Source: Burkholderiales bacterium (GTDB lineage Bacteria; Pseudomonadota; Gammaproteobacteria; Burkholderiales; SG8-39). From it: a stretch of DNA of 64,000 bases. The notes beneath the pieces were generated by a model that did no database searches, was not told the origin of the DNA, and saw nothing but the letters and a program-made list of their open reading frames with translations. Positions 1 through 64,000 of this stretch are shown piece by piece. The stretch spans positions 82,375 to 146,374 of the forward strand of contig JBFJOO010000001.1 in NCBI GenBank assembly GCA_041617635.1. The letters are read 5' to 3'. Each line of letters opens with the position of its first letter. Positions within the stretch are counted from its first letter, which is position 1. The position numbers and the translations under genes were made by a program.

Positions 1-422
1 TGCCCCTCCTCCCGCTGGCGTGCGCCGCCTTCGAGCCGCAGCATGGCCTCCTCGCGCGACTTGAGATCGGCCTTCAGACGGTTGAGATGCTGCTCGCGCG
101 CGATGCGATCGGTCTCGAGCTCGGCGAGCGCGTAGCGTTGGCCGGCGATGCTCTCGGTCAGCGTGGCCGCCTGGGTCGCCAGGCGTGCGCGCTCCGCGGC
201 TGTGCTGTCGAGGCTGGCCTGCAGCGCCGCGGCCGCGCCGCGCGCACTTAGCACCTCGCGCTGGAGCGCGTCGACCTCGCGCTGCAGATTCTCGGTCGCA
301 TCCCGCCGGCCCTGCAGCGAGTTGTGGCTGAGGACGAGAAAGAGGAGGATCACCGCGCCGAAGCCGCACAGCACCGCGTCGATGAACGACAGGCTGAGCG
401 TCTGGGCGGAGCGGCGTTTCAT
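1..422 (-). CDS. Partial (first ~140 aa) membrane-anchored coiled-coil protein with an ExbD/TolR/MotB-like N-terminal TM helix carrying an Asp
   Basis: Absent from the ORF track because it runs off the window. My reverse-complement translation from the ATG at 422-420 reads MKRRSAQTLSLSFIDAVLCGFGAVILLFLVLSHNSLQGRRDATENLQREVDALQREVLSARG...LKADLKSREEAMLRLEGGARQREEG, with no stop down to base 1. The ATG overlaps the stop of the upstream channel gene (tcat at 419-422 = ATGA). Confidence 0.6.
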   Translation of the reverse strand, partial: MKRRSAQTLSLSFIDAVLCGFGAVILLFLVLSHNSLQGRRDATENLQREVDALQREVLSARGAAAALQASLDSTAAERARLATQAATLTESIAGQRYALAELETDRIAREQHLNRLKADLKSREEAMLRLEGGARQREEG

Positions 423-1216
423 CGCGTGCGCAAGTGCCGGACGAGCCGGTCGTTGACGTAAGTCTCGGTGTCGAGCACCAGGCGCTCCTGCGCGAGCTGG
501 AGCTGGTGGACCAGGAACATGAGGACGATGCTCAGGAGCAGCGCGATCAGCGTCGAGTTGAACGCGGTGCCGAGGTTCTGGGTGACGCCGGTGATGTCGC
601 CCTGCACGGCGCGGTGCGCCTGGCCGAGCGCGTTGCCGATCCCGCGCACGGTGCCGATGAAGCCGATGGACGGAATCGCCCATGCGATGTAGCGGATCTG
701 CGCGAGCTCCGAATCGAGGCGCTCGCCCTCGTTCGCGCACAGGGTGCTGGTGGCGGAGGCGACGTCCTGGACCTCCTGGGTGGTCTCGAAGCGCGTGAGC
801 GCTTGGAACACGGCGCGCGGCAGCAACAGGTTGCGCAGCGGCGCCGCCAGCGCATCGAGCGGCTTGGCGTAGCGCCGGGCATCCTCGGGCAGGATCTTGA
901 TGCCCTCGGTCAGCGGCAGCAGGTCCTGCTCGAGGAGATGGCGCTCGCGCAGAACGGTGACGCCCTTGTAGCCGAGGATCGCCAGCGCCCACAGCATCAG
1001 GATGAAACAGGCCTCCTGCTCATAGTCCTTGATCACCACGTAGAACGTGCTCGACACCTCGGCATCCGGCTGCTGCGCGATCAATGTGCGCTGCGCCGCG
1101 AGATCGGCCTCGGCGTGGGGCCGGATCACCGACACGTAGATGCCATGCACGACGATGATGGAGAAGAGGAGCGCGAAGAGCTGGTAGACAAACTCGACCG
1201 AAATCTGCTTGAACAT
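419..1216 (-). CDS. MotA/TolQ/ExbB-family proton channel protein
   Basis: ORF 419..1237. The C-terminal region IAWAIPSIGFIGTVRGIGNALGQA...TQNLGTAFNSTLIALLLSIVLMFLV matches the MotA_ExbB channel signature, and N-terminal TM helices are present. I prefer the ATG at 1216 (MFKQISVEF), which has GAGG 8 nt upstream; the track start at 1237 is a GTG lying inside a repeat. Confidence 0.8.
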   Translation of the reverse strand: MFKQISVEFVYQLFALLFSIIVVHGIYVSVIRPHAEADLAAQRTLIAQQPDAEVSSTFYVVIKDYEQEACFILMLWALAILGYKGVTVLRERHLLEQDLLPLTEGIKILPEDARRYAKPLDALAAPLRNLLLPRAVFQALTRFETTQEVQDVASATSTLCANEGERLDSELAQIRYIAWAIPSIGFIGTVRGIGNALGQAHRAVQGDITGVTQNLGTAFNSTLIALLLSIVLMFLVHQLQLAQERLVLDTETYVNDRLVRHLRTR

Positions 1217-1234
1217 GGATCGCCTCGCTGGTTC

Positions 1235-1396
1235 CACGCCACGAGGGAGGCAAGCCCCCTTCGTGCTCCCCCGATCACGGGGAAAGTCGCCGGCCCGGCC
1301 GGCGACTTTCTTTAGTTTTCACGCCACGAGGGAGGCAAGCCCCCCTTCGTGCTCCCCCGATCACGAGGATAGTCACCGGCCCGGCCGGCGACTTTC
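1235..1396. repeat. Tandem duplication (two ~76-77 bp copies, period 85 bp) of a REP-like unit made of two hairpins
   Basis: Copy 1 is 1235-1310 and copy 2 is 1320-1396, nearly identical (cacgccacgagggaggcaagccccc(c)ttcgtgctcccccgatcacg...ccggcccggccggcgactttc). Each copy holds an imperfect palindrome (cacgagggagg-caag-cccccttcgtg). Each also holds a 9-bp GC stem, gtcgccggc-ccg-gccggcgac (1286-1306), followed by tttc. Confidence 0.9.
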
Positions 1397-1432
1397 TCGC
1401 TTACCCGGGTGACGGCAGTGTACCGGGCGCGA

Positions 1433-1681
1433 TCAGATGTCGACCGGAAACGAGACCGGCGCATCGAGCCGGATTCGCTCGTCGCTACGCTGCCGCTCCC
1501 GCGCTGGCGGCTTTGCCGGGCGCGGCGGACTGGTCTTGTCGTCCTGCTTCGCGTGGTCCTGCGCGGCCGGTGGCGGCTTGCGCTCGCCGGATTGGCCGAC
1601 GGCTGACGCGGAAAAGACGAAGCCCGCGGCAACGATCCACAGCATGACACGTCCTGCAGCAGGCTTCGTTTGCCTCGTCAT
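1433..1681 (-). CDS. Small secreted/membrane-anchored Pro- and charge-rich protein (82 aa)
   Basis: Internal ATG of ORF 1433..1888: MTRQTKPAAGRVMLWIVAAGFVFSASAVGQSG... (signal-peptide-like). This ATG overlaps the stop of the upstream 783-aa gene (tcat at 1678-1681 = ATGA). No family recognised. Confidence 0.5.
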   Translation of the reverse strand: MTRQTKPAAGRVMLWIVAAGFVFSASAVGQSGERKPPPAAQDHAKQDDKTSPPRPAKPPARERQRSDERIRLDAPVSFPVDI

Positions 1682-4029
1682 GGCGCTTCCGTCGCGTAGC
1701 GCGCGCAGCGAAAACCGACATCCGGTCGCGGATCGGCCCCGTAGTCGCGATACGTCCAGCGCAACGCGCTGATGCCCGAATGCATCCAGCTCGAGCCCCG
1801 GATGACGCGGTGCCGGCCGCTCTGCGGACCGATCGGGTCGGTCGCCTCGCCGCCGGGTTTCTGGATCGCGTACACGTCGTGCACCCATTCGGCCACGTTG
1901 CCCGCCATGTCGTGGAGTCCCGCACCGCTCGGCGCGAACCGCCCGACCGGTGCCGAGCCCGCGTAGTCGTCGTCGTAGCCAGGGATCGTATCAGCCAGCA
2001 CCCCCGCCACCGACCGGTCCGCGAAATTGCCGCTGCGCGACGTCGGCGGCATGGCGTCGCCCCACGGAAAACGCGTCGGTTGCGCACTGCCGGCGTGGCG
2101 CGCAGCCCACTCCCACTCCGCTTCGGTCGGCAACCGGTAGCCGCGCCCCACCGGCTGCGCGAGCGCCACGGCGCGCTTCTCGACTCGGTAGGCTTCGGGC
2201 AGCTGCGCCGCAGCGCTCAGACTGTTGCAGTAGGCCGCCGCGTCTTCCCAGCGCACGTTGGCCACGGGCTGCGCTGCGTCGTCGAGGCCGATCGAACCGT
2301 ACCGGCCGGAATCGTGATTCGGTCGGAAGCGGCGGAACTGCGCGTTCGTGACCTCCGTCGCGGCGAGATAGTACGGTCGCTCCAGCTTGACCGCGTGCAG
2401 CGTCTCGTTGGCGCGCTGGCCCGGCTCGCGGCGCGAGGCCCCCATCGTGAACGGACGGGGACGCAGCAAGACCATGATCGTTCCGTCTGGCGCGGTGATG
2501 CGCTCCGCCAAACCTTCGGTTCCAGGCGTGCCGGCCCGGCGCAGGGTCATGCGCAACGTCTGTTCGAAATCCGGCTTGGGCGTGACCCACAGCTGTCCGG
2601 GCGCGAAGCCCTCGCGCGTGATTTCGAGCAGTTGTGGCACGGCCGGCAGCGCGTGCAGCCCGTGGGCCGCACCGTATGCGCGCCCCTCGATCGTGAGGAC
2701 TGCGTCGCGCGGCTCCACCTCGAGCCGCACCTGGCCCAACACCGCTTGCAGGGTCACGCTGAGGCTGCGCGCCTCGTCCGCGGCCAGGCGAACGACGCGA
2801 TTCTCGGCTGCGCGGCCGCGCAGCGATAGCGCGATGCGATGGTCGCGATCGGGGCTGAGCGCCAGGGTGATCGGTGTCGTGCCGACGTAGCGCCCGTCCA
2901 GCGCGACACTCGCGCCGGAGGGCTCGCTCGAGAGCTGCAATCGTCCGTCGGCGGGCGCGAGCGCTACCGGCCCGATGGTCTGCGGCTGGGCAGGCACGAC
3001 GCTGATCTCCTGTTTCCACGCCTTGCGGCCGGGCGCGCGAATCTCGAGCGCGTGAATACCGGCCGAGAGTTCGCCAGTGAACGGCAGACCGGCGCGCTGC
3101 GCGCCATCGATCCAGAGTTGCGCACCCGGGGTGTCCGACAGGATCGTCACCGCCGCGGCGGCCGGGACGAGCGCTGCGGTCAACGTCTGGCGGCGACCCA
3201 GTCCCTCGATGCCGATGCTTGCCGAGTAGTCGACGAAACCCTTCGCGCGCACGACGACCGGATACTCGCCGGCTGGAAGCTCGAGGCCGGCAAGCGGGGT
3301 GGCGCCGCGTATCTCGCCGCCGATGAGCACGACGGCGCCGGTCACGCCGGGCGTCTCGACGGACAGATAGCCGGGCAGCTTCTCCAGCGTGAACGACACT
3401 TCCTGGCGGGAAGCGTCGGTGACCTGGATCTCCCGCTCCAGCGGCTGGTACCCGGAGCGCTCGGCGCGCAGGCGATATGTGCCGGAGAGCGCGAGATACC
3501 CTTCGCCCGCCGGCATCACCGGAATCGTGCCGTCGAGCGTCACCCGGTCGGGCGCAGGCTGTATGGTCACGACGACCATGCGGGCCGCGAACAGATACCC
3601 CATGACCAACGCAAGGGCGGCGAGCGCGGCGAGCACGAGCGGCGCCGCGATCCGGCGCTGCGTCCGCACTGCGGTGGACGCGGGCGGCCCGATCACGATT
3701 GCCACTGGCGTCGGCTCGAGCACGAGACCCAGATCGGTTGCCAGCACCAGCGCGCCCGGCTCCCGCCGCACCGCCACGGTCCGCCCGGCGATCTCGAGCC
3801 GGTCGCCGTCGCGCAGCCATTGCGATCCGCCGAGCCGGTGGCCGTTCAGAAAGACGGCGGTCTCGCCGTCGAGAGACTGCAGGTACGGTTCGCCGCCCGC
3901 TTCGCCGATGACCGCGATGCCGAGCATTCTTCCGTACGGCAATGTGACCAGCAGTCCGCGCGCCGTGAGCTCCGCCGCGCGCTCGCCCTCCGCGCCCCGC
4001 GCGATCACCTTCACACCGGCTCCCGGCAC
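1678..4029 (-). CDS. Multidomain envelope protein: FHA-like N-terminus, one TM helix, PEGA-like repeats, C-terminal FGE-sulfatase (SUMF1/EgtB/PvdO fold) domain
   Basis: 783-aa ORF. FHA-like segment: FLNGHRLGGSQWLRDGDRLEIAGRTVAV. TM helix: IAAPLVLAALAALALVMGYLFAA. Repeated PEGA-like modules: GYQPLEREIQVTDASRQEVSFTLEKL, AKGFVDYSASIGIEG, LDGRYVGTTPITLALSPDR. FGE-domain motifs: RLPTEAEWEWAAR, GNVAEWV, RVIRGSSW, DVGFRCARY. An alternative GTG at 4014 gives a GTGA overlap with the upstream stop. Confidence 0.8.
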   Translation of the reverse strand: MPGAGVKVIARGAEGERAAELTARGLLVTLPYGRMLGIAVIGEAGGEPYLQSLDGETAVFLNGHRLGGSQWLRDGDRLEIAGRTVAVRREPGALVLATDLGLVLEPTPVAIVIGPPASTAVRTQRRIAAPLVLAALAALALVMGYLFAARMVVVTIQPAPDRVTLDGTIPVMPAGEGYLALSGTYRLRAERSGYQPLEREIQVTDASRQEVSFTLEKLPGYLSVETPGVTGAVVLIGGEIRGATPLAGLELPAGEYPVVVRAKGFVDYSASIGIEGLGRRQTLTAALVPAAAAVTILSDTPGAQLWIDGAQRAGLPFTGELSAGIHALEIRAPGRKAWKQEISVVPAQPQTIGPVALAPADGRLQLSSEPSGASVALDGRYVGTTPITLALSPDRDHRIALSLRGRAAENRVVRLAADEARSLSVTLQAVLGQVRLEVEPRDAVLTIEGRAYGAAHGLHALPAVPQLLEITREGFAPGQLWVTPKPDFEQTLRMTLRRAGTPGTEGLAERITAPDGTIMVLLRPRPFTMGASRREPGQRANETLHAVKLERPYYLAATEVTNAQFRRFRPNHDSGRYGSIGLDDAAQPVANVRWEDAAAYCNSLSAAAQLPEAYRVEKRAVALAQPVGRGYRLPTEAEWEWAARHAGSAQPTRFPWGDAMPPTSRSGNFADRSVAGVLADTIPGYDDDYAGSAPVGRFAPSGAGLHDMAGNVAEWVHDVYAIQKPGGEATDPIGPQSGRHRVIRGSSWMHSGISALRWTYRDYGADPRPDVGFRCARYATEAP

Positions 4030-5483
4030 GCGACGAAGACTCCCGGCGCGGGCGAGTCGGGATCCACGACGAGCTCGATCCGCACATCCTTGTACCCCGA
4101 GCGCGATCCCACCACCGTGTACGTGCCGGGCGTAAGCTCGATCTCTCGCGCCTGGAATCGGCCGAGTGACCCGACACGATAGACCGTCACCTCGGTGGCA
4201 GCGTCGGACGTGAGGCGCACGGCGATCGGCGTCGCGGCGCGCCGCAGCGCAGCGTCGAGCTGCGCGCGAGTCTGCGCGAGCCGCGGCCCGCTGGGCGCCG
4301 CATCCGCCGCCGCGAGAACCGTGCGTGCCTCCTCACGCACCGATGGCGAATACAGTCGCTTGGGATCGGCCAGCAGGGCATCGAGCGCGGCGTGCAGCTT
4401 GGCCATGCGCTCGCTGCGCGCGACGCCGCGCTGCGCAAAATCGAGCGCCGGATCGACAGCGAGCGCGCGCCGATACGCGGCGAGGGCCCCGGTCCAGCGC
4501 TCGCCCGCTTCGAGCTGCTGCGCTTCGCTCCGAATCGATGCGATCTGAACGCCCTCGAGACCCTCGTTCGCGCGGCCAAGCCCGTCGGCAGCCGACCGAT
4601 CACCGGGCCGCAGCCGGGCGGCGGCGCGAAACGCCCGCTCCGCGTCCGACCATTCGGCGCGATCGAGGTGGGCGAGCCCGCGGGTGATCAGCTGTGCGAA
4701 CTGCCGGTCCGCGACGCTGCGCTCGGCGCGCGCCAGCGCTTCTTTCGCGGGCCCGAACGCAGGGTCGAGCCGTACGGCTTCGGCGTAGTCACCGCGCGCC
4801 GCCTCCCACTCTCCGGCCCGTGCATGCGCGGCGCCGGCACTCATTCGCTCGAGCACCTTCGCCAGCTGCTCGGCGCGCGCGAGCCCGGCTTGCGCCGGCT
4901 CCGCATCGGGGCGAATCGCCAGCGCCAGACGAAAGGCATCGACCGCCTGCTTCTGATCGCCGGACTGGATCGCGGCCTCGCCGCGCTCGAGCGCTTCCGC
5001 GTACACCGTCTCGGCGCGCCCCGAAATTTCGGTCAGCCGCCGGCTCGCACCCTCGTAGCGCTGCGCACCGCCTGAATGATCGCCACTGGCGACCGCCGCT
5101 GCCGCGCGCGCGGCCGCGTCGATCGCTGCGACAAGGTCCTCCGCCGCCCACGCCTCGGCGCGCTGGTCGCGCACCACCTTCAAGCGCGCCTCGTAACGCG
5201 CTTTCGCTTCCGCGGCCGCCAGTCGTTGGCGCACCACTTCGGCGGTATCCGCCGCTCGCTCGGGAGCGGGCGCGGCGACGGGCGCTGCGGTCTGCGGCGA
5301 CGGACGAGGTGCAAGCCAGCCGGGCAGCAGCACGAACACCGTTGCGGCGAGCGCGATCGCGGCGGCGAACGCGAGCAGGACCCAATGCGCGGCAACCATC
5401 GAACGCGTACGCACGCCGGTCGGCGCCGACGCCGCAGCCGGCGGCGTCCCACCTGCGGAGTATTTCTCTGGCGTCGCGCTCAC
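4011..5483 (-). CDS. Membrane-anchored TPR-repeat protein with C-terminal PEGA-like domain
   Basis: Distal part of ORF 4011..5831. TM helix: MVAAHWVLLAFAAAIALAATVFVLL. TPR-like repeats: AVDAFRLALAIRPDAEPAQAGLARA, ARGDYAEAVRLDPAFGPAKEALARA, AERAFRAAARLRPGDRSAADGLGRA, ALAAYRRALAVDPALDFAQRGVARS. C-terminus: TVYRVGSLGRFQAREIELTPGTYTVVGSRSGYKDVRIELVV. The start is uncertain (GTG 5483 or ATG 5399). The Arg/Ser-rich N-terminus of the track ORF is out-of-frame read-through of the upstream gene. Confidence 0.7.
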   Translation of the reverse strand: MSATPEKYSAGGTPPAAASAPTGVRTRSMVAAHWVLLAFAAAIALAATVFVLLPGWLAPRPSPQTAAPVAAPAPERAADTAEVVRQRLAAAEAKARYEARLKVVRDQRAEAWAAEDLVAAIDAAARAAAAVASGDHSGGAQRYEGASRRLTEISGRAETVYAEALERGEAAIQSGDQKQAVDAFRLALAIRPDAEPAQAGLARAEQLAKVLERMSAGAAHARAGEWEAARGDYAEAVRLDPAFGPAKEALARAERSVADRQFAQLITRGLAHLDRAEWSDAERAFRAAARLRPGDRSAADGLGRANEGLEGVQIASIRSEAQQLEAGERWTGALAAYRRALAVDPALDFAQRGVARSERMAKLHAALDALLADPKRLYSPSVREEARTVLAAADAAPSGPRLAQTRAQLDAALRRAATPIAVRLTSDAATEVTVYRVGSLGRFQAREIELTPGTYTVVGSRSGYKDVRIELVVDPDSPAPGVFVACREPV

Positions 5484-5505
5484 GATGCGCACCGGGCGCG
5501 CAGAA

Positions 5506-6789
5506 CTACCGGCCGCTACCGCTCGTCCCCGGCGCTTCCCGCGCCGACGCTGCGGTCTCCGGCGACTGGCCGGTCTCCGCGACGAACATCTCGCGCAGCG
5601 TCCTGCGCCATTCCGCGTACTGGGTCTCGACCGAGCCGGAAAGCTTGACCGTGCGGCCCTCGACTTCGTCGACGATGGGCGCGACATCGCCCTTGAACGA
5701 CACCCCGAGCTCCTTGATCGCGTCCGCGTGGATCTTCGCGTCGTTCGCGAACTGGCTTCCCGAGCGGAAGACCTCGATGCCGCCGATGACCATGACGCCC
5801 TGCGCCACGTTTCCTGCGGACGTGTCGCCATAGCGGCTGCCGATCAGCACCGCGCCGACAATGGCCGCGGCGCCGAGAATGCGCCGCTCCCACGCCTGCC
5901 GCTCCAGCGCACGCTGCTGGTTGAGCTCCTCGAGATACGACTTGCGCCATTGCCCGTAGGGCTCCCGCATGTCGCTGTAGAGGTTGCCGTAGTACTGGTT
6001 CACCGTGTCGATGAACATGTACTCGCGCTCGCGAATCCGCTTCACTCGCAGGAGCATCGGGTCGCTCTCGGCCGGCAACCTGCTCACGCGGGTGATTCCG
6101 GAACCGTCCTGCGCCAGGTAGCCTGCGAAGGCGTAAGGGGCGACGCTCTTCGCGAACTTGAGCAGCGCGACACGCCGGATCTCGGCGATCTCGCGCGTGC
6201 CGAGCTTCTGCAGGTACGCGAGCATGTCGTTGGCGATCCGGTTGTAGAGATCCTGGTAGGGGTCGTGATCCTTTTCCTTGAGCGACGAGTAGCTCTGCAC
6301 CGTCGCCACCGCCGAATACTCGTTGTCGAACCACACGCGGCCCGTGACGTCGGCCACCGTGATCTGCACCCTGAGCGTCTCGCCGTTGGATTCGAGCAGC
6401 CTCCCCTTCACGCTGACGTCCACCTCTTCGGCCCGGTCGGGGACGACCCGCACCGCGCCCCAGTATCCGGTGCGCTGCAGCGTCTGCTTGAGGTGGAAGG
6501 GAATGAAGCGGGCTTCGGCCGCGTGGATCTCGGAAGCCCCACCCTGCTTCGCATCGGGACCGGCCTCGGGCCCGGCGACCACACTATTCTTCGGTTCAGG
6601 ATCGGCCTTGGGCGTCTGAAGGACATAGATGCCGACGTCCAGCAGCTTCTCCTCGGCCACCGCCGTCTGCGCCGACATCACCGACGTGGGCGTGACCGTC
6701 TGCTTCGTCGGACCCGTGGCGCAACCCTGAACGCCCGCGACGACCAGCGCGGCGACTCCGCACACGATCAAACGCAGCATCGAGATCAT
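5506..6789 (-). CDS. Probable lipoprotein of unknown function with a C-terminal hydrophobic segment
   Basis: ORF 5506..6828. Start at MISMLRLIVCGVAALVVAGVQGCATG (signal peptide plus Cys; the lipobox is imperfect). The ATG overlaps the upstream stop (tcat at 6786-6789). A late hydrophobic stretch reads RRILGAAAIVGAVLIGS...GVMVIGGIEVF. No family recognised. Confidence 0.65.
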   Translation of the reverse strand: MISMLRLIVCGVAALVVAGVQGCATGPTKQTVTPTSVMSAQTAVAEEKLLDVGIYVLQTPKADPEPKNSVVAGPEAGPDAKQGGASEIHAAEARFIPFHLKQTLQRTGYWGAVRVVPDRAEEVDVSVKGRLLESNGETLRVQITVADVTGRVWFDNEYSAVATVQSYSSLKEKDHDPYQDLYNRIANDMLAYLQKLGTREIAEIRRVALLKFAKSVAPYAFAGYLAQDGSGITRVSRLPAESDPMLLRVKRIREREYMFIDTVNQYYGNLYSDMREPYGQWRKSYLEELNQQRALERQAWERRILGAAAIVGAVLIGSRYGDTSAGNVAQGVMVIGGIEVFRSGSQFANDAKIHADAIKELGVSFKGDVAPIVDEVEGRTVKLSGSVETQYAEWRRTLREMFVAETGQSPETAASAREAPGTSGSGR

Positions 6790-7688
6790 CCGCTCGTCCC
6801 CTGCTTGTACTTTCGGTACTCGTCCCACAGCTTCTTCCGCAACTCCGGATCGCGCTCCGCCTCGGCCGCCTTGCGAATCTGGCGGGCGACGATGTCATCA
6901 TCGTTGCCGTCGCCGACGTCAGCGGGCGGCGCCCCGGCCGTTTCCGTCCCCGACGCGCCGCGCTCGCTGCCCCCGACCGGCCCGCCCGGCGAGCCGTCAC
7001 TTGTGGTGCCGCGCGGTCCGCCGTCCGATCGAGCCTCGGCGCCCGAGTCCTTGTCGGCGCCGCGCTTCGCCGCGGTCGAGTCGCCTCCGGCCGACCCCGC
7101 GTTACGCGATCCCGCGGCCCCCTTCCCCCCCTTACCCGATCGAACTCCCGACCCACCGTTGCCGGCATCCGCCGACGCTTCGGCCTCGCGTGCGCGCGCC
7201 TTGCGCGCCTCGTCCAGCAACAGCTGGTCGAACGCTTCCAACGAATTGTTCAGCTTTGCGTCGAGCATGGCCACTTGTTCGGCTTCCGTTGCGGCGGCAA
7301 TCGGCGCCCCAGATCCACCGGCGTTGCTCCTCGACTGCCCGGCGACGCGCTCCGCGAGATGCCTCACCCGCTCGCGATTCTCGGCCACCAGCGCGCGCAC
7401 GCGCACGAGGTATTGATCGAGCCGCGCGCGTTCCTCGGGCCGGGTCGCGGCGCTCGCCCGCGCCACCTCGACACGTTCGGTCAAACGCGCCAGCACCTGC
7501 TCGCTGACCGCCAGGTCGTGACGCGCCCGCGCGAGTGCATCATGCTGCGCGTCCGCCCGCGCAATGCCCGCCGCGACGCAAAGCAACACCACCGCGACGG
7601 CAGCGCCCCGGGCCACCTGCACCGCTTTGGACCGCACCCTGCTCCATTGATTCGACCACGCCATCAAAGGATTCCGATTCACCCGCAC
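6786..7688 (-). CDS. Secreted coiled-coil / low-complexity Gly-Ser-rich protein with conserved-looking C-terminal helix
   Basis: 300-aa ORF. Signal peptide AAVAVVLLCVAAGIARADA, then an A/R/E-rich helical region, a G/S/A-rich disordered region, and the C-terminus DDDIVARQIRKAAEAERDPELRKKLWDEYRKYKQG. First gene of the cluster. Start is either GTG 7688 or ATG 7664. Confidence 0.6.
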   Translation of the reverse strand: MRVNRNPLMAWSNQWSRVRSKAVQVARGAAVAVVLLCVAAGIARADAQHDALARARHDLAVSEQVLARLTERVEVARASAATRPEERARLDQYLVRVRALVAENRERVRHLAERVAGQSRSNAGGSGAPIAAATEAEQVAMLDAKLNNSLEAFDQLLLDEARKARAREAEASADAGNGGSGVRSGKGGKGAAGSRNAGSAGGDSTAAKRGADKDSGAEARSDGGPRGTTSDGSPGGPVGGSERGASGTETAGAPPADVGDGNDDDIVARQIRKAAEAERDPELRKKLWDEYRKYKQGTSG

Positions 7689-7817
7689 ACGATATTCACT
7701 CCCGAAGAGGAGGAAAAAGCAAGCTTCCTGCCAGTCGGCCGAGGAAACTCGCCAAATAATAGATAACGCGCCAGCACTCTCTTCGAGGGACAGCGCGGCC
7801 GGCGGCCCGACCGCCCG

Positions 7818-8504
7818 CTATGCCGCCGTCGCGGCGCGATCCGCCAGCAGCAGCGCGCGCGCCTGCTCGATGCGCCCGCCCGGAATCGACGGGTCGGCGC
7901 GGCACAGACGCTCGAGCATCGGCCCCTTCTCGGCGCCGGTCACCACCCACAGGACGCGACGCGCGCGATTGAGCGCCGGGTACGTGAGCGTCATGCGCCG
8001 CCGGCCCTGGTAGGGTCCCGCCAGCGCGACGTCCGCGTCGGCGACGTCGAGCGCGGGGTCGCCCGGAACGAGCGACGCTGTATGGCCGTCGGGGCCGAGC
8101 CCGAGATGGACGAGATCGAGCACCGGCGGCGCGCCGGCGATATCGCGAAGCGTGGCGGCGTACCGCGCGACCGCATCGTTCAGGTCGGTGAGCTCGACCG
8201 GCATCGCATGAATCTGATCGGGGCCCAACGGCGCGTGGGCGAGCAGGCTCGCGCGCAGGTGCGTGAGGTTGCGTTCCGGGTCTCCTGCCGGAGCGATGCG
8301 CTCGTCGACCTGCAGCACGTGCACCGCGTTCCAGGGAACGCTCTGATTCGCGAGCTCGCGCAGCATCACCCAAGGGGTACGGCCGCCGCTGACGGCCATA
8401 ATGAAGCGCCCGCGCGCCGCGATTGCCGCGCGGGCGTCGGCCGCGATGACCGCCGCGGCCTCGCGCGCCACCGCATCGGCGTCCGCGAGGACCCGGGTCT
8501 TCAC
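7818..8504 (-). CDS. pgl: 6-phosphogluconolactonase
   Basis: Distal part of ORF 7818..8975: [17 protein letters not shown]...[18 protein letters not shown]...HVLQVDER...[11 protein letters not shown]. The GTG start overlaps the zwf stop (tcac at 8501-8504 = GTGA). Confidence 0.85.
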
Positions 8505-9883
8505 GTGCGCGTCACGACCGGGTTCTGCCAGCCGCCGGGCGGCACCACGGTCGCATCGACTTCGGGGGGACCCCAGGTGTGCGGCGCGTACTCGTGAATC
8601 GGTGTGCCCTGCTTCAGCACCGGGTCCACGATGCGCCATGCTTCCTCGACGTAATCCTCGCGCGCGAAGAGCGTCCGGTCGCCCGCCATCGCGTCGCCCA
8701 GGACGCGCTCGTACGCATCCATCTCGTTCGCGCCGGGGCGTTGACTCGCGATCAGTTCGGTCTGCTGACCGATCATCTTCTCGTCGATGTCCATCGCGGT
8801 GAGTCCGATCGCGGTGGTGACCTCGGGGCTGATGCGAAAGCGGAAGTAGTTGGACTCGGGCTGGCAGGTCGGAAACACGACCGGCGGTCGGCGCAGCCGC
8901 ACCACGAGCTCGGTGCTGGTCACCGGCAGCGACTTGCCCGCGCGAATGTAGAACGGGACGCCCTGCCAGCGCCACGAGCTCACCTCGAGCCGCAGCGCGG
9001 CGAACGTTTCCACCTGCGAATCGGGCGCGACGCCGGGCTCCTTGCGGTAGCCGCGAAACTGGCCGCGCACGACATCCTTCGCCGCGATCGGCGCGATGGC
9101 TTTCAGCACCTTGACCTTCTCGTCGCGGATCGACTCGCTGTCGGTCCGCACCGGCGGCTCCATCGCGAGGTTGGCCAGCACCTGGAAGAGGTGATTCTGG
9201 ATCACGTCACGTATCGTCCCGATCTGATCGTAGAACGCGCCGCGGCCCCGGATTCCGAAGTCCTCGGCCATGGTGATCTGCACGCTCTCGATGTGCTCGC
9301 GGCTCCAGAACGATTCGAGAAAGGCGTTCGCGAAGCGGAAGAACAGCATGTTGTGCACCGGCCGCTTGCCGAGGTAGTGGTCGATGCGGAAGATGTGGTC
9401 CTCGTCGAAGGTGCCGAGCAGGATGCCGTTCAGCTTTTGCGCCGACTCGAGATCGTGACCGAAAGGCTTCTCGACGATGACCCGCGCGCCGCGCGTGCAG
9501 TCGGCTTTCGCAAGCTGCTCGACGACTAGGCCGAATACGCTGGGCGGAATGGCGAGGTAATGCGCCGGGCGCTTGGCCTCCCCCATTTCCCCGCGGATCG
9601 CTGCGAACGTGGCCGCATCGTTGTAGTCGCCGTCCACGTAGCGCAACCGCGCGGTGAGCGCCGCGAACGCTCTCTCGTCGACGCCGCCGCCGTGCTTTTC
9701 CAGGCTGTCGCGCGCGCGCACCTTGAGCTGCTCGAGGTTCCAGCCGGCCTTCGCCACGCCGATCACCGGCACGTTCAGGTGGCCGCGCTTCTGCATGGCC
9801 TGGAGCGCCGGGAAGATCTTCTTGTGGGCCAGGTCGCCGGTGGCGCCGAAGAACACCAGCGCGTCGGAATGGGGTTCGCTCAT
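8501..9883 (-). CDS. zwf: Glucose-6-phosphate dehydrogenase
   Basis: Distal 460 aa of the 838-aa track [41 protein letters not shown] and RIDHYLGK are canonical Zwf motifs. ATG at 9883-9881. Confidence 0.95.
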
Positions 9884-9945
9884 CGCAGCCTCGTTCTCGC
9901 TCTCTCGGGCGCGGGCCCGTTTCGGGCTCCGGGGTCGCCCCGGGG

Positions 9946-10980
9946 TTACTCGCCCTTCGCTTTCTCCAGGTGACCGCCGAAACCATAGCGCATCGCGGAG
10001 AGCACCTTGTTCTGAAACTCGGCCTCCCCGCGCGAGGCGAATCGCGAATACAGCGCCTCGGTCAGCACCGGTGCCGGCACCGCCTCGTCGATGGCAGCCT
10101 TGATCGTCCAGCGCCCCTCGCCCGAGTCGGAGACGCGCCCGGCGAACTTGGCGAGCGCCGGATCGTCGATGAGCGCCGCCGCGGTCAGGTCCAGCAGCCA
10201 CGACGAGATCACGCTGCCGCGCCGCCACACTTCGGCGATGTCCGGGAGATTGAGGTCGTACTGATAGTGCTCGGGGTCGCGAAGTGGCGTCGTCTCCGCA
10301 TCCATCGCATGCTCCCGCTTGCCGATGTTCGCCGCCTTCAGGATGCCGAGCCCCTCCGCATACGCAGCCATGAGACCGTACTCGATGCCGTTGTGGACCA
10401 TCTTGACGAAGTGGCCGGCGCCGTTCGGCCCGCAGTGGAGATAGCCCTGCTCGGCGGTGCCACCGGCCTTTTCCCGTCCCGCCTTTTCGCGTCCCGGGGT
10501 GCGCGCGATGTCGCCCCGGCCGGGCGCGAGCCGGGCGAAGATCGGATCGAGATGCTTCACCACCGCATCCTCGCCGCCGATCATCATGCAGTAGCCGCGC
10601 TCGAGGCCCCACACGCCGCCGCTCGTGCCGACGTCCACGTAGTGGATCTTCTTCGGCGCGAGCGCTTTCGCGCGCCGGATGTCGTCGACGTAGTAGGAAT
10701 TGCCGCCGTCGATGAGGATGTCGTCCGCCTCGAGGAGCGGCACGAGCTCCTCGACTGTCTTGTCCACGACCGCCGCCGGGACCATGAGCCACACCGCGCG
10801 CGGCTTCTGGAGCTTCTTCACGAAATCCTGGAGCGACGCTGCGCCGACCGCCTGCTCCTTGGCGAGCGCCTCGACCGATTTCGGCGACACGTCGAAGACC
10901 ACGCAATCGTGGCCGCCCTTGATCAGGCGCCGCACCATGTTGGCGCCCATCCGGCCGAGTCCGATCATTCCGAGTTGCAT
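9946..10980 (-). CDS. gnd: 6-phosphogluconate dehydrogenase (decarboxylating, short Gnd-like form)
   Basis: 344-aa ORF: [60 protein letters not shown]. Contains an internal [11 protein letters not shown] micro-duplication. Confidence 0.9.
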
Positions 10981-11012
10981 GTGAAGCTCCTTTCCGGGAC
11001 GTTTCTGATCGG

Positions 11013-11036
11013 GTCATCCCCGTGCGGGCGGGGATC
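11013..11036. repeat. Short GC hairpin repeat, family ATCCCCG-loop-CGGGGAT
   Basis: gtcatccccg-tgcggg-cggggatc lies between the pgi stop and the gnd start. Related copies are at 33552-33577 and 42555-42578. Confidence 0.6.
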
Positions 11037-11106
11037 CAGTATTCCGTCGCAGGCCGTCACACTGGATTCCCGCGTCATGACGACTCTGCGCGTTGCGTCG
11101 CGACGG

Positions 11107-12747
11107 TCATGCCTGCCTGAGCTTGCGGTAGCGGCGGATCAGCGCGTTGGTCGAGCTGTCGTGGCCGAGCTTCGGCTCGGTCTTGCTTTCGAGCTCCGGG
11201 ATGATGCGCTGGGCGAGCACCTTGCCGAGCTCGACGCCCCACTGGTCGAACGAGTCGATGTGCCAGATGGCGCCCTGGACGAACACGCTGTGCTCGTAGA
11301 GCGCGACGAGCGAGCCGAGCGCCGCCGGGGTCAGCCGGTCGAGGAAGAGCGTGTTGGAGGGACGGTTGCCCGCGAACGTGCGGTGCGGGACCAGCCAGTC
11401 GGGGGAGCCTTCGGCGCGCACTTCCTCCGGCGTCTTGCCGAACGCGAGCGCCTCACCCTGCGCGAGCACGTTCGCGATCAGGATATCGTGGTGCCGGCCG
11501 AGCGGATTGAGCGCCTGGGCGAAGGCGATGAAGTCGCACGGAATGAGGCGCGTGCCCTGGTGGATGAGTTGATAGAAGGAGTGCTGGCCGTTCGTTCCCG
11601 GCTCGCCCCAATAGACCGGGCTCGTGTCGCAGCCGACCGGCGTGCCGTCGAGCGTGACGTGCTTGCCGTTGCTCTCCATCGTCAGCTGCTGCAGATAGGC
11701 CGGAAAGCGCTTCAGGTATTGCTCGTAGGGCAGGACCGCGACGGTCTGCGCACCGAAGAAATCGTTGTACCAGACCGCCAGAAGGCCCATCAGCGCGGGC
11801 AGGTTGCGCTCGAACGGCGCGGTGCGAAAGTGCTCGTCCATCGCGTGGAAGCCGCCCAGCATGGCGCGGAAATTCTCGGGACCGATCGCGAGCATCGTCG
11901 AGAGGCCGATTGCGGAATCCATTGAGTAGCGTCCGCCGACCCAGTCCCAGAACCCGAACATGTTGGCGGTGTCGATGCCGAATTTCGCGACCTCGGCGGC
12001 GTTGGTCGAGACCGCGACGAAATGCCGGGCGACCGATTTCTCGGCGCCGCCCAGTCTGCCCACGGACCATGCGCGCGCGGTGTGCGCGTTGGTCATGGTC
12101 TCGAGCGTCGTGAACGTCTTGGAGGAGACGATGAACAGCGTCTCCGCCGCGTCGAGATCGTGCGTCGCCTCGGCGAAATCGGTGCCGTCCACGTTGGAGA
12201 CGAACCGGAACGTCATGTCTCGCACGCTGTACGCCCTGAGCGCCTCGTAGGCCATCACGGGCCCGAGGTCCGAGCCCCCGATGCCGATGTTGATGACGTT
12301 GCGAATGCGCTTGCCGGTGTGGCCCTGCCATGCGCCATCCCGCACGCGATTTGCGAACTCGGCCATCCTGTCGAGCACTGCGTGAACCTGCGGCACGACG
12401 TTCTCGCCGTCGACGACGATCGACGCCCCCTTGGGCGCGCGCAGCGCCACGTGCAGGACGGCACGCTGCTCCGAGACGTTGATCTTCTCGCCGCGGAACA
12501 TGGCGTCGATGCGCGCCCGGACGCCGCACTCGTCTGCGAGCCGGGCGAGCAGCTCGATGGTCTCGTCGGTGATGCGATTCTTCGAGTAGTCGAGGCTGAT
12601 CCCCGCCGCCTCGACGGTCATCCGCTCGCCGCGCTGCGCGTCGTCCGCGAACAGCTTGCGAAGATGCAGACCACGCACGGCCGCGTGATGCGCGGCGAGG
12701 GCCTTCCACGCCGCCCGGGTGGTGACGGATCCGGGTGAACCTGCCAT
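11107..12747 (-). CDS. pgi: Glucose-6-phosphate isomerase
   Basis: 546-aa ORF with Pgi family sequence throughout ([36 protein letters not shown]). Confidence 0.95.
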
Positions 12748-12774
12748 CTTCGTGCTCCCTTCGTACCTTGCAGA

Positions 12775-13860
12775 TCAGCTGGCCGTCTCGAGCGTCGCGC
12801 ACTTCGAGGCGATCACTTCCATCAGCTCGTTCCACGATTTCACGAACGCGGCCGCCCCTTCGTCCTGCAGCCGGGCTGCCAGCGCGTCGACGTCGATTCC
12901 CGCCTTCGCAAAGCTCGCCAGCACGGCTTCGCAATCGCCGCCATCGGGGGACATGGCCGCACCGAGCTCGCCGTGGTCGGCAAAGGCTTTCAGGGTGGGC
13001 TCGGGCATCGTGTTCACGGTCAGCGGTGCAGCAAGCGCGTTGATGTACAGAACGTCCGAGGCCTTGGGGTCTTTCGTTCCCGTGCTCGCCATCAGCAGCC
13101 GTTGCGGGCGGGCGCCCGCATTGAAGGCGCGCTGCGAGCGCGGCGAGCGCAGCATCTCGGCATACGCCTTGTATGCGCGCTGGCCGACGGCGATGCCGAG
13201 CCGGTTGCGCAGCGCGTCCGGCGCCTTGTCCTGCACCGCGGCATCCCAGCGGCTGACGAAGAGCGATGCGACCGAACCGACATGCGGATTGAGTCCCGCG
13301 GCGATGCGGCGCTCGATCCCGCGCATGTAGGCGTCGGCGGCGGCGATGTAGTGCTCGCGCGAGAAGAGCAGCGTCACGTTGATCGGCACCCCCGCGAAGA
13401 TCGCCTCCTCGATGGCGGGAAGACCTTCGCGCGTGCCGGGAATCTTGATGAAGAGGTTGGGTCGCCCCGCCCGGGCGTGCAGGTCCTTGGCCGCGGCAAG
13501 CGTGCTCGCCGTGTCGTGCGCCAGCAGCGGCGAGACTTCGAGTGACACCCAGCCGTCCACGCCCGCGGTGCGCTCCCACACCGGCTTGAACAGATCGGCC
13601 GCACGGGTGAGGTCCTCGAGGGCCAGCTCGAAGAAGAGCGCCTCGCTCGACTTCGACCCCTTGAGCCGCTTCCGGATCGCGGCGTCGTAGCCGCTGCTCT
13701 TCTTGATCGCCAGATTGAAGATCGTCGGATTCGACGTGAGCCCGGTCACCGACAGCTCGTCGATGTAGCGCTTCAGCGTGCCGGAGTCCAGCAGGTCCCG
13801 GGTGATGTTGTCGAGCCAGAGACTCTGGCCCAGGTCGTGCAGTTTTTGTGTCGCTTTCAT
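12775..13860 (-). CDS. tal: Transaldolase
   Basis: Internal ATG of ORF 12775..14043: MKATQKLHDLGQSLWLDNITRDLL..., TGLTSNPTIF, FIKIPGT. Confidence 0.9.
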   Translation of the reverse strand: MKATQKLHDLGQSLWLDNITRDLLDSGTLKRYIDELSVTGLTSNPTIFNLAIKKSSGYDAAIRKRLKGSKSSEALFFELALEDLTRAADLFKPVWERTAGVDGWVSLEVSPLLAHDTASTLAAAKDLHARAGRPNLFIKIPGTREGLPAIEEAIFAGVPINVTLLFSREHYIAAADAYMRGIERRIAAGLNPHVGSVASLFVSRWDAAVQDKAPDALRNRLGIAVGQRAYKAYAEMLRSPRSQRAFNAGARPQRLLMASTGTKDPKASDVLYINALAAPLTVNTMPEPTLKAFADHGELGAAMSPDGGDCEAVLASFAKAGIDVDALAARLQDEGAAAFVKSWNELMEVIASKCATLETAS

Positions 13861-14561
13861 CGTGGCTCCTTTGCGGCTCGCGGCGTGCGTGTGCTGCCCG
13901 CGAGAAAGGTGGGAAGGTCGTAGGCCAGCAGGTCCGCGAGCCGCTCGACCGTGAGATCCGGCGGCGGAAACGAAGCGAGGATGCCGGGGTCGCGCGCGTA
14001 CTGGCCCTGCCTCGGCAGGACGGTGGTCACCCGCTCGCCCCACGTCTCCTTGACCGCGGTCAGGATGCGGAGCTTGTCGTCGACGACGACATAATGCCGG
14101 GCCGGGTAGCGGCGGGCGACGTCGTCCAGCGCCCGTTCTTTGTGGATGTAGATGAGCGCGTTGCCTGCCACGGCGGCGAAGAGGCCGGAGCGCTCGACCT
14201 TGCGCGGCTGGAAGACCACGTCACCGTCCGAGAGGATCACCGTCGGCCCCCAGCCGCAAAATCGCGCGAGAACTTCCAGAGCCCCCGGATAGAGCAGTTC
14301 TGCGAACGGATAGTCGACCATGAACGACGACATCGACAGGAGGTGGATGTCCTGCGGATGCTCGACCCGGTAGCGCTGCAACGCGCCGAGATAGTCGCGG
14401 TAGCCGAGCTCCGTGAAAAGGCGCTCCTGGATCGCCCAGTACCGGTCGCGGCATTCGGCGCCGAATTCGCGCTCGAGATGCCGTCTGATGTCGAGCTGGA
14501 ACGCGTCATTGTCGAGCAGCGTGTTGTCCACGTCGACCAGGAAGACGATGGGCGCGGCCAA
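13857..14561 (-). CDS. HAD-superfamily hydrolase
   Basis: 234 aa. N-terminal FLVDVDNTLLDN (DxDxT motif) and a later VVVDDK. Its stop overlaps the tal start (ATGA at 13857-13860). Confidence 0.7.
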   Translation of the reverse strand: MAAPIVFLVDVDNTLLDNDAFQLDIRRHLEREFGAECRDRYWAIQERLFTELGYRDYLGALQRYRVEHPQDIHLLSMSSFMVDYPFAELLYPGALEVLARFCGWGPTVILSDGDVVFQPRKVERSGLFAAVAGNALIYIHKERALDDVARRYPARHYVVVDDKLRILTAVKETWGERVTTVLPRQGQYARDPGILASFPPPDLTVERLADLLAYDLPTFLAGSTRTPRAAKEPR

Positions 14562-14564
14562 ATG

Positions 14565-15161
14565 TCACTCCACGACGTGGCGCGTGTCGTTCCACAGCCG
14601 GATCACGGGCTGCGACAGCTTGTGCTCGTAACCGAGCACGCTCAGCGCGGCCGTGCCGAGCAGGAAATGCCGGCCCGCCGCCGCTTCCAGTCCGAGCCAG
14701 CGCGCCGCGAGGGTCCGCAGGAAGTGCCCGCTCGAGAAGATCAGCACGGTGCCGGAAACGGCGCGTGCGCGACCCACCACGCGATCCGCACGCGAGCCGA
14801 CCTGCCCGGGTGACTCCCCGCCAGGGCATCCGTCGCGAAACAGCTGCCAGTCCGGCTTCTCCTTGTGAATGTCGACGGTGCGGCGGCCTTCGTACGCGCC
14901 GTAGTTCCACTCGCGGAGATCAGGGTCGATCTCGGCCGTCGCGCCGAACCCGGCCAGCTCGCATGTGCGCGTCGCACGCGCGAGCGGGCTGGTGAAGACT
15001 TTCGCGATAGCGAGGCCGCGCATCCGCTCGCCGAGCCGCCGCGCATTCTGCTCCCCGCGCTCGGTGAGCGGAATGTCGGTCGTTCCGGTGTGCTGGCCGG
15101 AAAGGCTCCAGGCGGTCTCGCCGTGCCGCGCGAGGTAGATGATCGGAAGCGTTTCGCTCAT
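14565..15161 (-). CDS. Histidine phosphatase (phosphoglycerate-mutase-like) family protein
   Basis: 198 aa. LARHGETAWS is the RHGE catalytic motif; a later SSGHFLR is also present. Confidence 0.8.
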   Translation of the reverse strand: MSETLPIIYLARHGETAWSLSGQHTGTTDIPLTERGEQNARRLGERMRGLAIAKVFTSPLARATRTCELAGFGATAEIDPDLREWNYGAYEGRRTVDIHKEKPDWQLFRDGCPGGESPGQVGSRADRVVGRARAVSGTVLIFSSGHFLRTLAARWLGLEAAAGRHFLLGTAALSVLGYEHKLSQPVIRLWNDTRHVVE

Positions 15162-15342
15162 GAATCAGTCGTGCGGAATGCGACGTGCCCGGGCGAGCCG
15201 CCGGCATCTCGAAGTACGCGTCGACGTCCGGAATGGATGACGCTGACGCGGAACGGTCAGTTCTATAAAGTGTACAGCGATCCGCGCTCGCACGACGCCG
15301 GCGGCCGGCGTTTCCAGGCCGAGGAACCCACGAGGAAGATCG

Positions 15343-18045
<2,703 letters not shown>

Positions 18046-18065
18046 CCCGGGGGTGCCGCGTAGCG

Positions 18066-18350
18066 CTAGCCTTCTCCTCGCAATTCGTGAACGCGCTTCA
18101 GGATCACGCTCAGCGCGCGATCGTGAATGCCGCGCTCCTCGAGATGCGCGACGGTCTCTTCCAGGTAGTCGGCGCAGTGCTCGATCGTTCCGGACGCCGA
18201 CGCAATCCGCCGCACGATCTCTTCCCGAGGCAGCCGTCCGGCATAGGTCGGCCGCGATTCGTCGATCGCAAACGCTATGGCGGGGACCAACCCGGTGTCG
18301 ATCCTGACGCGTACCCAGACCGGGCCGCCACGACCGACGGACCCTGCGTA
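18066..18350 (-). pseudogene. ChaC-like (gamma-glutamylcyclotransferase) C-terminal fragment
   Basis: ORF 18066..18425. VWVRVRIDTGLVPAIAFAIDESRPTYAGRLPREEIVRRIASASGTIEHCADYLEETVAHLEERGIHDRAL parallels the C-terminal third of ChaC as I recall E. coli ChaC. The N-terminal catalytic half is missing, and the upstream space is taken by the end of the radical-SAM gene. Confidence 0.45.
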
Positions 18351-18354
18351 CCGT

Positions 18355-20175
18355 TCAAACCCGCTCGACCGCCTTCGCGGGCGAGGTGACGGGCGCCGGG
18401 ACGGCCGTCGGGATCGGCGCAGCACCCGGGCGGGCGGCCGCGCGCTTGCGCAGCTTGTCGACGGCGGTCTGGCCGCCGTGCGTGGATTTGAATATCTCGA
18501 GCTCTTCGTACTCGCCCGGCTTCACCGGCGTCATGGCGGTATCCGTGTAGGGCGTCGGATCCTTCATCACCCGCGCGAGCGTGCGCCGGTAGCGCAGGTA
18601 GATCGGCAGGAAACGCGCGTGCTTGGCCACCATCTCCCAGGCGTAGCGGGCATAGAAGACGAGCGGGTTCTCGAGCGGCAAGCCGTGCCGGCGATCGCGC
18701 CGATACTTGCGGCGCACGATGCCGCCCTCGAGCGGATGGACCTTCTCCAGCAGCGGCGGGACGTGAAAGGAGATCAGCTTCCACATCATGTTCTGCGGGT
18801 CGTAGCCCCACTCCTTCGACCGGCGCAGCACGGTCTCGACGTGCTGTGGCGAATAGTAGAGTTCCCACGCACGACGATAGATTCCGAGCAGCGCCGCGTC
18901 GGACATGACCGCGTGCGGGGTGGTGACGTGGACCACGTCGTACTTGTTCATGTCGCCCTCGAGCTGCGCGCCGGCGAGGAAGAGCTTCTTGTGGTCGGCC
19001 GAGCCGGGCAGCGGAGTGAGGATGAAGAACTCGAGGAGGTCGATCGGGAGCTCGCGCTGAATGATGCCGATGTCGCGCTCGATCGATTCCGGCGTGTCGC
19101 CGGGAAAGCCGAGGATATAGCCGGCATAGGTCAGCGCGCCGACCGCGTGCCATGCCTGGAGCATCGCACGATACTCGGTGATCTGGTTCTGGCCCTTGCG
19201 CGCTTCCTTGAGCGAGTCGGGGTTGATGTTCTCCAGGCCGATGAACACCCGGTTCACGCCGGCGCGCGCGGCCTTCTCGATGAAGCCACGAATCTTGTGG
19301 GTCATCGTGTCGACCTGGGCGACGATACGGATGTTCTGGCCCTCCTCGCGCATCTTGATCAGGCGGTCGAAGATCGATTCCCAGTTCTGGTTGCGCGCCA
19401 GGTTGTCGTCGGTGATGAAGAAATTGTGCACGCCTTGTGCAAGGTTGATGCGCACGATGCGCTCGACGTCGTCGGCGCTACGGGTACGCGACTTGCGGCC
19501 CTGCACGTTGATGATCGTGCAGAAGCTGCAGAGGAACGGGCAGCCCCGCCCCGCATCGAAGCTCGTGCGCATGCCGCCGGTGCGCGCGACGACGTCGCGC
19601 GGCAGATAGGGAGTCGGTGCGCCCTCCAGACCGGGCAGGTCGTTCATGAAATTGTAGAGCGGCGCGAGCGTGCCGCCGTGCGCGGCCTTGAGCAGCTCCT
19701 CGAGCCGGCCTTCGGCCTCGCCGGCGAAAAGCGTGATGCCGAGCGCCATCGCTTCGCGCAGGTCGGCAGGCGTCTCCGGCAGCATCGCCAGGCAGCCGCT
19801 CACGTGGAATCCGCCGATCGCCACCGGTATGCCCGCGGCGATCAACGGGCGCGCGATGTCGACGGCGCGCGGAAACTGGTTGGTCTGCACACCGACGAGC
19901 GCCACCATGCCTTGCCCTCCGGCGGCACGGATCGAATCGATGATGCGCTCGGTCCTGATGCGCGTGTTCGTCTCGTCCCAGGCGGTGATGCGGATCTCGA
20001 CGTCGGGGCCGAGGACGCGTCGATCAGCGCAGTCGAGCGCGAGGCCGTAGAGCGCGGCGAGCGTGTTAGCGGGAATCGAGGACCTCACCCACTGGATGAC
20101 GTAGCCGTCGTCGTCGTAGTGCGAGGGCTTGATGAGATAGAGGTTGAAAACCTGCCGGGTCGCGCTCTCGGCCAT
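18355..20175 (-). CDS. B12-binding-domain radical SAM protein (function unknown)
   Basis: Internal ATG (MAESATRQVFNLYLIKPSHYDDDGY) with AAGGA upstream. N-terminal Rossmann-like B12-binding region (VALVGVQTNQFP...IGGFHVSG). CPFLCSFC is a CxxxCxxC cluster motif. Long helical C-terminus. Confidence 0.75.
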   Translation of the reverse strand: MAESATRQVFNLYLIKPSHYDDDGYVIQWVRSSIPANTLAALYGLALDCADRRVLGPDVEIRITAWDETNTRIRTERIIDSIRAAGGQGMVALVGVQTNQFPRAVDIARPLIAAGIPVAIGGFHVSGCLAMLPETPADLREAMALGITLFAGEAEGRLEELLKAAHGGTLAPLYNFMNDLPGLEGAPTPYLPRDVVARTGGMRTSFDAGRGCPFLCSFCTIINVQGRKSRTRSADDVERIVRINLAQGVHNFFITDDNLARNQNWESIFDRLIKMREEGQNIRIVAQVDTMTHKIRGFIEKAARAGVNRVFIGLENINPDSLKEARKGQNQITEYRAMLQAWHAVGALTYAGYILGFPGDTPESIERDIGIIQRELPIDLLEFFILTPLPGSADHKKLFLAGAQLEGDMNKYDVVHVTTPHAVMSDAALLGIYRRAWELYYSPQHVETVLRRSKEWGYDPQNMMWKLISFHVPPLLEKVHPLEGGIVRRKYRRDRRHGLPLENPLVFYARYAWEMVAKHARFLPIYLRYRRTLARVMKDPTPYTDTAMTPVKPGEYEELEIFKSTHGGQTAVDKLRKRAAARPGAAPIPTAVPAPVTSPAKAVERV

Positions 20176-20384
20176 CGAGATCCTTTTAGGCCGGAGGCCG
20201 GCCAACATACAACCCGACGATGTGCGGGCTGGACACGCAATATCACCAATACCACTGGTGTCACACGCGGAAAGTCCAGCGCGCAACTGGGGGGCATTCT
20301 ACGCGCGTACCGTGCCGGCCGGCATATCATTGAGCGACACAACCCTCATGTAAACGCGGGAATGCGGGTTGCAGGGGAGGCGAA

Positions 20385-21182
20385 ATGAAGCGTCAGTCAA
20401 CCATCCGTTCGGATATCGCGTGGAGCACTCCGGAGCGCATCGGCGTGCTCGGATACGATCTGACGCGCGAGCTCATCGGTCGGATCAACCTGGGTGACAT
20501 GGGGTTTCTCGAAGTCACCGGGCGATTGCCGAATGCCCGCGAGTCGCGGATGTTCAACGCGCTCCTGGTGACGCTCGTCGAGCACGGGATCGTGCCGTCG
20601 ACGCTCGCGACGCGGTTGACCTACACGGGCGCGCCGGAAGCGGTGCAGGCGGCCGTGGCCGCCGGGCTGCTCGGCCTCGGCAGCGTGTTCGTCGGCTCGA
20701 CGGAAGGCGCGGCGCGGATGCTCATCGAAGCGTTGCCGAATCCGCGCGCGCGCGTCGCCCTCCCCGCGCTCGCCGACCGGATCGTCGCTGCGCAGGGCGC
20801 AGCGCGCCGGCCGGTCCCCGGGCTCGGCCATCCGATTCACAAGCCGATCGATCCGCGCGTGCCGCGGCTCTTCGCGCTGGCGCGCGCCAACGGTTTCGGC
20901 GGACCATACATCCGGCTGATGCAACTCGTCGCGCGTCGCGCGGCAAAGACCCATGGCCGAGCGCTCCCGATCAACGCGACGGGCGCAATCGGCGCCATCT
21001 GCTGCGAGATGAAGCTCCCCTGGCAGGTGTGCCGCGGGCTCGGCGTGATGGCGCGTGCCGTGGGGCTGGTCGGTCATGTCCTCGAAGAGAGCCGCCGGCC
21101 CATGGCGCAGGAGATCTGGCACCGGATCGAGCACGAAGCCACGACGCACGCACGTGGCCGACTCCGCCGGAAGAAGCGATGA
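20385..21182 (+). CDS. Citryl-CoA lyase-like protein (short citrate-synthase-family)
   Basis: 265 aa. GLGHPIHKPIDPR resembles the citrate-synthase GHRVYK..DPR motif; INATGAIG is also present. RBS ggggagg upstream. Confidence 0.65.
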   Translation: MKRQSTIRSDIAWSTPERIGVLGYDLTRELIGRINLGDMGFLEVTGRLPNARESRMFNALLVTLVEHGIVPSTLATRLTYTGAPEAVQAAVAAGLLGLGSVFVGSTEGAARMLIEALPNPRARVALPALADRIVAAQGAARRPVPGLGHPIHKPIDPRVPRLFALARANGFGGPYIRLMQLVARRAAKTHGRALPINATGAIGAICCEMKLPWQVCRGLGVMARAVGLVGHVLEESRRPMAQEIWHRIEHEATTHARGRLRRKKR

Positions 21183-22798
21183 GCGGTTCGCGCAAGCCGA
21201 TCGACGTGATTTCGGACTACCCGGCGCACAGCGGCACGCTGTGGTCGATGCTCGCGAGCCGGGCTGCGGCCGCGCCGGATCGCGAGTTCGTGGCCTTTGC
21301 GGGCGAATCGTCGACCTATCTCGACGTCGCGCACGATGTGGAGCGCGCAGCGGCGCTCTTTGCGGCGCGCGGCGTGCGCGCCGGCGACCGGATCGGGCTC
21401 ATGTCGCTCAACCACCCGTCCACGATCGTCACGTTCTTCGCGCTCGCGCGGCTCGGCGCGATCATGGTCCCGGTCAATCCAGAGTACGGCGCCGAGGAAG
21501 CCGGCTACGTGCTCGGGCACGCGCAGGTGAGCGGCGTGCTGTGCTCGCCCGCGGCCCTCGAAACAGTGCGCGCCGCCTGCGCGAAGGTCGCGCCCGCGCC
21601 CTGGCTGATGCTGAACGAGCCGGGCGATCCGCGGCAGGTGATCTTCGCGGACGCGCTCGAGGACGCGCCGGGCGAGACCCCGGCAGACGCCGGCGCGCCG
21701 GATTCGATCTGCGTCTTCATCTATACCTCGGGCACGACCGGGTTTCCAAAGGGCGTCACTCACAGCCAGCGCAACGTCCTGCTCGCCGGTGAAGGCTTCG
21801 TCGAGCGCATGCACCTGCAGCCCGAAGACCGGCTGCTTTGCATCCTGCCGATGTTTCACATCAATGCGCTCTTCTACTCGCTGGCCGGGACGCTGGCGGC
21901 AGGCGCCACGATCGTCCTCGTGCCGAAGTTCTCGGCCTCCGCCTTCTGGAGCACGGTCGCCGAGACGCGTGCCACCGAGGTGAACACGATCGCGGCCGTC
22001 TCGAGCATCCTGACGCAACGGCCGCGCACCGAGTTCGTCCCGGGCCACGGTCTGCGCAAGGTCTACGGCGCCCCCTTCACCGCGGAAACCTACCGGATCT
22101 TCCAGGGCGAATTCGGCGTGCCGCACCTCGTCGAGGGTTACGGCATGTCGGAGATTCCGGGCGTCCTCAACAATCCGTTCGACGGGCCTCACAAGATCGG
22201 CAGCATGGGCCGGCCGAGCCGGCATCCGGACCACGGCATGGCTTTCGCGGAGATGAAGGTCATCGACGACGCCGGGCGCGACCTCCCGGACGGCGCGACC
22301 GGCGAGCTCGCCGTGCGAACGCCGATCGTGATGAAGGGCTACTACCGCGATCCCGAGCAGACGGCGGCGGCGTTCCGCGACGGCTGGTTCCTGACCGGCG
22401 ATCTCGGCTACCGCGACGCGGAAGGCTACTTCTGGTTCGTGGCGCGCAAGAAGGACATCATCCGCAAGCGCGGCGAGAACATCTCCGGCGCGGAGCTCGA
22501 CCGGGTGATCGGCGCGCATCCCGACGTGGCGGAAGCCGCCGCAATTCCGGTGCCCGACGCGCTCGGCGAGGACGAGATCCTGGTCGCCGTGGTGCGCAAG
22601 CCCGGGGCGACCGTCACCGCGCGCGCCATCGCGGACTGGTGCAGCGAGCGGCTCGCGGCGATCAAGGTGCCGCGCTACGTCGCGTTCGTGGACGCGCTGC
22701 CGCACACGCCGACGCACCGGGTCGCCAAGTTCAAGCTGCGCGCCGACACGACACTCGGGGATAATGCGATCGACCTGAAGGAGGGGGCTGGCTCATGA
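21179..22798 (+). CDS. AMP-dependent synthetase/ligase (acyl-CoA synthetase family)
   Basis: Internal ATG overlapping the upstream stop (ATGA at 21179-21182). IYTSGTTGFPKGV (AMP-binding P-loop), GYGMSE, TGDLGYRDAEGYFWFVARKKDIIK. Confidence 0.85.
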   Translation: MSGSRKPIDVISDYPAHSGTLWSMLASRAAAAPDREFVAFAGESSTYLDVAHDVERAAALFAARGVRAGDRIGLMSLNHPSTIVTFFALARLGAIMVPVNPEYGAEEAGYVLGHAQVSGVLCSPAALETVRAACAKVAPAPWLMLNEPGDPRQVIFADALEDAPGETPADAGAPDSICVFIYTSGTTGFPKGVTHSQRNVLLAGEGFVERMHLQPEDRLLCILPMFHINALFYSLAGTLAAGATIVLVPKFSASAFWSTVAETRATEVNTIAAVSSILTQRPRTEFVPGHGLRKVYGAPFTAETYRIFQGEFGVPHLVEGYGMSEIPGVLNNPFDGPHKIGSMGRPSRHPDHGMAFAEMKVIDDAGRDLPDGATGELAVRTPIVMKGYYRDPEQTAAAFRDGWFLTGDLGYRDAEGYFWFVARKKDIIRKRGENISGAELDRVIGAHPDVAEAAAIPVPDALGEDEILVAVVRKPGATVTARAIADWCSERLAAIKVPRYVAFVDALPHTPTHRVAKFKLRADTTLGDNAIDLKEGAGS

Positions 22799-23709
22799 CC
22801 ATCAAGATCGAGTGCGTCTTGCAATGCGAAAACCATCTCGGCGAGGGGCCGGTGTGGGACGTCGAGGAGGGCCGTCTCTACTGGGTGGACGGCACCGGCC
22901 GGCGCGTGGGCAAGCCCTCGCTCTGGCGTATGGACCCGAAGTCGGGCAAGGTTGAGAACTGGTCGCTCGATCACGACGTCGGCGCCATGGCGCTGCGCCG
23001 CAACGGCGGCGCCGTGCTCGCGCTGGACGACGGCTTCTACTTCTTCGATTTCGAGAGCGGCAAGCTCGATCTCATCACGCTGGTCGACGCCGAGCAGCCG
23101 CGCAGCCGTCTGAACGACGGCAAGTGCGACCGCCGCGGCCGGTTCTACGCGGGCGGCATGGACGACAAGGAGGAACTCAAGATCTGCGGGCTCTTCCGCC
23201 TCGATCCGGACCTGAAGGTGACCAAGGTGGACGACGGCATCATCTGCTCGAACGGCCCGTGCTGGAGCCCGGACAACAAGACGTTCTATTTCGCGGACAC
23301 CTTCCAGGGCGAGTACTGGGCGTACGACTTCGACATCGAGACCGGGAATCTCTCGAACAAGCGGCTTTTCGCCTCGTTCAAGGAGGACGCCGGCGTCGCG
23401 GACGGCTCGACCATCGACGAGGAAGGGTGCGTCTGGAACGCGCAGGTGATCGGCGGCGAGCTCGTGCGCTATGCGCCCGACGGGAGCGTGGAGCGGCGCA
23501 TCGGCATGCCGGTGAAGAACGTGACCAGCTTGATGTTCGGCGGCGACCGGCTCGACGAGCTCTACTGCACGTCCATGGCGCGGGTGAAGCATCCCGCGGT
23601 GCACGAGCTCTTCCGGCGGGAAGTGAAGCCGCAGTTTCTCGCGGGCAGCCTGTTCCGCATCACCGGGCTGGGTATCCGCGGACTGCCGGAGCCACGGTTC
23701 GCCGGCTGA
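22795..23709 (+). CDS. SMP-30/gluconolactonase/LRE-family protein
   Basis: 304 aa. LGEGPVWDVEEGRLYWVD, NDGKCDRRGRFYAG, NGPCWSPDNKTFYFADT, DGSTIDEEGCVWNA. ATGA overlap with the ligase gene. Confidence 0.8.
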   Translation: MTIKIECVLQCENHLGEGPVWDVEEGRLYWVDGTGRRVGKPSLWRMDPKSGKVENWSLDHDVGAMALRRNGGAVLALDDGFYFFDFESGKLDLITLVDAEQPRSRLNDGKCDRRGRFYAGGMDDKEELKICGLFRLDPDLKVTKVDDGIICSNGPCWSPDNKTFYFADTFQGEYWAYDFDIETGNLSNKRLFASFKEDAGVADGSTIDEEGCVWNAQVIGGELVRYAPDGSVERRIGMPVKNVTSLMFGGDRLDELYCTSMARVKHPAVHELFRREVKPQFLAGSLFRITGLGIRGLPEPRFAG

Positions 23710-23771
23710 CGGGAGGCCCGCGCCTTTCACCGCGGGTCTGCGCGCTGCGGCGGCGGTGGTATCATTTTCCG

Positions 23772-23999
23772 ATGGCATCGCAACCCGCCCTGCGCACGAT
23801 CCAGCTGTCGGTCAACGGTGAGCCGCGGCGCTTCGAGGACGCACTCGACGTGGCGCGGCTGCTCGAACGGCTCGATCTCAGCGGCAAGAAGGTCGCCGTG
23901 GAGATGAACGGCGAGATCGTGCCGCGCAGCCGGTATGCGCAGACGCCGCTCGCGGACGGCGATTCGCTTGAAATCGTCGTCGCGGTGGGCGGCGGATAA
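23772..23999 (+). CDS. thiS: Sulfur carrier protein ThiS
   Basis: 75 aa ending in GG ([12 protein letters not shown]...[14 protein letters not shown]), immediately upstream of thiG. Confidence 0.85.
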
Positions 24000-24013
24000 C
24001 TGGATATTCCGAC

Positions 24014-24829
24014 ATGAACGCACCCGAATCCCGCACCGGCGCCGACCCGTTCGTGATGGCCGGCAAGGCGTATTCGTCGCGCCTGCTGATCGGCACCGGC
24101 AAGTACCAGGACTTCGACGAGACCCGCCGCGCCGTTGAGGCGAGCGGCGCCGAGATCGTGACCGTCGCGATCCGCCGCACCAACATCGGCCAGAACAAGG
24201 GCGAGCCCTCCCTGCTCGAATCGCTGCCGCCCTCGAAGTACACCTATCTGCCCAACACCGCCGGCTGCTACAACGCCGACGACGCCGTGCGCACCTTGCG
24301 GCTCGCCCGCGAGCTCCTCGACGGGCACGACCTCGTGAAGCTCGAAGTGCTCGGTGACCCGGAGACGCTGTTCCCCAACGTCATGGAGACGCTGCGCGCC
24401 GCGGAAACGCTGGTGAAGGACGGCTTCAAGGTCATGGTGTACACGAGCGACGACCCGATCGTCGCGAAACGGCTCGAGGAGATCGGCTGCGTGGCGGTGA
24501 TGCCGCTCGCATCGCTCATCGGATCGGGCATGGGTATTCTGAACCCGTGGAACCTCGCGCTCATCCTCGAGCAGGCGAAGGTTCCGGTGATCGTCGATGC
24601 CGGCGTGGGCACCGCTTCAGACGCAGCGATCGCGATGGAGCTCGGCTGCGATGCGGTGCTGATGAACACCGCGGTTGCCAAAGCGCGGAACCCGGTGCTC
24701 ATGGCCCAGGCCATGCGCAAGGCGGTCGAGGCGGGGCGCGAGGCGTTTCTCGCCGGGCGCATGCCGAAGAAGCTCTACTCGGCGACGTCCAGCTCGCCGA
24801 CGACCGGCCTCATTGCCCCGAAGTCCTGA
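24014..24829 (+). CDS. thiG: Thiazole synthase
   Basis: 271 aa: [41 protein letters not shown]. Confidence 0.95.
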
Positions 24830-25490
24830 GCGAACCATCCGCAGCTACGTGCTGCGCCAGGGCCGCACCACGCCGGCGCAGGCCCGTGCGATCGCCGAGC
24901 TGACCCCCCGGTTCGGCATCCCGTTCGCCCGCGAGCGGCTCGATCTCGATCGCGCGTTCGGCCGGTCGGCGCCGAATGTGCTCGAGATCGGCTTCGGCAT
25001 GGGCGAGACCACCGCGTCGATCGCGCAGGCGCACCCCGACATCGACTATCTCGGCGTGGAGGTGCACACACCGGGAGTGGGCGCGCTGCTGCGGCGCGTG
25101 GCGGCGCTCGGCCTCACGAACGTGCGCATCATCCAGCACGATGCAACCGAAGTGGTCGAGCACATGATCGGCGACCGCGCGCTGGCCGGCGTGCACATCT
25201 TCTTCCCCGATCCGTGGCCCAAGAAGCGGCATCACAAGCGCCGCCTCATCCAACCCGACTTCGTCGAGATGCTGGCGCGCAGGCTGACGACCGGGGCCAT
25301 CTTGCACGTCGCGACCGACTGGGAAGACTACGCGCAGCATGTCCTCGCCGCCCTCTCGGCCGAGCCGCTGCTCGAGAACACCGCGCCGGATTACGCTCCG
25401 CGCCCGCTCGCGCGCCCGCTCACGAAATTCGAGGGGCGCGGGCTGAAGCTGGGTCACCGCGTCTGGGACATCGTCTTTCGGCGCTGGTGA
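24813..25490 (+). CDS. trmB: tRNA (guanine-N7)-methyltransferase
   Basis: Distal part of ORF 24675..25490: [36 protein letters not shown]. There is no ATG near the conserved N-terminus, so TTG at 24813 is my guess and the start is uncertain. Confidence 0.8.
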
Positions 25491-25634
25491 CCTGATCGCC
25501 GACGCGGGTCCGCGCGGACGCGCGCCCCAATCCCGGGCATAATTCGTCTCTCGTCCCCGCGACGGCGCCCCCACTTCACACAACGCGCCGACCGGGTCCG
25601 GGACCCGCACCATCCAATCGAACTCGGAGGAAAG

Positions 25635-26645
25635 ATGACATTCATTCGCATTTTGCAGGGCGTTCTGCTGACGGCCGCGCTGACGGTCGCCACGGGCGCG
25701 AACGCGCAGGAGGCCCGATCCTATGTCCTATCGACCGCCACCACCGGCGGAACGTATTACCCGGTAGGCGTTGCCGTCGCGACCCTCATCAAGGTCAAGC
25801 TGCAGCCGACGCTCAAGCTCGACATGAGTGCGATCAGCTCGGCCGGATCGGGGGAGAACGTGAAGCTCATGCGCGAGAAGCAGGCGCAGTTCGCGATTCT
25901 GCAGGGGCTTTTCGGCATGTACGCCAAGCAGGGAACCGGAGCGCTCAAGGCCGACGGCCCGCAGGGCAATATCCGCTCGATCACGATGCTCTGGCCGAAC
26001 GTCGAGCATTTCATGGTCTCCGCGGACGCCGCCAAGACGGGTACCGTGGACGATCTGAGGGGCCTGACGGGCAAGAAGTTCTCGATCGGGGCGCGCAACT
26101 CGGGCACCGAGCATTCGAACCGGTTCCTGCTGGGCAACCTCGGGATCGATCCGGAGAAGATGGATCTCGTGTACCAGGGCTACGGTCCGAGCATCGATGC
26201 CATGCAGAACGGGACGATCCTGGGCACGAACCCGACTGGCGGCCCGCCCGTCTCGGTCGTGACGCGCGCTTTCGCGCAGATGGGCGACAAGGTCAGGTTG
26301 CTCGAGTTCACGCCCGAGCAGGCCGCCAAGGCGGACGGCGGCAACGACCTCTTCTACCCGTACGTGCTGCCCGCCAACACCTATCCGGGGCAGACCAAGG
26401 AATTCAGGACCGTCGCGCAGCCGAACTTCCTTGCGGTCAACGCCGACGTGCCCGCCGAGGACGTGTACCTCGTCACGAAGACGATCTATGAGAATCTGCC
26501 GTTCCTGAACAACATCCATGCAGCGACGAAAGAGATGTCGCTCAAGTCCGCGATCAGCGGGCTGCCGCTGCCGTTGCATCCGGGCGCGGCCAAGTACTAC
26601 AAGGAAGTCGGGATCACCATCCCCGATCGCCTGATGGCGAAGTGA
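25635..26645 (+). CDS. TAXI-family TRAP transporter solute-binding protein
   Basis: 336 aa. Signal peptide, TTGGTYYPVG, SSAGSGENVKLM, and a C-terminal LPLHPGAAKYYKE typical of TAXI receptors. RBS ggagga upstream. Confidence 0.85.
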   Translation: MTFIRILQGVLLTAALTVATGANAQEARSYVLSTATTGGTYYPVGVAVATLIKVKLQPTLKLDMSAISSAGSGENVKLMREKQAQFAILQGLFGMYAKQGTGALKADGPQGNIRSITMLWPNVEHFMVSADAAKTGTVDDLRGLTGKKFSIGARNSGTEHSNRFLLGNLGIDPEKMDLVYQGYGPSIDAMQNGTILGTNPTGGPPVSVVTRAFAQMGDKVRLLEFTPEQAAKADGGNDLFYPYVLPANTYPGQTKEFRTVAQPNFLAVNADVPAEDVYLVTKTIYENLPFLNNIHAATKEMSLKSAISGLPLPLHPGAAKYYKEVGITIPDRLMAK

Positions 26646-26706
26646 CCGTGGCGTGGCGGCGGCCTGCCGCCGCCACGCATCTCGTACATTTTTTAGGGCA
26701 AGGCGA

Positions 26707-28878
26707 ATGAGCGCCGAGGGCACCGCGCGACCTGACGCGGCGACGCCCGAGCCGGCTGTCCCGCGCGACCCGGAGGACCCGTCCGGCGGGCGGAGCGCAG
26801 CGAGCCTGCCGGGTCGGGCGGCATTCTGGCTCGGCGTCGGGCTCGCGCTCCTGCACATCTACTTCAACACGCTCGGAACGATGTCCGAACTGCGCGTGTC
26901 GGCCGTGCACTTCGGCGGTTTCGGCTTGATGTGCGCCCTGCTCTACCCGGCATGGCATGCGAAGACCCGCGCCGGCCAGCGCCTGGCGCTCGGCCTCGAT
27001 CTCGCGATCGGCGCCGCGGCGCTCTCCTGCGTCGCCTATCTCTTTCTCGGCGAGGAGAGCTTTGCGGATCGCAACGCGAGCTTCCTCTGGTACGAATGGA
27101 TCTTCACCGGCATCGCGGTCGTGCTCGCCATCGAGTTCACCCGCCGCACGACCGGCTGGATCATCCCGGGCATCATTCTCACGGCGTTCACGTACGTCGT
27201 CTGGTGGGGCCAGTACGTGCCGGGAATGCTCACCTTCCCGGGCTTGTCGCTCGAGATCACGCTCTATCGAAGCTTCTACAGCGACGACGGCATGCTCGGC
27301 ATGATCGCGACCATCTCCGCGACCTTCGTGGTCATGTTCATTCTGTTCGGCGCGTTTCTCACGCGTTCCGGTGCGGGTGACTTCATCGTCGATTTCGCGC
27401 GCGCCGTCGCCGGCCGGATGATCGGCGGACCGGGGTTCGTCGCGGTCATCGGCTCGGCGCTCATGGGCACCATCTCCGGCTCGTCGGTCGCCAACACGGT
27501 TTCGACCGGCGTGATCACCATCCCGCTGATGAAGCGCGCGGGCTTTCCCGCGCGCTTCGCGGCCGGCGTTGAAGCCGCGGCATCGACCGGCGGCCAGCTC
27601 ATGCCACCCATCATGGGCGCCGGCGCCTTCGTGATGGCGAGCTACACCCAGATCTCCTATCTCACGATCGCCGCCGTGTCCGTGCTGCCCGCGATCCTCT
27701 ACTTCGTCTCGGTCGCCTGCTACGTGCGCATCCAGGCGAAGCGGCTCGGCCTCACCACCACGACGGACGAGGACACGCCCACCATCGGCCAGGTCATGAA
27801 GCGCGGGGGACTCCTCTTCTTCCTGCCGATCAGCGTGCTGGTCGGATTGCTGATCTACGGCTTCACCCCGACCTATTGCGCGGGCGCGGCGATCGTGGCG
27901 GTGGTCGTCGCGTCCTGGGTGGCGCCGGGTCGGCGCGGCATGGGGCCACGCGAGGTTATCGAAGCCCTTGCCCTCGGTGCGCGAAACATGGTGGTCACGG
28001 CGACGCTGCTCATCGCGATCGGCCTCGTGGTGCTCACGGTCGCGACGACCGGGCTGGGCAATACCTTCTCCCTGATGATCAGCCAGTGGGCGGACGGCAG
28101 CCTGATGATCGCCCTCGTGCTCATCGCCCTCGCCTCGCTCGTGCTCGGCATGGGATTGCCGGTGACGGCCTCCTACATCGTGCTCGCGACCCTGTCGGCG
28201 CCGGCGCTTGCCGGAATGATCACGCAGCAGGAGCTCGTGAACGCGTTCATGGCGGGCAACGTCCCGGATTCGGCCAAGGCCGTGCTGATGCTCGTCGCGC
28301 CCGACAAGGTGGCCGCGATCGGCCAGCCGATGTCGTTCGACACCGCCTCCGCGCTGACAGCCGCGATTCCGCAGGAAATGCGCTCGATGGTCGTCGAGCA
28401 GACGCTGAGCGCGGCGCAGCTCACGGGCGCGCTCCTCGCCGCGCACATGATCATCTTCTGGCTCTCGCAGGATTCGAGCGTGACGCCCCCCGTCTGCCTC
28501 ACCGCATTCGCGGCAGCGGCCATTGCGAGATCTCCGCCGATGGCGACCGGATTCACGTCGTGGCGGCTCGCGAAGGGTCTGTACATCGTGCCCCTGCTAT
28601 TCGCCTACACGCCGTTCCTCAACGCCGATCTCTGGACCGACTTCCAGATCGCTTTCTTCGCCGCGTTCGGCATCTACGCGCTCGCCGCAGCCTCCGAGCT
28701 CTGGATGGAAGCGCGCCTGCCGATCCCGGTCGCGGTCCTGCTCGCGGGAACGGGCGTGGCGCTGCTTTGGCCGACTTCGATGTTGATCAACTTCGCAGGA
28801 CTCGCGATCTTCCTCGCGATCTTCGCCCACAACCTCTGGCAGGATCGCCGCACGAAACGGATCGCCGTCCAAGTATAG
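26707..28878 (+). CDS. TRAP transporter fused 4TM/12TM permease (TAXI-associated)
   Basis: About 720 aa, polytopic throughout. Directly follows the TAXI receptor. Start chosen at MSAEGTARP. Confidence 0.85.
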   Translation: MSAEGTARPDAATPEPAVPRDPEDPSGGRSAASLPGRAAFWLGVGLALLHIYFNTLGTMSELRVSAVHFGGFGLMCALLYPAWHAKTRAGQRLALGLDLAIGAAALSCVAYLFLGEESFADRNASFLWYEWIFTGIAVVLAIEFTRRTTGWIIPGIILTAFTYVVWWGQYVPGMLTFPGLSLEITLYRSFYSDDGMLGMIATISATFVVMFILFGAFLTRSGAGDFIVDFARAVAGRMIGGPGFVAVIGSALMGTISGSSVANTVSTGVITIPLMKRAGFPARFAAGVEAAASTGGQLMPPIMGAGAFVMASYTQISYLTIAAVSVLPAILYFVSVACYVRIQAKRLGLTTTTDEDTPTIGQVMKRGGLLFFLPISVLVGLLIYGFTPTYCAGAAIVAVVVASWVAPGRRGMGPREVIEALALGARNMVVTATLLIAIGLVVLTVATTGLGNTFSLMISQWADGSLMIALVLIALASLVLGMGLPVTASYIVLATLSAPALAGMITQQELVNAFMAGNVPDSAKAVLMLVAPDKVAAIGQPMSFDTASALTAAIPQEMRSMVVEQTLSAAQLTGALLAAHMIIFWLSQDSSVTPPVCLTAFAAAAIARSPPMATGFTSWRLAKGLYIVPLLFAYTPFLNADLWTDFQIAFFAAFGIYALAAASELWMEARLPIPVAVLLAGTGVALLWPTSMLINFAGLAIFLAIFAHNLWQDRRTKRIAVQV

Positions 28879-28982
28879 GAAGAACGTCGTGCTTCGGTTG
28901 CGGGGGGGCGAGCCAGCCCTAGGCGCCGGCCGGGCATGGCCGCTGACCCGCCGAAGCTAAACGCTCGGCGCTCGGCGCTCGA

Positions 28983-30161
28983 TCAGGCGGGCAAGGATTG
29001 ATCGGTCGCGGCGCGATAGTGAAGATTCGCGTCCGACTCACGACCGATGCGGTCGAAGAGCCGCGCGAGCGCGAGATGGGTCGCGCGTGAGGAGGTCTGC
29101 GAGAGACTCGCCTCGAGATAGCTCTGGGCCTTGCCCCACAGCTCCTGGTGCAGGCACAGTTTCCCCAGCGCGAGCAGGAGAGAGGCGTCGTGCGGCCGGT
29201 CTTTCAGCCAGCGCTCGGCCTGCTCGATGCGCTCGAGCGTGTTCTCGTCCTGGCAGTCGGCAAACAGCACCACGAGCTCGGGAGCCCACTCCCGGTTCAG
29301 CACGTCCGTGAGCGCGCGATGCGCCTGCTTGCACCCGCCGAGCGAGAGAAACTGCCGCGCGGCGGTCGCAGCCACGCGCGGCTCTCTGCGCTCGGCCGCG
29401 GGGAGGTTGCTCCAGAAGGCCTGCAGCGTTTCCAGATCCACCGCCTTCCGCTTGAGGGTTTCGACGGTGGCGGTGATGCGGAGCGTCTCCGCGGTCTCGG
29501 GCGATAGCGCGTCGCGCTTCGCGAGCAGGCGCACGATGCGCAGCACCTCTTCCCAGTGCTGCAACCCCTGCTCGGCCCGCATGAGCAGTCGCATCGTGGC
29601 GACCTGCTTGGGGCCCTTGGCATCGAGCTCGCGCAGGACGTCGCGCGCCTCTTCGAAGCGGCGCTCGTCGAGGAGCAGCTCCGCGCGCGTGGCAAGCCGC
29701 GCCTCGAGCGAATCGCCCGGCGCGCCGGTTGCCCGCTCGAGCCAGCGTTCGCGCTCTTCGCCATCGCGCATCTGATGGGCGGCGCGCGCCGCGGTAAGCG
29801 CGGCGAGGGCCGGCGCCTCGTCGAGATCGTACGCGCGCCGAGCGAGCTTCTTCGATTTCGCATAGCGCCCTTCGAGCAGCGTCTGCATCGCGCCGCGCAA
29901 TGCCTCCCGACCGCGCTTCTGCCGCCAGCGCTTACGCAGCTGAGAGACCTGCGCAGGCATGCGCAGCGTGTGGGATACCACGCGCAGCAATCCATGCAGG
30001 ACGAGAAAGGCGAGAATGACTCCCGCGATGGCCAGCGTGAACGAGATCTCGACCCGGTAGGGCGGCGTCACGACCACGACGTAGCCGGCGTCGTGGCGCA
30101 GGAACATTGCGGCAGCCACGGCGAGCGCCGCGATGATGATGAACCAGAGAAGCAGCCGCAT
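28983..30161 (-). CDS. hemY: HemY-family heme biosynthesis-associated TPR membrane protein
   Basis: 392 aa. The N-terminus MRLLLWFIIIAALAVAAAMFL...VVVTPPYRVEISF is typical of HemY_N. Located after hemC-hemD-hemX. Confidence 0.8.
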   Translation of the reverse strand: MRLLLWFIIIAALAVAAAMFLRHDAGYVVVVTPPYRVEISFTLAIAGVILAFLVLHGLLRVVSHTLRMPAQVSQLRKRWRQKRGREALRGAMQTLLEGRYAKSKKLARRAYDLDEAPALAALTAARAAHQMRDGEERERWLERATGAPGDSLEARLATRAELLLDERRFEEARDVLRELDAKGPKQVATMRLLMRAEQGLQHWEEVLRIVRLLAKRDALSPETAETLRITATVETLKRKAVDLETLQAFWSNLPAAERREPRVAATAARQFLSLGGCKQAHRALTDVLNREWAPELVVLFADCQDENTLERIEQAERWLKDRPHDASLLLALGKLCLHQELWGKAQSYLEASLSQTSSRATHLALARLFDRIGRESDANLHYRAATDQSLPA

Positions 30162-30169
30162 CGGATGTC

Positions 30170-31297
30170 TTAGCTACTCTCACGCGGTTGGCGGAGCCGG
30201 CGTGCCATGTTGAGGCTCTCGGTGAGGCTCGGCAGCTCGACTTGCAGGGCGGCGCCGTCGAGCTGCGTCAGCGTCTCGGCGGCACCGGTCACCGACTTGA
30301 CGCGGGGATCGAAGTACCGGTCGATCCACTCGCGCGCCTGCTTGATGTCGCTCCGAAACAGCGCTTCGTTGCGCTGGAGCAGCGCGACCCGCGCATGCAG
30401 CAGTCGAAGCTTCAGATTCTCCCGCAGGAAATACGCCTGCTCGGGCGCCAGCAGCCGCGGATCGTTGACGTCGACCCGTTGGATCCGCACCAGACCCTTG
30501 ACCTCGCCCCAGGCCGATGCGGCGAGCCGCTCCCACCAGCGGCCGGAGAGGGCGGCGGGCGACGGCTCGGGAACAGTTTTCTTCTCCTCGCTGCGCAACG
30601 GCAGCGCATCGACCGATTCGATCACGTCATCCAGGCGCAGCGTGAGCCCGGCGACGTCCAGATTCGGCGCGGCCTTGAGCCGCTCGATGTCGCGCTGGAT
30701 CAGCTTGCGAAGCGCGCCGAGCTCGACCCGGTCGGCGCGTGCGAGCCGCGCATCGATCTCCTGCAACGCGGCCAGCGCGCTCGAGACGTTGCCTGCGAGG
30801 TGCAGCTGCTGGGCGGCGATCTGCAGGGTCTGCTCGACCTCGGAGAGCGTCCATTCGTCCCGGCCCCGCGAGAGCTCCTGGTACAAGGCCTCCAGCGCGA
30901 CCTCCCGGCTGCGACTCTCGTTCTGCTTGGCTTCGATTGCGCCGATCTTCCCCGCCAGCTCGCGCGAGGACTCGCGCAGTTCCCGCGTCGCCTCCAGCGA
31001 TCGGCGCGCGTCGGTGCTCGACTCGCTCGCCCGCGCGGCCGCGTCGTCGCGGAGCTGGCTGAGCCGGACGCGCGTGTCATACCACTCGAAGGCGAGCAGG
31101 CCGAAAATGGCCAGCACCGCGAGCCACAGCAACGCGGTGCCCGCCCGACGCGGCGCGGGCGCGGGCGCAGGCGCGGCCTTCGGCGCGACGCTTTCCGGCT
31201 TGGCAGCCGATTCCTCCGGCTGCGCCTCAGCTTGGCCTTCGGTAGGGCTCGCTTGCGGCGCAGGTTCGTTCGGGTCGGGTTTCGTAGGTTCGGTCAT
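30170..31297 (-). CDS. hemX: HemX-like membrane protein (often annotated uroporphyrinogen-III C-methyltransferase)
   Basis: Internal ATG MTEPTKPD. Pro/Ala/Glu-rich N-terminus, one TM helix (ALLWLAVLAIFGLLAF), then a coiled coil. Located between hemD and hemY. Confidence 0.7.
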   Translation of the reverse strand: MTEPTKPDPNEPAPQASPTEGQAEAQPEESAAKPESVAPKAAPAPAPAPRRAGTALLWLAVLAIFGLLAFEWYDTRVRLSQLRDDAAARASESSTDARRSLEATRELRESSRELAGKIGAIEAKQNESRSREVALEALYQELSRGRDEWTLSEVEQTLQIAAQQLHLAGNVSSALAALQEIDARLARADRVELGALRKLIQRDIERLKAAPNLDVAGLTLRLDDVIESVDALPLRSEEKKTVPEPSPAALSGRWWERLAASAWGEVKGLVRIQRVDVNDPRLLAPEQAYFLRENLKLRLLHARVALLQRNEALFRSDIKQAREWIDRYFDPRVKSVTGAAETLTQLDGAALQVELPSLTESLNMARRLRQPRESS

Positions 31298-31307
31298 ATC
31301 GTTTTGA

Positions 31308-32090
31308 TCAGCGATCCTCGTGCACTTTACCAAAAAAAGCCTTCAAGCCCTCGACCAGCCCCTCGTCCCCCGGGCCGGTTTCTTTCACCTGCTCCATGCC
31401 GAGGGCGCGCGCGCTCGCGGCGATCCGCGCGTGCGGAACGAACGTCGGCGTGCGGCGCAGCCACTGCTGACCGAGCTTGCCGACCATATCGTAGAGATTG
31501 TGCAGGCCTTCGCTCGATGTCACGGTGACGCCGTCCAGCTCGCCTCGCGCCCACAGCTTGAGGAGCGGCGCGACGTCCGCATCCGGACGCACCCGTCGAT
31601 AGCATTCCGCGTATTCCACTGCCGCGCCGCGGGCCGTCAGCGAGTCGCCCAGGAACTCGCGCCCGCCGTCGCCGCGGAAGATCACCACGCGCTTGCCGGA
31701 TGGATCGGCGAGCGGGGCGAGTTCGAGCAGCGCCTCGCTGTCGAAGCGTCCGGTCGGGGCGACGATGTCGGTGAACCCGAAGCGCCGGAGCGCCTTCTCG
31801 CTTCCCTTGCCGATCGTGGCCACGCGGACGTGCCGGGGCCAGGCGCGGCGCGACTGCACCAGGTTCATCGCCTTGGCCACGGCGTTCGCGCTGATGAATA
31901 CCGCCACGTCGAAGTCGTCCAGCCGGTCGACGAGCGCGGCGAGCGGCTTGACGTCGGTGACGTCCCGGATCTCGATGACCGGAAACACGATGGGCGTGCC
32001 GGCAGCGGCGCGGATCAGGTCCGCCAGCGTCTCGACCTGTCCCGCCGGACGCGTGATCACGATACGCCGACCGGCCAGGTCGCCGCTCAC
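31308..32090 (-). CDS. hemD: Uroporphyrinogen-III synthase
   Basis: Distal 260 aa of track ORF 31308..33092. GTG start in a GTGA overlap with the hemC stop (32087-32090). [10 protein letters not shown]...ISANAV...; synteny supports the call. Confidence 0.8.
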
Positions 32091-33010
32091 GACTCGAGCC
32101 TGGCGAGAATGTCGTCCGCGCCCCGGCTGCGCAGCAGCGCCGCGAGCTCGCTCCCCGCGCGCTCGGGCTCCGCAATCGCGGCGCGAACCTCGCCGCGCGC
32201 GACCTGCTTGCCGTCCGGGCTCGCCACGAGCCCCCGCAGCCAAAGGGTATCGCCGTCGATCACGGCAAACGCTGCGAGCGGCACCTGGCAGCTCCCGGCA
32301 AGCGACCGGCTCACCATGCGTTCGGAGCGCACACACGCGCTGGTTGCCGGGTCGTTCAGCGGGGCCAGCAACCCGGCGAGGTCCTGCCGGTCGGCGCGAC
32401 ACTCGATCGCGAGCGCGCCCTGCCCCGCGGCCGGCAGGCTGTCCGCGGGATCGAGCATCGCGCGAATCCGCCCGGCGAGTCCGAGCCGCGTCAATCCGGC
32501 GACCGCGAGCACGATCGCGTCGTACTCGCCGCGGTCGAGCTTGGCGAGCCGCGTGTCGACGTTGCCGCGCAGGGGCCGGATCTCCAGCGCCGGAAACCGC
32601 GCACGGAGCTGCGCTTCGCGCCGCAGGCTGGAGGTGCCGACCACCGCGCCGGCGGGCAGGTCGTCGATCCGTGCATGGCGGTTGGAGACGAACGCGTCGC
32701 GCGGATCCTCGCGGGGCAGTATGGCGGCGAGCCGGAATCCCTCGGCGAGATCCATCGGCACGTCCTTCGCGGAGTGCACGGCGAGGTCCGCGCGGCCCGC
32801 GGCCATCGCAACCTCGAGCTCCTTCACGAACAGGCCCTTTCCGCCGATCTTCGCGAGCGTGACATCGAGCACCCGGTCGCCCTGCGTGGTCATGCCGAGA
32901 ATCTCGACCCGCGTTGCCGGATATAATCCCTCGAGCGCTGCGCGCACGTGCTCCGCCTGCCAAAGCGCCAGCCGGCTCTCGCGCGAAGCGATAACCAGAC
33001 GCGAGTTCAC
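32087..33010 (-). CDS. hemC: Hydroxymethylbilane synthase (porphobilinogen deaminase)
   Basis: 307 aa: [43 protein letters not shown]. Confidence 0.95.
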
Positions 33011-33040
33011 GGGGTTCCGGAGATGAGGGAAAGAGGGCCG

Positions 33041-33532
33041 ATGGGTAAGGGTAGACAGCGCATTGCGACGCTGCGTGCCGCGATTTTAGCATGCGCGATC
33101 GGCCTCTCCGCCGCGGCGCACGCGGCGTCCGGCATTTCCCACGCGCGCGACTTTTCCGCGGACGGCCGCGCGGCGGGCGAGACGCGGCGCGTCATCGTCG
33201 TCCTCTTCTCGGCGAGCGGATGCCCATGGTGCCACCGGGTGCGCGCGGAGTACCTGTTGCCCCTGCTCGCGAACCCCGCCGACGCTGCGCGCATCATCGT
33301 GCGCGAGGTCGATATCGACGCGCGCGCCGCGCTCGCCGATTTTTCGGGGGCCGTCACGACTCATGCGGCGTTTGCGGGCCGGCACGAGGTGCGCTTCGTG
33401 CCGACGGTGCTGGTGCTGGGCCCGGACGGCGAGCGGCTGGCCGCCCCGTTGGTCGGTTTCGGAACCGCCGACTATTACGGGTACTACCTCGACGGGCGCA
33501 TCGACGCCGGTCTCGCGAAGCTGCGTCGGTAG
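33041..33532 (+). CDS. Secreted thioredoxin-fold protein (CPWC motif, SoxW-like)
   Basis: Internal ATG with gaaagaggg upstream. Signal peptide, [30 protein letters not shown]. Confidence 0.7.
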
Positions 33533-33551
33533 GAAAGGTCCGCAAAGGGCC

Positions 33552-33577
33552 GTCATTCCCGCGAACGCGGGGATGAC
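33552..33577. repeat. Short GC hairpin repeat, same family as 11013 and 42555
   Basis: gtcattcccgcg-aa-cgcggggatgac lies in the convergent gap between the thioredoxin-like gene and algR. Confidence 0.6.
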
Positions 33578-33597
33578 TCGGGGCCTTTCCTAGCCCG

Positions 33598-34359
33598 TCA
33601 TCCTTTGAGAATCGCCTTCACCGCCGGCCACTGGCGCCGGCTGACGGGGAGCTTCTCGGCAGTGCCCTCGAGGATGACCGCCCATCCGGCGCCTTCGCCG
33701 TCCTCGTCGGTGACGCGCTCGATGCCACGCAGCGCGCGCAGCGCGACCAGACAGGATCGGTGCACGCGCACGAACGTGGTGCCGAACTCGCTTTCGAGCG
33801 CCGTGAGCGACTCCTCGAGCAGGTGCTCGCGATCCCGCGTGCGAATGGTGACGTACTTCAGCTCGGCGCGCAGATAGAGGATTTCCGCGACCGGGACGAG
33901 CGTGATCCGGCCGCGCTCGGACACCGAGAGGTAACGCCGCGGCGCCTGTGCCGCCTTCTCGAGCGCGGCGCGCTTCACGGCCCCGGAGGCGGCGGCCTTG
34001 CCCAGCGCCGCGGCGAGGCGCGCCGCGCGCACCGGCTTCAACAGATAGTCGAGCGCATTCACCTCGAACGCCTCGATCGCATACTGGTCGTGGGCGGTGA
34101 CGAACACCACGGCCGGCGCCTTTTCCAGCGTAGTGAGGTGCCGCGCGAACTCCAGTCCGCTCATCTGCGGCATCTGGATGTCCACCAGCGCGACGTCCGC
34201 GGGGTGCTCGGCGAGCAACGCGAGGCCCTCATGAGCGTTCGCCGCCTCGCCGGTGACGACGTTCGGAAGATCGGCCTGCAAATCGCCGAGCAGCGCGCGC
34301 ATCCGCGTGCGCGCCGGCGCCTCGTCATCGACCAGGAAGATGCGGAGCGGCGCGGTCAT
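33598..34359 (-). CDS. algR: LytTR-family two-component response regulator (AlgR-like)
   Basis: 253 aa. Receiver domain (LRIFLVDDE...DVALVDIQMP) plus a LytTR DNA-binding C-terminus. Synteny argH | kinase-regulator-hemC as in Pseudomonas. ATGA overlap with the kinase gene. Confidence 0.75.
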   Translation of the reverse strand: MTAPLRIFLVDDEAPARTRMRALLGDLQADLPNVVTGEAANAHEGLALLAEHPADVALVDIQMPQMSGLEFARHLTTLEKAPAVVFVTAHDQYAIEAFEVNALDYLLKPVRAARLAAALGKAAASGAVKRAALEKAAQAPRRYLSVSERGRITLVPVAEILYLRAELKYVTIRTRDREHLLEESLTALESEFGTTFVRVHRSCLVALRALRGIERVTDEDGEGAGWAVILEGTAEKLPVSRRQWPAVKAILKG

Positions 34360-35393
34360 GCCGCCCTCCGGCGGTAGGGCATCTGCATGTGGATCTCGTA
34401 GCTCTCGCCGACCACGCCGCTCTCCATTTTCGCCTCGACGTCGAAGTGCAGCTGGAGGCGCTCGCGGATGTTGCCGAGCGCGATGCGGTTGCCCTGACGG
34501 TGCTGGTGCTCGGGATGATAGGGATTGGTGAGCCGGACATGCAGCCGGTCGCCGTCGAGGTAGATGGCGATCTCTATGGTGCCCGGCTCAACCCCGGGCT
34601 CGATGCCGTGATACACGGCGTTCTCGACGAGCGGCTGCAGCAGCAGCGGGGGGACGAGCGCATCGCGCGGCGCCGACTCGATGCGCCACTCGACGTTCAG
34701 GCGTTCGCCGAGGCGGAGCTGCTCGAGATTCAGGTACTGGCGCACGAGCTCGAGCTCTTCCGCAAGCGAGGTGAGAGTGCGCGTGTCGGCCATCAGCATG
34801 CGGTAGAGCTCGGCCAGATCCTCGATGGCCGTTTCGGCGCGCCGCGCGTCGGTGCGTATGAGCGATAGGACCGCGTTCAACGAGTTGAACAGGAAGTGTG
34901 GTCGGATCCGCGCCTGCAGGGCCTGCAATCGCGCCTCCGAGAGGGCCGGCGAGAACGCGCGATTGCGCAGGAAAAAATAGCCGGCCAGGAACCCGGTGAC
35001 GAGCGCGGCAAACGCCGCGCTCCGGGCGAGCCCTCCGGGGGAGAAGTCGTACCCCGGCAAGAGCGGATAGGCGGCGACGGTCAGCAGGAGCACGATGGCA
35101 AATACGATCCCCACCGCGGTCGGATAGGGCATTCGGGCGAGTCCGGCATTGGCAACGTAAAGCGCCAGGAGGCTCGCGATGAGGACCGGCTCGGCGAGCA
35201 GCGCAACCTCGAGGAACGCGTCCAGGATCTGGGGAAAGCTGCTCGCCTTGACCGCGGCAGCAGTGAACGCCAGCCCGTTCACGATCACCAGGATGCGCGC
35301 GATCACCCCCAGGTTGCGGAAATCCGGCAGGGTATCGGTCGGCCCGTCGCCGTGCGAAATCCGCGCCGCGTGCGAGGAATTCACGACATGCAC
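34356..35393 (-). CDS. algZ: LytS/AlgZ(FimS)-type sensor histidine kinase
   Basis: 345 aa. N-terminal TM helices, IRPHFLFNSLNAV (His_kinase motif), PLLLQPLVENAVYHG. GTG start. Confidence 0.75.
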   Translation of the reverse strand: MHVVNSSHAARISHGDGPTDTLPDFRNLGVIARILVIVNGLAFTAAAVKASSFPQILDAFLEVALLAEPVLIASLLALYVANAGLARMPYPTAVGIVFAIVLLLTVAAYPLLPGYDFSPGGLARSAAFAALVTGFLAGYFFLRNRAFSPALSEARLQALQARIRPHFLFNSLNAVLSLIRTDARRAETAIEDLAELYRMLMADTRTLTSLAEELELVRQYLNLEQLRLGERLNVEWRIESAPRDALVPPLLLQPLVENAVYHGIEPGVEPGTIEIAIYLDGDRLHVRLTNPYHPEHQHRQGNRIALGNIRERLQLHFDVEAKMESGVVGESYEIHMQMPYRRRAA

Positions 35394-35427
35394 CTCAGAA
35401 TTCTGGTATAAGATGCTGATTTTTCGC

Positions 35428-35451
35428 TCATTCTCGCGATCATTCTCGATT
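35428..35451. promoter_or_regulatory. Tandem 12-bp repeat (tcattctcgcga / tcattctcgatt) in the algZ/argH divergent intergenic region
   Basis: Read directly. It is the most AT-rich spot between the divergent starts at 35393 and 35477. Function unknown. Confidence 0.3.
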
Positions 35452-35476
35452 TCCCCCAGCGGAAATTCAAGCTGTC

Positions 35477-36877
35477 ATGTCCGTCCCTGAGGAAAAGGGT
35501 CACGCCGGCCAGGCTTGGTCGGGCCGCTTCGCGGAGCCGGTCGCGGAGCGCGTCAAGCGTTATACCGCGTCGATCGGATTCGACCGCCGGCTGGCGGAGT
35601 TCGATGTGCGGGGCTCGCTCGCGCACGCGCGCATGCTCGCCGCAACCGGCGTGCTCGGCCCGGACGATCTTGCCGCAATCGAGCGGGGCATGGCCACGAT
35701 CCTTGACGAGATCCGGTCGGGAACGTTCCAGTGGACCCTGGAGGACGAGGACGTCCACCTGAACATCGAGCGGCGGCTCACCGCTCTGGTCGGCGACGCG
35801 GGCAAGCGGCTGCACACCGGGCGGTCCCGCAATGACCAGGTCGCAACCGATCTCCGCCTCTACCTGCGGGCCGCCATCGACGAGATCGCTGCGCTCACCC
35901 GGGCGGTGCAGGCGGCACTGGTCGACCTTGCGGAGCGGCATGCCGCTACGGCAATGCCGGGGTTCACGCACCTCCAGGTGGCTCAGCCGGTCACCTTCGG
36001 TCACCACCTGATGGCCTATTACGAGATGCTCCGGCGCGACCGGGAACGGCTCGCGGGCTGCCGCGGTCGGGTCAACCGCCTGCCGCTCGGCGCAGCCGCC
36101 CTGGCCGGAACCTCGTTCCCGATCGACCGGGAGCGGGTCGCGCGCGAGCTCGGTTTCGAGGGGGTGTGCGAGAACTCGCTGGACGCGGTCTCGGATCGGG
36201 ACTTCGCGATCGAGTTCACGGCCTGCGCCGCGCTCATCATGACCCACCTCTCCCGGTTGTCGGAGGAGCTCGTGCTGTGGATGAGCCCGCGGTTCGGGTT
36301 CATCCGCTTGCCCGACCGGTTCTGCACCGGCTCGTCGATCATGCCCCAAAAGCGGAACCCGGACGTGCCGGAGCTCGCCCGAGGCAAGGCGGGGCGGGTG
36401 TTTGGGCATCTGGTGGGACTTCTTACCTTGATGAAAGGTCAGCCGCTCGCGTACAACAAGGACAATCAGGAAGACAAGGAGCCGGTGTTCGACACGGTGG
36501 ACACTCTGGTCGAAACGCTGGCCGTCTTCGCCGAGATGATCCCCGGCATCGAGATCGACCCGGAAAAAATGCTCACTGCGGCCCGCGAAGGCTTCGCCAC
36601 CGCGACCGATCTCGCCGATTACCTGGTCAAGCGAGGCGTGCCGTTTCGTGACGCCCACGAAGCGGTCGCCCGGGCCGTGCGCGCAGCCGAGGCGCGGGGC
36701 TGCGACCTCGCCGACCTGCCGCTCGCCGAGCTGCAGTCGTTCGCGCGCCAGGTCGAGGCGGACGTCTACGCGGTCCTCACGGTCGAGGGATCGCTGGAGA
36801 GCCGCGATCACCCCGGCGGGACAGCGCCCAATCGCGTGCTGGACGCCGTGCGGCGCGCCCGGGCCGAGCTCGCATGA
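35477..36877 (+). CDS. argH: Argininosuccinate lyase
   Basis: 466 aa: [17 protein letters not shown] (fumarate-lyase signature), argH-type sequence throughout. Confidence 0.95.
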
Positions 36878-36881
36878 CGCC

Positions 36882-38216
36882 ATGACCGATTCCGTGGCCG
36901 CGCAGATTCCCAACCGCACCGACCATACGATCCCCGACTACATCGGGAAGTACCAGGTCATCCGCAAGCTGGGCGACGGCGCGACCAGCGAGGTCTTCCT
37001 GTGCCACGACGAATTTGCCAAGCGCGATGTCGCCGTCAAGGTGGTCTGGCGGGACCGCATCGGCGACGCGAGCCTGGGCAAAGTCCACCGCAAGCTCTTT
37101 GTCACGGAGGCCTCGCTCGCCGGCAAGCTCGCCCACCCGCACATCGTTCAGATCTACGACGCGGTGGTGGCCGGCAGCTCGAGCTACATCGTGATGGAGT
37201 ACGTGCCCGGCGGAACGCTGGAGCCGTACTGCACGCCTGAGAATCTGCTGCCGATCGACAAGGTGGTGGAGATCGTCTTCAAGTGCACGCGCGCGCTCGA
37301 CTTCGCCCACCATCTCGGGATTACGCACCGCGACATCAAGCCCACCAACATCCTGCTCGCGACCGACGACACCACTGACATCAAGGTCTGCGATTTCGGC
37401 GCCGCCATCATGGCGAGCTCCGGCGACACGACCCAGGTAACCGGAATCGGGTCACCGGCCTACATGTCGCCGCAGCAGGTTCGCGAGCAGCAGCTCGATC
37501 ATCGCACCGACGTCTACTCGCTCGGCGTCGTCATGTACCAGCTGCTCACCGGCGCGCTGCCCTACCAGGGCAAGAACAACTTCAGCATGATGTACCAGAT
37601 CACCAGCGTCGAGGCGCCGCCCCCGTCGTCGCATCGCCGGGACGTGCTGCCGGCGCTCGACGGAATCGTCAAGAAGGCGATGGCCAAGGCGGTCGAAGAC
37701 CGCTACCAGACCTGGGAGGAGTTTTCGATTGCGCTCGCCGACGCGCTGCGGTCGAAGGATCTCGCCGCGCGCACCCACGAAGTCGCCGACAGCGAGAAGT
37801 TCAGCACGTTGCGCGCGATGCCGTTCTTCGCGGAGTTCACCGATGCCGAGCTCTGGGAGGTGCTGCGCATCAGCGCCTGGGAAGACGCGGCCCCGGGCAA
37901 GATCGTCATCAAGGAAGGCGACGCGGGCGATTACTTCTGCATCCTCGCATCGGGTGAAGTGAAGGTGACCAAGAAGCAGAAGCTCCTCAACATCCTCTCT
38001 GCGGGCGAGTGCTTCGGCGAGATGGCCTACCTCTCCCGCGCGACCAACGAGCGGAGCGCCGACGTGTCGACGATGAGCCCCTCGCGGATCATCACCATCC
38101 GCTGCGACGACCTCGAGAACGCCTCCGACGCCTGCCGCCACCGATTCGATCGCGCCTTCATGGACATCCTGGTCGAGCGGCTGACGATGGCCAACAACAG
38201 GTTGACCGCGGTCTGA
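36882..38216 (+). CDS. Hanks-type Ser/Thr protein kinase fused to a C-terminal cyclic-nucleotide-binding domain
   Basis: Internal ATG 4 nt after the argH stop. Kinase motifs: GDGATSEVF, VAVK, HRDIKPTNILL, CDFGAA, SPAYMSPQQ. cNMP domain motifs: FFAEFTDAELWEVL, IKEGDAGDYFCILASGEVKV, CFGEMAYL...ERSADV. Confidence 0.85.
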   Translation: MTDSVAAQIPNRTDHTIPDYIGKYQVIRKLGDGATSEVFLCHDEFAKRDVAVKVVWRDRIGDASLGKVHRKLFVTEASLAGKLAHPHIVQIYDAVVAGSSSYIVMEYVPGGTLEPYCTPENLLPIDKVVEIVFKCTRALDFAHHLGITHRDIKPTNILLATDDTTDIKVCDFGAAIMASSGDTTQVTGIGSPAYMSPQQVREQQLDHRTDVYSLGVVMYQLLTGALPYQGKNNFSMMYQITSVEAPPPSSHRRDVLPALDGIVKKAMAKAVEDRYQTWEEFSIALADALRSKDLAARTHEVADSEKFSTLRAMPFFAEFTDAELWEVLRISAWEDAAPGKIVIKEGDAGDYFCILASGEVKVTKKQKLLNILSAGECFGEMAYLSRATNERSADVSTMSPSRIITIRCDDLENASDACRHRFDRAFMDILVERLTMANNRLTAV

Positions 38217-38224
38217 GCTCGCAG

Positions 38225-38308
38225 CGAGGAAACCGGCTCGTTTCCTCGGAACCAAGAGCAGAGGGTCACGCACAGGAGGGAACCGCCTGGTTTCCCCCCG
38301 TTACCCGG
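38225..38308. repeat. REP-like hairpin cluster related to the repeats at 60319-60414 (and more distantly 1235-1396)
   Basis: Contains cgaggaaac-cggctc-gtttcctcg (38225-38248). Also contains tcacgcacaggagggaaccgcctggttt (38266 onward), which matches the reverse complement of gaaccagccggttccctcccgttcgtga at 60330-60357 with a few mismatches. Confidence 0.6.
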
Positions 38309-38355
38309 TAAGCTGGATACCGCAAGCTCCTTTCAAAAGCTTCCTTCCTCCTTAC

Positions 38356-39246
38356 GTGACGCCTGCTCTGCGCTCCGAGCTCGAACGTGCAATCTCGGCT
38401 TCGATCGGGCGGCCCTTTCGGATCCAGCAGACGCGCGACGTCAGCGGCGGCTGCATTCATCGGGCGCTGGTGCTCGAGGGCGACGACACGCGCATCTTCG
38501 CGAAGCTGAACGACGACCGTTTCGCGGACGCATTCGCCGCAGAGGCGGACGGGCTCGGCGCGCTATCTGCGGCGGGTGTCCGCGCACCCGGCGTAATCGC
38601 GCAGGGCACCGCGGATGGCACGGCGTTCCTCGCGCTCGAGCACCTCGAGCTCGGGCCGGGAGACGCCGCCGCCCATGGCGAGCTGGGCAGACAGCTTGCG
38701 GTCCTGCACTCGCAGCGGGGAGAACGTTTCGGGTGGCGCCGTGACAACTTCCTCGGCGCGACGGCGCAGCGCAATCGGGCGTCCGAGTCCTGGATCGGAT
38801 TCTGGCGGCAGGAGCGGCTCGCGCCGCAACTGGCGCTCGCGGCAGAGAACGGAATGCGCGGCAACCTGCAGCGACTGGGCGATACGCTACTGGCATCGCT
38901 GCCTCGCATGCTCGCGGGTCACACACCGACCCCCGCGCTGGTGCACGGCGATCTATGGAGCGGGAATGCGGCGTTTCTCGGGGACGGCACGCCGGTGGTG
39001 TTCGATCCGGCGGTGTACCACGGCGACCGCGAAGTCGATCTCGCGATGACCGAGCTGTTCGGCGGATTTCCCGCGGCGTTCTACGCGGCGTACCGTGCAG
39101 CCGCGCCGCTCGCTGACGGCTATGGGATGCGCCGCACGCTCTACAACCTCTACCACGTGCTCAACCACGCGAACCTGTTCGGCGGAGGCTATGCCGCGCA
39201 AGCCGAAAGAATGATGGCGCGCTTGCTCGCGGAGACGAAGGGCTGA
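38356..39246 (+). CDS. Fructosamine/ketosamine kinase family protein
   Basis: 296 aa, GTG start. VSGGCIHRA, FAKLN, LVHGDLWSGN, FDPAVYHGDREVDLAMTELFGGF. Confidence 0.8.
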   Translation: MTPALRSELERAISASIGRPFRIQQTRDVSGGCIHRALVLEGDDTRIFAKLNDDRFADAFAAEADGLGALSAAGVRAPGVIAQGTADGTAFLALEHLELGPGDAAAHGELGRQLAVLHSQRGERFGWRRDNFLGATAQRNRASESWIGFWRQERLAPQLALAAENGMRGNLQRLGDTLLASLPRMLAGHTPTPALVHGDLWSGNAAFLGDGTPVVFDPAVYHGDREVDLAMTELFGGFPAAFYAAYRAAAPLADGYGMRRTLYNLYHVLNHANLFGGGYAAQAERMMARLLAETKG

Positions 39247-39253
39247 AGAAGTT

Positions 39254-39455
39254 CGAGCTGCCGCCCGCCCCGGTGCAGACTTACGCGTTCTGATCGCTCG
39301 GCGCGAGCATCGCCTGCAGCTCGCCCGACGGAAACGAACAAGGGGGGCGATGCCCCCCTTGTATATCCCCCCAATTCTGGCGAGCTGCCGCCCGCCCCGG
39401 TGCAGACTTACGCGTTCTGATCGCTCGGCGCCAACATCGCCTGCAGCTCGCCCGA
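39254..39455. repeat. Direct duplication (75 bp x2, period 127 bp, 73/75 identical) of the grxD 3-prime end and downstream sequence, flanking a hairpin-containing 52-bp spacer
   Basis: Copy A is 39254-39328 and copy B is 39381-39455 (cgagctgccgcccgccccggtgcagacttacgcgttctgatcgctcggcgc..catcgcctgcagctcgcccga). Copy B holds the real last 15 codons and stop of grxD. Copy A would encode the same SGELQAMLAPSDQNA* but has no gene upstream. Confidence 0.9.
39339..39361 (-). terminator. Candidate intrinsic terminator of grxD (member of the CAAGGGG...CCCCTTG hairpin family)
   Basis: caagggggg-cgatg-ccccccttg. On the minus strand the stem is followed by ttcgtttcc. Confidence 0.45.
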
Positions 39456-39731
39456 TTGATACATCTCGCCGAGAATATCCGATCCGCCCACGAACTCGCC
39501 GTTCACGTAAAGCTGCGGGATCGTCGGCCAGTTCGCGTACTCCTTGATGCCCTGCCGGATCTCGGGATGCTCGAGCACGTTCACGGTGGCAACATCCACC
39601 GCGCTGCATGCCTTGAGGATCTGCACGACGTTCGCGGAGAAGCCGCACTGCGGAAAATCGGGCGTGCCCTTCATGAACAGCACGACCCGGTGCGAAGTCA
39701 CGATGCCTTTGATCTCGTCCTGGATGCTCAT
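39408..39731 (-). CDS. grxD: Monothiol glutaredoxin (Grx4 family)
   Basis: 107 aa: VVLFMKGTPDFPQCGFS (CGFS active site), WPTIPQLYVNGEFVGGSDI. Confidence 0.95.
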   Translation of the reverse strand: MSIQDEIKGIVTSHRVVLFMKGTPDFPQCGFSANVVQILKACSAVDVATVNVLEHPEIRQGIKEYANWPTIPQLYVNGEFVGGSDILGEMYQSGELQAMLAPSDQNA

Positions 39732-39791
39732 CTCTGGTGTCCTCGTCTCGTTTCGGTCCGGGGCTCAATACCCGACCAATTTAGTCAGATT

Positions 39792-40955
39792 TTACTCACC
39801 CGCCAAGCGTGGGTCAACACCTGCCCCGTGCGGACCGCCGGGGCGGCGGTCGAGGGGCTGGAACGGCATCAGGTGGATTCCGTCGCGGAGCAGAGAGACC
39901 CGGATCGTGGCGCCCTGCGCGAGGCCGTTCCGGTTGGCAACATGGAGCGGTATCGATAGCTGCAGCTCCGCGTCCACGCGGCCGTCCACGCGCATGGCCA
40001 CCGCCGCGTTCTCACCGAACGGCACGAACTCGCTGATCACTCCGCTCACGGGATTCTCGCGCTCCCCGCGCGACGGCCGATCGCGCCGGTGCAGGATGCA
40101 GTGCGCAGGCAGGATTCCCCAGGAGATCGGGCCGCCGGCGTCGAACTCCGTGCGCAACGGCGTCTCGAGCGTGTAGTCCAGCCAGCGCACCAGGCTGTGA
40201 TCCGCTTCCGGTCGGTGCGCGATGACCACCCCGTGAAACAGGTTGCGAAAGTCGACCAGTCGCGCCACCTGCACGTTGCGGGGCCGGCCGATCAGCTCGA
40301 AGGGTGGGCCGGCCTGGAGCGTCTCGCCGGCGTGCAGGACGACCATGCGGTCGGCGAGCATCGCCGCTTCCTCTAGATCGTGGGTCACGAGCACGATCGG
40401 CATGCGCAGCCGGCGGCGCAGCTGCGCGAGCTCGCGCTGCAGCTTGCGCCGCGTCACCTGGTCCACGGCCGAGAACGGCTCGTCCAGCAGCAGAACCTGC
40501 GGATCGCGCGCGAGCGCGCGGGCCACGGCGACACGCTGCTGCTGACCGCCCGAGAGCGCATGCGGCAAGCGATCCTCGAGACCGCCGAGGTTGACGAGTT
40601 CGAGCAGCTCGCGCGCGCGATGGCGTCGCGCCGCCGGGGGGACGGTGCCCAGCGCCGCCTCCACGTTGCGGCGCGCGCTCATGTGCGGAAAGAGCGCGTA
40701 GTTCTGGAAGACCAGCCCGGCATGGCGCGCCTGCGGCGGGACGAAGTGCGTCGCGGCCTGCCACGTCTCGCCGCTGCAGCGCACCTCGCCCGACCTGGGC
40801 CTCACCAGGCCGGCGATCGCCCGGAGGATGGTGGACTTCCCGCTGCCCGACGGACCGACGAGCGCGACGAGTTCGCCGGCCGCGCATTCAAACGCGACCT
40901 TGAGCGGAATCGGCGCCGCCTGGTCGAGCCGGACGATGAGTGCCGGCTCAGCCAC
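39792..40955 (-). CDS. modC: Molybdate ABC transporter ATP-binding protein with C-terminal TOBE-like region
   Basis: 387 aa: GPSGSGKST (Walker A), LSGGQQQRVAVARAL, LLLDEPFSAVD. Located after modA-modB. Confidence 0.85.
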   Translation of the reverse strand: MAEPALIVRLDQAAPIPLKVAFECAAGELVALVGPSGSGKSTILRAIAGLVRPRSGEVRCSGETWQAATHFVPPQARHAGLVFQNYALFPHMSARRNVEAALGTVPPAARRHRARELLELVNLGGLEDRLPHALSGGQQQRVAVARALARDPQVLLLDEPFSAVDQVTRRKLQRELAQLRRRLRMPIVLVTHDLEEAAMLADRMVVLHAGETLQAGPPFELIGRPRNVQVARLVDFRNLFHGVVIAHRPEADHSLVRWLDYTLETPLRTEFDAGGPISWGILPAHCILHRRDRPSRGERENPVSGVISEFVPFGENAAVAMRVDGRVDAELQLSIPLHVANRNGLAQGATIRVSLLRDGIHLMPFQPLDRRPGGPHGAGVDPRLAGE

Positions 40956-41613
40956 GCCGCCGCCTCGCCCGATCGAGCGTGTAGATCACCGTGATGGACA
41001 CGAACGATATTCCCAGGAGCAGCGCCGACATGGCGCCCGCCGCCTCATCGTCGAGCGCTTGCACGCGATCGTAGATCGCAATCGCAACCGTCTTTGTCTC
41101 GCCGGGGATGTTGCCCCCGACCATCAGCACGACGCCGAATTCGCCCAGGGTGTGGGCGAAAGTCAGCACGAACGCGCTCAGCAAGCCGGACCACGCGAGC
41201 GGCAGCTCGACCTGCCACAGCGTCCGCCAGCCCGACATGCCGCACAGCCACGCCGCTTCGCGAACGTGCTCCGGCACCGATTCGAACGCGCGCTGCACCG
41301 GCTGCACCGCGAACGGCAGATTGAATATGATCGACGCCGCGAGCAATCCTGCGAAACTGAACGCGAGCGGCCCGCCAGTGAGCGCGCTGAACGCCTGGCC
41401 GAGCGCCGATTGCGGCGCAAAGACCACGAGCAGGTAGTAGCCAAGCACCGTCGGCGGCAGGACGAGCGGCAGCGCGACCAGCGCTTCGACGGCTGCCTTA
41501 CCCGCGAAACGCCGCCACGCAAGCTCGCGCGCGAGGAGGATGGCGAGCGGCAGCAGCACGGCTGCGGTCGCCAGCGCAAGCTTCAGCGAAAGCCACAGAG
41601 CGGTCCAGTCCAC
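40948..41613 (-). CDS. modB: Molybdate ABC transporter permease
   Basis: 221 aa. Polytopic, with an EAA-loop-like EAAWLCGMSGWRTLWQVELP. Confidence 0.85.
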   Translation of the reverse strand: MDWTALWLSLKLALATAAVLLPLAILLARELAWRRFAGKAAVEALVALPLVLPPTVLGYYLLVVFAPQSALGQAFSALTGGPLAFSFAGLLAASIIFNLPFAVQPVQRAFESVPEHVREAAWLCGMSGWRTLWQVELPLAWSGLLSAFVLTFAHTLGEFGVVLMVGGNIPGETKTVAIAIYDRVQALDDEAAGAMSALLLGISFVSITVIYTLDRARRRRG

Positions 41614-41616
41614 TTG

Positions 41617-42417
41617 CTAGCCTTCCGGAACGGCAAACCCGTACTGCTCGAAAATGGCCCGTGCAACGGGATCCCGCAGGAATGCGTAGAACGCCCGCGC
41701 GGTGTCGCCGGCGTTTCGCAGGAGAACCATGCGCTGCTCGATCGGCGCGTGCAGATTCGCCGGGATGAGCGCGGACCGCCCCCTGCCCTGCAAGACCGGC
41801 GCGCGCACGATGGAGTACGGGATGAAGGCGGCTTCCACGGCTCCGCTGAGCGCGAACTGCGCCGTCTGGCCGACGTTTTCGCCGATCGCAAGCCTTCCCT
41901 GCAACGCGTCCCACAGCCCCTTGCGCCGCAGGACCTCGCGTGCCGCGGAACCGTAGGGCGCCAGCTCGGGGCTCGCAATCGCGATGCGCCGCAGGTCGCC
42001 CGCGCGCAGCGCCTTTGCCAGGCCCGCGAGATCCGGATCGACCGCCACCGGCGAATCGTTTGGCGCAAAGAGGGCGAGCCGCCCGACTGCATACACCCGA
42101 CCCACGCCTTCGGCGCGGCCGCGGTCGACGACAAAGTCGACGTTTGCGAGGTCCGCGGACAGAAAGAGCTCATAGGGTCCCCCGGCCACGATCTGTCGCG
42201 CGAGGTTTCCCGAGGAGCCAAAAGACAGCTTAACGCGCCGTCCGGTCGCGCGCTCGAAGGTCGTCGCGATCTCGGGCAGAACAAACGTCAGGTTCGCCGC
42301 CGCCGCGATCACCGGCACCTCGGCTGCCCGCGCGGGCGCCGCGCCGAGCGTCGCGAGCAGCACGCACAGGCAAGTCGATCGGATCAAGCTGGGGCTCCGC
42401 AGGCTCGTTATAGCCAT
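41617..42417 (-). CDS. modA: Molybdate ABC transporter substrate-binding protein
   Basis: Internal ATG MAITSLRSPS... with a signal peptide; SFGSSGNLARQI, LFLSAD. The start sits inside a palindrome (see 42407-42422). Confidence 0.8.
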   Translation of the reverse strand: MAITSLRSPSLIRSTCLCVLLATLGAAPARAAEVPVIAAAANLTFVLPEIATTFERATGRRVKLSFGSSGNLARQIVAGGPYELFLSADLANVDFVVDRGRAEGVGRVYAVGRLALFAPNDSPVAVDPDLAGLAKALRAGDLRRIAIASPELAPYGSAAREVLRRKGLWDALQGRLAIGENVGQTAQFALSGAVEAAFIPYSIVRAPVLQGRGRSALIPANLHAPIEQRMVLLRNAGDTARAFYAFLRDPVARAIFEQYGFAVPEG

Positions 42418-42422
42418 ATAAC
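42407..42422. promoter_or_regulatory. AT-rich inverted repeat GTTATA-gcca-TATAAC at the modA start; candidate ModE-type operator
   Basis: Read directly. It stands out in a GC-rich background and overlaps the modA ATG (42417-42415). Half-sites resemble, from memory, the TATAT/ACG-containing ModE boxes of E. coli. Low confidence. Confidence 0.3.
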
Positions 42423-42554
42423 CATATCGTATTCGGGACGGCGTGAAAACATGTACAGATCCAGCCTGCGCGAGGCTAGAATGACATCGTGCAGTCGTGT
42501 CATTGACGCGAAAGCGGGCGCATCTATGCCCAAGACTCGTTCGATTAAGCGCTC

Positions 42555-42578
42555 GATCCCCGCCTCTGCGGGGATGAC
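42555..42578. repeat. Short GC hairpin repeat, same family as 11013 and 33552
   Basis: gatccccgc-ctct-gcggggatgac lies in the modA/modE-like divergent region. Confidence 0.6.
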
Positions 42579-42605
42579 TCAATCGATTGGACGGGCGGAT
42601 CGGGA

Positions 42606-42977
42606 ATGAAAACCGGGAACATCACCGTCGGCGTGCGCCTGCGCGTCGTGCTCGAGCGCAATATCGCGATCGGACCGGGGAAAGCCGACCTCCTCGAGGA
42701 AATCGCCGCGACCGGGTCGATCGCCGCGGCGGCGCGCGAAATGGGAATGAGCTACAAGCGCGCGTGGCTCCTCGTCGATACGATGAACCGCTGCTTCCGC
42801 GCGCCGCTCGTGGAGTCGGCGAAGGGCGGGGCCGCGGGTGGCGGCGCGCTTCTCACTTCGCTCGGCGCCGAGGTGCTACGCCGTTACCGGTCGATGGAAA
42901 AACGCGCGATGCGTGGCGCGTCGGCCGATTTCACCGCCCTCAAGCGCGCACTGCGCCCGCCCCGCAAGCGGCGTTAA
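42606..42977 (+). CDS. ModE N-terminal-domain-like winged-helix regulator (no Mop/molybdate-binding domains)
   Basis: 123 aa. IGPGKADLLEEIAATGSIAAAAREMGMSYKRAWLLVDTMN is the ModE/LysR-type HTH. Divergent from modABC. Confidence 0.7.
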   Translation: MKTGNITVGVRLRVVLERNIAIGPGKADLLEEIAATGSIAAAAREMGMSYKRAWLLVDTMNRCFRAPLVESAKGGAAGGGALLTSLGAEVLRRYRSMEKRAMRGASADFTALKRALRPPRKRR

Positions 42978-43804
42978 TCCGAACCGCTCCGCCCGCCCGA
43001 CACCCGCGGGATGCCCGCGAGATCCGGCCAGCTCGCCGCGTCCGCGTAGCCCGCTTCCTCGAGCAGCGCACGGCTGGCCTGCGCCTGATCGTACCCGTGC
43101 TCGAAGAGCAGCCATCCCGATGGCGCAAGATGGGCGCGCGCCGTGCGTACGATGCGTCGAATGCAATCGAGGCCGTCCGCTCCGCCGACGAGCGCGGCGC
43201 GTGGTTCGAAGCGCAGATCACCCTGGGCGAGGTGGCGATCCTGCGCGGCGACATACGGCGGGTTGGTGACGACGAGATCGAAGCGCTCGCCGGAGAGGGC
43301 GGCGAACCAGTCGCTCGCGACGAATCGAACGCCGGGCGCGTGCCGCGCCGCGTTCGCGCGGGCGATTGCGAGCGCGGCGGGCGACACGTCCGTCGCCCAG
43401 ACCTGCGCGTCGGGCGCCGAGTACGCGATCGCGATCGCGATCGCGCCACTACCGGTACCGAGGTCAAGGACGCGGCGGGATTCGCGGCCAAGACGCTCAA
43501 GGGAAAGTTCCACGAGCCGCTCGGTTTCCGGCCGCGGAATCAGCACGTCGGGCGTGACGGCCAGGTCCAGGCCATAAAACTCCTGACGGCCCACGATATA
43601 TGCGATCGGCTCGCCGGCGCGCCGGCGCGCGAGGAATCCGCGGGCGACCTGCTGCCGCGCCTCATCGATCGAATCGTGCGGATGCGCGATGAGCCAGGCG
43701 CGATCCACCGCGAGCGCGTGCGCGACGAGGAGCCGTGCCTCTCCTGGAGGCAGTCCGCTCGTTTCGATCAAGGTACGCACGGTTTCGGGCATCGTCGACG
43801 CCAT
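42974..43804 (-). CDS. prmC: Release-factor glutamine N5-methyltransferase
   Basis: 276 aa: VLDLGTGSGAIAI, VTNPPYV (NPPY motif), EHGYDQ. Confidence 0.9.
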   Translation of the reverse strand: MASTMPETVRTLIETSGLPPGEARLLVAHALAVDRAWLIAHPHDSIDEARQQVARGFLARRRAGEPIAYIVGRQEFYGLDLAVTPDVLIPRPETERLVELSLERLGRESRRVLDLGTGSGAIAIAIAYSAPDAQVWATDVSPAALAIARANAARHAPGVRFVASDWFAALSGERFDLVVTNPPYVAAQDRHLAQGDLRFEPRAALVGGADGLDCIRRIVRTARAHLAPSGWLLFEHGYDQAQASRALLEEAGYADAASWPDLAGIPRVSGGRSGSD

Positions 43805-43980
43805 GCGGGCGGCGCGCCGGTTGCGGCGGTTCCGGATTGTCCCAGACCCGCGACTCGCCGGCCGGAACGGTTTGCGGCCGTCGCAGCTCCGTGCAAGACT
43901 ATGCGGTCGCCATTTTCACGCCGGCTGCGCCGCCGGATGTGCCACCAGGCCACCAAGACATGCCACCGGATGTACCGCCA

Positions 43981-44622
43981 ATGTCCGCGCAAGACGGCCC
44001 CTTTACCCATCTCGACGAGACCGCCCTGCGCGAGCTGGCCCCGCACGGTGTCCCGCGCTCGTTCCAGAAGAACGTCGTGGTCGTCCACGAGGGTGATGCG
44101 ACTGACTCGCTTTACGTGGTGCTCTCCGGGCGCGTCAAGGCGTTCGTGAGCGACGAGGAGGGCAAGGAGGTCGTGGTGAACACCATTGCCGCGGGCGACT
44201 ACTTCGGCGAGCTCGTGCTCGATGGCGGACCGCGCGCCGCATCGATCATGACGCTCGAGCCGTGCCGCTTCTACGTGATCCCGCGGGGCGACGTCGAAGG
44301 CCTCATCGAGCGCAATCCCGTTTTCGCGCGCCACCTGATCTATGCGCTGATCGGGAAAGTGCGCAGCCTGACGGACACCGTGCGCGACCTCGCGCTCAAG
44401 GACGTTTACGGCCGCCTCGTCAAGTTTCTCGACGCGCACTCCATCGAACAGGACGGCCGGCGCGTCGTTCCCGAGCGGCTCACGCAGAACGACATCGCGG
44501 CGCGCATCGGTGCCTCGCGGGAAATGGTGAGCCGCATCGTCAAGGATCTCACCGCCGGCGGCTATATCTCGGTCGAGTCGAAGCACATCAGCCTGCACAA
44601 GAAGCTTCCAGCGCAGTGGTGA
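43981..44622 (+). CDS. Crp/Fnr-family transcriptional regulator
   Basis: Distal part of ORF 43735..44622. cNMP-like domain motifs: VVHEGDATDSLYVVLSGRVKAF, YFGELVL...RAASIMT. HTH: LTQNDIAARIGASREMVSRIVKDL. An alternative ATG lies at 43960. Confidence 0.8.
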   Translation: MSAQDGPFTHLDETALRELAPHGVPRSFQKNVVVVHEGDATDSLYVVLSGRVKAFVSDEEGKEVVVNTIAAGDYFGELVLDGGPRAASIMTLEPCRFYVIPRGDVEGLIERNPVFARHLIYALIGKVRSLTDTVRDLALKDVYGRLVKFLDAHSIEQDGRRVVPERLTQNDIAARIGASREMVSRIVKDLTAGGYISVESKHISLHKKLPAQW

Positions 44623-44676
44623 GCGGACCGCGCCGCCCGACGCGGCCGAGCCGGCGCCGCCGGCTGGAATGTGAAT

Positions 44677-44699
44677 ACGTCACAAAATCCCTGTGACGT
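44677..44699. promoter_or_regulatory. Perfect 8-bp-arm palindrome ACGTCACA-N7-TGTGACGT
   Basis: Read directly, 55 nt downstream of the Crp-like stop. It contains TCACA/TGTGA half-sites but in the inverse order to a CRP box. It could be a protein site or an RNA stem-loop. Confidence 0.35.
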
Positions 44700-44808
44700 G
44701 CTTCGAAGAGTGCCAGCGCTGCCCCGCGTACCGTTTGCTTCACCGGGGCGGCATCCTCGCCACCCGGTACTCCTCTAGCACGATTGCCCGCCAAGGCGTG
44801 CTCCTCCC

Positions 44809-44839
44809 GGGGCGCATGAAAATGCGCCCCGATTTTTTT
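44809..44839 (+). terminator. Rho-independent terminator
   Basis: ggggcgcat-gaaa-atgcgcccc followed by gattttttt. It lies about 190 nt after the Crp-like stop. Confidence 0.75.
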
Positions 44840-44984
44840 CTGGGGCTTGCGCTCCCGCCGGCCGTGAATGCGGCACAGGACCGGCGCGTCAAGCGACGCG
44901 GAAACCGCCCCTCCGGTGACCTACAGTCCTCCCCACCGGACGCGCCGTGGGGTGCGCGAAACCGAAGACAAGGAGGCAACACCC

Positions 44985-45167
44985 ATGAGCTGGACTCTGA
45001 TCGTGAACACCTTCGCGGGCGCCGCGGGCGCAGCGAGCATCGCCTACCTGGCGTGGGTGGCCTGGCTCTGCGTACGCGAGTCGCCGCTGGCCGGGCGAGC
45101 GCCGAAAGGCCGGACGGCGCGCCGTCGTGCACCGTCAGGCGGCCGGCTGCGCAGCCGCCTCGTCTGA
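44985..45167 (+). CDS. Candidate small membrane protein (60 aa)
   Basis: Canonical SD aaggagg (44970-44976) sits 8 nt before the [33 protein letters not shown] is a single TM helix, followed by an Arg-rich tail that overlaps the convergent prfA end by 33 nt. No family recognised. Confidence 0.4.
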
Positions 45168-46235
45168 CAAGGTGGCGAGCAGCTCCGCCTGATGCTCGGC
45201 GGAGAGTGCCCCGGTCAGCTCGTCGAGATCGCCGTCCATGATCGCCTGGATCTTGTAGAGGGTCAGATTGATGCGGTGATCGGTCACCCGTCCCTGCGGA
45301 AAATTGTAGGTGCGGATGCGCTCGGAGCGATCGCCGCTCCCGATGAGGCTCTTCCGCGTCGCGGCGGTCTGCGCGTTCTGCTCGCGCATCTGCTTGTCCT
45401 TGATGCGCGCGGCGAGCACGCTCATTGCCCGCTCCTTGTTCTTGTGCTGGGAGCGCGAATCCTGGCACTCCACGACGATCCCGGTCGGAAGGTGCGTGAT
45501 GCGGATCGCCGAATCGGTCTTGTTCACGTGCTGCCCCCCCGCGCCCGAAGCACGAAACGTGTCGATCTTGAGGTCGGCGGGATTCAGGATCACGTCGCTC
45601 ACCGCGTCGACTTCGGGCATCACGGCAACCGTCGCGGCGGACGTGTGAATGCGCCCCTGGGTCTCGGTCTCCGGGACGCGCTGGACACGATGACCGCCCG
45701 ACTCGAACTTGAGCTTCGAGTACACGTCGTTGCCGATCACGCGCGCGATGATTTCCTTGTACCCGCCCAGGTCCGAAGGGCTTTCGGAGATGATCTCCAC
45801 CTGCCAGCGCTTGCGCTCGGCGTAGCGCGCATACATGCGGAACAGGTCGCCCGCGAAGAGCGCCGATTCGTCTCCGCCCGTCCCCGCGCGGATCTCGAGG
45901 AACGTGTTGCGCTCGTCGTTCGGGTCGCGGGGCAGGAGCAGCTTCTGGATCTCGGTTTCGAGCTCCTCCAGCCGGGCCCGCCCCTCTTCGAGCTCGGACT
46001 CGGCGAGCGCCTTCATCTCGGGATCCGCCAGCATCTCGGTTGCCGCCGCGATGTCGCCTTCCACCTTCCGGTAGCGTTGGTAGTAGTCGACCACCGGCCC
46101 GATCTCGGCGTGCTCGCGCGAGAGCTTGCGGAACTGCTCCATGTCGCGCGTTGCGTCCTCGGCGGAAAGCAGCCGGTTCAGCTCCTCCAGACGGCGGGCG
46201 AGATGTTGCAGCTTTGCGGCGATGCTCGGTTTCAT
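45135..46235 (-). CDS. prfA: Peptide chain release factor 1
   Basis: 366 aa: PET tripeptide region (RVQRVPETE), [14 protein letters not shown] (GGQ motif). Confidence 0.97.
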
Positions 46236-46333
46236 GTGCGTGGGCCAGGAAGCGGTTCAGACGTCGCGGTCGTGCCGGCGCCACGGTCTCGATTCCCGGT
46301 TCGCGGGAACGACCGCGGTTTGCCCGAGCGCAG

Positions 46334-47587
46334 CTAGGAGTCGGACCGCAGGTTGTAGATGCGCGACAAGATATCGCGGGCTCTTGCGCGCGCATCCGCG
46401 TCGCTCTCGTGCAGCGCCTGTGTCGGCGCGTGGAGGAGCTTGTTCGTGAGTCCGTGGGAAAGCGCCTCGAGGACCTGGGCCGGATCATCGCCGCGCGCCA
46501 GCATCCGCAACGCCCGCTCGATCTCGTGCCGACGCGCCCGTTCGCCCTGGTCGCGCAGACCCTTGATCAGCGGAACGAACTCGCGGGACTCCATCCAGTG
46601 CAGGAAGTTGCCGACCTGCGTGTCGATGATCGCCTCGGCCTGCGCGACGTGTGACTGGCGCTCGTCGACGCCGGTGCGCACGACGCTGGCAAGATCGTCC
46701 ACGGTGTAGAGGTAGACGTCATCCAGCTCACCGACCTCGGGCTCGATGTCGCGCGGCACCGCGAGGTCGACCATGAACACCGGCTGGTGGCGGCGCGCCT
46801 TGATCACCCGCTCCATGATCCCCTTGCCCAGAATCGGCAGCGAGCTCGCGGTGCACGAGATGACGATGTCGTGCTCGGCAAGGCGCTCCGGAAGGTCGCG
46901 CAGCAAGATCGCCTGGCCGCTGAAACGGTGCGCGAGCGACTGCGCACGGTCGAGCGTGCGGTTCGCGACGGTGACGGCGCGCGGCATTTGCGCGGCGAAA
47001 TGGGTGGCGCAGAGCTCGATCATCTCGCCCGCGCCGATCAGGAGCACCCGCCGGTCGCGCATGCTCGGGAAAATGCGCCCCGCGAGCCTCACCGCCGCCG
47101 CGGCCATCGACACCACGTTGGCGCCGATGCGCGTGTTGGTGCGCACGTCCTTCGCCACCGCGAACGAGCGCTGGAAGAGCCGCGAGAGCGTCGCGCCCAG
47201 CGACCCGGCCTCGTGTGCCTGCCGCACGGCGTCCTTCAGCTGGCCGAGGATCTGCGGCTCGCCGAGCACCATCGAGTCGAGGCCGGCGGCGACCCGGAAC
47301 GCATGCCGCACTGCCGCTTCCCGCGGCAGCGTGTAAAGGTAGGGCCGGAGATCGCCTTCCGGGAGGCTGTGATGGCTTGCCAGCCACGCGAACGCCTCGC
47401 TCGGCTCGCCGGCCGCGCAATAGAGCTCGGTGCGGTTGCACGTCGAAAGGATCGCCGCTTCCTCGGCCGGTCGAACGCGGGCAATCTCGCGCAGCGCCCC
47501 CTTCAGGCCCTCGCCGGTGAACGCGATCCGCTCGCGGATCGCAAGCGGCGCGCTCTGGTAGTTGAGACCGAGGGCAAAGAGTTGCAT
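46334..47587 (-). CDS. hemA: Glutamyl-tRNA reductase
   Basis: Internal [39 protein letters not shown]. Confidence 0.95.
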
Positions 47588-47691
47588 CGAGGGTGGGCTC
47601 CGGGCGGAAATTATAGCCAAACCAGGGCTTTGGCACTCGACCTGGATCAAGAAACCCTCGGGATTGGCGCGGCTCGCACCGCGGTGTCGGC

Positions 47692-48546
47692 TCAGTCCGG
47701 CCCCCTCCTGCCAGGTCCCGGCCCCTCTCGCTCACCGGAAATCCCCCCGGCTGGCGGCCGGACCTCCGCGCCGGGCGTGCCGTCGGGCCCCAGCCCCGCG
47801 AGCGCGACGTTGCGCAGCTGCAGGGGCGCAGCCCGCCGGGCCGCCCGGGCACGCATGCGCAGGTTGAGCATCTCGACCGCGACCGAGAACGCCATCGCGA
47901 AGTAGATGTAGCCCTTCGGCACATGGAATTCCCACCCCTCGGCGACCAGCGCGAAGCCGACCAGGATCAAGAACGCGAGCGCCAGGATCTTGATGGTCGG
48001 ATGGCGGTCGACGAACTCGCCGATCGGCCGGGCAGCGAACATCATCACGCCGACCGCGGTGACGATCGCGATCACCATCACGGACAACTGGTCGACGAGA
48101 CCGACCGCGGTGATCACCGAGTCGAGCGAGAACACGATGTCGATGATCGCGATCTGCACCAGCACGCTGGCGTACGTCGCCCGCACTGCGGCACCGGCCC
48201 GCGCGTCCACTTCGCCCTCAAGCGAGTTGTGGATCTCGTGGACGCTCTTCCAGAGCAGGAAGAGCCCGCCCCCGATCAGGATGAGGTCGCGCCCCGAGAT
48301 CTCCTGGTCGAACACCGCGAACAGCGGTGCGGTGAGCGTCATCATCCACGACAGCGAGAAGAGCAGCAGAATCCGCGTGCCCATGGCGAGCGCGAGACCG
48401 ATCGTTCGGGCGCGATTGCGCTGCGCCTCGGGCAGGCGCCCGACGAGGATCGAGATGAAGATGATGTTGTCGACGCCGAGGACGATCTCGAGCGCCGTGA
48501 GGGTCGCGAGCGCGATCCAAACCTGCGGGTCGGTCAGCCACTCCAT
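47692..48546 (-). CDS. TerC-family integral membrane protein
   Basis: 284 aa. [16 protein letters not shown] and [11 protein letters not shown] are the paired TerC motifs. Ends in an Arg/Pro/Gly-rich C-terminal tail. Confidence 0.85.
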
Positions 48547-48623
48547 TGAAGAACTCCTGACTTGAGCACGGACACTGGGTCAACGGGAGCGCGACACGCC
48601 CCGCACGGAATTCTGGCAATCGG

Positions 48624-50294
48624 CTACGCGCGCACCGAAGGTGCAGTGCGACCGGCAATCTGCAGAAACTGGCTCGGCTGGCCGAGCAGGTAGTTCACGA
48701 ACTCCTCGAACACGTTTTCGCGCGCGGTCTTGCCGTCGAGCACGATGTTCTGGGAACCGAACTGCGCCACGTTCTTGCAGAGAAACGCGAGCCGGCCGCG
48801 CTCGCGATCGGCCATGACGCGGGCGTAGATGGTGATCTCGCCGGCGATCTCGAACACGCTGGCGCCCCCGTTCTGGCCGCCGCTCGCGTCGTCCGCGGTA
48901 AAGCGCAGATTCGCCGCGGTGAGCCGGTCGATGAGCGGCTGCGCTTCCGCGGCCGGGAGCTCGCGGCGCAGCGTGGTCGGCGAGATGCAGACGACGGTGA
49001 GCGTGATCATGTCCATCCACGGCCGCCCGTCGGCGCGGCGCAGCTTGCTGTCGACGAACGCGTCGGCAAGCTTGGGCCGGGCAAAGGCGCCCACGCCTTC
49101 GAGCGCGTAATCATGCGCGATCTCGGGCTTGACGATGCCGAGGTAGCGCACCAGCTCCTCGCAGAACGCGAAGCCGGTGCGCATCTTCCGCTCGATGTCG
49201 AGCGCGAGCATAAGCGTTTGCGCGGCGACTTCGTCGGTCGAGGTCGCGCTCTCCAGCGCCTCGGCCTGGTTCTTCAGCCGCTCGAGCAAGCCCGCGCTCC
49301 CGTCCTTGCCCGCCTGCTTGGCCGGCTTTGCGGCGGCAGGCGCCGCGGGGCCCGGCGCCGGCTGCGAGACGCCTGCCGGCTCGGAGCTCGCGAACAAGTC
49401 GAACTCCGGCATCACGAGGTCGCCCGTTGACGCGAGCGCCGCGATACTCGACTTGCTCTCGCTCGACTTGAGCTCGGTCTGCAGGACTGCGCGGAGGTCC
49501 TCGGCCAGCTTGTCCGCAGTCGCGTAGCGCTCGGCGTGATTCTTGCGAAGCGCTTGCTCGATGATCGCATCGAGCGCTCTCGGCACCTCCTTATTGAGCC
49601 TGCTCGCCGGCTCGGGCACCTTGCTGACGATGTTCTGCATCAGCGTGAGAAAATCCTCCGGACGCGCCGCGTCGAACGGCGCGACGCCGGTCGCGAGCTC
49701 ATAGAGCAAGATGCCGAGCGAGAACACGTCGCTGCGGCCATCCACCTTCTTGCCCGAGACCTGCTCGGGCGACATGTAGCGGGGCGAGCCGATGACCACA
49801 CCCGTCCGGGTGCGCGACATCTGGTCGATGCGCGCAATGCCGAAATCGGTGATCTTCACGAGACCCTGCTTCGTGAGCATCAGATTGCCGGGCTTGATGT
49901 CGCGATGCACGACGCCCTGCCGGTGCGCGTACTCCAGGGCATCAGCGGTCTGCAGGACGATGTGCACGGCGGTCGCAAGCGAGATCCGCTCCCCGCGGTC
50001 GAGGATGTCCTTGAGCGAGCGCCCTTCGAGCAGCTCCATCACGATATAGGCGATGTCCTCGAACTCGCCCACGTCGTAGATCGTCACGATGCACGGGTGG
50101 CTCAGCCGCCCCGCAGCCTTCGCCTCGCGCAGAAAGCGCCGGCGGGGCTCGACGCTGCCGTCCTGGATCTGCAGCGCGTTGATAGTCTTGATGGCGACCG
50201 TGCGCTCGATCATCGGGTCGGAGGCCTTGAAAACCGTACCCATCGAGCCGCGGCCGATTTCCTCCTGCAAGACGTAGCGACCGAGAGTTTTCAT
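48624..50294 (-). CDS. Hanks-type Ser/Thr protein kinase with a ~230-aa unassigned C-terminal domain
   Basis: 556 aa. Kinase motifs: GRGSMGTVF, VAIK, HRDIKPGNLML, ITDFGIA, GSPRYMSPEQ. These are followed by a Pro/Ala linker and a C-terminal region with no motif I recognise. Confidence 0.85.
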   Translation of the reverse strand: MKTLGRYVLQEEIGRGSMGTVFKASDPMIERTVAIKTINALQIQDGSVEPRRRFLREAKAAGRLSHPCIVTIYDVGEFEDIAYIVMELLEGRSLKDILDRGERISLATAVHIVLQTADALEYAHRQGVVHRDIKPGNLMLTKQGLVKITDFGIARIDQMSRTRTGVVIGSPRYMSPEQVSGKKVDGRSDVFSLGILLYELATGVAPFDAARPEDFLTLMQNIVSKVPEPASRLNKEVPRALDAIIEQALRKNHAERYATADKLAEDLRAVLQTELKSSESKSSIAALASTGDLVMPEFDLFASSEPAGVSQPAPGPAAPAAAKPAKQAGKDGSAGLLERLKNQAEALESATSTDEVAAQTLMLALDIERKMRTGFAFCEELVRYLGIVKPEIAHDYALEGVGAFARPKLADAFVDSKLRRADGRPWMDMITLTVVCISPTTLRRELPAAEAQPLIDRLTAANLRFTADDASGGQNGGASVFEIAGEITIYARVMADRERGRLAFLCKNVAQFGSQNIVLDGKTARENVFEEFVNYLLGQPSQFLQIAGRTAPSVRA

Positions 50295-50627
50295 TTCTCG
50301 CTTGTCGGTGGTTTCTTCTGCGGCTGGCCGAGCATCCCGTGCCCCCGGCGGGACGCTGAATCTTCTATCTTAGCGGGAAAATCCAAACTGACCCCAGGCC
50401 TTGGCACGGGGCCACTCGCTGTGCAACCCGATTATCGTCCGAGCGCGGTGCGCCGTCGTGGCGACACGACATGTTTTTTTGGCGCCACGGTAGTTGGGCC
50501 GACGCGGGCACCCTACAATGGGCGCGCAGAGGAGGCTCGCGCGGGAAGGTTTCTCGGGCTGAGCCTTGCAGCATATCCCATCCTTCAAAAAAGAAATCTC
50601 TGTTCTGCCCCGAGAAGGAAGAATCTT

Positions 50628-51191
50628 ATGAAGCTTCACCAAGTACTTTCCACAGGCGTGGCAATCATCGCCCTCGCGGGCGGCAGCGCACTCGCCGGGT
50701 CCACCAAGGCGGAGAAGCAGGCCGAAGTGCGCAAGGCTTCGAAGGCGACGCTCGATGATTTCTACAAAGCTGAGCCGAAGCTGAAGGGCATGGTTGCGAA
50801 GTCGACCGGGTATGCGACGTTCACCACCTACGGCCTCTCGTTCCTGATCGGCGGCGCGGGCGGCAAGGGTCTCGTTCATGATCAAAAGACCGGCAAGGAC
50901 ACGTTCATGGACATGGCCCAGGCGAGCGCGGGCGTGCAAATCGGCGCTTCCCAGACCCGGGTCCTGATCGTATTCAAGAACGAGCAGGCAGTGAAACATT
51001 TCGTGGACAAGGGCTGGGAGTTCGGCGGGGGCGGCGGCGCGAGCGCCGGCGTGAAAGGCAAGGATGTCGGCAGTGGAGGCGGAGAGAATCTGATCGCCGA
51101 CGCGACGTACTACACGCTCACTCCGAACGGGTTGCAGTTCGGTGGCGCGGTCGCCGGAACGAAGTTCTGGAAGGACAAGGACCTCAACTAG
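50628..51191 (+). CDS. SYLF (Ysc84/DUF500)-like secreted protein
   Basis: Internal ATG after an AT-rich stretch with gaaggaag upstream. Signal peptide. GYATFTTYGLSFLIGGAGGKGLV, ASAGVQIGASQTRVLIVF and TLTPNGLQFGGAVAGTKF resemble the SYLF-domain pattern. Confidence 0.6.
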   Translation: MKLHQVLSTGVAIIALAGGSALAGSTKAEKQAEVRKASKATLDDFYKAEPKLKGMVAKSTGYATFTTYGLSFLIGGAGGKGLVHDQKTGKDTFMDMAQASAGVQIGASQTRVLIVFKNEQAVKHFVDKGWEFGGGGGASAGVKGKDVGSGGGENLIADATYYTLTPNGLQFGGAVAGTKFWKDKDLN

Positions 51192-51302
51192 ACGATCCCG
51201 TCTAGAGTCTCGATCGAGGGGCTGCGCGGCCCCCTCGCCGCTCTTTCCAGGATCGATGACGGCCGCCCCGCCGCGACCCTGCCGCGCGACCGCGCGGATC
51301 AC

Positions 51303-51659
51303 CTACTGCGCCTTGCCCTTCTCTTTTTCGTATTCGCTCAGCAGGCATTTGATCCCCCGGTCCGTGGGGTTCGCCTGCAACTGTGACGTGATCGACATGG
51401 TCCAGTTCGCGGGAGTGATTCGCCCGGCGTAGAGGCGCGAGGTCTCGTCCATGAAGTACGAGGCGTTATCGGAGCCACCCGCTTCCAGCAGATTGCCGAC
51501 GGTCGTCGAGCTGATCGGATCGTAGTAGCACGCCTTCTGCACTCGGTCGATAAACGCATCGTAGGCATTGTCGGGCTTCCAAGCGTCCGGCGCGCAGGCT
51601 GCAAGCAGCACGCCGCCGCACACCACGATCAAACTGCTCCTGAAGACTTGCATTCGCAT
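51303..51659 (-). CDS. Small lipoprotein of unknown function
   Basis: MRMQVFRSSLIVVCGGVLLAAC (LAAC lipobox), with aggagag upstream. No family recognised. Confidence 0.6.
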   Translation of the reverse strand: MRMQVFRSSLIVVCGGVLLAACAPDAWKPDNAYDAFIDRVQKACYYDPISSTTVGNLLEAGGSDNASYFMDETSRLYAGRITPANWTMSITSQLQANPTDRGIKCLLSEYEKEKGKAQ

Positions 51660-51847
51660 CCACTCTCCTCTTCTCTTGGCTGTCATCGGTAAACGGCGCT
51701 AGTATCGCATGCACTGCGCGCAAGGGGCACATCCTGCGGCCGCTCGGGCATTCGGGAATAGTTCGGCGCCGAGATTGTTGACTTGATGCCCACGTCCTCG
51801 CCCATCTTGCCGCGCGCGGCAACAAGAAGTCCTGACAGGAGCTCATC

Positions 51848-52576
51848 ATGCGCAATCGATCCGGACACTCTCCGCAAGCCGAAACGCCGTTGCTGCCGAG
51901 CCGGCGCGTCGTGATCAAGAGCCTAGGCGCCGGCGCCGTGGCGTCGCTGGTTGGCGCCTGCGCGGCGCCCGCGACGCTTGCGCCGCGCACGGTTGCCGCG
52001 GAACTCGCCCCGAGCGTCGGCACGACATGGACTTACGGCTATCGGAGCGACTGGAGCGCCGTCGGGCCGCGCACGTTGACCTACACGGTCACTGCAGTCA
52101 CGGGCCAAGGCATCCAGGATCGGCTCGCGCAGCAAGGTGCGCCGGGCAGCGGCGGAGAGCGATTGTTCACGTCGGCCTGGGAGATCGCCGCCCGACCGCT
52201 CACGAATTTGATGGTGCACGAATTCTCGCCCTACGCGCTCGCGTTCGGCGACGTGCCGACCGGTGAGCGGATCAACGTAACGATGCCGACAGTGAACTGG
52301 GGCACTACGTGGACAACCACTGCCCGCGCCGTTGGAACCGAGCGCGTCTCGGTCCCGGCCGGAAGCTTCGACGCCGTTCGAATCGAGATTCTCGGCACCC
52401 GGCTTTTCGTCGCCGGGCAGATGGATAGCGCGGCAGACGTCGTGCGGCTTTACGCGACCGCCTGGCTTGCGCCGGCGGTGAAGCGTTCAGTGCGCTTCAC
52501 GTTCCAGACGCAGGCCGCGCAGCTCAACCTGCTCTCGCGCGACCATTTCGAGCTCCAGAGCTTCAAGGCCGGCTGA
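51848..52576 (+). CDS. Tat-signal lipoprotein of unknown function
   Basis: 242 aa. SRRVVIKSLGAGAVASLVGAC combines a twin-arginine motif with a lipobox Cys. aggag upstream. Confidence 0.6.
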   Translation: MRNRSGHSPQAETPLLPSRRVVIKSLGAGAVASLVGACAAPATLAPRTVAAELAPSVGTTWTYGYRSDWSAVGPRTLTYTVTAVTGQGIQDRLAQQGAPGSGGERLFTSAWEIAARPLTNLMVHEFSPYALAFGDVPTGERINVTMPTVNWGTTWTTTARAVGTERVSVPAGSFDAVRIEILGTRLFVAGQMDSAADVVRLYATAWLAPAVKRSVRFTFQTQAAQLNLLSRDHFELQSFKAG

Positions 52577-52662
52577 TCCCACACCTTTTGCGTCATCACT
52601 CCTCATGGGGCGGAACTGGAGCCTATCTCAAGACATGACGACTCCCGCGAAAGAGGGGATAC

Positions 52663-52716
52663 ACAAGGGGCGTGCCCCTTGTTTGTAGGGGATGTCCAAG
52701 GGGGAGTTCCCCCTTG
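52663..52716 (+). terminator. Two consecutive CAAGGGG...CCCCTTG hairpins; candidate terminator(s)
   Basis: acaagggg-cgtg-ccccttgt followed by ttgt (52663-52686), then caaggggg-agtt-cccccttg followed by ttcgt (52697-52721). Same stem family as 39339-39361. Confidence 0.45.
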
Positions 52717-52785
52717 TTCGTACGACTCCTCTCGCAGGAAGAAGCATGGCCGTTTTTTCGAGACCGCTTCTGGCGTGTCGAGTCG

Positions 52786-53448
52786 ATGAGGCTGCTCCTG
52801 GTCGAGGACGACCCGATGGTCGGCGATGCGGTGCGCGAGGGGTTGCGCCAGGAGGGCTACGCGGTCGATTGGGTGCAAGACGGGACCGCGGCGGAAACCG
52901 CACTGCGTGCCGAGCGCTACGACCTGGTGCTCCTCGATCTCGGGCTGCCGCGCCGCGGCGGATTGGAGGTGCTTGCGTCGCTCCGCGCCGCGCACAATGA
53001 CGTTCCAGTGCTCGTGATAACCGCGCGCGACACGCTTCCCGACCGGGTCAAGGGCCTGGACACGGGCGCCGACGACTATCTCGTCAAGCCTTTCGATCTC
53101 GACGAGCTCGCGGCGCGCGTGCGCGCGCTGCTCCGCCGTGCGGCCGGACGCGCGGAGCCCGAAATCCGCTGCGGACCGCTCACGCTCAATCCCGCGACCC
53201 GCGAGGTGTTCGTGCGCGCGCGACCGGTCGCGCTTTCGGCGCGGGAGTTCACGTTGCTCGAAGCGCTCGCCGAGCGGCCGGGGGTCGTGCTCTCGCGCTC
53301 GCAGCTGGAAGACCGGCTGTACGGCTGGGGCGAGGAGATCGCGAGCAACGCGGTCGAAGTGCACGTTCACAACCTGCGGCGCAAGCTCGGGGTCGAGATC
53401 ATCCGCAACGTGCGCGGCGTCGGCTACACGCTCGAGACGGCCGAATGA
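52786..53448 (+). CDS. OmpR-family response regulator (QseB/PmrA-like)
   Basis: Internal ATG MRLLLVEDDPMV, DLVLLDLGLP, DDYLVKPF. Winged-helix C-terminus LTLNPATREV...VEVHVHNLRRKL. Confidence 0.9.
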   Translation: MRLLLVEDDPMVGDAVREGLRQEGYAVDWVQDGTAAETALRAERYDLVLLDLGLPRRGGLEVLASLRAAHNDVPVLVITARDTLPDRVKGLDTGADDYLVKPFDLDELAARVRALLRRAAGRAEPEIRCGPLTLNPATREVFVRARPVALSAREFTLLEALAERPGVVLSRSQLEDRLYGWGEEIASNAVEVHVHNLRRKLGVEIIRNVRGVGYTLETAE

Positions 53449-54752
53449 CCTCGCTCCGGCAGCGCCTGCTGGTCGCCCTGCTCGGCGCGTTGCTGCTCGT
53501 CGGCATCGTGGCTAGCGCGGCGACCTATCTTTCCGCGCGGAGCGAGATCAACGCGCTGCTCGACGAGGAGCTCCGCCAGGTCGCGCTCTCGCTGCGCGAC
53601 CACGCCGTGCTCGATCTTTCGCGGCTGACTCGCGGCGGTGGCGACGCACGCCAGCGCGTGGTGGTGCAGATCTGGGGGCCGACCGGAGTGGCGCTCTATC
53701 TCTCGAACACGGTGGCACCGCTTCCGCTGGTGCGCACCGAGGGGTTCGTGAGCCTCGCGCACGAGGGGCGCGAGTGGCGCGTCTACACGGCCACCATGGG
53801 CCTGCAGACGATCCAGGTCGGTCAGGCGATCGCGCTGCGGCGCGAGCTCGCCACCGACGTGGCGTTGCGCATCCTGATCCCGATACTCGCGGCGCTGCCG
53901 CTCTTCGGGGTGCTGATCTGGTTGCTCGTGGGCCACGGGCTTGCGCCGGTTGCCCGCCTGGCGCGCACGATCGCATCGCGAAGCGCCGCTTCGCTGGCGC
54001 CGCTGCCCGCCGACCGATTGCCCGAAGAGGTTGCGCCCCTCGTCGCGTCCCTGAACGGGCTGCTCGCGCGCCTCGAGCAGTCCTTCGGACTGCAGCGCCG
54101 CTTCGCCGCCGATGCGGCGCACGAGCTCCGCACGCCGCTGACCGCGCTGGGGTTGCAGATTCAACTGCTCGAGCGCGCAAAGACCGACGCCGAGCGCGCA
54201 AGCGCCGTGGCGCGACTCAGGGAGGGCGTCAAACGCGCGACCCGCCTCGTCGAGCAGCTGCTCGTCATGGCGCGTCTCGAGCCGGACGCCGCCGATCGGC
54301 CCGTCGAGCGCGTGGAGCTCGGTGCCCTGGCGAATTCCGTGGCGGGGGATCTCGCGGCGCTCGCCGAGGTCCGGGGAGTCGCGCTCGAAGTGGACGCGGA
54401 GGAGAATATCGCGACGCTGGGCACGGAGGACGCCCTGCGCATTCTCGTCTCCAATCTCGTCGATAACGCGATTCGCTACACGCCCTCCGGCGGCACCATC
54501 GTGATGCGGGTGTCGCGCGCCGCAGGCGATGCGATTCTCGAAGTCGCGGACGACGGGCCCGGCATCCCCGAGGCCGAGCGGGCGCGGGTCTTCGGCCGCT
54601 TCTATCGCGTGGCCGGGACCGAGCAGCCCGGCAGCGGACTCGGCCTCGCCATCGTGCGCCAGGTGGCCGACCTGCACCGCGCGCGCTTGGAGCTCGGCAC
54701 CGGTCTAGGCGGCGCCGGGCTGGCCGTCCGGGTCCGCTTCGCGCCCGCCTGA
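53445..54752 (+). CDS. Sensor histidine kinase (QseC/PmrB-like)
   Basis: 435 aa. Two TM helices, FAADAAHELRTPL (H-box), DNAIRYTP (N-box), DDGPGIP, GSGLGLAIV. ATGA overlap with the regulator gene. Confidence 0.9.
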   Translation: MTSLRQRLLVALLGALLLVGIVASAATYLSARSEINALLDEELRQVALSLRDHAVLDLSRLTRGGGDARQRVVVQIWGPTGVALYLSNTVAPLPLVRTEGFVSLAHEGREWRVYTATMGLQTIQVGQAIALRRELATDVALRILIPILAALPLFGVLIWLLVGHGLAPVARLARTIASRSAASLAPLPADRLPEEVAPLVASLNGLLARLEQSFGLQRRFAADAAHELRTPLTALGLQIQLLERAKTDAERASAVARLREGVKRATRLVEQLLVMARLEPDAADRPVERVELGALANSVAGDLAALAEVRGVALEVDAEENIATLGTEDALRILVSNLVDNAIRYTPSGGTIVMRVSRAAGDAILEVADDGPGIPEAERARVFGRFYRVAGTEQPGSGLGLAIVRQVADLHRARLELGTGLGGAGLAVRVRFAPA

Positions 54753-54890
54753 CGCCCGCTACTGCGCTCGGAAGGGGGCTCAGAGCGACCCCTCAACCGC
54801 TCTTAAGCTCGGCTTAAGGATTGCGTCTCAGGATCGTTGGCGAGACGAGGGATGGTCCCTCGGCGCTTACCAGCGATAGGAGACAAAACA

Positions 54891-56381
54891 ATGCTGAAAC
54901 GCAATCGTCTAGCCCCTGCGGCCATTGCTCTGGCGGTTGCCGCTGCGTTCGCGGCGGGATGCACCGACGCCAAGCTGCCCGGTGTGACCGAGGCCAACGC
55001 CATGACCGCGTCCCCTGTGGTGTCCGCGACGGCGGCGAATCCGGCGACCACGCGGCTCGCACTGCCCGACTTCAGGAAACTCGTGGCCGAGCAGGGTCCC
55101 GCGGTCGTGAACGTCGCAGTGAAGAAGCCCGGGCCCGCGCTGGCGGCCGGAATGCCGCAGTTCGACGAAGACGGCCCCTTCGGAGACTTCTTCCGCCGCT
55201 TCGGCATCCCCATGCCGCGTGGCGGGGAGCAAGGCGGCCCGCTCATGCCCCAGCCCAGCCAAGGCGTGGGCTCGGGCTTCATCATCAGCCCGGACGGCCT
55301 CATCCTCACCAACGCGCACGTGGTGGAAGGGGCCGAGGAGGTCACGGTGAAGCTCTCGGACAAGCGCGAGTTCTCCGCCCAGGTGCTGGGCGCGGACGCG
55401 CGCACCGACGTGGCGGTGCTCAAGATCGCGGCCACCGGCCTGCCGGCAGTTCGCATCGGCGATGCGAAGAAGACCGAGGTCGGCGAATGGGTGGCGGCGA
55501 TCGGTTCGCCCTTCGGCCTGGAGAGCACGGTGACTGCGGGCATCGTCTCGGCGAAGTCGCGCAATCTGCCCGATGAGCGCCTGGTGCCCTTCATCCAGAC
55601 CGACGTCGCGGTGAACCCCGGCAATTCCGGGGGGCCGCTCTTCAATCTCGACGGCGAGGTGGTGGGCATCAATTCCATGATCTACAGCCGCACCGGAGGT
55701 TACATGGGCGTGTCCTTCGCCATCCCGATCGATGTCGCGATGAAGGTCAAGGATGATCTGGTCAAGTACGGCAAGGTCACCCGCGGCCGTATCGGCGTCG
55801 TGATCCAGTCGGTCACCCAGCCCCTCGCGGATTCGTTTGGCTTGGCGAAAGCCGAAGGCGCGCTGATCGCGAAGGTCGAGCCTGACAGCCCGGCGGCCAA
55901 AGCCGGACTCAAGACCGGCGACGTCATCCTCGCGTGGAACGGCCAGCCGATCAGCGACTCGACTGACCTTCCGCATCGCGTGGCCGAGACCAAGCCCGGA
56001 TCGCAAGCGGGTCTCAGGATCTGGCGCGAAGGCAAGGAGAAGGACCTCACGATCGCGGTGGGTGAGATGCCCGCGGACGAGGCGACGCTCGCCGCGGCGG
56101 CAACGCCTGCCGCGCAGGGCAAGCTCGGCGTAGCGGTGCGCCCGCTAGCCGACCAGGAAGCCAAGCAGGCGGGAACCGAGGGCGGATTGCTCGTCGAGCG
56201 CGCGATCGGCGCGGCGGCCAAGGCCGGCGTGCGCCGTGGAGACGTGATCCTCGGCGTGAACGGCAAGCCAGTGCGCTCGCCCGAAGAGCTCAAGCGCGCC
56301 ATCGACAACGCTGGGAAGCACGCCGCGCTCCTCGTCCAGCGCGGCGCGGCGCGCATCTTCGTGCCGGTGCAGATCGGCTGA
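54891..56381 (+). CDS. Do/DegP/DegQ/MucD-family periplasmic serine protease with two PDZ domains
   Basis: Internal ATG with aggagac upstream. GSGFIISPDGLILTNAHVV, DVAVLKI and NPGNSGGPLFN form the His/Asp/Ser triad context. Two PDZ-like segments follow. Confidence 0.9.
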   Translation: MLKRNRLAPAAIALAVAAAFAAGCTDAKLPGVTEANAMTASPVVSATAANPATTRLALPDFRKLVAEQGPAVVNVAVKKPGPALAAGMPQFDEDGPFGDFFRRFGIPMPRGGEQGGPLMPQPSQGVGSGFIISPDGLILTNAHVVEGAEEVTVKLSDKREFSAQVLGADARTDVAVLKIAATGLPAVRIGDAKKTEVGEWVAAIGSPFGLESTVTAGIVSAKSRNLPDERLVPFIQTDVAVNPGNSGGPLFNLDGEVVGINSMIYSRTGGYMGVSFAIPIDVAMKVKDDLVKYGKVTRGRIGVVIQSVTQPLADSFGLAKAEGALIAKVEPDSPAAKAGLKTGDVILAWNGQPISDSTDLPHRVAETKPGSQAGLRIWREGKEKDLTIAVGEMPADEATLAAAATPAAQGKLGVAVRPLADQEAKQAGTEGGLLVERAIGAAAKAGVRRGDVILGVNGKPVRSPEELKRAIDNAGKHAALLVQRGAARIFVPVQIG

Positions 56382-56432
56382 CCCACGGCGGTTGTACCGC
56401 TCCGAGGCTTCTGGACGCCCTGGAGTTGGCAA

Positions 56433-56466
56433 GCCCGCGCGGCCTCGGCCGCGCGGGCGCTTTTTT
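56433..56466 (+). terminator. Rho-independent terminator after the protease gene
   Basis: gcccgcgcggcc-tc-ggccgcgcgggc followed by gctttttt. Confidence 0.85.
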
Positions 56467-57450
56467 CTAGGCGCGATTCAAGTTGAAGAGGCGGATCGCG
56501 TTCTCGCGCCCGATTCGCCGCCGATCGTTCTCGCTGATGCTGGCGACGTCGAACCAGTCAGCGGCGTGATCGATGTTCTCGAACGGCCAGTCCGTCGAGA
56601 AGAGCACTCGGTCGACGCCGATCTCGAGGATTGCGTCGATCAGGGTCTGGGTGCGGAAGTTGCCCGACGTCGTGACATAGAAGTTCTGCGAGAAGTACTC
56701 CGCGATCCGCTTCTTGGCCGGGTACCGCGGCGGCGCTTTCGTCCAGGCGTTTCGATTGTCGATGCGCCACATGCTGTACGGAAGCCCCTCCCCCATGTGC
56801 CCGAGAATGATCTGGATCCGCGGGTGCTTGTCGAACAGTCCCGAGCACATCAGGCGCAGCGCATGCACGGCAGTCTCCTGGCCGAACGCCCAAGTCGGTC
56901 CGAGCAGCCAGGGATGACCCTCGTAGATCTGCGCCATGTTCGGCAGCGGATTGCGCGGATGGAGATAAAAGGGCACGGCGAGCCGCTCGACCACTGCCCA
57001 GAACGGCAGGTACTGGGGCAGGTCGAGGTAGACCGCGGTGTCCGCTTCACGAACCTGCGAGAAGCCGTTCACCAGCGCGCCCTTGAAGCCGAGCTTCGAG
57101 ACGCACCGTTCCAGCTCGCGAATCGCCAGGTCCGGATCCTGCATCGGGAGCGCTGCAAGCGCCTGAAATCGGTCGGGACGCTTGCGGACCTGCTCCGCGA
57201 GAAAATCGTTCGCGCGCTGCGCGATCTCGTTGGCGCGTGCCGGGTCGGGAATCGCCTGGATGGCCGGCGCGTTCAGCGAGAGCAGCATCATCTCGATGCC
57301 GTGCCGGTCCATGAGATGCAGCCGCTTCTCGTGGATGTCGAGCAGGCGCCCGCTCAACTCGGTCCAGACGTCGGCAGGCAGAAATCCGGCCGAGTCGTTC
57401 AACGTGTCCGGAATCGCGAAATGCTCTTCGAGCGCAATCTTGCCTTGCAT
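56467..57450 (-). CDS. Amidohydrolase-2 (ACMSD / gamma-resorcylate decarboxylase-like) family protein
   Basis: 327 aa. MQGKIALEEHF, ...MLLSLNAP..., ILGHMGE and LFSTDWPFE are typical of non-oxidative hydroxybenzoate decarboxylases. RBS ggggag upstream. Confidence 0.75.
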   Translation of the reverse strand: MQGKIALEEHFAIPDTLNDSAGFLPADVWTELSGRLLDIHEKRLHLMDRHGIEMMLLSLNAPAIQAIPDPARANEIAQRANDFLAEQVRKRPDRFQALAALPMQDPDLAIRELERCVSKLGFKGALVNGFSQVREADTAVYLDLPQYLPFWAVVERLAVPFYLHPRNPLPNMAQIYEGHPWLLGPTWAFGQETAVHALRLMCSGLFDKHPRIQIILGHMGEGLPYSMWRIDNRNAWTKAPPRYPAKKRIAEYFSQNFYVTTSGNFRTQTLIDAILEIGVDRVLFSTDWPFENIDHAADWFDVASISENDRRRIGRENAIRLFNLNRA

Positions 57451-57538
57451 GGTCTCCCCCTTGCGAATCGGTTCCCGGCATCGGGTGCGCGGCCGACGGC
57501 TATTCTGCCCCGCTTCGCGCGCGCGGGTGGGGGAAAGG

Positions 57539-58354
57539 TCAGGCGGCCACGGCCGGCACGCTGTCCAAATCCCGCGGCGGCTGGGTGAGGTCGAGGTTGC
57601 GGAACGTCGCCTGCTCGTCGAGCACCGGAAATTGACGCGGGTGTCCGACGAGGAATCCCTGGAAGAAACGAATGCCCAGCGAATAGGCCCAGTCGAGCTT
57701 CTCCTGGCTGTCGATGCCCTGCGCGACAGAGCGGCATCCCAGCGAAGCGGCGAGGGCGACCAGTTCGCGCAATGGCTCCTCGTCGAGGGTCTGAAATGCC
57801 GTCGAAATCGCCTTGCGGTCGAGCTTGATCAGCTTGGGTCGGAGCGTCCGGAGCAGTTTCTCGTCGCACCGCGGCAGCCCGGGCGCGCAGTTGCCGAGGG
57901 CAACGCGCACGCCGCGCCAGGCGCAGTCCTTGGCGAACGAAAGCAACGAACGCGGATCCTGCTGAATCACCGTGTCGGTGATCTCGACGATCAGGCGCTT
58001 TGCATGCGGGCCGACCTCCGCCAGCTCGCGCAGGTAGCGCCCGGCGTGCTGGCTGACTGTGATCGACGAAACGTTCACGCTCACCGAGACCGAGCGGTGC
58101 AGCTGGTCGATCGCCGCAACCGCCTGCTTGAGCACTGCGAGATCCACGGTCCCGATGTAGCCCGTTCCCTCCCAGCGGCGAATCGACGTCTCACGCGACT
58201 CCGGCGAATTCGATCCCTCGCGAAAGCGCAGCAGCGCCTCGTAGACCACGATCTGGCCGCGAGCGCTCATGATCGGCTGGAATGCCGTGCGGATCAGCTT
58301 TTGCAAGCGAGGGTCCCTGGTATCGACCGGGACAATATGCAATTCCGATGCCAA
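57539..58354 (-). CDS. Stand-alone EAL-domain protein with degenerate catalytic motifs
   Basis: 271 aa, TTG start. FQPI...YEALLR, VNVS, EITD, KLDR and QGF are present. However, DDFGTGYS is replaced by GNCAPGLP, and AEGVE by AQGID. Confidence 0.75.
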   Translation of the reverse strand: MASELHIVPVDTRDPRLQKLIRTAFQPIMSARGQIVVYEALLRFREGSNSPESRETSIRRWEGTGYIGTVDLAVLKQAVAAIDQLHRSVSVSVNVSSITVSQHAGRYLRELAEVGPHAKRLIVEITDTVIQQDPRSLLSFAKDCAWRGVRVALGNCAPGLPRCDEKLLRTLRPKLIKLDRKAISTAFQTLDEEPLRELVALAASLGCRSVAQGIDSQEKLDWAYSLGIRFFQGFLVGHPRQFPVLDEQATFRNLDLTQPPRDLDSVPAVAA

Positions 58355-58528
58355 GCGGCGACGGCAGAAAATCCCGCCAATCCACGCATCGCGCGTGACT
58401 TTTCTGACAGTGGTGTCGGACGACGGTCAGCGCCCGGGCGGGGACGCCGGTCGGCCGACATCGCGCCCGCCGAGTCTCGATCGCCGCAAGGAACGCGAAG
58501 TGACGCCTCGACGGCCCTGCCATCTCCT

Positions 58529-59812
58529 TCAACTTTTTTCCTCGACTTTCTCGAAATCGATCCGCTCGTGCACCGGCAGCCTCTGGAGGGTGCGCCGCAA
58601 GCAGTCCAGCCCCATTTCCACCGCGCCGAGGCGCACCCAGTCACGTCCGCCGACGAGGCGGCTGCGCCGGGTGGCCACGTCGCCATCCGTCGCGATCGCC
58701 ACACAGACGTTTCCGGAAAAATCGACCCGGTCGGCGCCTGCGTCGAGGTCGATCAGCACCGCCAGGGCGTGCGTCGATCCGGTGTGGCGTTGCGCGGCGC
58801 GCGCCACCGCCTCCGCTGCCTCGACTGTGGCACCCCCGCCCGCGGGCTCGCCGTCGAGCCCGACCGCAGCGAATACACCGCAGAGGTCTCGCGCAACGAT
58901 GCCGCGGCGAAACACGCGCTCCGCGCCGGGGAGGTGCGCGATGCGACCGGCGATCTGCCCGCTGGTGAACATCTCCACGGTGGTGAGTGTCGCGTTGCGA
59001 CCGGACAGCTCGGCGAGTACCACCCCCTCGAGGGTGCGATCGTCCTCGGCGACGACGAAATTGCCCAGGCGCTTGCGCACCTCCTGCTCGACCGCTGCGA
59101 GCTTGCCGCGGATGTCGTCCATGTCGCGCCCGCGCACGGCGAGCTTGGTCTCGAGCTGCGGATAGTGCGCCCGGAACCCGAGCTTCACCGTGCCTTCGGG
59201 CGCAAGATTCACCACGTCCGCGAGCATCGTGTCCGCGCGCGATTCGCCGATGCCGTAGGAATGAAACCGCTTCAAGTGGATCGCCGTCTGCAGCCCGCTT
59301 TTCTTGAGCAACCGCGGAATGATCTCGTTCTCCAGCATGCGGCGCAGCTCGCGGGGCACGCCCGGCGTGAAGTGAAATCGCGCCTTTCCGATGTCCACCG
59401 CGAAGCCGCAGGCCGTCCCGACCGGGTTGTCGAGCACCTCGGCGCCGGCGGGGAGCATCGCCTGCTTCCGATTGTTCGGCGGCATCACGCGACTGCGACG
59501 CGCGAAGAACGCCTCCATGTGCGCAAGCCACGGCTCGTTCAGGACGAGCTCCACGCCGGCGGCCTTCGCGGCAATCTCCTGGGAGAGATCATCCACGGTC
59601 GGCCCGAGCCCGCCGTTGACGATGACGGCGTCGGCGCGCGCCCCGGCGAGCTGGAACGCGAGCAACAGATCCTCGCGGTCGTCGCCGACCGTGGTCTCCC
59701 ATCGCACCGCAAGCCCGACATCCTCGAGCTTCTGGGTGATGTAAGTGAAATTCGTGTTGACGGTCTTGCCGGTGAGAACCTCGTCCCCCGTGCAGATGAC
59801 TTCGATGCGCAT
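58529..59812 (-). CDS. cinA: CinA-family protein (MoCF-type N-domain plus PncC-like C-domain)
   Basis: 427 aa: MRIEVICTGDEVLTGKTVNTN, IVNGGLGPTVDDL, NPVGTACGF. Confidence 0.85.
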   Translation of the reverse strand: MRIEVICTGDEVLTGKTVNTNFTYITQKLEDVGLAVRWETTVGDDREDLLLAFQLAGARADAVIVNGGLGPTVDDLSQEIAAKAAGVELVLNEPWLAHMEAFFARRSRVMPPNNRKQAMLPAGAEVLDNPVGTACGFAVDIGKARFHFTPGVPRELRRMLENEIIPRLLKKSGLQTAIHLKRFHSYGIGESRADTMLADVVNLAPEGTVKLGFRAHYPQLETKLAVRGRDMDDIRGKLAAVEQEVRKRLGNFVVAEDDRTLEGVVLAELSGRNATLTTVEMFTSGQIAGRIAHLPGAERVFRRGIVARDLCGVFAAVGLDGEPAGGGATVEAAEAVARAAQRHTGSTHALAVLIDLDAGADRVDFSGNVCVAIATDGDVATRRSRLVGGRDWVRLGAVEMGLDCLRRTLQRLPVHERIDFEKVEEKS

Positions 59813-59994
59813 GCTCGCCTTCCCCGTGCCGGCAGATCGATAGCATCATAGCGTCCGGCGAGCGATCGAGGCGGCCGCACTCCCGATCGGGGGACGACGT
59901 TCGCTGCTACGCGGATCTCGCGCCCAATGCGTGCGAGCGGGAGGCGATCTTGGTGACCGACCGCGTAGCACCGTTCAAGGACTCGAACACCTAC

Positions 59995-60121
59995 GGCGAA
60001 ATCAGCAGCGCAGCACACGCTGCGCCTGAAACAAGGTGGTGGCCAAGGGCGGAATCGCCTTTGGCTGGATTTTGCCTGCGGCGAAATCAGCAGCGTAGAA
60101 AACGCCGCGCCTGAAAGGAGG

Positions 60122-60142
<21 letters not shown>
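59995..60142. repeat. Direct duplication (63 bp x2, period 85 bp, 6 mismatches) covering the last 21 nt of tRNA-Phe plus 42 nt of its 3-prime flank
   Basis: Copy 1 is 59995-60057 and copy 2 is 60080-60142. tggtggccaagggcggaatcg at 60037-60057 is identical to the tRNA 3-prime end at 60122-60142. Confidence 0.9.
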
Positions 60143-60197
<55 letters not shown>

Positions 60198-60318
60198 GGA
60201 ATCGGCACGCCTCGGGAGCCGAAGCGCTTAGAAATGAGCGCGGATTATAGCCGGAAGGCACCCTCCCGCCAAGAATACCGCCGTACGTGCGCGGCCAGCT
60301 CTCAGCGGGAAGGAGGGT

Positions 60319-60414
60319 AACGGGAGGGGAACCAGCCGGTTCCCTCCCGTTCGTGACCTTCCGCTCTTGTCGTTGAGCGAACCAGCCGGCTCCCTCCCGT
60401 TCGTGATCTTCCGG
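60319..60414. repeat. REP-like repeats: one full palindrome and one extra half copy
   Basis: aacgggaggggaacc-agcc-ggttccctcccgtt (60319-60351) with tail cgtgaccttccg. A second copy of the right half, gaaccagccggctccctcccgttcgtgatcttccg, begins at 60380. Related to 38266-38293 in the opposite orientation. Confidence 0.8.
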
Positions 60415-60440
60415 CTTGTTCGGAGCGCTTTACGCCCCGG

Positions 60441-60472
60441 AAAAAAACAAGGCCCGCTCGCGCGGGCCTTGT
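60441..60472 (-). terminator. Rho-independent terminator after the CBS-DUF294 gene
   Basis: acaaggcccgc-tcgc-gcgggccttgt, preceded on the plus strand by aaaaaaa (a U-tract on the minus strand). Confidence 0.8.
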
Positions 60473-60587
60473 TCGCGACATTCTTGTTCTGGAGTCGCTC
60501 AATTGAGTGCCCGCGCATGTTACCTGCCTCCGAAGCCGATGTCACGCCCAAAGCCAAGGCGTGGGGCCCGCTTCGAGCTCGCCCGAC

Positions 60588-62048
60588 CTAACGCGAATGA
60601 TAATCGAGCTCGAGCCGGTGGCGGATCCTGCGCGCGTGGCGTAACGCCTCCTTGAGGAACCGCCGGTCCAGATGGTTCAAGGTAGCCGGATCGATCCGGT
60701 TTTCGCCGCCGGGCTTCACATCCGTTGCAAGCTGGGTCCGGAGCCGCAGCAGCTGCAGAAGATTGAAGGCCTGGACCGCGGCTTCCACTTCATGGGTCCC
60801 CATACCGATCCTTTCGGCGACGAGTCGCAGCCGCTGGGCGGTATTCGTGTGCGCGACCCCCTTCGCCAACGCGTACACGCGGGCCGAATCGACGAATAGC
60901 CGCGTGCCGTGCGCCTTGAGATCGATTGTGTGCGGAAACTCCTTCGAGTCGTACACGAAGTTCCGCAGCACCCCGAGCGGCGAGCGCACACCGAGCGCGA
61001 GTTGCGCCATCTGGAACATGAAGAGCGAGTTCGCGCGGGTCGTGGCGAGAAGCCATTCGCGCAGCTCGTCGGCGAGCTCCGCGTCACCCCAGAGCGGTCG
61101 GAAATCGCAGAAGATCACCGCGTTCAGCAGCGCCTCGGGATTCTGCGACTTGATCCATCCCTGGCACTTGCGATGCCATTCCTCAGCGCTCAAGCACCAC
61201 GGTGGATTGCCGGCCATAACGCCGCCTCGGCAAAGCGGAAAGCCACACGCGTCGAGCGTCTGGTTCACCTCTTGCGCGAATGGGATGAGCGCGCGGCGCA
61301 TCTCGTCTTCCGCAATGCCGGGCGCATCGAAGATGAGCGCGTTGTCCTGGTCGGTGCTGACGGTCTGTTCGTACCGGCCTTCCGATCCGAGCGCGAGCCA
61401 GCAGAGCCTTGCCGCGGGCAGCGTGTGCCGCGTTCTGACGAGCTCGATGATGCGGATCGTCAGGAGGTCGTTCAGGGCCGAGATATGCTGCGTCAGCGAT
61501 TCGGCGCCCACCCCGTGCCCGAGCATGTTGCGCGCGAGCTCGTGGATGTCGCGCGCGGCATGCTGCAGGGCGTCGAGGTCGGCGGCTGCGCGAATCCCAG
61601 CGCCTATATCCATCGTGCCGATGCGCTGCAGATTGAAAAGATCCTTCTGCGAGACGACGCCGGCAAGCCGTCCGTGCTCGATCACCACGACATGTCGCAA
61701 CCCGTGGTGCGCCATCGCGACCGCGGCCTGATAGGCCGAGACATGCGATTCGAGCGTGACGACCGGCCTCGTCATCACCCCGTCGATCGGCTGATCGAGG
61801 TCGCATTGTTCGAGAGCGACCCGCTCCAGCAGGTCGTGCAGGGTAAAGATCCCGAGCGGCTCCTGCGACTCGGAATCTGCCACGATCATCGAGCCGATCC
61901 GACGCTCCCGCATCGTTTCGAGCGCGGCGCGCAGACGGGTACCCGGCGCGCACCAGACGGGCTTGCGCCGAACGACCGCCGAGAGCGGGTTGTACATGGA
62001 TTGCACGAGGACCCGGGGCGTGGCGTGTTCCGCAGCTGCGGCAGTCAT
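60588..62048 (-). CDS. CBS-pair plus DUF294-type putative nucleotidyltransferase signalling protein
   Basis: 486 aa. Two CBS-like segments (IGSMIVAD...GIFTLHDLL; HVVVIEHGRLAGVVSQKDL). LALGSEGRYEQTVSTDQDNALIF is the DUF294 nucleotidyltransferase motif. A C-terminal helical DUF294_C-like region follows. Confidence 0.75.
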   Translation of the reverse strand: MTAAAAEHATPRVLVQSMYNPLSAVVRRKPVWCAPGTRLRAALETMRERRIGSMIVADSESQEPLGIFTLHDLLERVALEQCDLDQPIDGVMTRPVVTLESHVSAYQAAVAMAHHGLRHVVVIEHGRLAGVVSQKDLFNLQRIGTMDIGAGIRAAADLDALQHAARDIHELARNMLGHGVGAESLTQHISALNDLLTIRIIELVRTRHTLPAARLCWLALGSEGRYEQTVSTDQDNALIFDAPGIAEDEMRRALIPFAQEVNQTLDACGFPLCRGGVMAGNPPWCLSAEEWHRKCQGWIKSQNPEALLNAVIFCDFRPLWGDAELADELREWLLATTRANSLFMFQMAQLALGVRSPLGVLRNFVYDSKEFPHTIDLKAHGTRLFVDSARVYALAKGVAHTNTAQRLRLVAERIGMGTHEVEAAVQAFNLLQLLRLRTQLATDVKPGGENRIDPATLNHLDRRFLKEALRHARRIRHRLELDYHSR

Positions 62049-62057
62049 GGTGCGAGC

Positions 62058-64000
62058 CTAGTACTTGACGCGTGCAAACAGGGTTTGCTGCGATGCCTCG
62101 CGGGCCTCGCCAAGGGTCCGGATGCCGCGTTCGACGAGAAGCGGCACCATCCGGAGAAAAACTTCGCCCGTCACGATCGCGTCGCCGAGCGCGGTGTGCC
62201 GGCCCACGATGTTGACGCCCAGCCGCTCCGCGATCGCTTCCAACCGATGCTCCTTGATGTTCGGGTGGAGCACCTCCGAGAGCAGCAGCGTATCGAGCAC
62301 GGGCTGCGTGAATCGGGTGCCCGTGGTGGCCTCCTTTAGCTGCAGAAACCGCATGTCGAAGGCCGCGTTGTGTGCCACCAGCACGGTTTCTTCGCTGAAT
62401 TTCAGGAAGTGAGGCAGTACATAGTCGATCGTCGGCTGCCCTTCCAGCATATCAGGCGTTATTCCGTGGATCTGGATCGACGCTTGGCCGAGCGGCCGGC
62501 GCGGATCGATCAGCTGGTCGAACACTTCGTGGCGGAGCAGCCGCCCGTTCACGATGCGCACCGCCCCGATGGCGATGATTTCGTCTCCGGCGGAGGGTTC
62601 CAGCCCGGTTGTCTCGGTGTCGAAGACCGTGCATGCGAGCTCGGCAAGCGGGCGGCTGTCGAGATCCGGCGACTGCCCGGGTTGATGGAAGAGGTCGAAG
62701 TCGTAATACTCCGGGCGGCTGCCGATCGCGGGCGCCGCGCGCCGCTCCAGGGACGCGGCGCTTGCTGCGGGAAGGAGAAGTCGGAAGTACGAGGCCTCTC
62801 CGGCGCTCTGAAGACTGTGCCAGACCTCGCCCGCGTGGCGCTCGACCACGTCCTTCACCGAAATGGGACTGTCCTCGCCGCCGGCGCGCATGGGCTCTTC
62901 TTCCCAATCCTGGAGCGCTGCAGAGGTCGCCGCGCCGCCACTCCATGCGAGGTCGAGTTGCGCGTGACGGTCGGAGCGGACGAGGCTTAATCGCACTTCG
63001 TCGATGCCCAGGTCCTCATTCAGACGGCCGGCAAGATAGGCCAGGGCCTGCGTGAGGGAGAAGCTGTCCGCCTCCAGCCAGAGCGCCTCGTCAACGTCCG
63101 TGACGGCGACGCGCATTCCCTCGCGCGACTCGATCCGTCGCTGCGCAACGCCGATCACATCTGCGCCCAGCACGTGCTCGAGGGGCCAGCGCGTCTTGAG
63201 CGAGCCGGCATGCTCGTGCATGGTGCGATCGAGCTGCGCGGAAAGCGCTCGCGCCTCTTCGGCGATCACATCGAGGAATCTGGAGCGCTGCGCGTCATCC
63301 ATGTCGCCGTAATCGAGGAGGCTCTCGCCGGCTGCGCGGATGTTGGCGAGCGGCGCGCGGATGTCCTCGCTCAGCGAGCGCAGCATCCGGTCGCGACGGT
63401 CGTCCTCCTCGACGACGCGTGTCACATCGTCCAGCGTCAGCACGACACCGAAGGCCTCCGGTCGTTCGGCAGCCTCCGTGCCGCGCGGCCCCGGATGACC
63501 GTGCACCGGGGCCAGGTAGACCCGCACCCACTGCCCCCCGTGCGTCGCCGTTAGGAAATGCGCCACCGGGCTTGCTTCACCCTGCGCGAGGCGCTGCCCG
63601 ACCGTCTCGAGCGCGTGCGCGATGAGGTTCCGGTCGATGAGCCCGAAGACGGAGCGGCCGAGCCCCACCGGCACCGCAGCCTCACTGCCCTCAGCGGCGA
63701 AGATCTGCCGCGCGCGCGCGTTGTAGAGAAGAATGCGCCCCTCGGCGTTGCACACCAGCACGCCTTGGGTGAGCTCGGACATGAGGGCGGCGAGCCGGTT
63801 GCGCTCCTCCTCGACAGAAGCCTTGGCCGCCGCAACCTTCTCGCCTACCTCTTCGCGCAGCTCTCGCGTTCGGTTCGCGAGCTCGTTCACCACTTGCCCG
63901 AGGTCCCGCAAGCCCGGCGGACCCGCGTGCGGGATCCGATATTCCGGATTCGCGTCGAGCATGATTCGCGCCTCTTCGGCAAGTCGGCGCGCACCGGTGT
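62058..64000 (-). CDS. Sensor (HAMP/PAS-like) protein fused to a C-terminal DEDD 3-prime-5-prime exonuclease (DnaQ/epsilon-like) domain; N-terminus off-window
   Basis: ORF 62058..63962 stays open upstream of its first Met to the window end (...TGARRLAEEARIM...). PAS-like segment: LTQGVLVCNAEGRILLYNARA. Exonuclease motifs: VFDTETTGL, LVAHNAAFDMRFL, HTALGDA. Confidence 0.8.
   Translation of the reverse strand, partial: TGARRLAEEARIMLDANPEYRIPHAGPPGLRDLGQVVNELANRTRELREEVGEKVAAAKASVEEERNRLAALMSELTQGVLVCNAEGRILLYNARARQIFAAEGSEAAVPVGLGRSVFGLIDRNLIAHALETVGQRLAQGEASPVAHFLTATHGGQWVRVYLAPVHGHPGPRGTEAAERPEAFGVVLTLDDVTRVVEEDDRRDRMLRSLSEDIRAPLANIRAAGESLLDYGDMDDAQRSRFLDVIAEEARALSAQLDRTMHEHAGSLKTRWPLEHVLGADVIGVAQRRIESREGMRVAVTDVDEALWLEADSFSLTQALAYLAGRLNEDLGIDEVRLSLVRSDRHAQLDLAWSGGAATSAALQDWEEEPMRAGGEDSPISVKDVVERHAGEVWHSLQSAGEASYFRLLLPAASAASLERRAAPAIGSRPEYYDFDLFHQPGQSPDLDSRPLAELACTVFDTETTGLEPSAGDEIIAIGAVRIVNGRLLRHEVFDQLIDPRRPLGQASIQIHGITPDMLEGQPTIDYVLPHFLKFSEETVLVAHNAAFDMRFLQLKEATTGTRFTQPVLDTLLLSEVLHPNIKEHRLEAIAERLGVNIVGRHTALGDAIVTGEVFLRMVPLLVERGIRTLGEAREASQQTLFARVKY

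Follow-up and report, generated by a model that had tools for sequence, protein, structure and literature searches.

Seven open reading frames were verified on the minus strand at the left edge of the window (the whole 64-kb stretch of DNA that was analysed), where they form a real gene cluster. They are numbered here in order of transcription:

6786 to 7688 (or 7664), minus strand: P1, secreted protein of 292-300 amino acids with a signal peptide and a helical/coiled-coil N-terminal part
5506 to 6789, minus strand: P2, lipoprotein of 427 amino acids (Cys23, +2 Ala) with an N-terminal alpha/beta domain followed by a long helical hairpin
4011 to 5492, minus strand: P3, 493 amino acids; a short tail in the cytoplasm and a TM helix, then TPR repeats in the periplasm and a PEGA-like beta-sandwich at the C-terminus
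1678 to 4014 (or 4029), minus strand: P4, 778 amino acids; a degenerate FHA-like domain in the cytoplasm and a TM helix, then a PEGA array and an FGE-fold domain at the C-terminus
1433 to 1681, minus strand: P5, small secreted protein of 82 amino acids; its middle is of low complexity and its C-terminal peptide, ...APVSFPVDI-COOH, is conserved
1232 to 1410, no strand assigned: intergenic tandem duplication of two ~85-bp copies, each with a G+C-rich palindrome
419 to 1216, minus strand: P6, divergent MotA/TolQ/ExbB-type channel subunit of 265 amino acids (Pfam PF01618, 1.9e-13)
1 to 422, minus strand, partial: P7, first 140 residues of a 362-residue motor partner, known from the translation and from the 99%-identical contigs L001 and L002

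The four 4-nt start/stop overlaps described in the original prediction all read as stated: ATGA at P1/P2 (6789-6786), GTGA at P3/P4 (4014-4011), and ATGA at both P4/P5 (1681-1678) and P7/P6 (422-419). The two remaining junctions lack an overlap. P2 and P3 are separated by 13 nt (TAG at 5508-5506, GTG at 5492), and P5 and P6 lie 216 nt apart with the tandem repeat in between. The palindrome in the first copy of this repeat has arms of 14 bp. Within the window the duplication is unique to the P5/P6 gap; it had no match in Rfam, and its counterpart in L001 is apparently present as one copy. The GC content of the cluster is uniform with the remaining window, and neither mobile-element genes nor a composition shift were seen near it there. 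The last gene is cut by the window edge, as had been claimed. Leftward extension with the 99%-identical contigs completed P7, revealed a vWA domain at its C-terminus, and placed P8, a distant P7 paralogue of the same architecture, next after it and just past the edge.

The arrangement is not a product of chance: 80 other species loci contain these genes in identical order and orientation. A neighbourhood survey showed that the gene set co-occurs tightly across genomes: the order P1-P2-P3-P4-P5-P6-(X)-P7-P8 on a single strand was found in essentially all of these 80 loci, which span several phyla, and at least 506 species loci matched. The operon was found in Burkholderiales, Woeseiaceae, Pseudomonadales, Thiotrichales, Chromatiales, Desulfobacterales, Acidobacteriota and Saprospiraceae, with hosts mostly belonging to Proteobacteria and Acidobacteriota. 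It comprises eight genes in the lineage of the window and nine in most others. P4 was present in 79 of 83 loci, P3 in 72, and P7 and P8 in 70 each, most shortfalls being explained by contig ends.

P6 scored 50.7 bits against the Pfam MotA_ExbB cut-off of 22.9. It shows 57-62% identity across phyla and has an identical protein in three other assemblies and at least 7,999 homologous clusters at 90% identity. It is so divergent that searches against solved TolQ, ExbB and MotA structures gave no significant match, pairwise or by profile (E=0.35 / none). The pore threonines of TolQ in 'GTVWGI' and 'ATAIGL' have aligned counterparts in P6, the invariant residues T189 and T222. An ExbD, TolR or MotB gene was absent from the operon in every locus surveyed. 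The partner had been described as a single Asp-bearing TM helix followed by coiled coil; the helix (SFIDAVLCGFGAVILLF) and the helical stalk were borne out, whereas the C-terminal vWA domain and the second paralogue lay beyond what the original prediction could see. P7 is laid out as an N-in trans-pore helix with the invariant D15, a stalk of ~120 residues and a vWA domain with a full MIDAS, which falls beyond the window edge. The AF2 model (pLDDT 81) contained a helix at 11-132 and an alpha/beta domain at 164-350; the vWA assignment was returned by Foldseek (9e-7) and by VWA_2 (26.9 bits). In an alignment of 66 sequences, F13, D15, C19, G20 and G22 of the helix and D170, S172, S174, T265 and D289 of the MIDAS were at least 95% conserved. 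The motif LSFxDAxxCGFGAxxLLF, with its invariant Asp, is common to P7 and P8, and P8 retains DxSxS within an incomplete MIDAS. The vWA domains of both proteins are predicted to be periplasmic because an N-in TM helix precedes them.

The motor core itself is not new, since a channel with a TPH-vWA pair was already described in a 2025 computational paper based on AlphaFold 3 (PMC12204202). That module, seeded from Idiomarina loihiensis and found mainly in Proteobacteria, has the same architecture as the present one: a TolQ-like gene without tolR or exbD nearby adjoins two heterologous TM-tethered vWA genes, and a conserved helix Asp is ringed by channel Thr residues. The TolQ-like pentamer with its paired vWA proteins was predicted there to be a 5:2 motor, to which no function was assigned. 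The paper covers only the motor and vWA genes, whereas the FGE/PEGA, TPR(-kinase), lipoprotein, small-peptide and FHA genes, unmentioned there, are strictly syntenic here; no account of this surrounding operon was found in the literature.

Upstream of the channel gene, the predicted FHA-TM-PEGA(xN)-FGE composition of P4 stood for PEGA (116 bits, 7e-34, in 3 stretches forming a beta-sandwich array) and for the FGE domain, which, like the MotA assignment of P6, passed its Pfam threshold (FGE-sulfatase, 150.9 bits, 6.5e-44). It did not stand in full for FHA, which scored 18.5 bits against a cut-off of 20.7, is detected solely at profile level (EmbR FHA, 1.1e-5) and lacks the GR and SxxH phosphothreonine-binding residues. 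The catalytic cysteines of FGE are missing from P4, where Cys336 and Cys341 align with His and Ala. Similarly, the description of P3 as a TM-TPR-PEGA protein was correct for TPR (TPR_2, 45.2 bits, 5.9e-12), but its C-terminal domain is a weak CarboxypepD_reg/PEGA-like beta-sandwich (17.4 bits, 5.7e-3). The gene calls of 493 amino acids for P3 and 292 amino acids for P1 were both found in L084.

The remaining proteins are exported. P2 had no match in Pfam or NCBIfam, while its AF2 model (pLDDT 67.7) assigned the N-terminal domain to the PqiC/DUF330, TolB-N and LptE type (Foldseek: XCC0632/DUF330 1.3e-4, TolB 5e-3, also PqiC and LptE). Its helical hairpin carries a Gly-rich hydrophobic segment, C23 is invariant, and homologues form 1,026 clusters at 50% identity (E<=1e-10). 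P1 contains a Gly/Ser/Asp-rich disordered region and a C-terminal motif, DDDIVARQIRKAAEAERDPELRKKLWDEYRKYK, conserved among 20 aligned orthologues; in most other lineages it is a lipoprotein. The C-terminal peptide of P5, ...FPxDI, is near-invariant. In 76 of 79 loci, P4 is separated from P6 by a small ORF that terminates in [FY]Px[DN]I-stop, and among 2.37 million six-frame codons this pattern with its stop occurred just 80 times.

Ser/Thr signalling parts accompany the operon in most lineages: a kinase domain on P3, the Hsp70-like-FHA protein X and sometimes PP2C. The N-terminal kinase was detected in many P3 orthologues (Pkinase, 2.6e-23 in L019 and 7.1e-38 in L066, also L015 and L033), and some loci encode a PP2C and a separate kinase. 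The claim of phospho-regulation therefore applies to the family, but not to the copy in the window, which lacks X, the P3 kinase domain and the pThr-binding residues of the P4 FHA-like domain. The kinase, FHA and PP2C content would also be compatible with a signalling device instead of a force transducer. Other lineage-specific accessory genes encode envelope proteins (OmpA-family, TPR-TonB_C and further lipoprotein-like). The reported lack of TonB, TolA/B/Pal and flagellar partners was confirmed within the window, which has no T9SS components either. In other lineages, an OmpA-family gene lies just downstream of the operon in Woeseiaceae-type loci and a TPR-TonB_C gene just upstream in some Pseudomonadales-type loci. 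No outer-membrane beta-barrel was conserved in the operon, and the flanks of the loci yielded no other conserved family.

The original proposal is partly supported by these results. An uncharacterised envelope operon around a MotA/TolQ/ExbB-type channel and its Asp-helix partner is borne out, and its products are likely to make up a novel type of cell-envelope machine powered by protons. The best reading, to which we assign a probability of roughly 0.6, is a force transducer that reaches across the envelope, is driven by the PMF and bears ligand-binding heads on its plug subunits, with the window holding a left-truncated Burkholderiales copy of a self-contained operon. P6 would be the engine, with P7 and P8 taking the place of ExbD, TolR or MotB; five P6 subunits would encircle one P7 and one P8 in an ion-driven 5:2 rotary unit. 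Ion flow at the Asp/Thr site may rotate the stalks (about 15-18 nm for ~120 residues) or pull on them, each stalk being joined by a short linker to its periplasmic vWA head. The heads would pass force on by gripping an acidic ligand at the MIDAS metal, conservation pointing to the P5 C-terminus ...FPxDI-COOH and the acidic P1 motif DDDIVARQ..., both encoded in the operon itself, as the best candidates. P3 and P4, the latter with a non-catalytic FGE/C-type-lectin-like head, may serve as an inner-membrane-anchored periplasmic scaffold or sensor, probably touching the cell wall, and the outer-membrane end would be formed by P2, together with P1 where this is a lipoprotein. In most lineages Ser/Thr phospho-signalling would be wired to the machine, these signalling parts having been lost from the copy in the window.

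An unlikely alternative, though the strongest of those considered, is a receptor-kinase-type signalling module in which the channel and its vWA partners sense or gate, reporting envelope state or PMF to Ser/Thr signalling, and perform no mechanical work. P3 orthologues are indeed TM receptor kinases, FHA domains occur on X and P4, Woeseiaceae-type loci have the PP2C and second kinase immediately upstream, and a Rhizobium plasmid encodes a distant homologue of P6 next to a kinase, PP2C and FHA protein. MotAB-like units can also serve as sensors, as in Zorya. However, the lineage of the window retains P1-P8 without the kinase domain, X or a functional-looking FHA domain, so the conserved core is the periplasmic and membrane part. 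Moreover, no transcription factor or other output domain was conserved in the loci, and the long stalks, MIDAS heads, lipoproteins and secreted peptide resemble mechanical or adhesive parts.

It is improbable that the operon serves anti-phage defence or conflict in the manner of Zorya or of vWA-kinase-phosphatase (TerY-P-like) systems. Weak ZorA matches of P6 (PADLOC 7.8e-4; NCBIfam 15.4 bits) and a MotAB-like 5:2 unit outside motility recall ZorAB, but the scores are far under cut-offs, the other components fit no PADLOC model, and the ZorA tail, the ZorB peptidoglycan-binding domain and the ZorC/D/E effectors are lacking. Conflict and stress modules typically combine vWA, STK, PP2C and FHA (PMC7159879; bioRxiv 10.64898/2026.01.23.701218), and the fuller operon versions share this gene co-occurrence with Deinococcus DRA0331-0334. 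In those modules, however, the vWA domain is cytoplasmic and no ion channel is present, whereas the N-in TM helix in front of the vWA domains of P7 and P8 would place them in the periplasm. Neither a nuclease nor a protease nor any other effector was conserved in the loci, and the identity of P6 across phyla and the rigid gene order are unlike fast-evolving, patchy defence islands. Mobile-element genes and a composition shift were also absent nearby.

Comparison placed the operon in none of the Tol-Pal, Ton, T9SS/gliding, flagellar or Zorya systems. A distant gliding/T9SS relative, with P4 as the GldK/PorK ring and P6-P8 as the GldLM/PorLM motor in secretion or surface motility, is very unlikely. 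The GldK/PorK analogy drawn earlier has the FGE fold as its sole basis: GldK is the top NCBIfam FGE-fold match (TIGR03525, 1.6e-27), PorK chains match at 5e-13, and both systems encode an ion-driven 5:2 motor alongside a non-catalytic FGE-fold envelope protein (GldK/PorK-GldL/PorL-GldM/PorM-GldN/PorN). Yet GldK reaches 96.9 bits, well short of the cut-off of 350, human FGE (PDB, 2.9e-19) outscores PorK, and P4 is anchored in the inner membrane by a TM helix with PEGA repeats and a cytoplasmic FHA-like domain, while its T9SS counterpart is an outer-membrane lipoprotein ring subunit. The motor proteins belong to another family, no GldL/M/N, PorL/M/N or Sov match was obtained among the seven window proteins (NCBIfam), and T9SS is not expected in the host phyla. 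The Myxococcus Agl-Glt machinery (PMC11761067) likewise combines a TolQR-type motor, an FHA-TM protein (GltG), TPR proteins, lipoproteins, the small disordered periplasmic GltF and the vWA protein CglB, but none of the architectures is homologous: the Glt vWA protein is an outer-membrane adhesin rather than a plug subunit, AglQ/S are ordinary TolR-like plugs, and Glt includes outer-membrane beta-barrels and TonB_C domains.

Equally little credence can be given to a diverged Tol-Pal or ExbBD-TonB paralogue, even though P6 has its nearest relative among solved structures and NCBIfam families in TolQ, TonB_C and OmpA-family genes flank some loci, the P2 N-terminal domain resembles that of TolB, and an inner-membrane channel with an Asp-bearing plug helix and a long periplasm-spanning element toward outer-membrane lipoproteins are common to both: P6 scores just 26.3 with the NCBIfam TolQ equivalog, whose cut-off is 221, the TolR/ExbD periplasmic domain and the TolA/TonB SHLS helix at the channel edge are absent, TolA, the TolB propeller, Pal and a TonB-dependent receptor are not conserved in the operon, and plug and force transducer are combined in one polypeptide bearing a vWA head.

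For the force transducer that we favour, the most likely output, as inferred from this gene content, would be outer-membrane or cell-wall maintenance or tethering rather than motility or secretion.

Seven consecutive minus-strand open reading frames (ORFs) occupy the leftmost 7.7 kb of the window, as stated in the original prediction. The four start/stop overlaps described there were also found in place (ATGA 6789-6786, GTGA 4014-4011, ATGA 1681-1678 and ATGA 422-419). In transcription order, the seven genes are designated P1 to P7:

6786-7688, minus strand: P1; an alternative start at 7664 gives a 292-aa product, as called in locus L084
5506-6789, minus strand: P2, ORF
4011-5492, minus strand: P3, ORF
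1678-4014, minus strand: P4, ORF
1433-1681, minus strand: P5, ORF
419-1216, minus strand: P6, ORF
1-422, minus strand: P7, ORF cut by the window edge

The G+C content of this region (~70%) was the same as that of its surroundings. P2 and P3 were separated by 13 nt, and P5 and P6 by 216 nt. The latter gap contained a tandem duplication of ~85 bp with G+C-rich palindromes (1232-1410), in which copy 1 formed a perfect palindrome, GAAAGTCGCCGGCC-C-GGCCGGCGACTTTC, and copy 2 carried two mismatches. The duplication seems to be present as a single copy in L001, a contig 99% identical to the window. Neither the duplication nor its palindrome occurred a second time within the 64-kb window, so that a dispersed repeat was rejected, and an Rfam scan of window positions 1-9000, duplication included, gave no match at E<=0.1. 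Directly upstream of the operon, on the same strand (7700-13000), were pentose-phosphate and glycolysis genes encoding 6-phosphogluconolactonase, glucose-6-phosphate dehydrogenase, a 6-phosphogluconate-dehydrogenase-like protein and glucose-6-phosphate isomerase. This flank is unrelated to the operon and does not accompany it in other lineages.

Homologs of P6 formed at least 7,999 clusters at 90% identity, and P6 was 57-62% identical across phyla. A scan with one genome per species identified at least 506 loci, and the best 80 of these were used as the synteny sample, in which the window proteins were searched against the six-frame ORFs of each locus. The 80 loci belonged to Burkholderiales, Woeseiaceae, Pseudomonadales, Thiotrichales, Chromatiales, Desulfobacterales, Acidobacteriota and one Saprospiraceae MAG. 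The reading of these genes as one set was borne out, as the order P1-P2-P3-P4-P6-P7-P8 was retained on one strand wherever the contig was long enough, P8 being a P7 paralogue beyond the window edge. Such synteny excludes a chance adjacency of the genes. The flanks of the loci held no further conserved gene family beyond lineage-specific additions. In the window's own lineage, a gene for a DUF481 outer-membrane protein lay 200 nt after P8 (L002:3210-3908, on another near-identical contig); it was rejected as an operon member because it was found in 3 loci only. At its left end (1-650), the near-identical MAG contig L001 departed from the window, and an AhpC-TSA-like ORF there continued in frame into the C-terminal ~110 residues of P3, probably reflecting an assembly chimera or a rearrangement.

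P6 matched the MotA/TolQ/ExbB family (PF01618) with 50.7 bits against a gathering score of 22.9 (E 1.9e-13). Two threonines in the last two TM helices along the ion path, T189 and T222, were invariant in 13 diverse sequences and aligned with those of the TolQ motifs GTVWGI and ATAIGL. When PDB sequences were searched, a profile of the 13 P6 sequences found no match and the single sequence found only TolQ, with a weak pairwise E-value of 0.35; what assigns P6 to the family is therefore the Pfam match together with the conserved residues. A 272-aa form starting at an upstream GTG was discarded after its exact-sequence look-up came back empty, the 265-aa ATG form being on record and encoded exactly on three other public contigs with 99% DNA identity to the window.

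Near-identical contigs extended the operon to the left, completing P7 at 362 aa (from three contigs) and adding P8, a 335-aa paralogue with 24% identity to P7 that followed it directly with a 4-nt overlap. P7 and P8 adjoined P6 in 70 loci. Both began with basic residues followed by the motif LSFxDAxxCGFGAxxLLF, and each had the single N-in TM helix with a conserved Asp that is typical of plug-type partners (D15 in P7 and D18 in P8, both at least 95% conserved). The AlphaFold2 model of P7 (pLDDT 81) comprised a continuous helix at residues 11-132, a disordered linker and an alpha/beta domain. This domain was matched by Foldseek to vWA structures, including 4fx5 (9e-7), BatB and integrin-type domains, and the VWA_2 score of P7 was 26.9 bits against a cut-off of 27, that of P8 being weaker. 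Among 66 P7 orthologues, the helix residues F13, D15, C19, G20 and G22 and a complete vWA metal site (MIDAS; D170, S172, S174, T265 and D289) were at least 95% conserved, whereas 62 P8 orthologues retained the helix motif with D18 and DxSxS but not the rest of the MIDAS. The vWA domains of P7 and P8 would lie in the periplasm by topology rules, because the N-terminus is positive-inside. The absence of an OmpA-like peptidoglycan-binding domain, noted earlier, was confirmed on full-length P7 and P8, which gave no match at E<=1 to it or to ExbD/TolR (PF02472) and carried vWA instead. As read from the sequences, the motor core consists of a MotA/TolQ/ExbB-family channel with two pore threonines and a pair of long-stalked Asp-helix partners that end in vWA heads; a conventional plug protein is absent.

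A closely similar arrangement was published in 2025 (Mol Biol Evol, PMC12204202). That study, with seed proteins from Idiomarina loihiensis, described TM-tethered vWA proteins in heterologous pairs with a conserved Asp within a "trans-pore helix" (TPH-vWA), whose genes tightly co-occur with a tolQ-like gene and with no tolR/exbD; in its AlphaFold 3 models these proteins occupied the interior of the pentamer, and Thr residues encircled the Asp. P6-P7-P8 agreed with that family in every architectural feature of the proteins and their gene context, the likeness being one of architecture. The paper is silent on the operon's other six genes. Likewise, no account of the extended operon emerged from full-text literature searches that paired MotA/TolQ/ExbB with vWA, PEGA, formylglycine, FHA, PP2C or kinase.

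The remaining genes encode putative envelope partners. P4 matched FGE-sulfatase (PF03781; 150.9 bits, 6.5e-44) and PEGA in three stretches (7e-34), and its FGE fold aligned with human FGE (2.9e-19) and PorK (5e-13). It is not a formylglycine-generating enzyme, because His and Ala occupy the positions of the catalytic, copper-binding Cys336 and Cys341 of human FGE. P4 is not a lipoprotein either: it begins with a cytoplasmic domain followed by a TM helix. The FHA call for this N-terminal domain fell below the Pfam cut-off (PF00498, 18.5 against 20.7 bits), but the fold is probably right, because a profile of ten orthologous N-termini matched the FHA domain of EmbR (1.1e-5). The phosphothreonine-binding residues GR and SxxH were not conserved in P4 orthologues, and roughly half of the sampled lineages lacked the domain altogether. 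A scaffold or sensor role for P4 would fit the view of Kaur et al. 2020 (PMC7159879), in which PEGA is a peptidoglycan-associating domain and FGE ("FGS") a binder of C-type-lectin fold. In P3, several TPR models supported the TPR part of the original prediction, whereas the C-terminal "PEGA" was reduced to a weak CarboxypepD_reg/PEGA-like beta-sandwich.

P1, P2 and P5 had no Pfam match. P5 appeared lineage-specific by phmmer (6 loci only), a reading rejected by motif search, which made it a core gene: a small secreted ORF lay between P4 and P6 in 76 of 79 loci, and these ORFs ended in DDFxP[ST]EE[IV]xADxx[VI]xFPx[DN]I-stop, a pattern that occurred only 80 times in the 2.37 million six-frame codons of all loci. 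In most lineages, P1 was a lipoprotein whose tether was long and of low complexity, and its C-terminus in the orthologue alignment was always PxDIxDGxDDDIVARQLREAAxxExDPELREKLWEEYRKYK. P2 was also a lipoprotein, with an invariant Cys23 and Ala at +2, and its family comprised 1,026 clusters at 50% identity (E<=1e-10). In its model (pLDDT 67.7), the N-terminal domain resembled XCC0632/DUF330 (PqiC-like; 1.3e-4), the TolB N-terminal domain (5e-3), PqiC and LptE. Residues ~303-345 of P2 formed a Gly/Ala-rich hydrophobic stretch (RRILGAAAIVGAVLIG...VMVIGGIE), modeled at low confidence, that recalls the glycine-zipper segments of outer-membrane lipoproteins.

Phospho-signalling parts were frequent among the relatives. 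In many lineages, including Acidobacteriota and many Gammaproteobacteria, P3 was ~750-800 aa long with an N-terminal Ser/Thr kinase domain, a receptor-kinase architecture; phmmer placed kinase matches on the P3 ORF in 32 loci, and Pfam Pkinase was found at L066:4984-7365 (7.1e-38), L019:5101-7359 (2.6e-23), L015:5212-7614 and L033:5362-7653. About 60 loci, covering most non-Burkholderiales lineages, carried an additional gene of ~455 aa, termed X, between P6 and P7 (e.g., L008:10811-12175), with a clear C-terminal FHA domain (1.6e-13) and a weakly Hsp70/actin-like N-terminal part. The FHA domain of X was canonical-looking, with SxxH kept and the Arg of GR not. In Woeseiaceae-type loci, P1 was directly preceded by genes for a PP2C phosphatase and a separate kinase (Pkinase plus double zinc ribbon), and P8 was directly followed by a gene for an OmpA-family Gly-zipper protein. 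In loci of the Pseudomonadales type, a TPR-TonB_C gene stood upstream of P1, and two lipoprotein-like genes (237-250 aa) were added. Same-strand accessory genes adjoining the operon were located at L021:393-1682, L078:1296-2129, L035:7143-7913 and L052:2144-3544. Together, the kinase, FHA and PP2C parts point to control by phosphorylation in most lineages. The Burkholderiales copies, window included, had a short kinase-less P3 and no X; the proposed phospho-regulation thus holds for relatives and not for the window copy, and it is dispensable, because the window's lineage has lost these parts. Two eukaryote-type Ser/Thr kinases, one fused to a cNMP-binding domain, were encoded elsewhere in the window (36648-38216, plus strand; 48624-50294, minus strand); unlinked to the operon, they are conceivable candidates for trans-acting kinases.

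A plasmid collection yielded a single distant P6 homolog (31% identity), in a different gene context on Rhizobium leguminosarum plasmid pRlBT01d (NZ_CP125637.1, 154465-173052). Genes for a PP2C and an FHA protein lay on the strand of the homolog, a 1,180-aa kinase on the opposite strand, and the homolog was followed by a 249-aa protein that had no Pfam domain and whose N-terminal helix bears an Asp (MSVLDLFASALGGF). This locus looks like a related pairing of motor and phospho-signalling without vWA.

Taken by themselves, the kinase and FHA parts might suggest that the operon is purely a signalling device. This reading has some, if low, probability, but the kinase-less lineages retain the whole periplasmic set. 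The chance that it is a defence system is smaller still. P6 reached 15.4 bits against a ZorA cut-off of 500 (NCBIfam) and only E 7.8e-4 with the PADLOC ZorA model, and PADLOC fitted nothing among the other window proteins; effectors were absent, conservation was very high and synteny rigid. The analogy with T9SS/gliding made in the original prediction proved superficial: the FGE fold is the sole common feature, P4 scored 96.9 bits against the GldK/PorK equivalog cut-off of 350 (TIGR03525) with only the C-terminal half of the model matched, and no window protein matched GldL/M/N (NCBIfam), leaving kinship with that system unlikely. Equally unlikely is a diverged Tol or Ton system, since P6 fell far below the TolQ cut-off (TIGR02796, 26.3 against 221 bits) and the defining partners are absent, with no TolR/A/B/Pal matches among the window proteins, as had been noted earlier.

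The furthest-reaching reading, put tentatively at a probability of roughly 0.45, is that the operon encodes a separate and widespread kind of trans-envelope machine, in which a 5:2 ion motor uses its plugs as force transducers, MIDAS heads grip the conserved acidic C-termini of the secreted or lipoprotein P5 and P1, PEGA and lectin-like domains form a scaffold, receptor Ser/Thr kinases exert control in most lineages, and the task lies outside Tol, Ton, flagella, gliding and T9SS. By analogy with solved 5:2 motors and published AF3 models, five P6 subunits would enclose one P7 and one P8, and ion flow would drive rotation of the P7/P8 helix pair. The plug itself would then act as the force transducer, reaching ~15-18 nm into the periplasm. 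Acidic ligands are bound by vWA domains via the MIDAS metal, and the C-terminus of P5 and the C-terminal motif of P1, both of them acidic and invariant, might speculatively be such ligands. P3 and P4 would be anchored in the inner membrane with periplasmic TPR, PEGA and lectin-like domains. P2 is probably a lipoprotein of the outer membrane, as is P1 in most lineages, and P1-P4 as a group resemble the stationary components and the distal end of an assembly that spans the envelope. As for the biological output, both the accessory genes (OmpA-family, TonB_C and lipoproteins) and the fold of P2 suggest maintenance of the outer membrane or cell wall rather than motility or secretion.

The proposal of an uncharacterised PMF-type envelope machine was upheld in part, its motor core having already been predicted in 2025. 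The new element is the complete list of conserved parts, which takes in the peptide motifs of P5 and P1, the fold of P2, and the variants with and without the kinase. Flagellar stators, Ton, Tol, the gliding/T9SS motor and Zorya are the understood 5:2 ion-driven motors, to our knowledge only a handful, and every one of them opened a field. The operon occurs in at least 506 species loci. These span several phyla and include groups abundant in marine sediments and soils, such as Woeseiaceae and uncultured Burkholderiales. With two lipoproteins, a lectin-like/PEGA scaffold, a small secreted protein whose C-terminal peptide is invariant, and optional kinase/FHA/PP2C control, the parts list supplies candidate ligands for the vWA heads and makes a testable machine of what was a two-gene curiosity.

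Follow-up and report, generated by a model that had tools for sequence, protein, structure and literature searches.

Gene cluster at the left edge of the window

The window, a stretch of 64,000 nucleotides (contig C1:82375-146374), begins inside a cluster of genes designated A to H, which continues into the left flank, read as L006 (Table 1). All of the relevant genes are encoded on the minus strand. Overlaps of start and stop codons link the genes F, G, and H to one another. The plus-strand TCAT at 419-422 corresponds to ATGA on the coding strand, in which the stop codon of F (419-421) overlaps the ATG of G (422-420), as was noted in a preliminary description based on the window. The start of H precedes the stop of G, and the two genes share 10 nt. 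The ATG start of F is favored over a GTG at 1237 by the N-termini of orthologues.

Table 1 Features of the gene cluster. Positions refer to the window unless preceded by L006.
Feature	Position	Strand	Description
Gene A	6786-7688	minus	Secreted coiled-coil protein
Gene B	5506-6789	minus	427-aa lipoprotein
Gene C	4011-5500	minus	TM helix, Pro-rich linker, TPR repeats, C-terminal beta domain; exact start uncertain
Gene D	1678-4029	minus	Weak FHA-like N-terminus, TM helix, PEGA repeats, FGE-sulfatase-fold domain
Gene E	1433-1681	minus	82-aa secreted protein, C-terminus ...APVSFPVDI
REP-like repeat units, two	1217-1432	.	Between genes E and F
Gene F	419-1216	minus	TolQ/ExbB-like channel subunit, 265 aa; PF01618
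Gene G, part in window	1-422	minus	First 140 codons of 362; 666 bp more past the left edge of the window
Gene G, full length	L006:11334-12422		362 aa; TM helix, coiled coil, linker, vWA domain 164-362
Gene H	L006:10330-11343		337 aa; paralog of G, right after G

Channel protein F

Protein F belongs to the TolQ/ExbB family and retains both threonines of the pore. It matches the Pfam family MotA_ExbB (PF01618) with an E-value of 2e-13 and 50.7 bits (cutoff 22.9), and scored 52.5 bits in a scan of the whole genome for this family. A profile built from 46 F orthologues matched TolQ from E. coli (8odt) with an E-value of 0.0025. The AlphaFold2 model of F (pLDDT 90, pTM 0.83) has ExbB and TolQ chains as its best fold matches, with a probability of 1.00 and TM-scores of up to 0.59/0.70, whereas the match to MotA/PomA is weaker (TM-score ~0.35). 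The channel of the preliminary description is borne out as a protein of the TolQ/ExbB family. Threonines in the last two transmembrane helices of TolQ (T145 and T178) and ExbB (T148 and T181) line the pore and face the aspartate of TolR or ExbD. The residues T189 (in GFIGTVRGI) and T222 (in AFNST) of F are invariant in the 46 orthologues and align with the threonines of the motifs GTVWG and ATAIG in E. coli TolQ 8odt. Protein F also contains a hydrophobic helix, residues ~67-86, which is missing from TolQ and ExbB. Therefore, F could have four transmembrane helices instead of three, and its topology may differ from that of its relatives.

Inspection of the gene cluster revealed no ExbD, TolR, or MotB gene near F and no TonB/TolA-like neighbor. 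A whole-genome scan for PF02472 identified only two ExbD-family genes in the genome, which is 91% complete. They are located on contigs C50 and C109, and each of them directly adjoins another ExbB/TolQ gene.

Membrane helices of proteins G and H

The N-terminus of G reads MKRRSAQTLSLSFIDAVLCGFGAVILLFLVL, and that of H contains ...IGLSFLDAIFCGFGAIVLLFVIV. Protein G starts with a basic segment followed by a single hydrophobic segment with a 19-residue Kyte-Doolittle maximum of 2.67. The topology of both G and H is N-in and single-pass, as in ExbD, TolR, and MotB. Both proteins contain an aspartate in the transmembrane helix, and neither has an SHLS/His motif. The two sequences are 23% identical and have in common the motif LSFLD, within the longer N-terminal pattern F-S-L-S-F-L-D-x-I-x-C-G-F-G-A-I-I-L-L-F; the consensus of their orthologues is F-S-L-S-F-L-D-x-[IM]-x-C-G-[FL]-G-A-[VI]-[IV]-L-L-F.

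The preliminary description had placed an aspartate near the cytoplasmic end of the partner helix and called for its conservation to be checked among orthologues. A search for relatives of G among 1.84 billion cluster representatives (50%-identity clusters) identified 1218 clusters with E-values of at most 0.001, of which 283 reached 1e-30 or lower. When 119 full-length representatives were aligned, Asp15 was present in every one of the 106 sequences without a gap at this position.

The preliminary description had also pointed out a resemblance of the helix to those of ExbD and TolR. An hhalign comparison of the N-termini of G and H with 24 Burkholderiales ExbD/TolR sequences placed aspartate on aspartate, pairing LSFLDxI with IPMIDVL, but the alignment covered only 8 columns with a probability of 1.3%. 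Judged from these sequences, the likeness of the helices is real, but homology is statistically undemonstrable. A search of the PDB with the G profile returned coiled-coil noise and weak vWA matches and no ExbD, TolR, or MotB chain. Neither G nor H matches the ExbD/TolR domain PF02472 or an OmpA family in Pfam, and their C-terminal fold is that of a vWA domain. The absence of ExbD and OmpA domains, deduced earlier from the first 140 codons, therefore holds for the full 362 residues of G.

Stalk and vWA head

Residues 35-134 of G are heptad-periodic, with the strongest period at 3.5 and an a/d contrast of z=6.1, a value that none of 500 shuffled sequences reached. This agrees with the coiled coil of at least 100 residues proposed in the preliminary description. 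The corresponding helical region of H, ~100 residues long, also has a period of 3.5 (z=2.6). AlphaFold2 predicted residues 8-134 of G as a single continuous helix (mean pLDDT 89.9), followed by a linker at ~135-160, which was modeled with low confidence and contains the highly conserved motif GDRQYLTGLK, and by a confidently predicted vWA domain at 164-362, which ends in ...DWP. At 1.5 Å per residue, ~100 helical residues correspond to a stalk of ~15 nm.

The C-terminal domain of G matches VWA_2 (PF13519) in Pfam with an E-value of 4e-6 and 27.9 bits (cutoff 27). Foldseek matched the head to BatB, ANTXR2/CMG2, and the vWA domain of inter-alpha-inhibitor heavy chains, with E-values down to 1e-6; BatB from Bacteroides and aerotolerance vWA proteins are among the closest solved folds. 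The metal ion-dependent adhesion site (MIDAS) of G is conserved and consists of D170-x-S172-x-S174, T265, and D289. The vWA domain of H contains a conserved DTSGS motif. The aspartate of the transmembrane helix and that of the MIDAS are 155-156 residues apart in G and 142-144 in H. This spacing hardly varies between phyla, which points to a stalk of constrained length.

These results modify the stator-like unit that was read from the window, which stands in part once a vWA head and a second paralog are added to it. The partner indeed carries a coiled coil and neither an ExbD nor an OmpA domain; however, the coiled coil does not take the place of a periplasmic domain, since it bears a C-terminal vWA/MIDAS head. 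The stalk is a coiled coil of ~100 residues that, for the same reason, serves as a spacer and is not the working end. Finally, protein G is present as described, but it is one of two paralogous partners.

Conservation and distribution of the cluster

When species-representative genomes were scanned, at least 546 loci proved to encode relatives; 80 of these, from at least seven phyla, were kept. The kept loci belong to Burkholderiales, other Gammaproteobacteria, Desulfobacterota, Acidobacteriota, Kiritimatiellia, Nitrospirota, and Gemmatimonadota. The carriers among Acidobacteriota include the cultured Sulfidibacter corallicola. Synteny was counted by tblastn with nine local proteins against the 80 loci. 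Gene H follows G in 79 of the 80 loci, and F is located upstream of G in 74 of them, which is all but one of the 75 loci whose upstream sequence is long enough. Five of the six loci without F are on contigs that were cut too short. The sixth, L080, contains G and H but no F in the ~5 kb on the upstream side or the 9 kb on the downstream side.

The genes upstream of F also occur in a fixed order, with D present in 63, C in 54, B in 44, and A in 41 of the 80 loci; the shortfalls are largely due to contig ends. The order A, B, C, D, E, F, G, H is preserved across at least seven phyla. Most of the related loci contain, between D and F, a small open reading frame that encodes a signal peptide and ends in [DS]FP[VAY]DI.

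In carriers other than the Burkholderiales clade, the gene between F and G encodes a protein of ~470 residues with a C-terminal FHA domain (PF00498, 2e-10), here called X. None of the nine Burkholderiales loci has X, and F abuts G in them; a tblastn search with 60 X orthologues found no X-like protein elsewhere in the present genome. The Burkholderiales clade is a variant that lost the FHA protein. Carriers within this order are rare: of 301 genomes sampled, 2 contain the system, as do 2 of 143 genera. The spread of the system across phyla is therefore patchy. A DUF481 outer-membrane gene located just downstream of H was considered as a further member of the system and rejected, as it is present in only 4 of the 80 loci and its distance and identity vary.

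Proteins encoded upstream of F

Protein D matches PF03781 in Pfam with an E-value of 6.5e-44 and PEGA with 7e-34. The best NCBIfam match of its FGE domain is GldK, with 96.9 bits, far below the cutoff of 350. The N-terminus of D reaches 18.3 bits with FHA, which is under the cutoff of 20.7. Protein C has TPR matches in Pfam. The combination of a histidine in the transmembrane helix with a proline-rich linker made C a candidate for a side-mounted transducer similar to TonB or TolA. This candidate was discarded because the histidine is not conserved: of 44 orthologues, only 14 have one within the helix or next to it, and its position varies. No relatives of lipoprotein B were found in a Pfam scan of 28 aligned members or in a PDB profile search. 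Protein A has no Pfam match, and its orthologues share the C-terminal motif DPELRxKLWxEYxxYK. The proteins A, B, C, D, and E are likely partners or regulators of the putative complex of F, G, and H.

Relation to known systems

To our knowledge, all characterized members of the MotA/ExbB/TolQ superfamily power a major process of the cell envelope: flagellar rotation, TonB-dependent uptake, outer-membrane integrity, gliding, type IX secretion, or Zorya defence. At the locus described here, the usual ExbD, TolR, or MotB partner is swapped for a putative heterodimeric stalk with integrin-like, metal-dependent binding heads.

Among the known systems, TolQ-TolR and ExbB-ExbD share with the present locus the Pfam family of the channel, the closest fold, both pore threonines, and an N-in, single-pass partner with an aspartate near the cytoplasmic end of its helix. 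They differ in the periplasmic domain of ExbD/TolR, which G and H lack, and in the TolA/TonB-type partner with an SHLS/His motif, which is absent here. In turn, the present system has a probable heterodimer as the partner, the ~100-residue coiled-coil stalk, the vWA heads, and the extra helix of F. MotA-MotB and PomA-PomB also combine a channel of the MotA/ExbB superfamily with a single-pass partner bearing an aspartate; however, the fold match is weaker, and the locus has no plug, no OmpA-like peptidoglycan-binding domain, and no flagellar context. GldL-GldM is similar in concept, as a 5:2 motor whose dimeric subunit forms a long periplasmic stalk, and the gldK-L-M-N order of an FGE-fold protein, channel, and stalk proteins resembles that of the present cluster, in which D has GldK as its best NCBIfam match. 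Unlike in GldL-GldM with GldK and GldN, F is TolQ-like, G and H consist of coiled coils and vWA domains instead of GldM domains, and the taxa lie outside Bacteroidota. The parallel with GldL-GldM may therefore be coincidental.

The closest counterpart is a computational prediction. TPH-vWA genes were predicted to co-occur tightly with tolQ homologues in the absence of tolR/exbD, and mostly in heterologous pairs (Mol Biol Evol 2025;42:msaf138, PMC12204202). AlphaFold3 placed the conserved aspartate of their trans-pore helix inside a conserved threonine ring; the genes were found mainly in Proteobacteria and Verrucomicrobia, and no function was assigned to them (PMC12204202). The locus described here has the same build, with a tolQ-like gene without tolR/exbD, a heterologous pair of membrane-anchored vWA proteins, the conserved aspartate, and the threonine ring, and its distribution is similar in that it includes Gammaproteobacteria and Kiritimatiellia. 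Judged by this build, it is a member of the predicted family of TPH-vWA and tolQ-like genes. A search for a link to the Idiomarina loihiensis seed of that family, started from a marine gammaproteobacterial member, returned only Pseudohongiella and SAR86-like proteins, and none of the best 120 matches was named as an Idiomarina protein. The larger cluster with A, B, C, D, E, and X and the fixed stalk lengths distinguish the present loci from the published description, in the text of which we found no mention of them, and the present Burkholderiales clade additionally lacks the FHA protein X. A full-text literature search retrieved no paper on the arrangement beyond PMC12204202, and none that ties it to FGE, PEGA, or FHA neighbors. 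The core idea of a TolQ-like motor with a vWA axle is not new, since it was predicted in PMC12204202, and the value of the locus itself is modest for that reason. The broader interest is in the size of the G family and in the preservation of the cluster from Burkholderiales to Desulfobacterota, Acidobacteriota, Kiritimatiellia, and Nitrospirota. The ligand of the vWA heads, once found, would define a new envelope function powered by the proton-motive force.

Putative complex of F, G, and H

Based on the domain architectures, residue conservation, synteny, and folds described above, we infer that F, G, and H form one proton-driven inner-membrane complex of the 5:2 type represented by TolQR, ExbBD, and MotAB, with a probability of about 0.62. 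The channel component is indicated by the membership of F in the MotA/ExbB family, its ExbB/TolQ-like fold, and the invariant T189 and T222. Protein F has no ExbD/TolR partner, and the two ExbD genes of the genome are already paired. The start and stop overlaps join the three genes, and their linkage is nearly universal over the 80 loci. Furthermore, G and H share the N-terminal motif, the invariant aspartate, and the N-in, single-pass topology. The nearly fixed spacing between the aspartate and MIDAS fits a constrained stalk. The AlphaFold2 model of G has a single helix at 8-134 and a confident vWA domain, and the MIDAS is conserved in both paralogs. For this architecture, an independent published AlphaFold3 analysis arrived at the same model (PMC12204202).

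Three observations count against such a complex. The extra helix of F could make its topology different from that of TolQ/ExbB, homology of the transmembrane helix of G and H to that of ExbD/TolR is not statistically demonstrable, and the L080 locus has G and H without F nearby. The latter two would also fit an explanation in which G and H are a membrane-anchored vWA scaffold or adhesin similar to BatA/BatB, merely co-expressed with F. The aspartate would then serve helix packing or oligomerization instead of proton coupling, and F would work by itself or with a different partner. The occurrence of Bacteroides BatB and aerotolerance vWA proteins among the closest solved folds of the head agrees with this role. 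Nevertheless, we consider a scaffold or adhesin improbable, because a charged residue in 106 out of 106 single-pass transmembrane helices is hard to credit to packing alone. The near-universal linkage of F, G, and H, the lack of another partner near F while both ExbD genes are paired, and the invariance of the threonines that in relatives of F face the ExbD/TolR aspartate all speak against it as well.

The FHA modules of the system, the weak match in D and protein X between F and G in most lineages, could alternatively indicate that the complex forms but works as a gated ion channel or envelope sensor instead of a force-generating rotary motor. A ligand or tension acting on the heads would open F, and the signal would be passed inward through the FHA proteins and Ser/Thr phosphorylation. 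This, too, appears unlikely. The Burkholderiales clade lost X but kept the rest of the cluster, and a rigid stalk of fixed length suits mechanical transmission. Moreover, all structurally studied members of the superfamily are known to turn ion flow into movement (reviewed in PMC9389320). A Zorya-like anti-phage defence module is highly improbable, since the similarity of F to ZorA is weak (E=8e-4 and 16 bits in PADLOC; 15.4 bits in NCBIfam, where the cutoff is 500) and is confined to the core common to MotA/ExbB proteins. The long tail of ZorA is missing from F, and the peptidoglycan-binding domain of ZorB from G and H. Neither G and H nor their neighbors match Zor proteins, no ZorC, ZorD, or nuclease genes are present, and the neighbors are envelope proteins in an order that is fixed across phyla, unlike in a mobile defence island.

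If F, G, and H form a proton-driven complex, a mechanism can be proposed, in which the rotation, the ligand, and the cellular role are hypothetical. Protein F would form a pentameric ring similar to those of TolQ and ExbB, and the aspartate-bearing N-terminal helices of G and H, one each, would occupy its pore in the place of TolR or ExbD. The G/H pair thus probably replaces ExbD/TolR as the axle of the motor, and the "2" of the 5:2 unit is probably a G/H heterodimer, which corresponds to an inferred stoichiometry of 5:1:1. Both aspartates would face the threonine ring of F, and protons passing the Asp/Thr site would make the pair rotate or change its orientation. The parallel ~100-residue helices of G and H, ~15 nm long, would form a stalk across the periplasm, and together with the flexible linker of G would bring both MIDAS heads close to the peptidoglycan or the outer membrane. 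The vWA heads, moved by the stalk, would bind a metal-dependent ligand. We speculate that candidates for this ligand include the C-terminus of E, the FGE-fold/PEGA protein D, lipoprotein B, and the secreted protein A. The sub-threshold FHA match of D, considered with the clear FHA domain of X in other lineages, suggests that the complex may be under phospho-threonine control.

More tentatively, the entire cluster of eight to nine genes might encode a trans-envelope machine, in which a TolQ-like pentamer powered by the proton-motive force would drive a heterodimeric, length-constrained G/H axle of ~15 nm, the MIDAS heads would capture an acidic ligand, and phospho-threonine signals read by FHA domains would govern assembly or activity. 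The acidic ligand may be the [DS]FP[VAY]DI C-terminus of E, or else D or B. Such a machine would rank equal to Ton, Tol-Pal, Agl-Glt, or the GldLM/T9SS core.

Repeats between genes E and F

The present locus differs from its closest relatives in the spacing between E and F, which is ~60 bp in the relatives according to tblastn, whereas the two REP-like units are located there in the window. The bases 1232-1300 have a second copy 85 bp away with 93% identity, and another copy with 89% identity is present on contig C48.

Accessory proteins of the channel gene cluster

In all lineages except the Burkholderiales clade, protein X, which is approximately 470 residues long, is encoded between the TolQ/ExbB-like channel gene F and the first vWA gene. 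The C-terminus of X contains an FHA domain. The N-terminal domain of X has no match in Pfam; its start (LGLELSDAGI...) resembles ATPases of the actin/Hsp70 type.

The body of the small secreted protein E is of low complexity and varies among orthologues. The extreme C-terminus of E is strongly conserved across phyla, with the consensus F-x-P-[ST]-E-x-[IV]-x-x-[DE]-x-x-[VI]-[DS]-F-P-x-D-I-COOH, and looks like a docking peptide. A conserved motif, DPELRxKLWxEYxxYK, is also present at the C-terminal end of the secreted coiled-coil protein A, which lacks a family assignment.

Positions of features within and outside the window
Feature	Location	Remarks
Protein X	L084:8496-9995	Sulfidibacter corallicola; corresponding gap in ~60 other loci
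Two REP-like repeat units	window 1217-1432	between genes E and F
Protein E	window 1433-1681	and orthologues
Protein A	window 6786-7688	and orthologues
DUF481 outer-membrane beta-barrel gene	L006:9084-10277	just left of the window
Fourth MotA/ExbB-family gene and the ORF after it	G000:C12:46632-48180	outside the window

Variation in cluster organization

Bases 1232-1300 of the window, within the REP-like units, have a second copy 85 bp away (93% identity) and another on contig C48 (89%). Since E and F are separated by only about 60 bp in the closest relatives, as determined by tblastn, the units look like a recent insertion that split the cluster.

The DUF481 gene lies 53 bp downstream of the vWA gene H in the source genome. 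It is several kilobases from H in the two closest relatives and is missing from nearly all other loci.

The only informative locus with an uncoupled pair of the paralogous vWA genes G and H is a Kiritimatiellae MAG contig (L080), in which the roughly 5 kb upstream and 9 kb downstream of the pair contain no F- or X-like gene.

The genome contains a fourth MotA/ExbB-family gene (35.7 bits), which, like F, has no ExbD neighbour. The next open reading frame encodes an N-terminal hydrophobic helix containing an aspartate (...TVFRDVIMLALAGFVMLVLLLL...), followed by a globular domain of approximately 180 residues. These two genes may constitute a further non-canonical stator-like pair in the genome.
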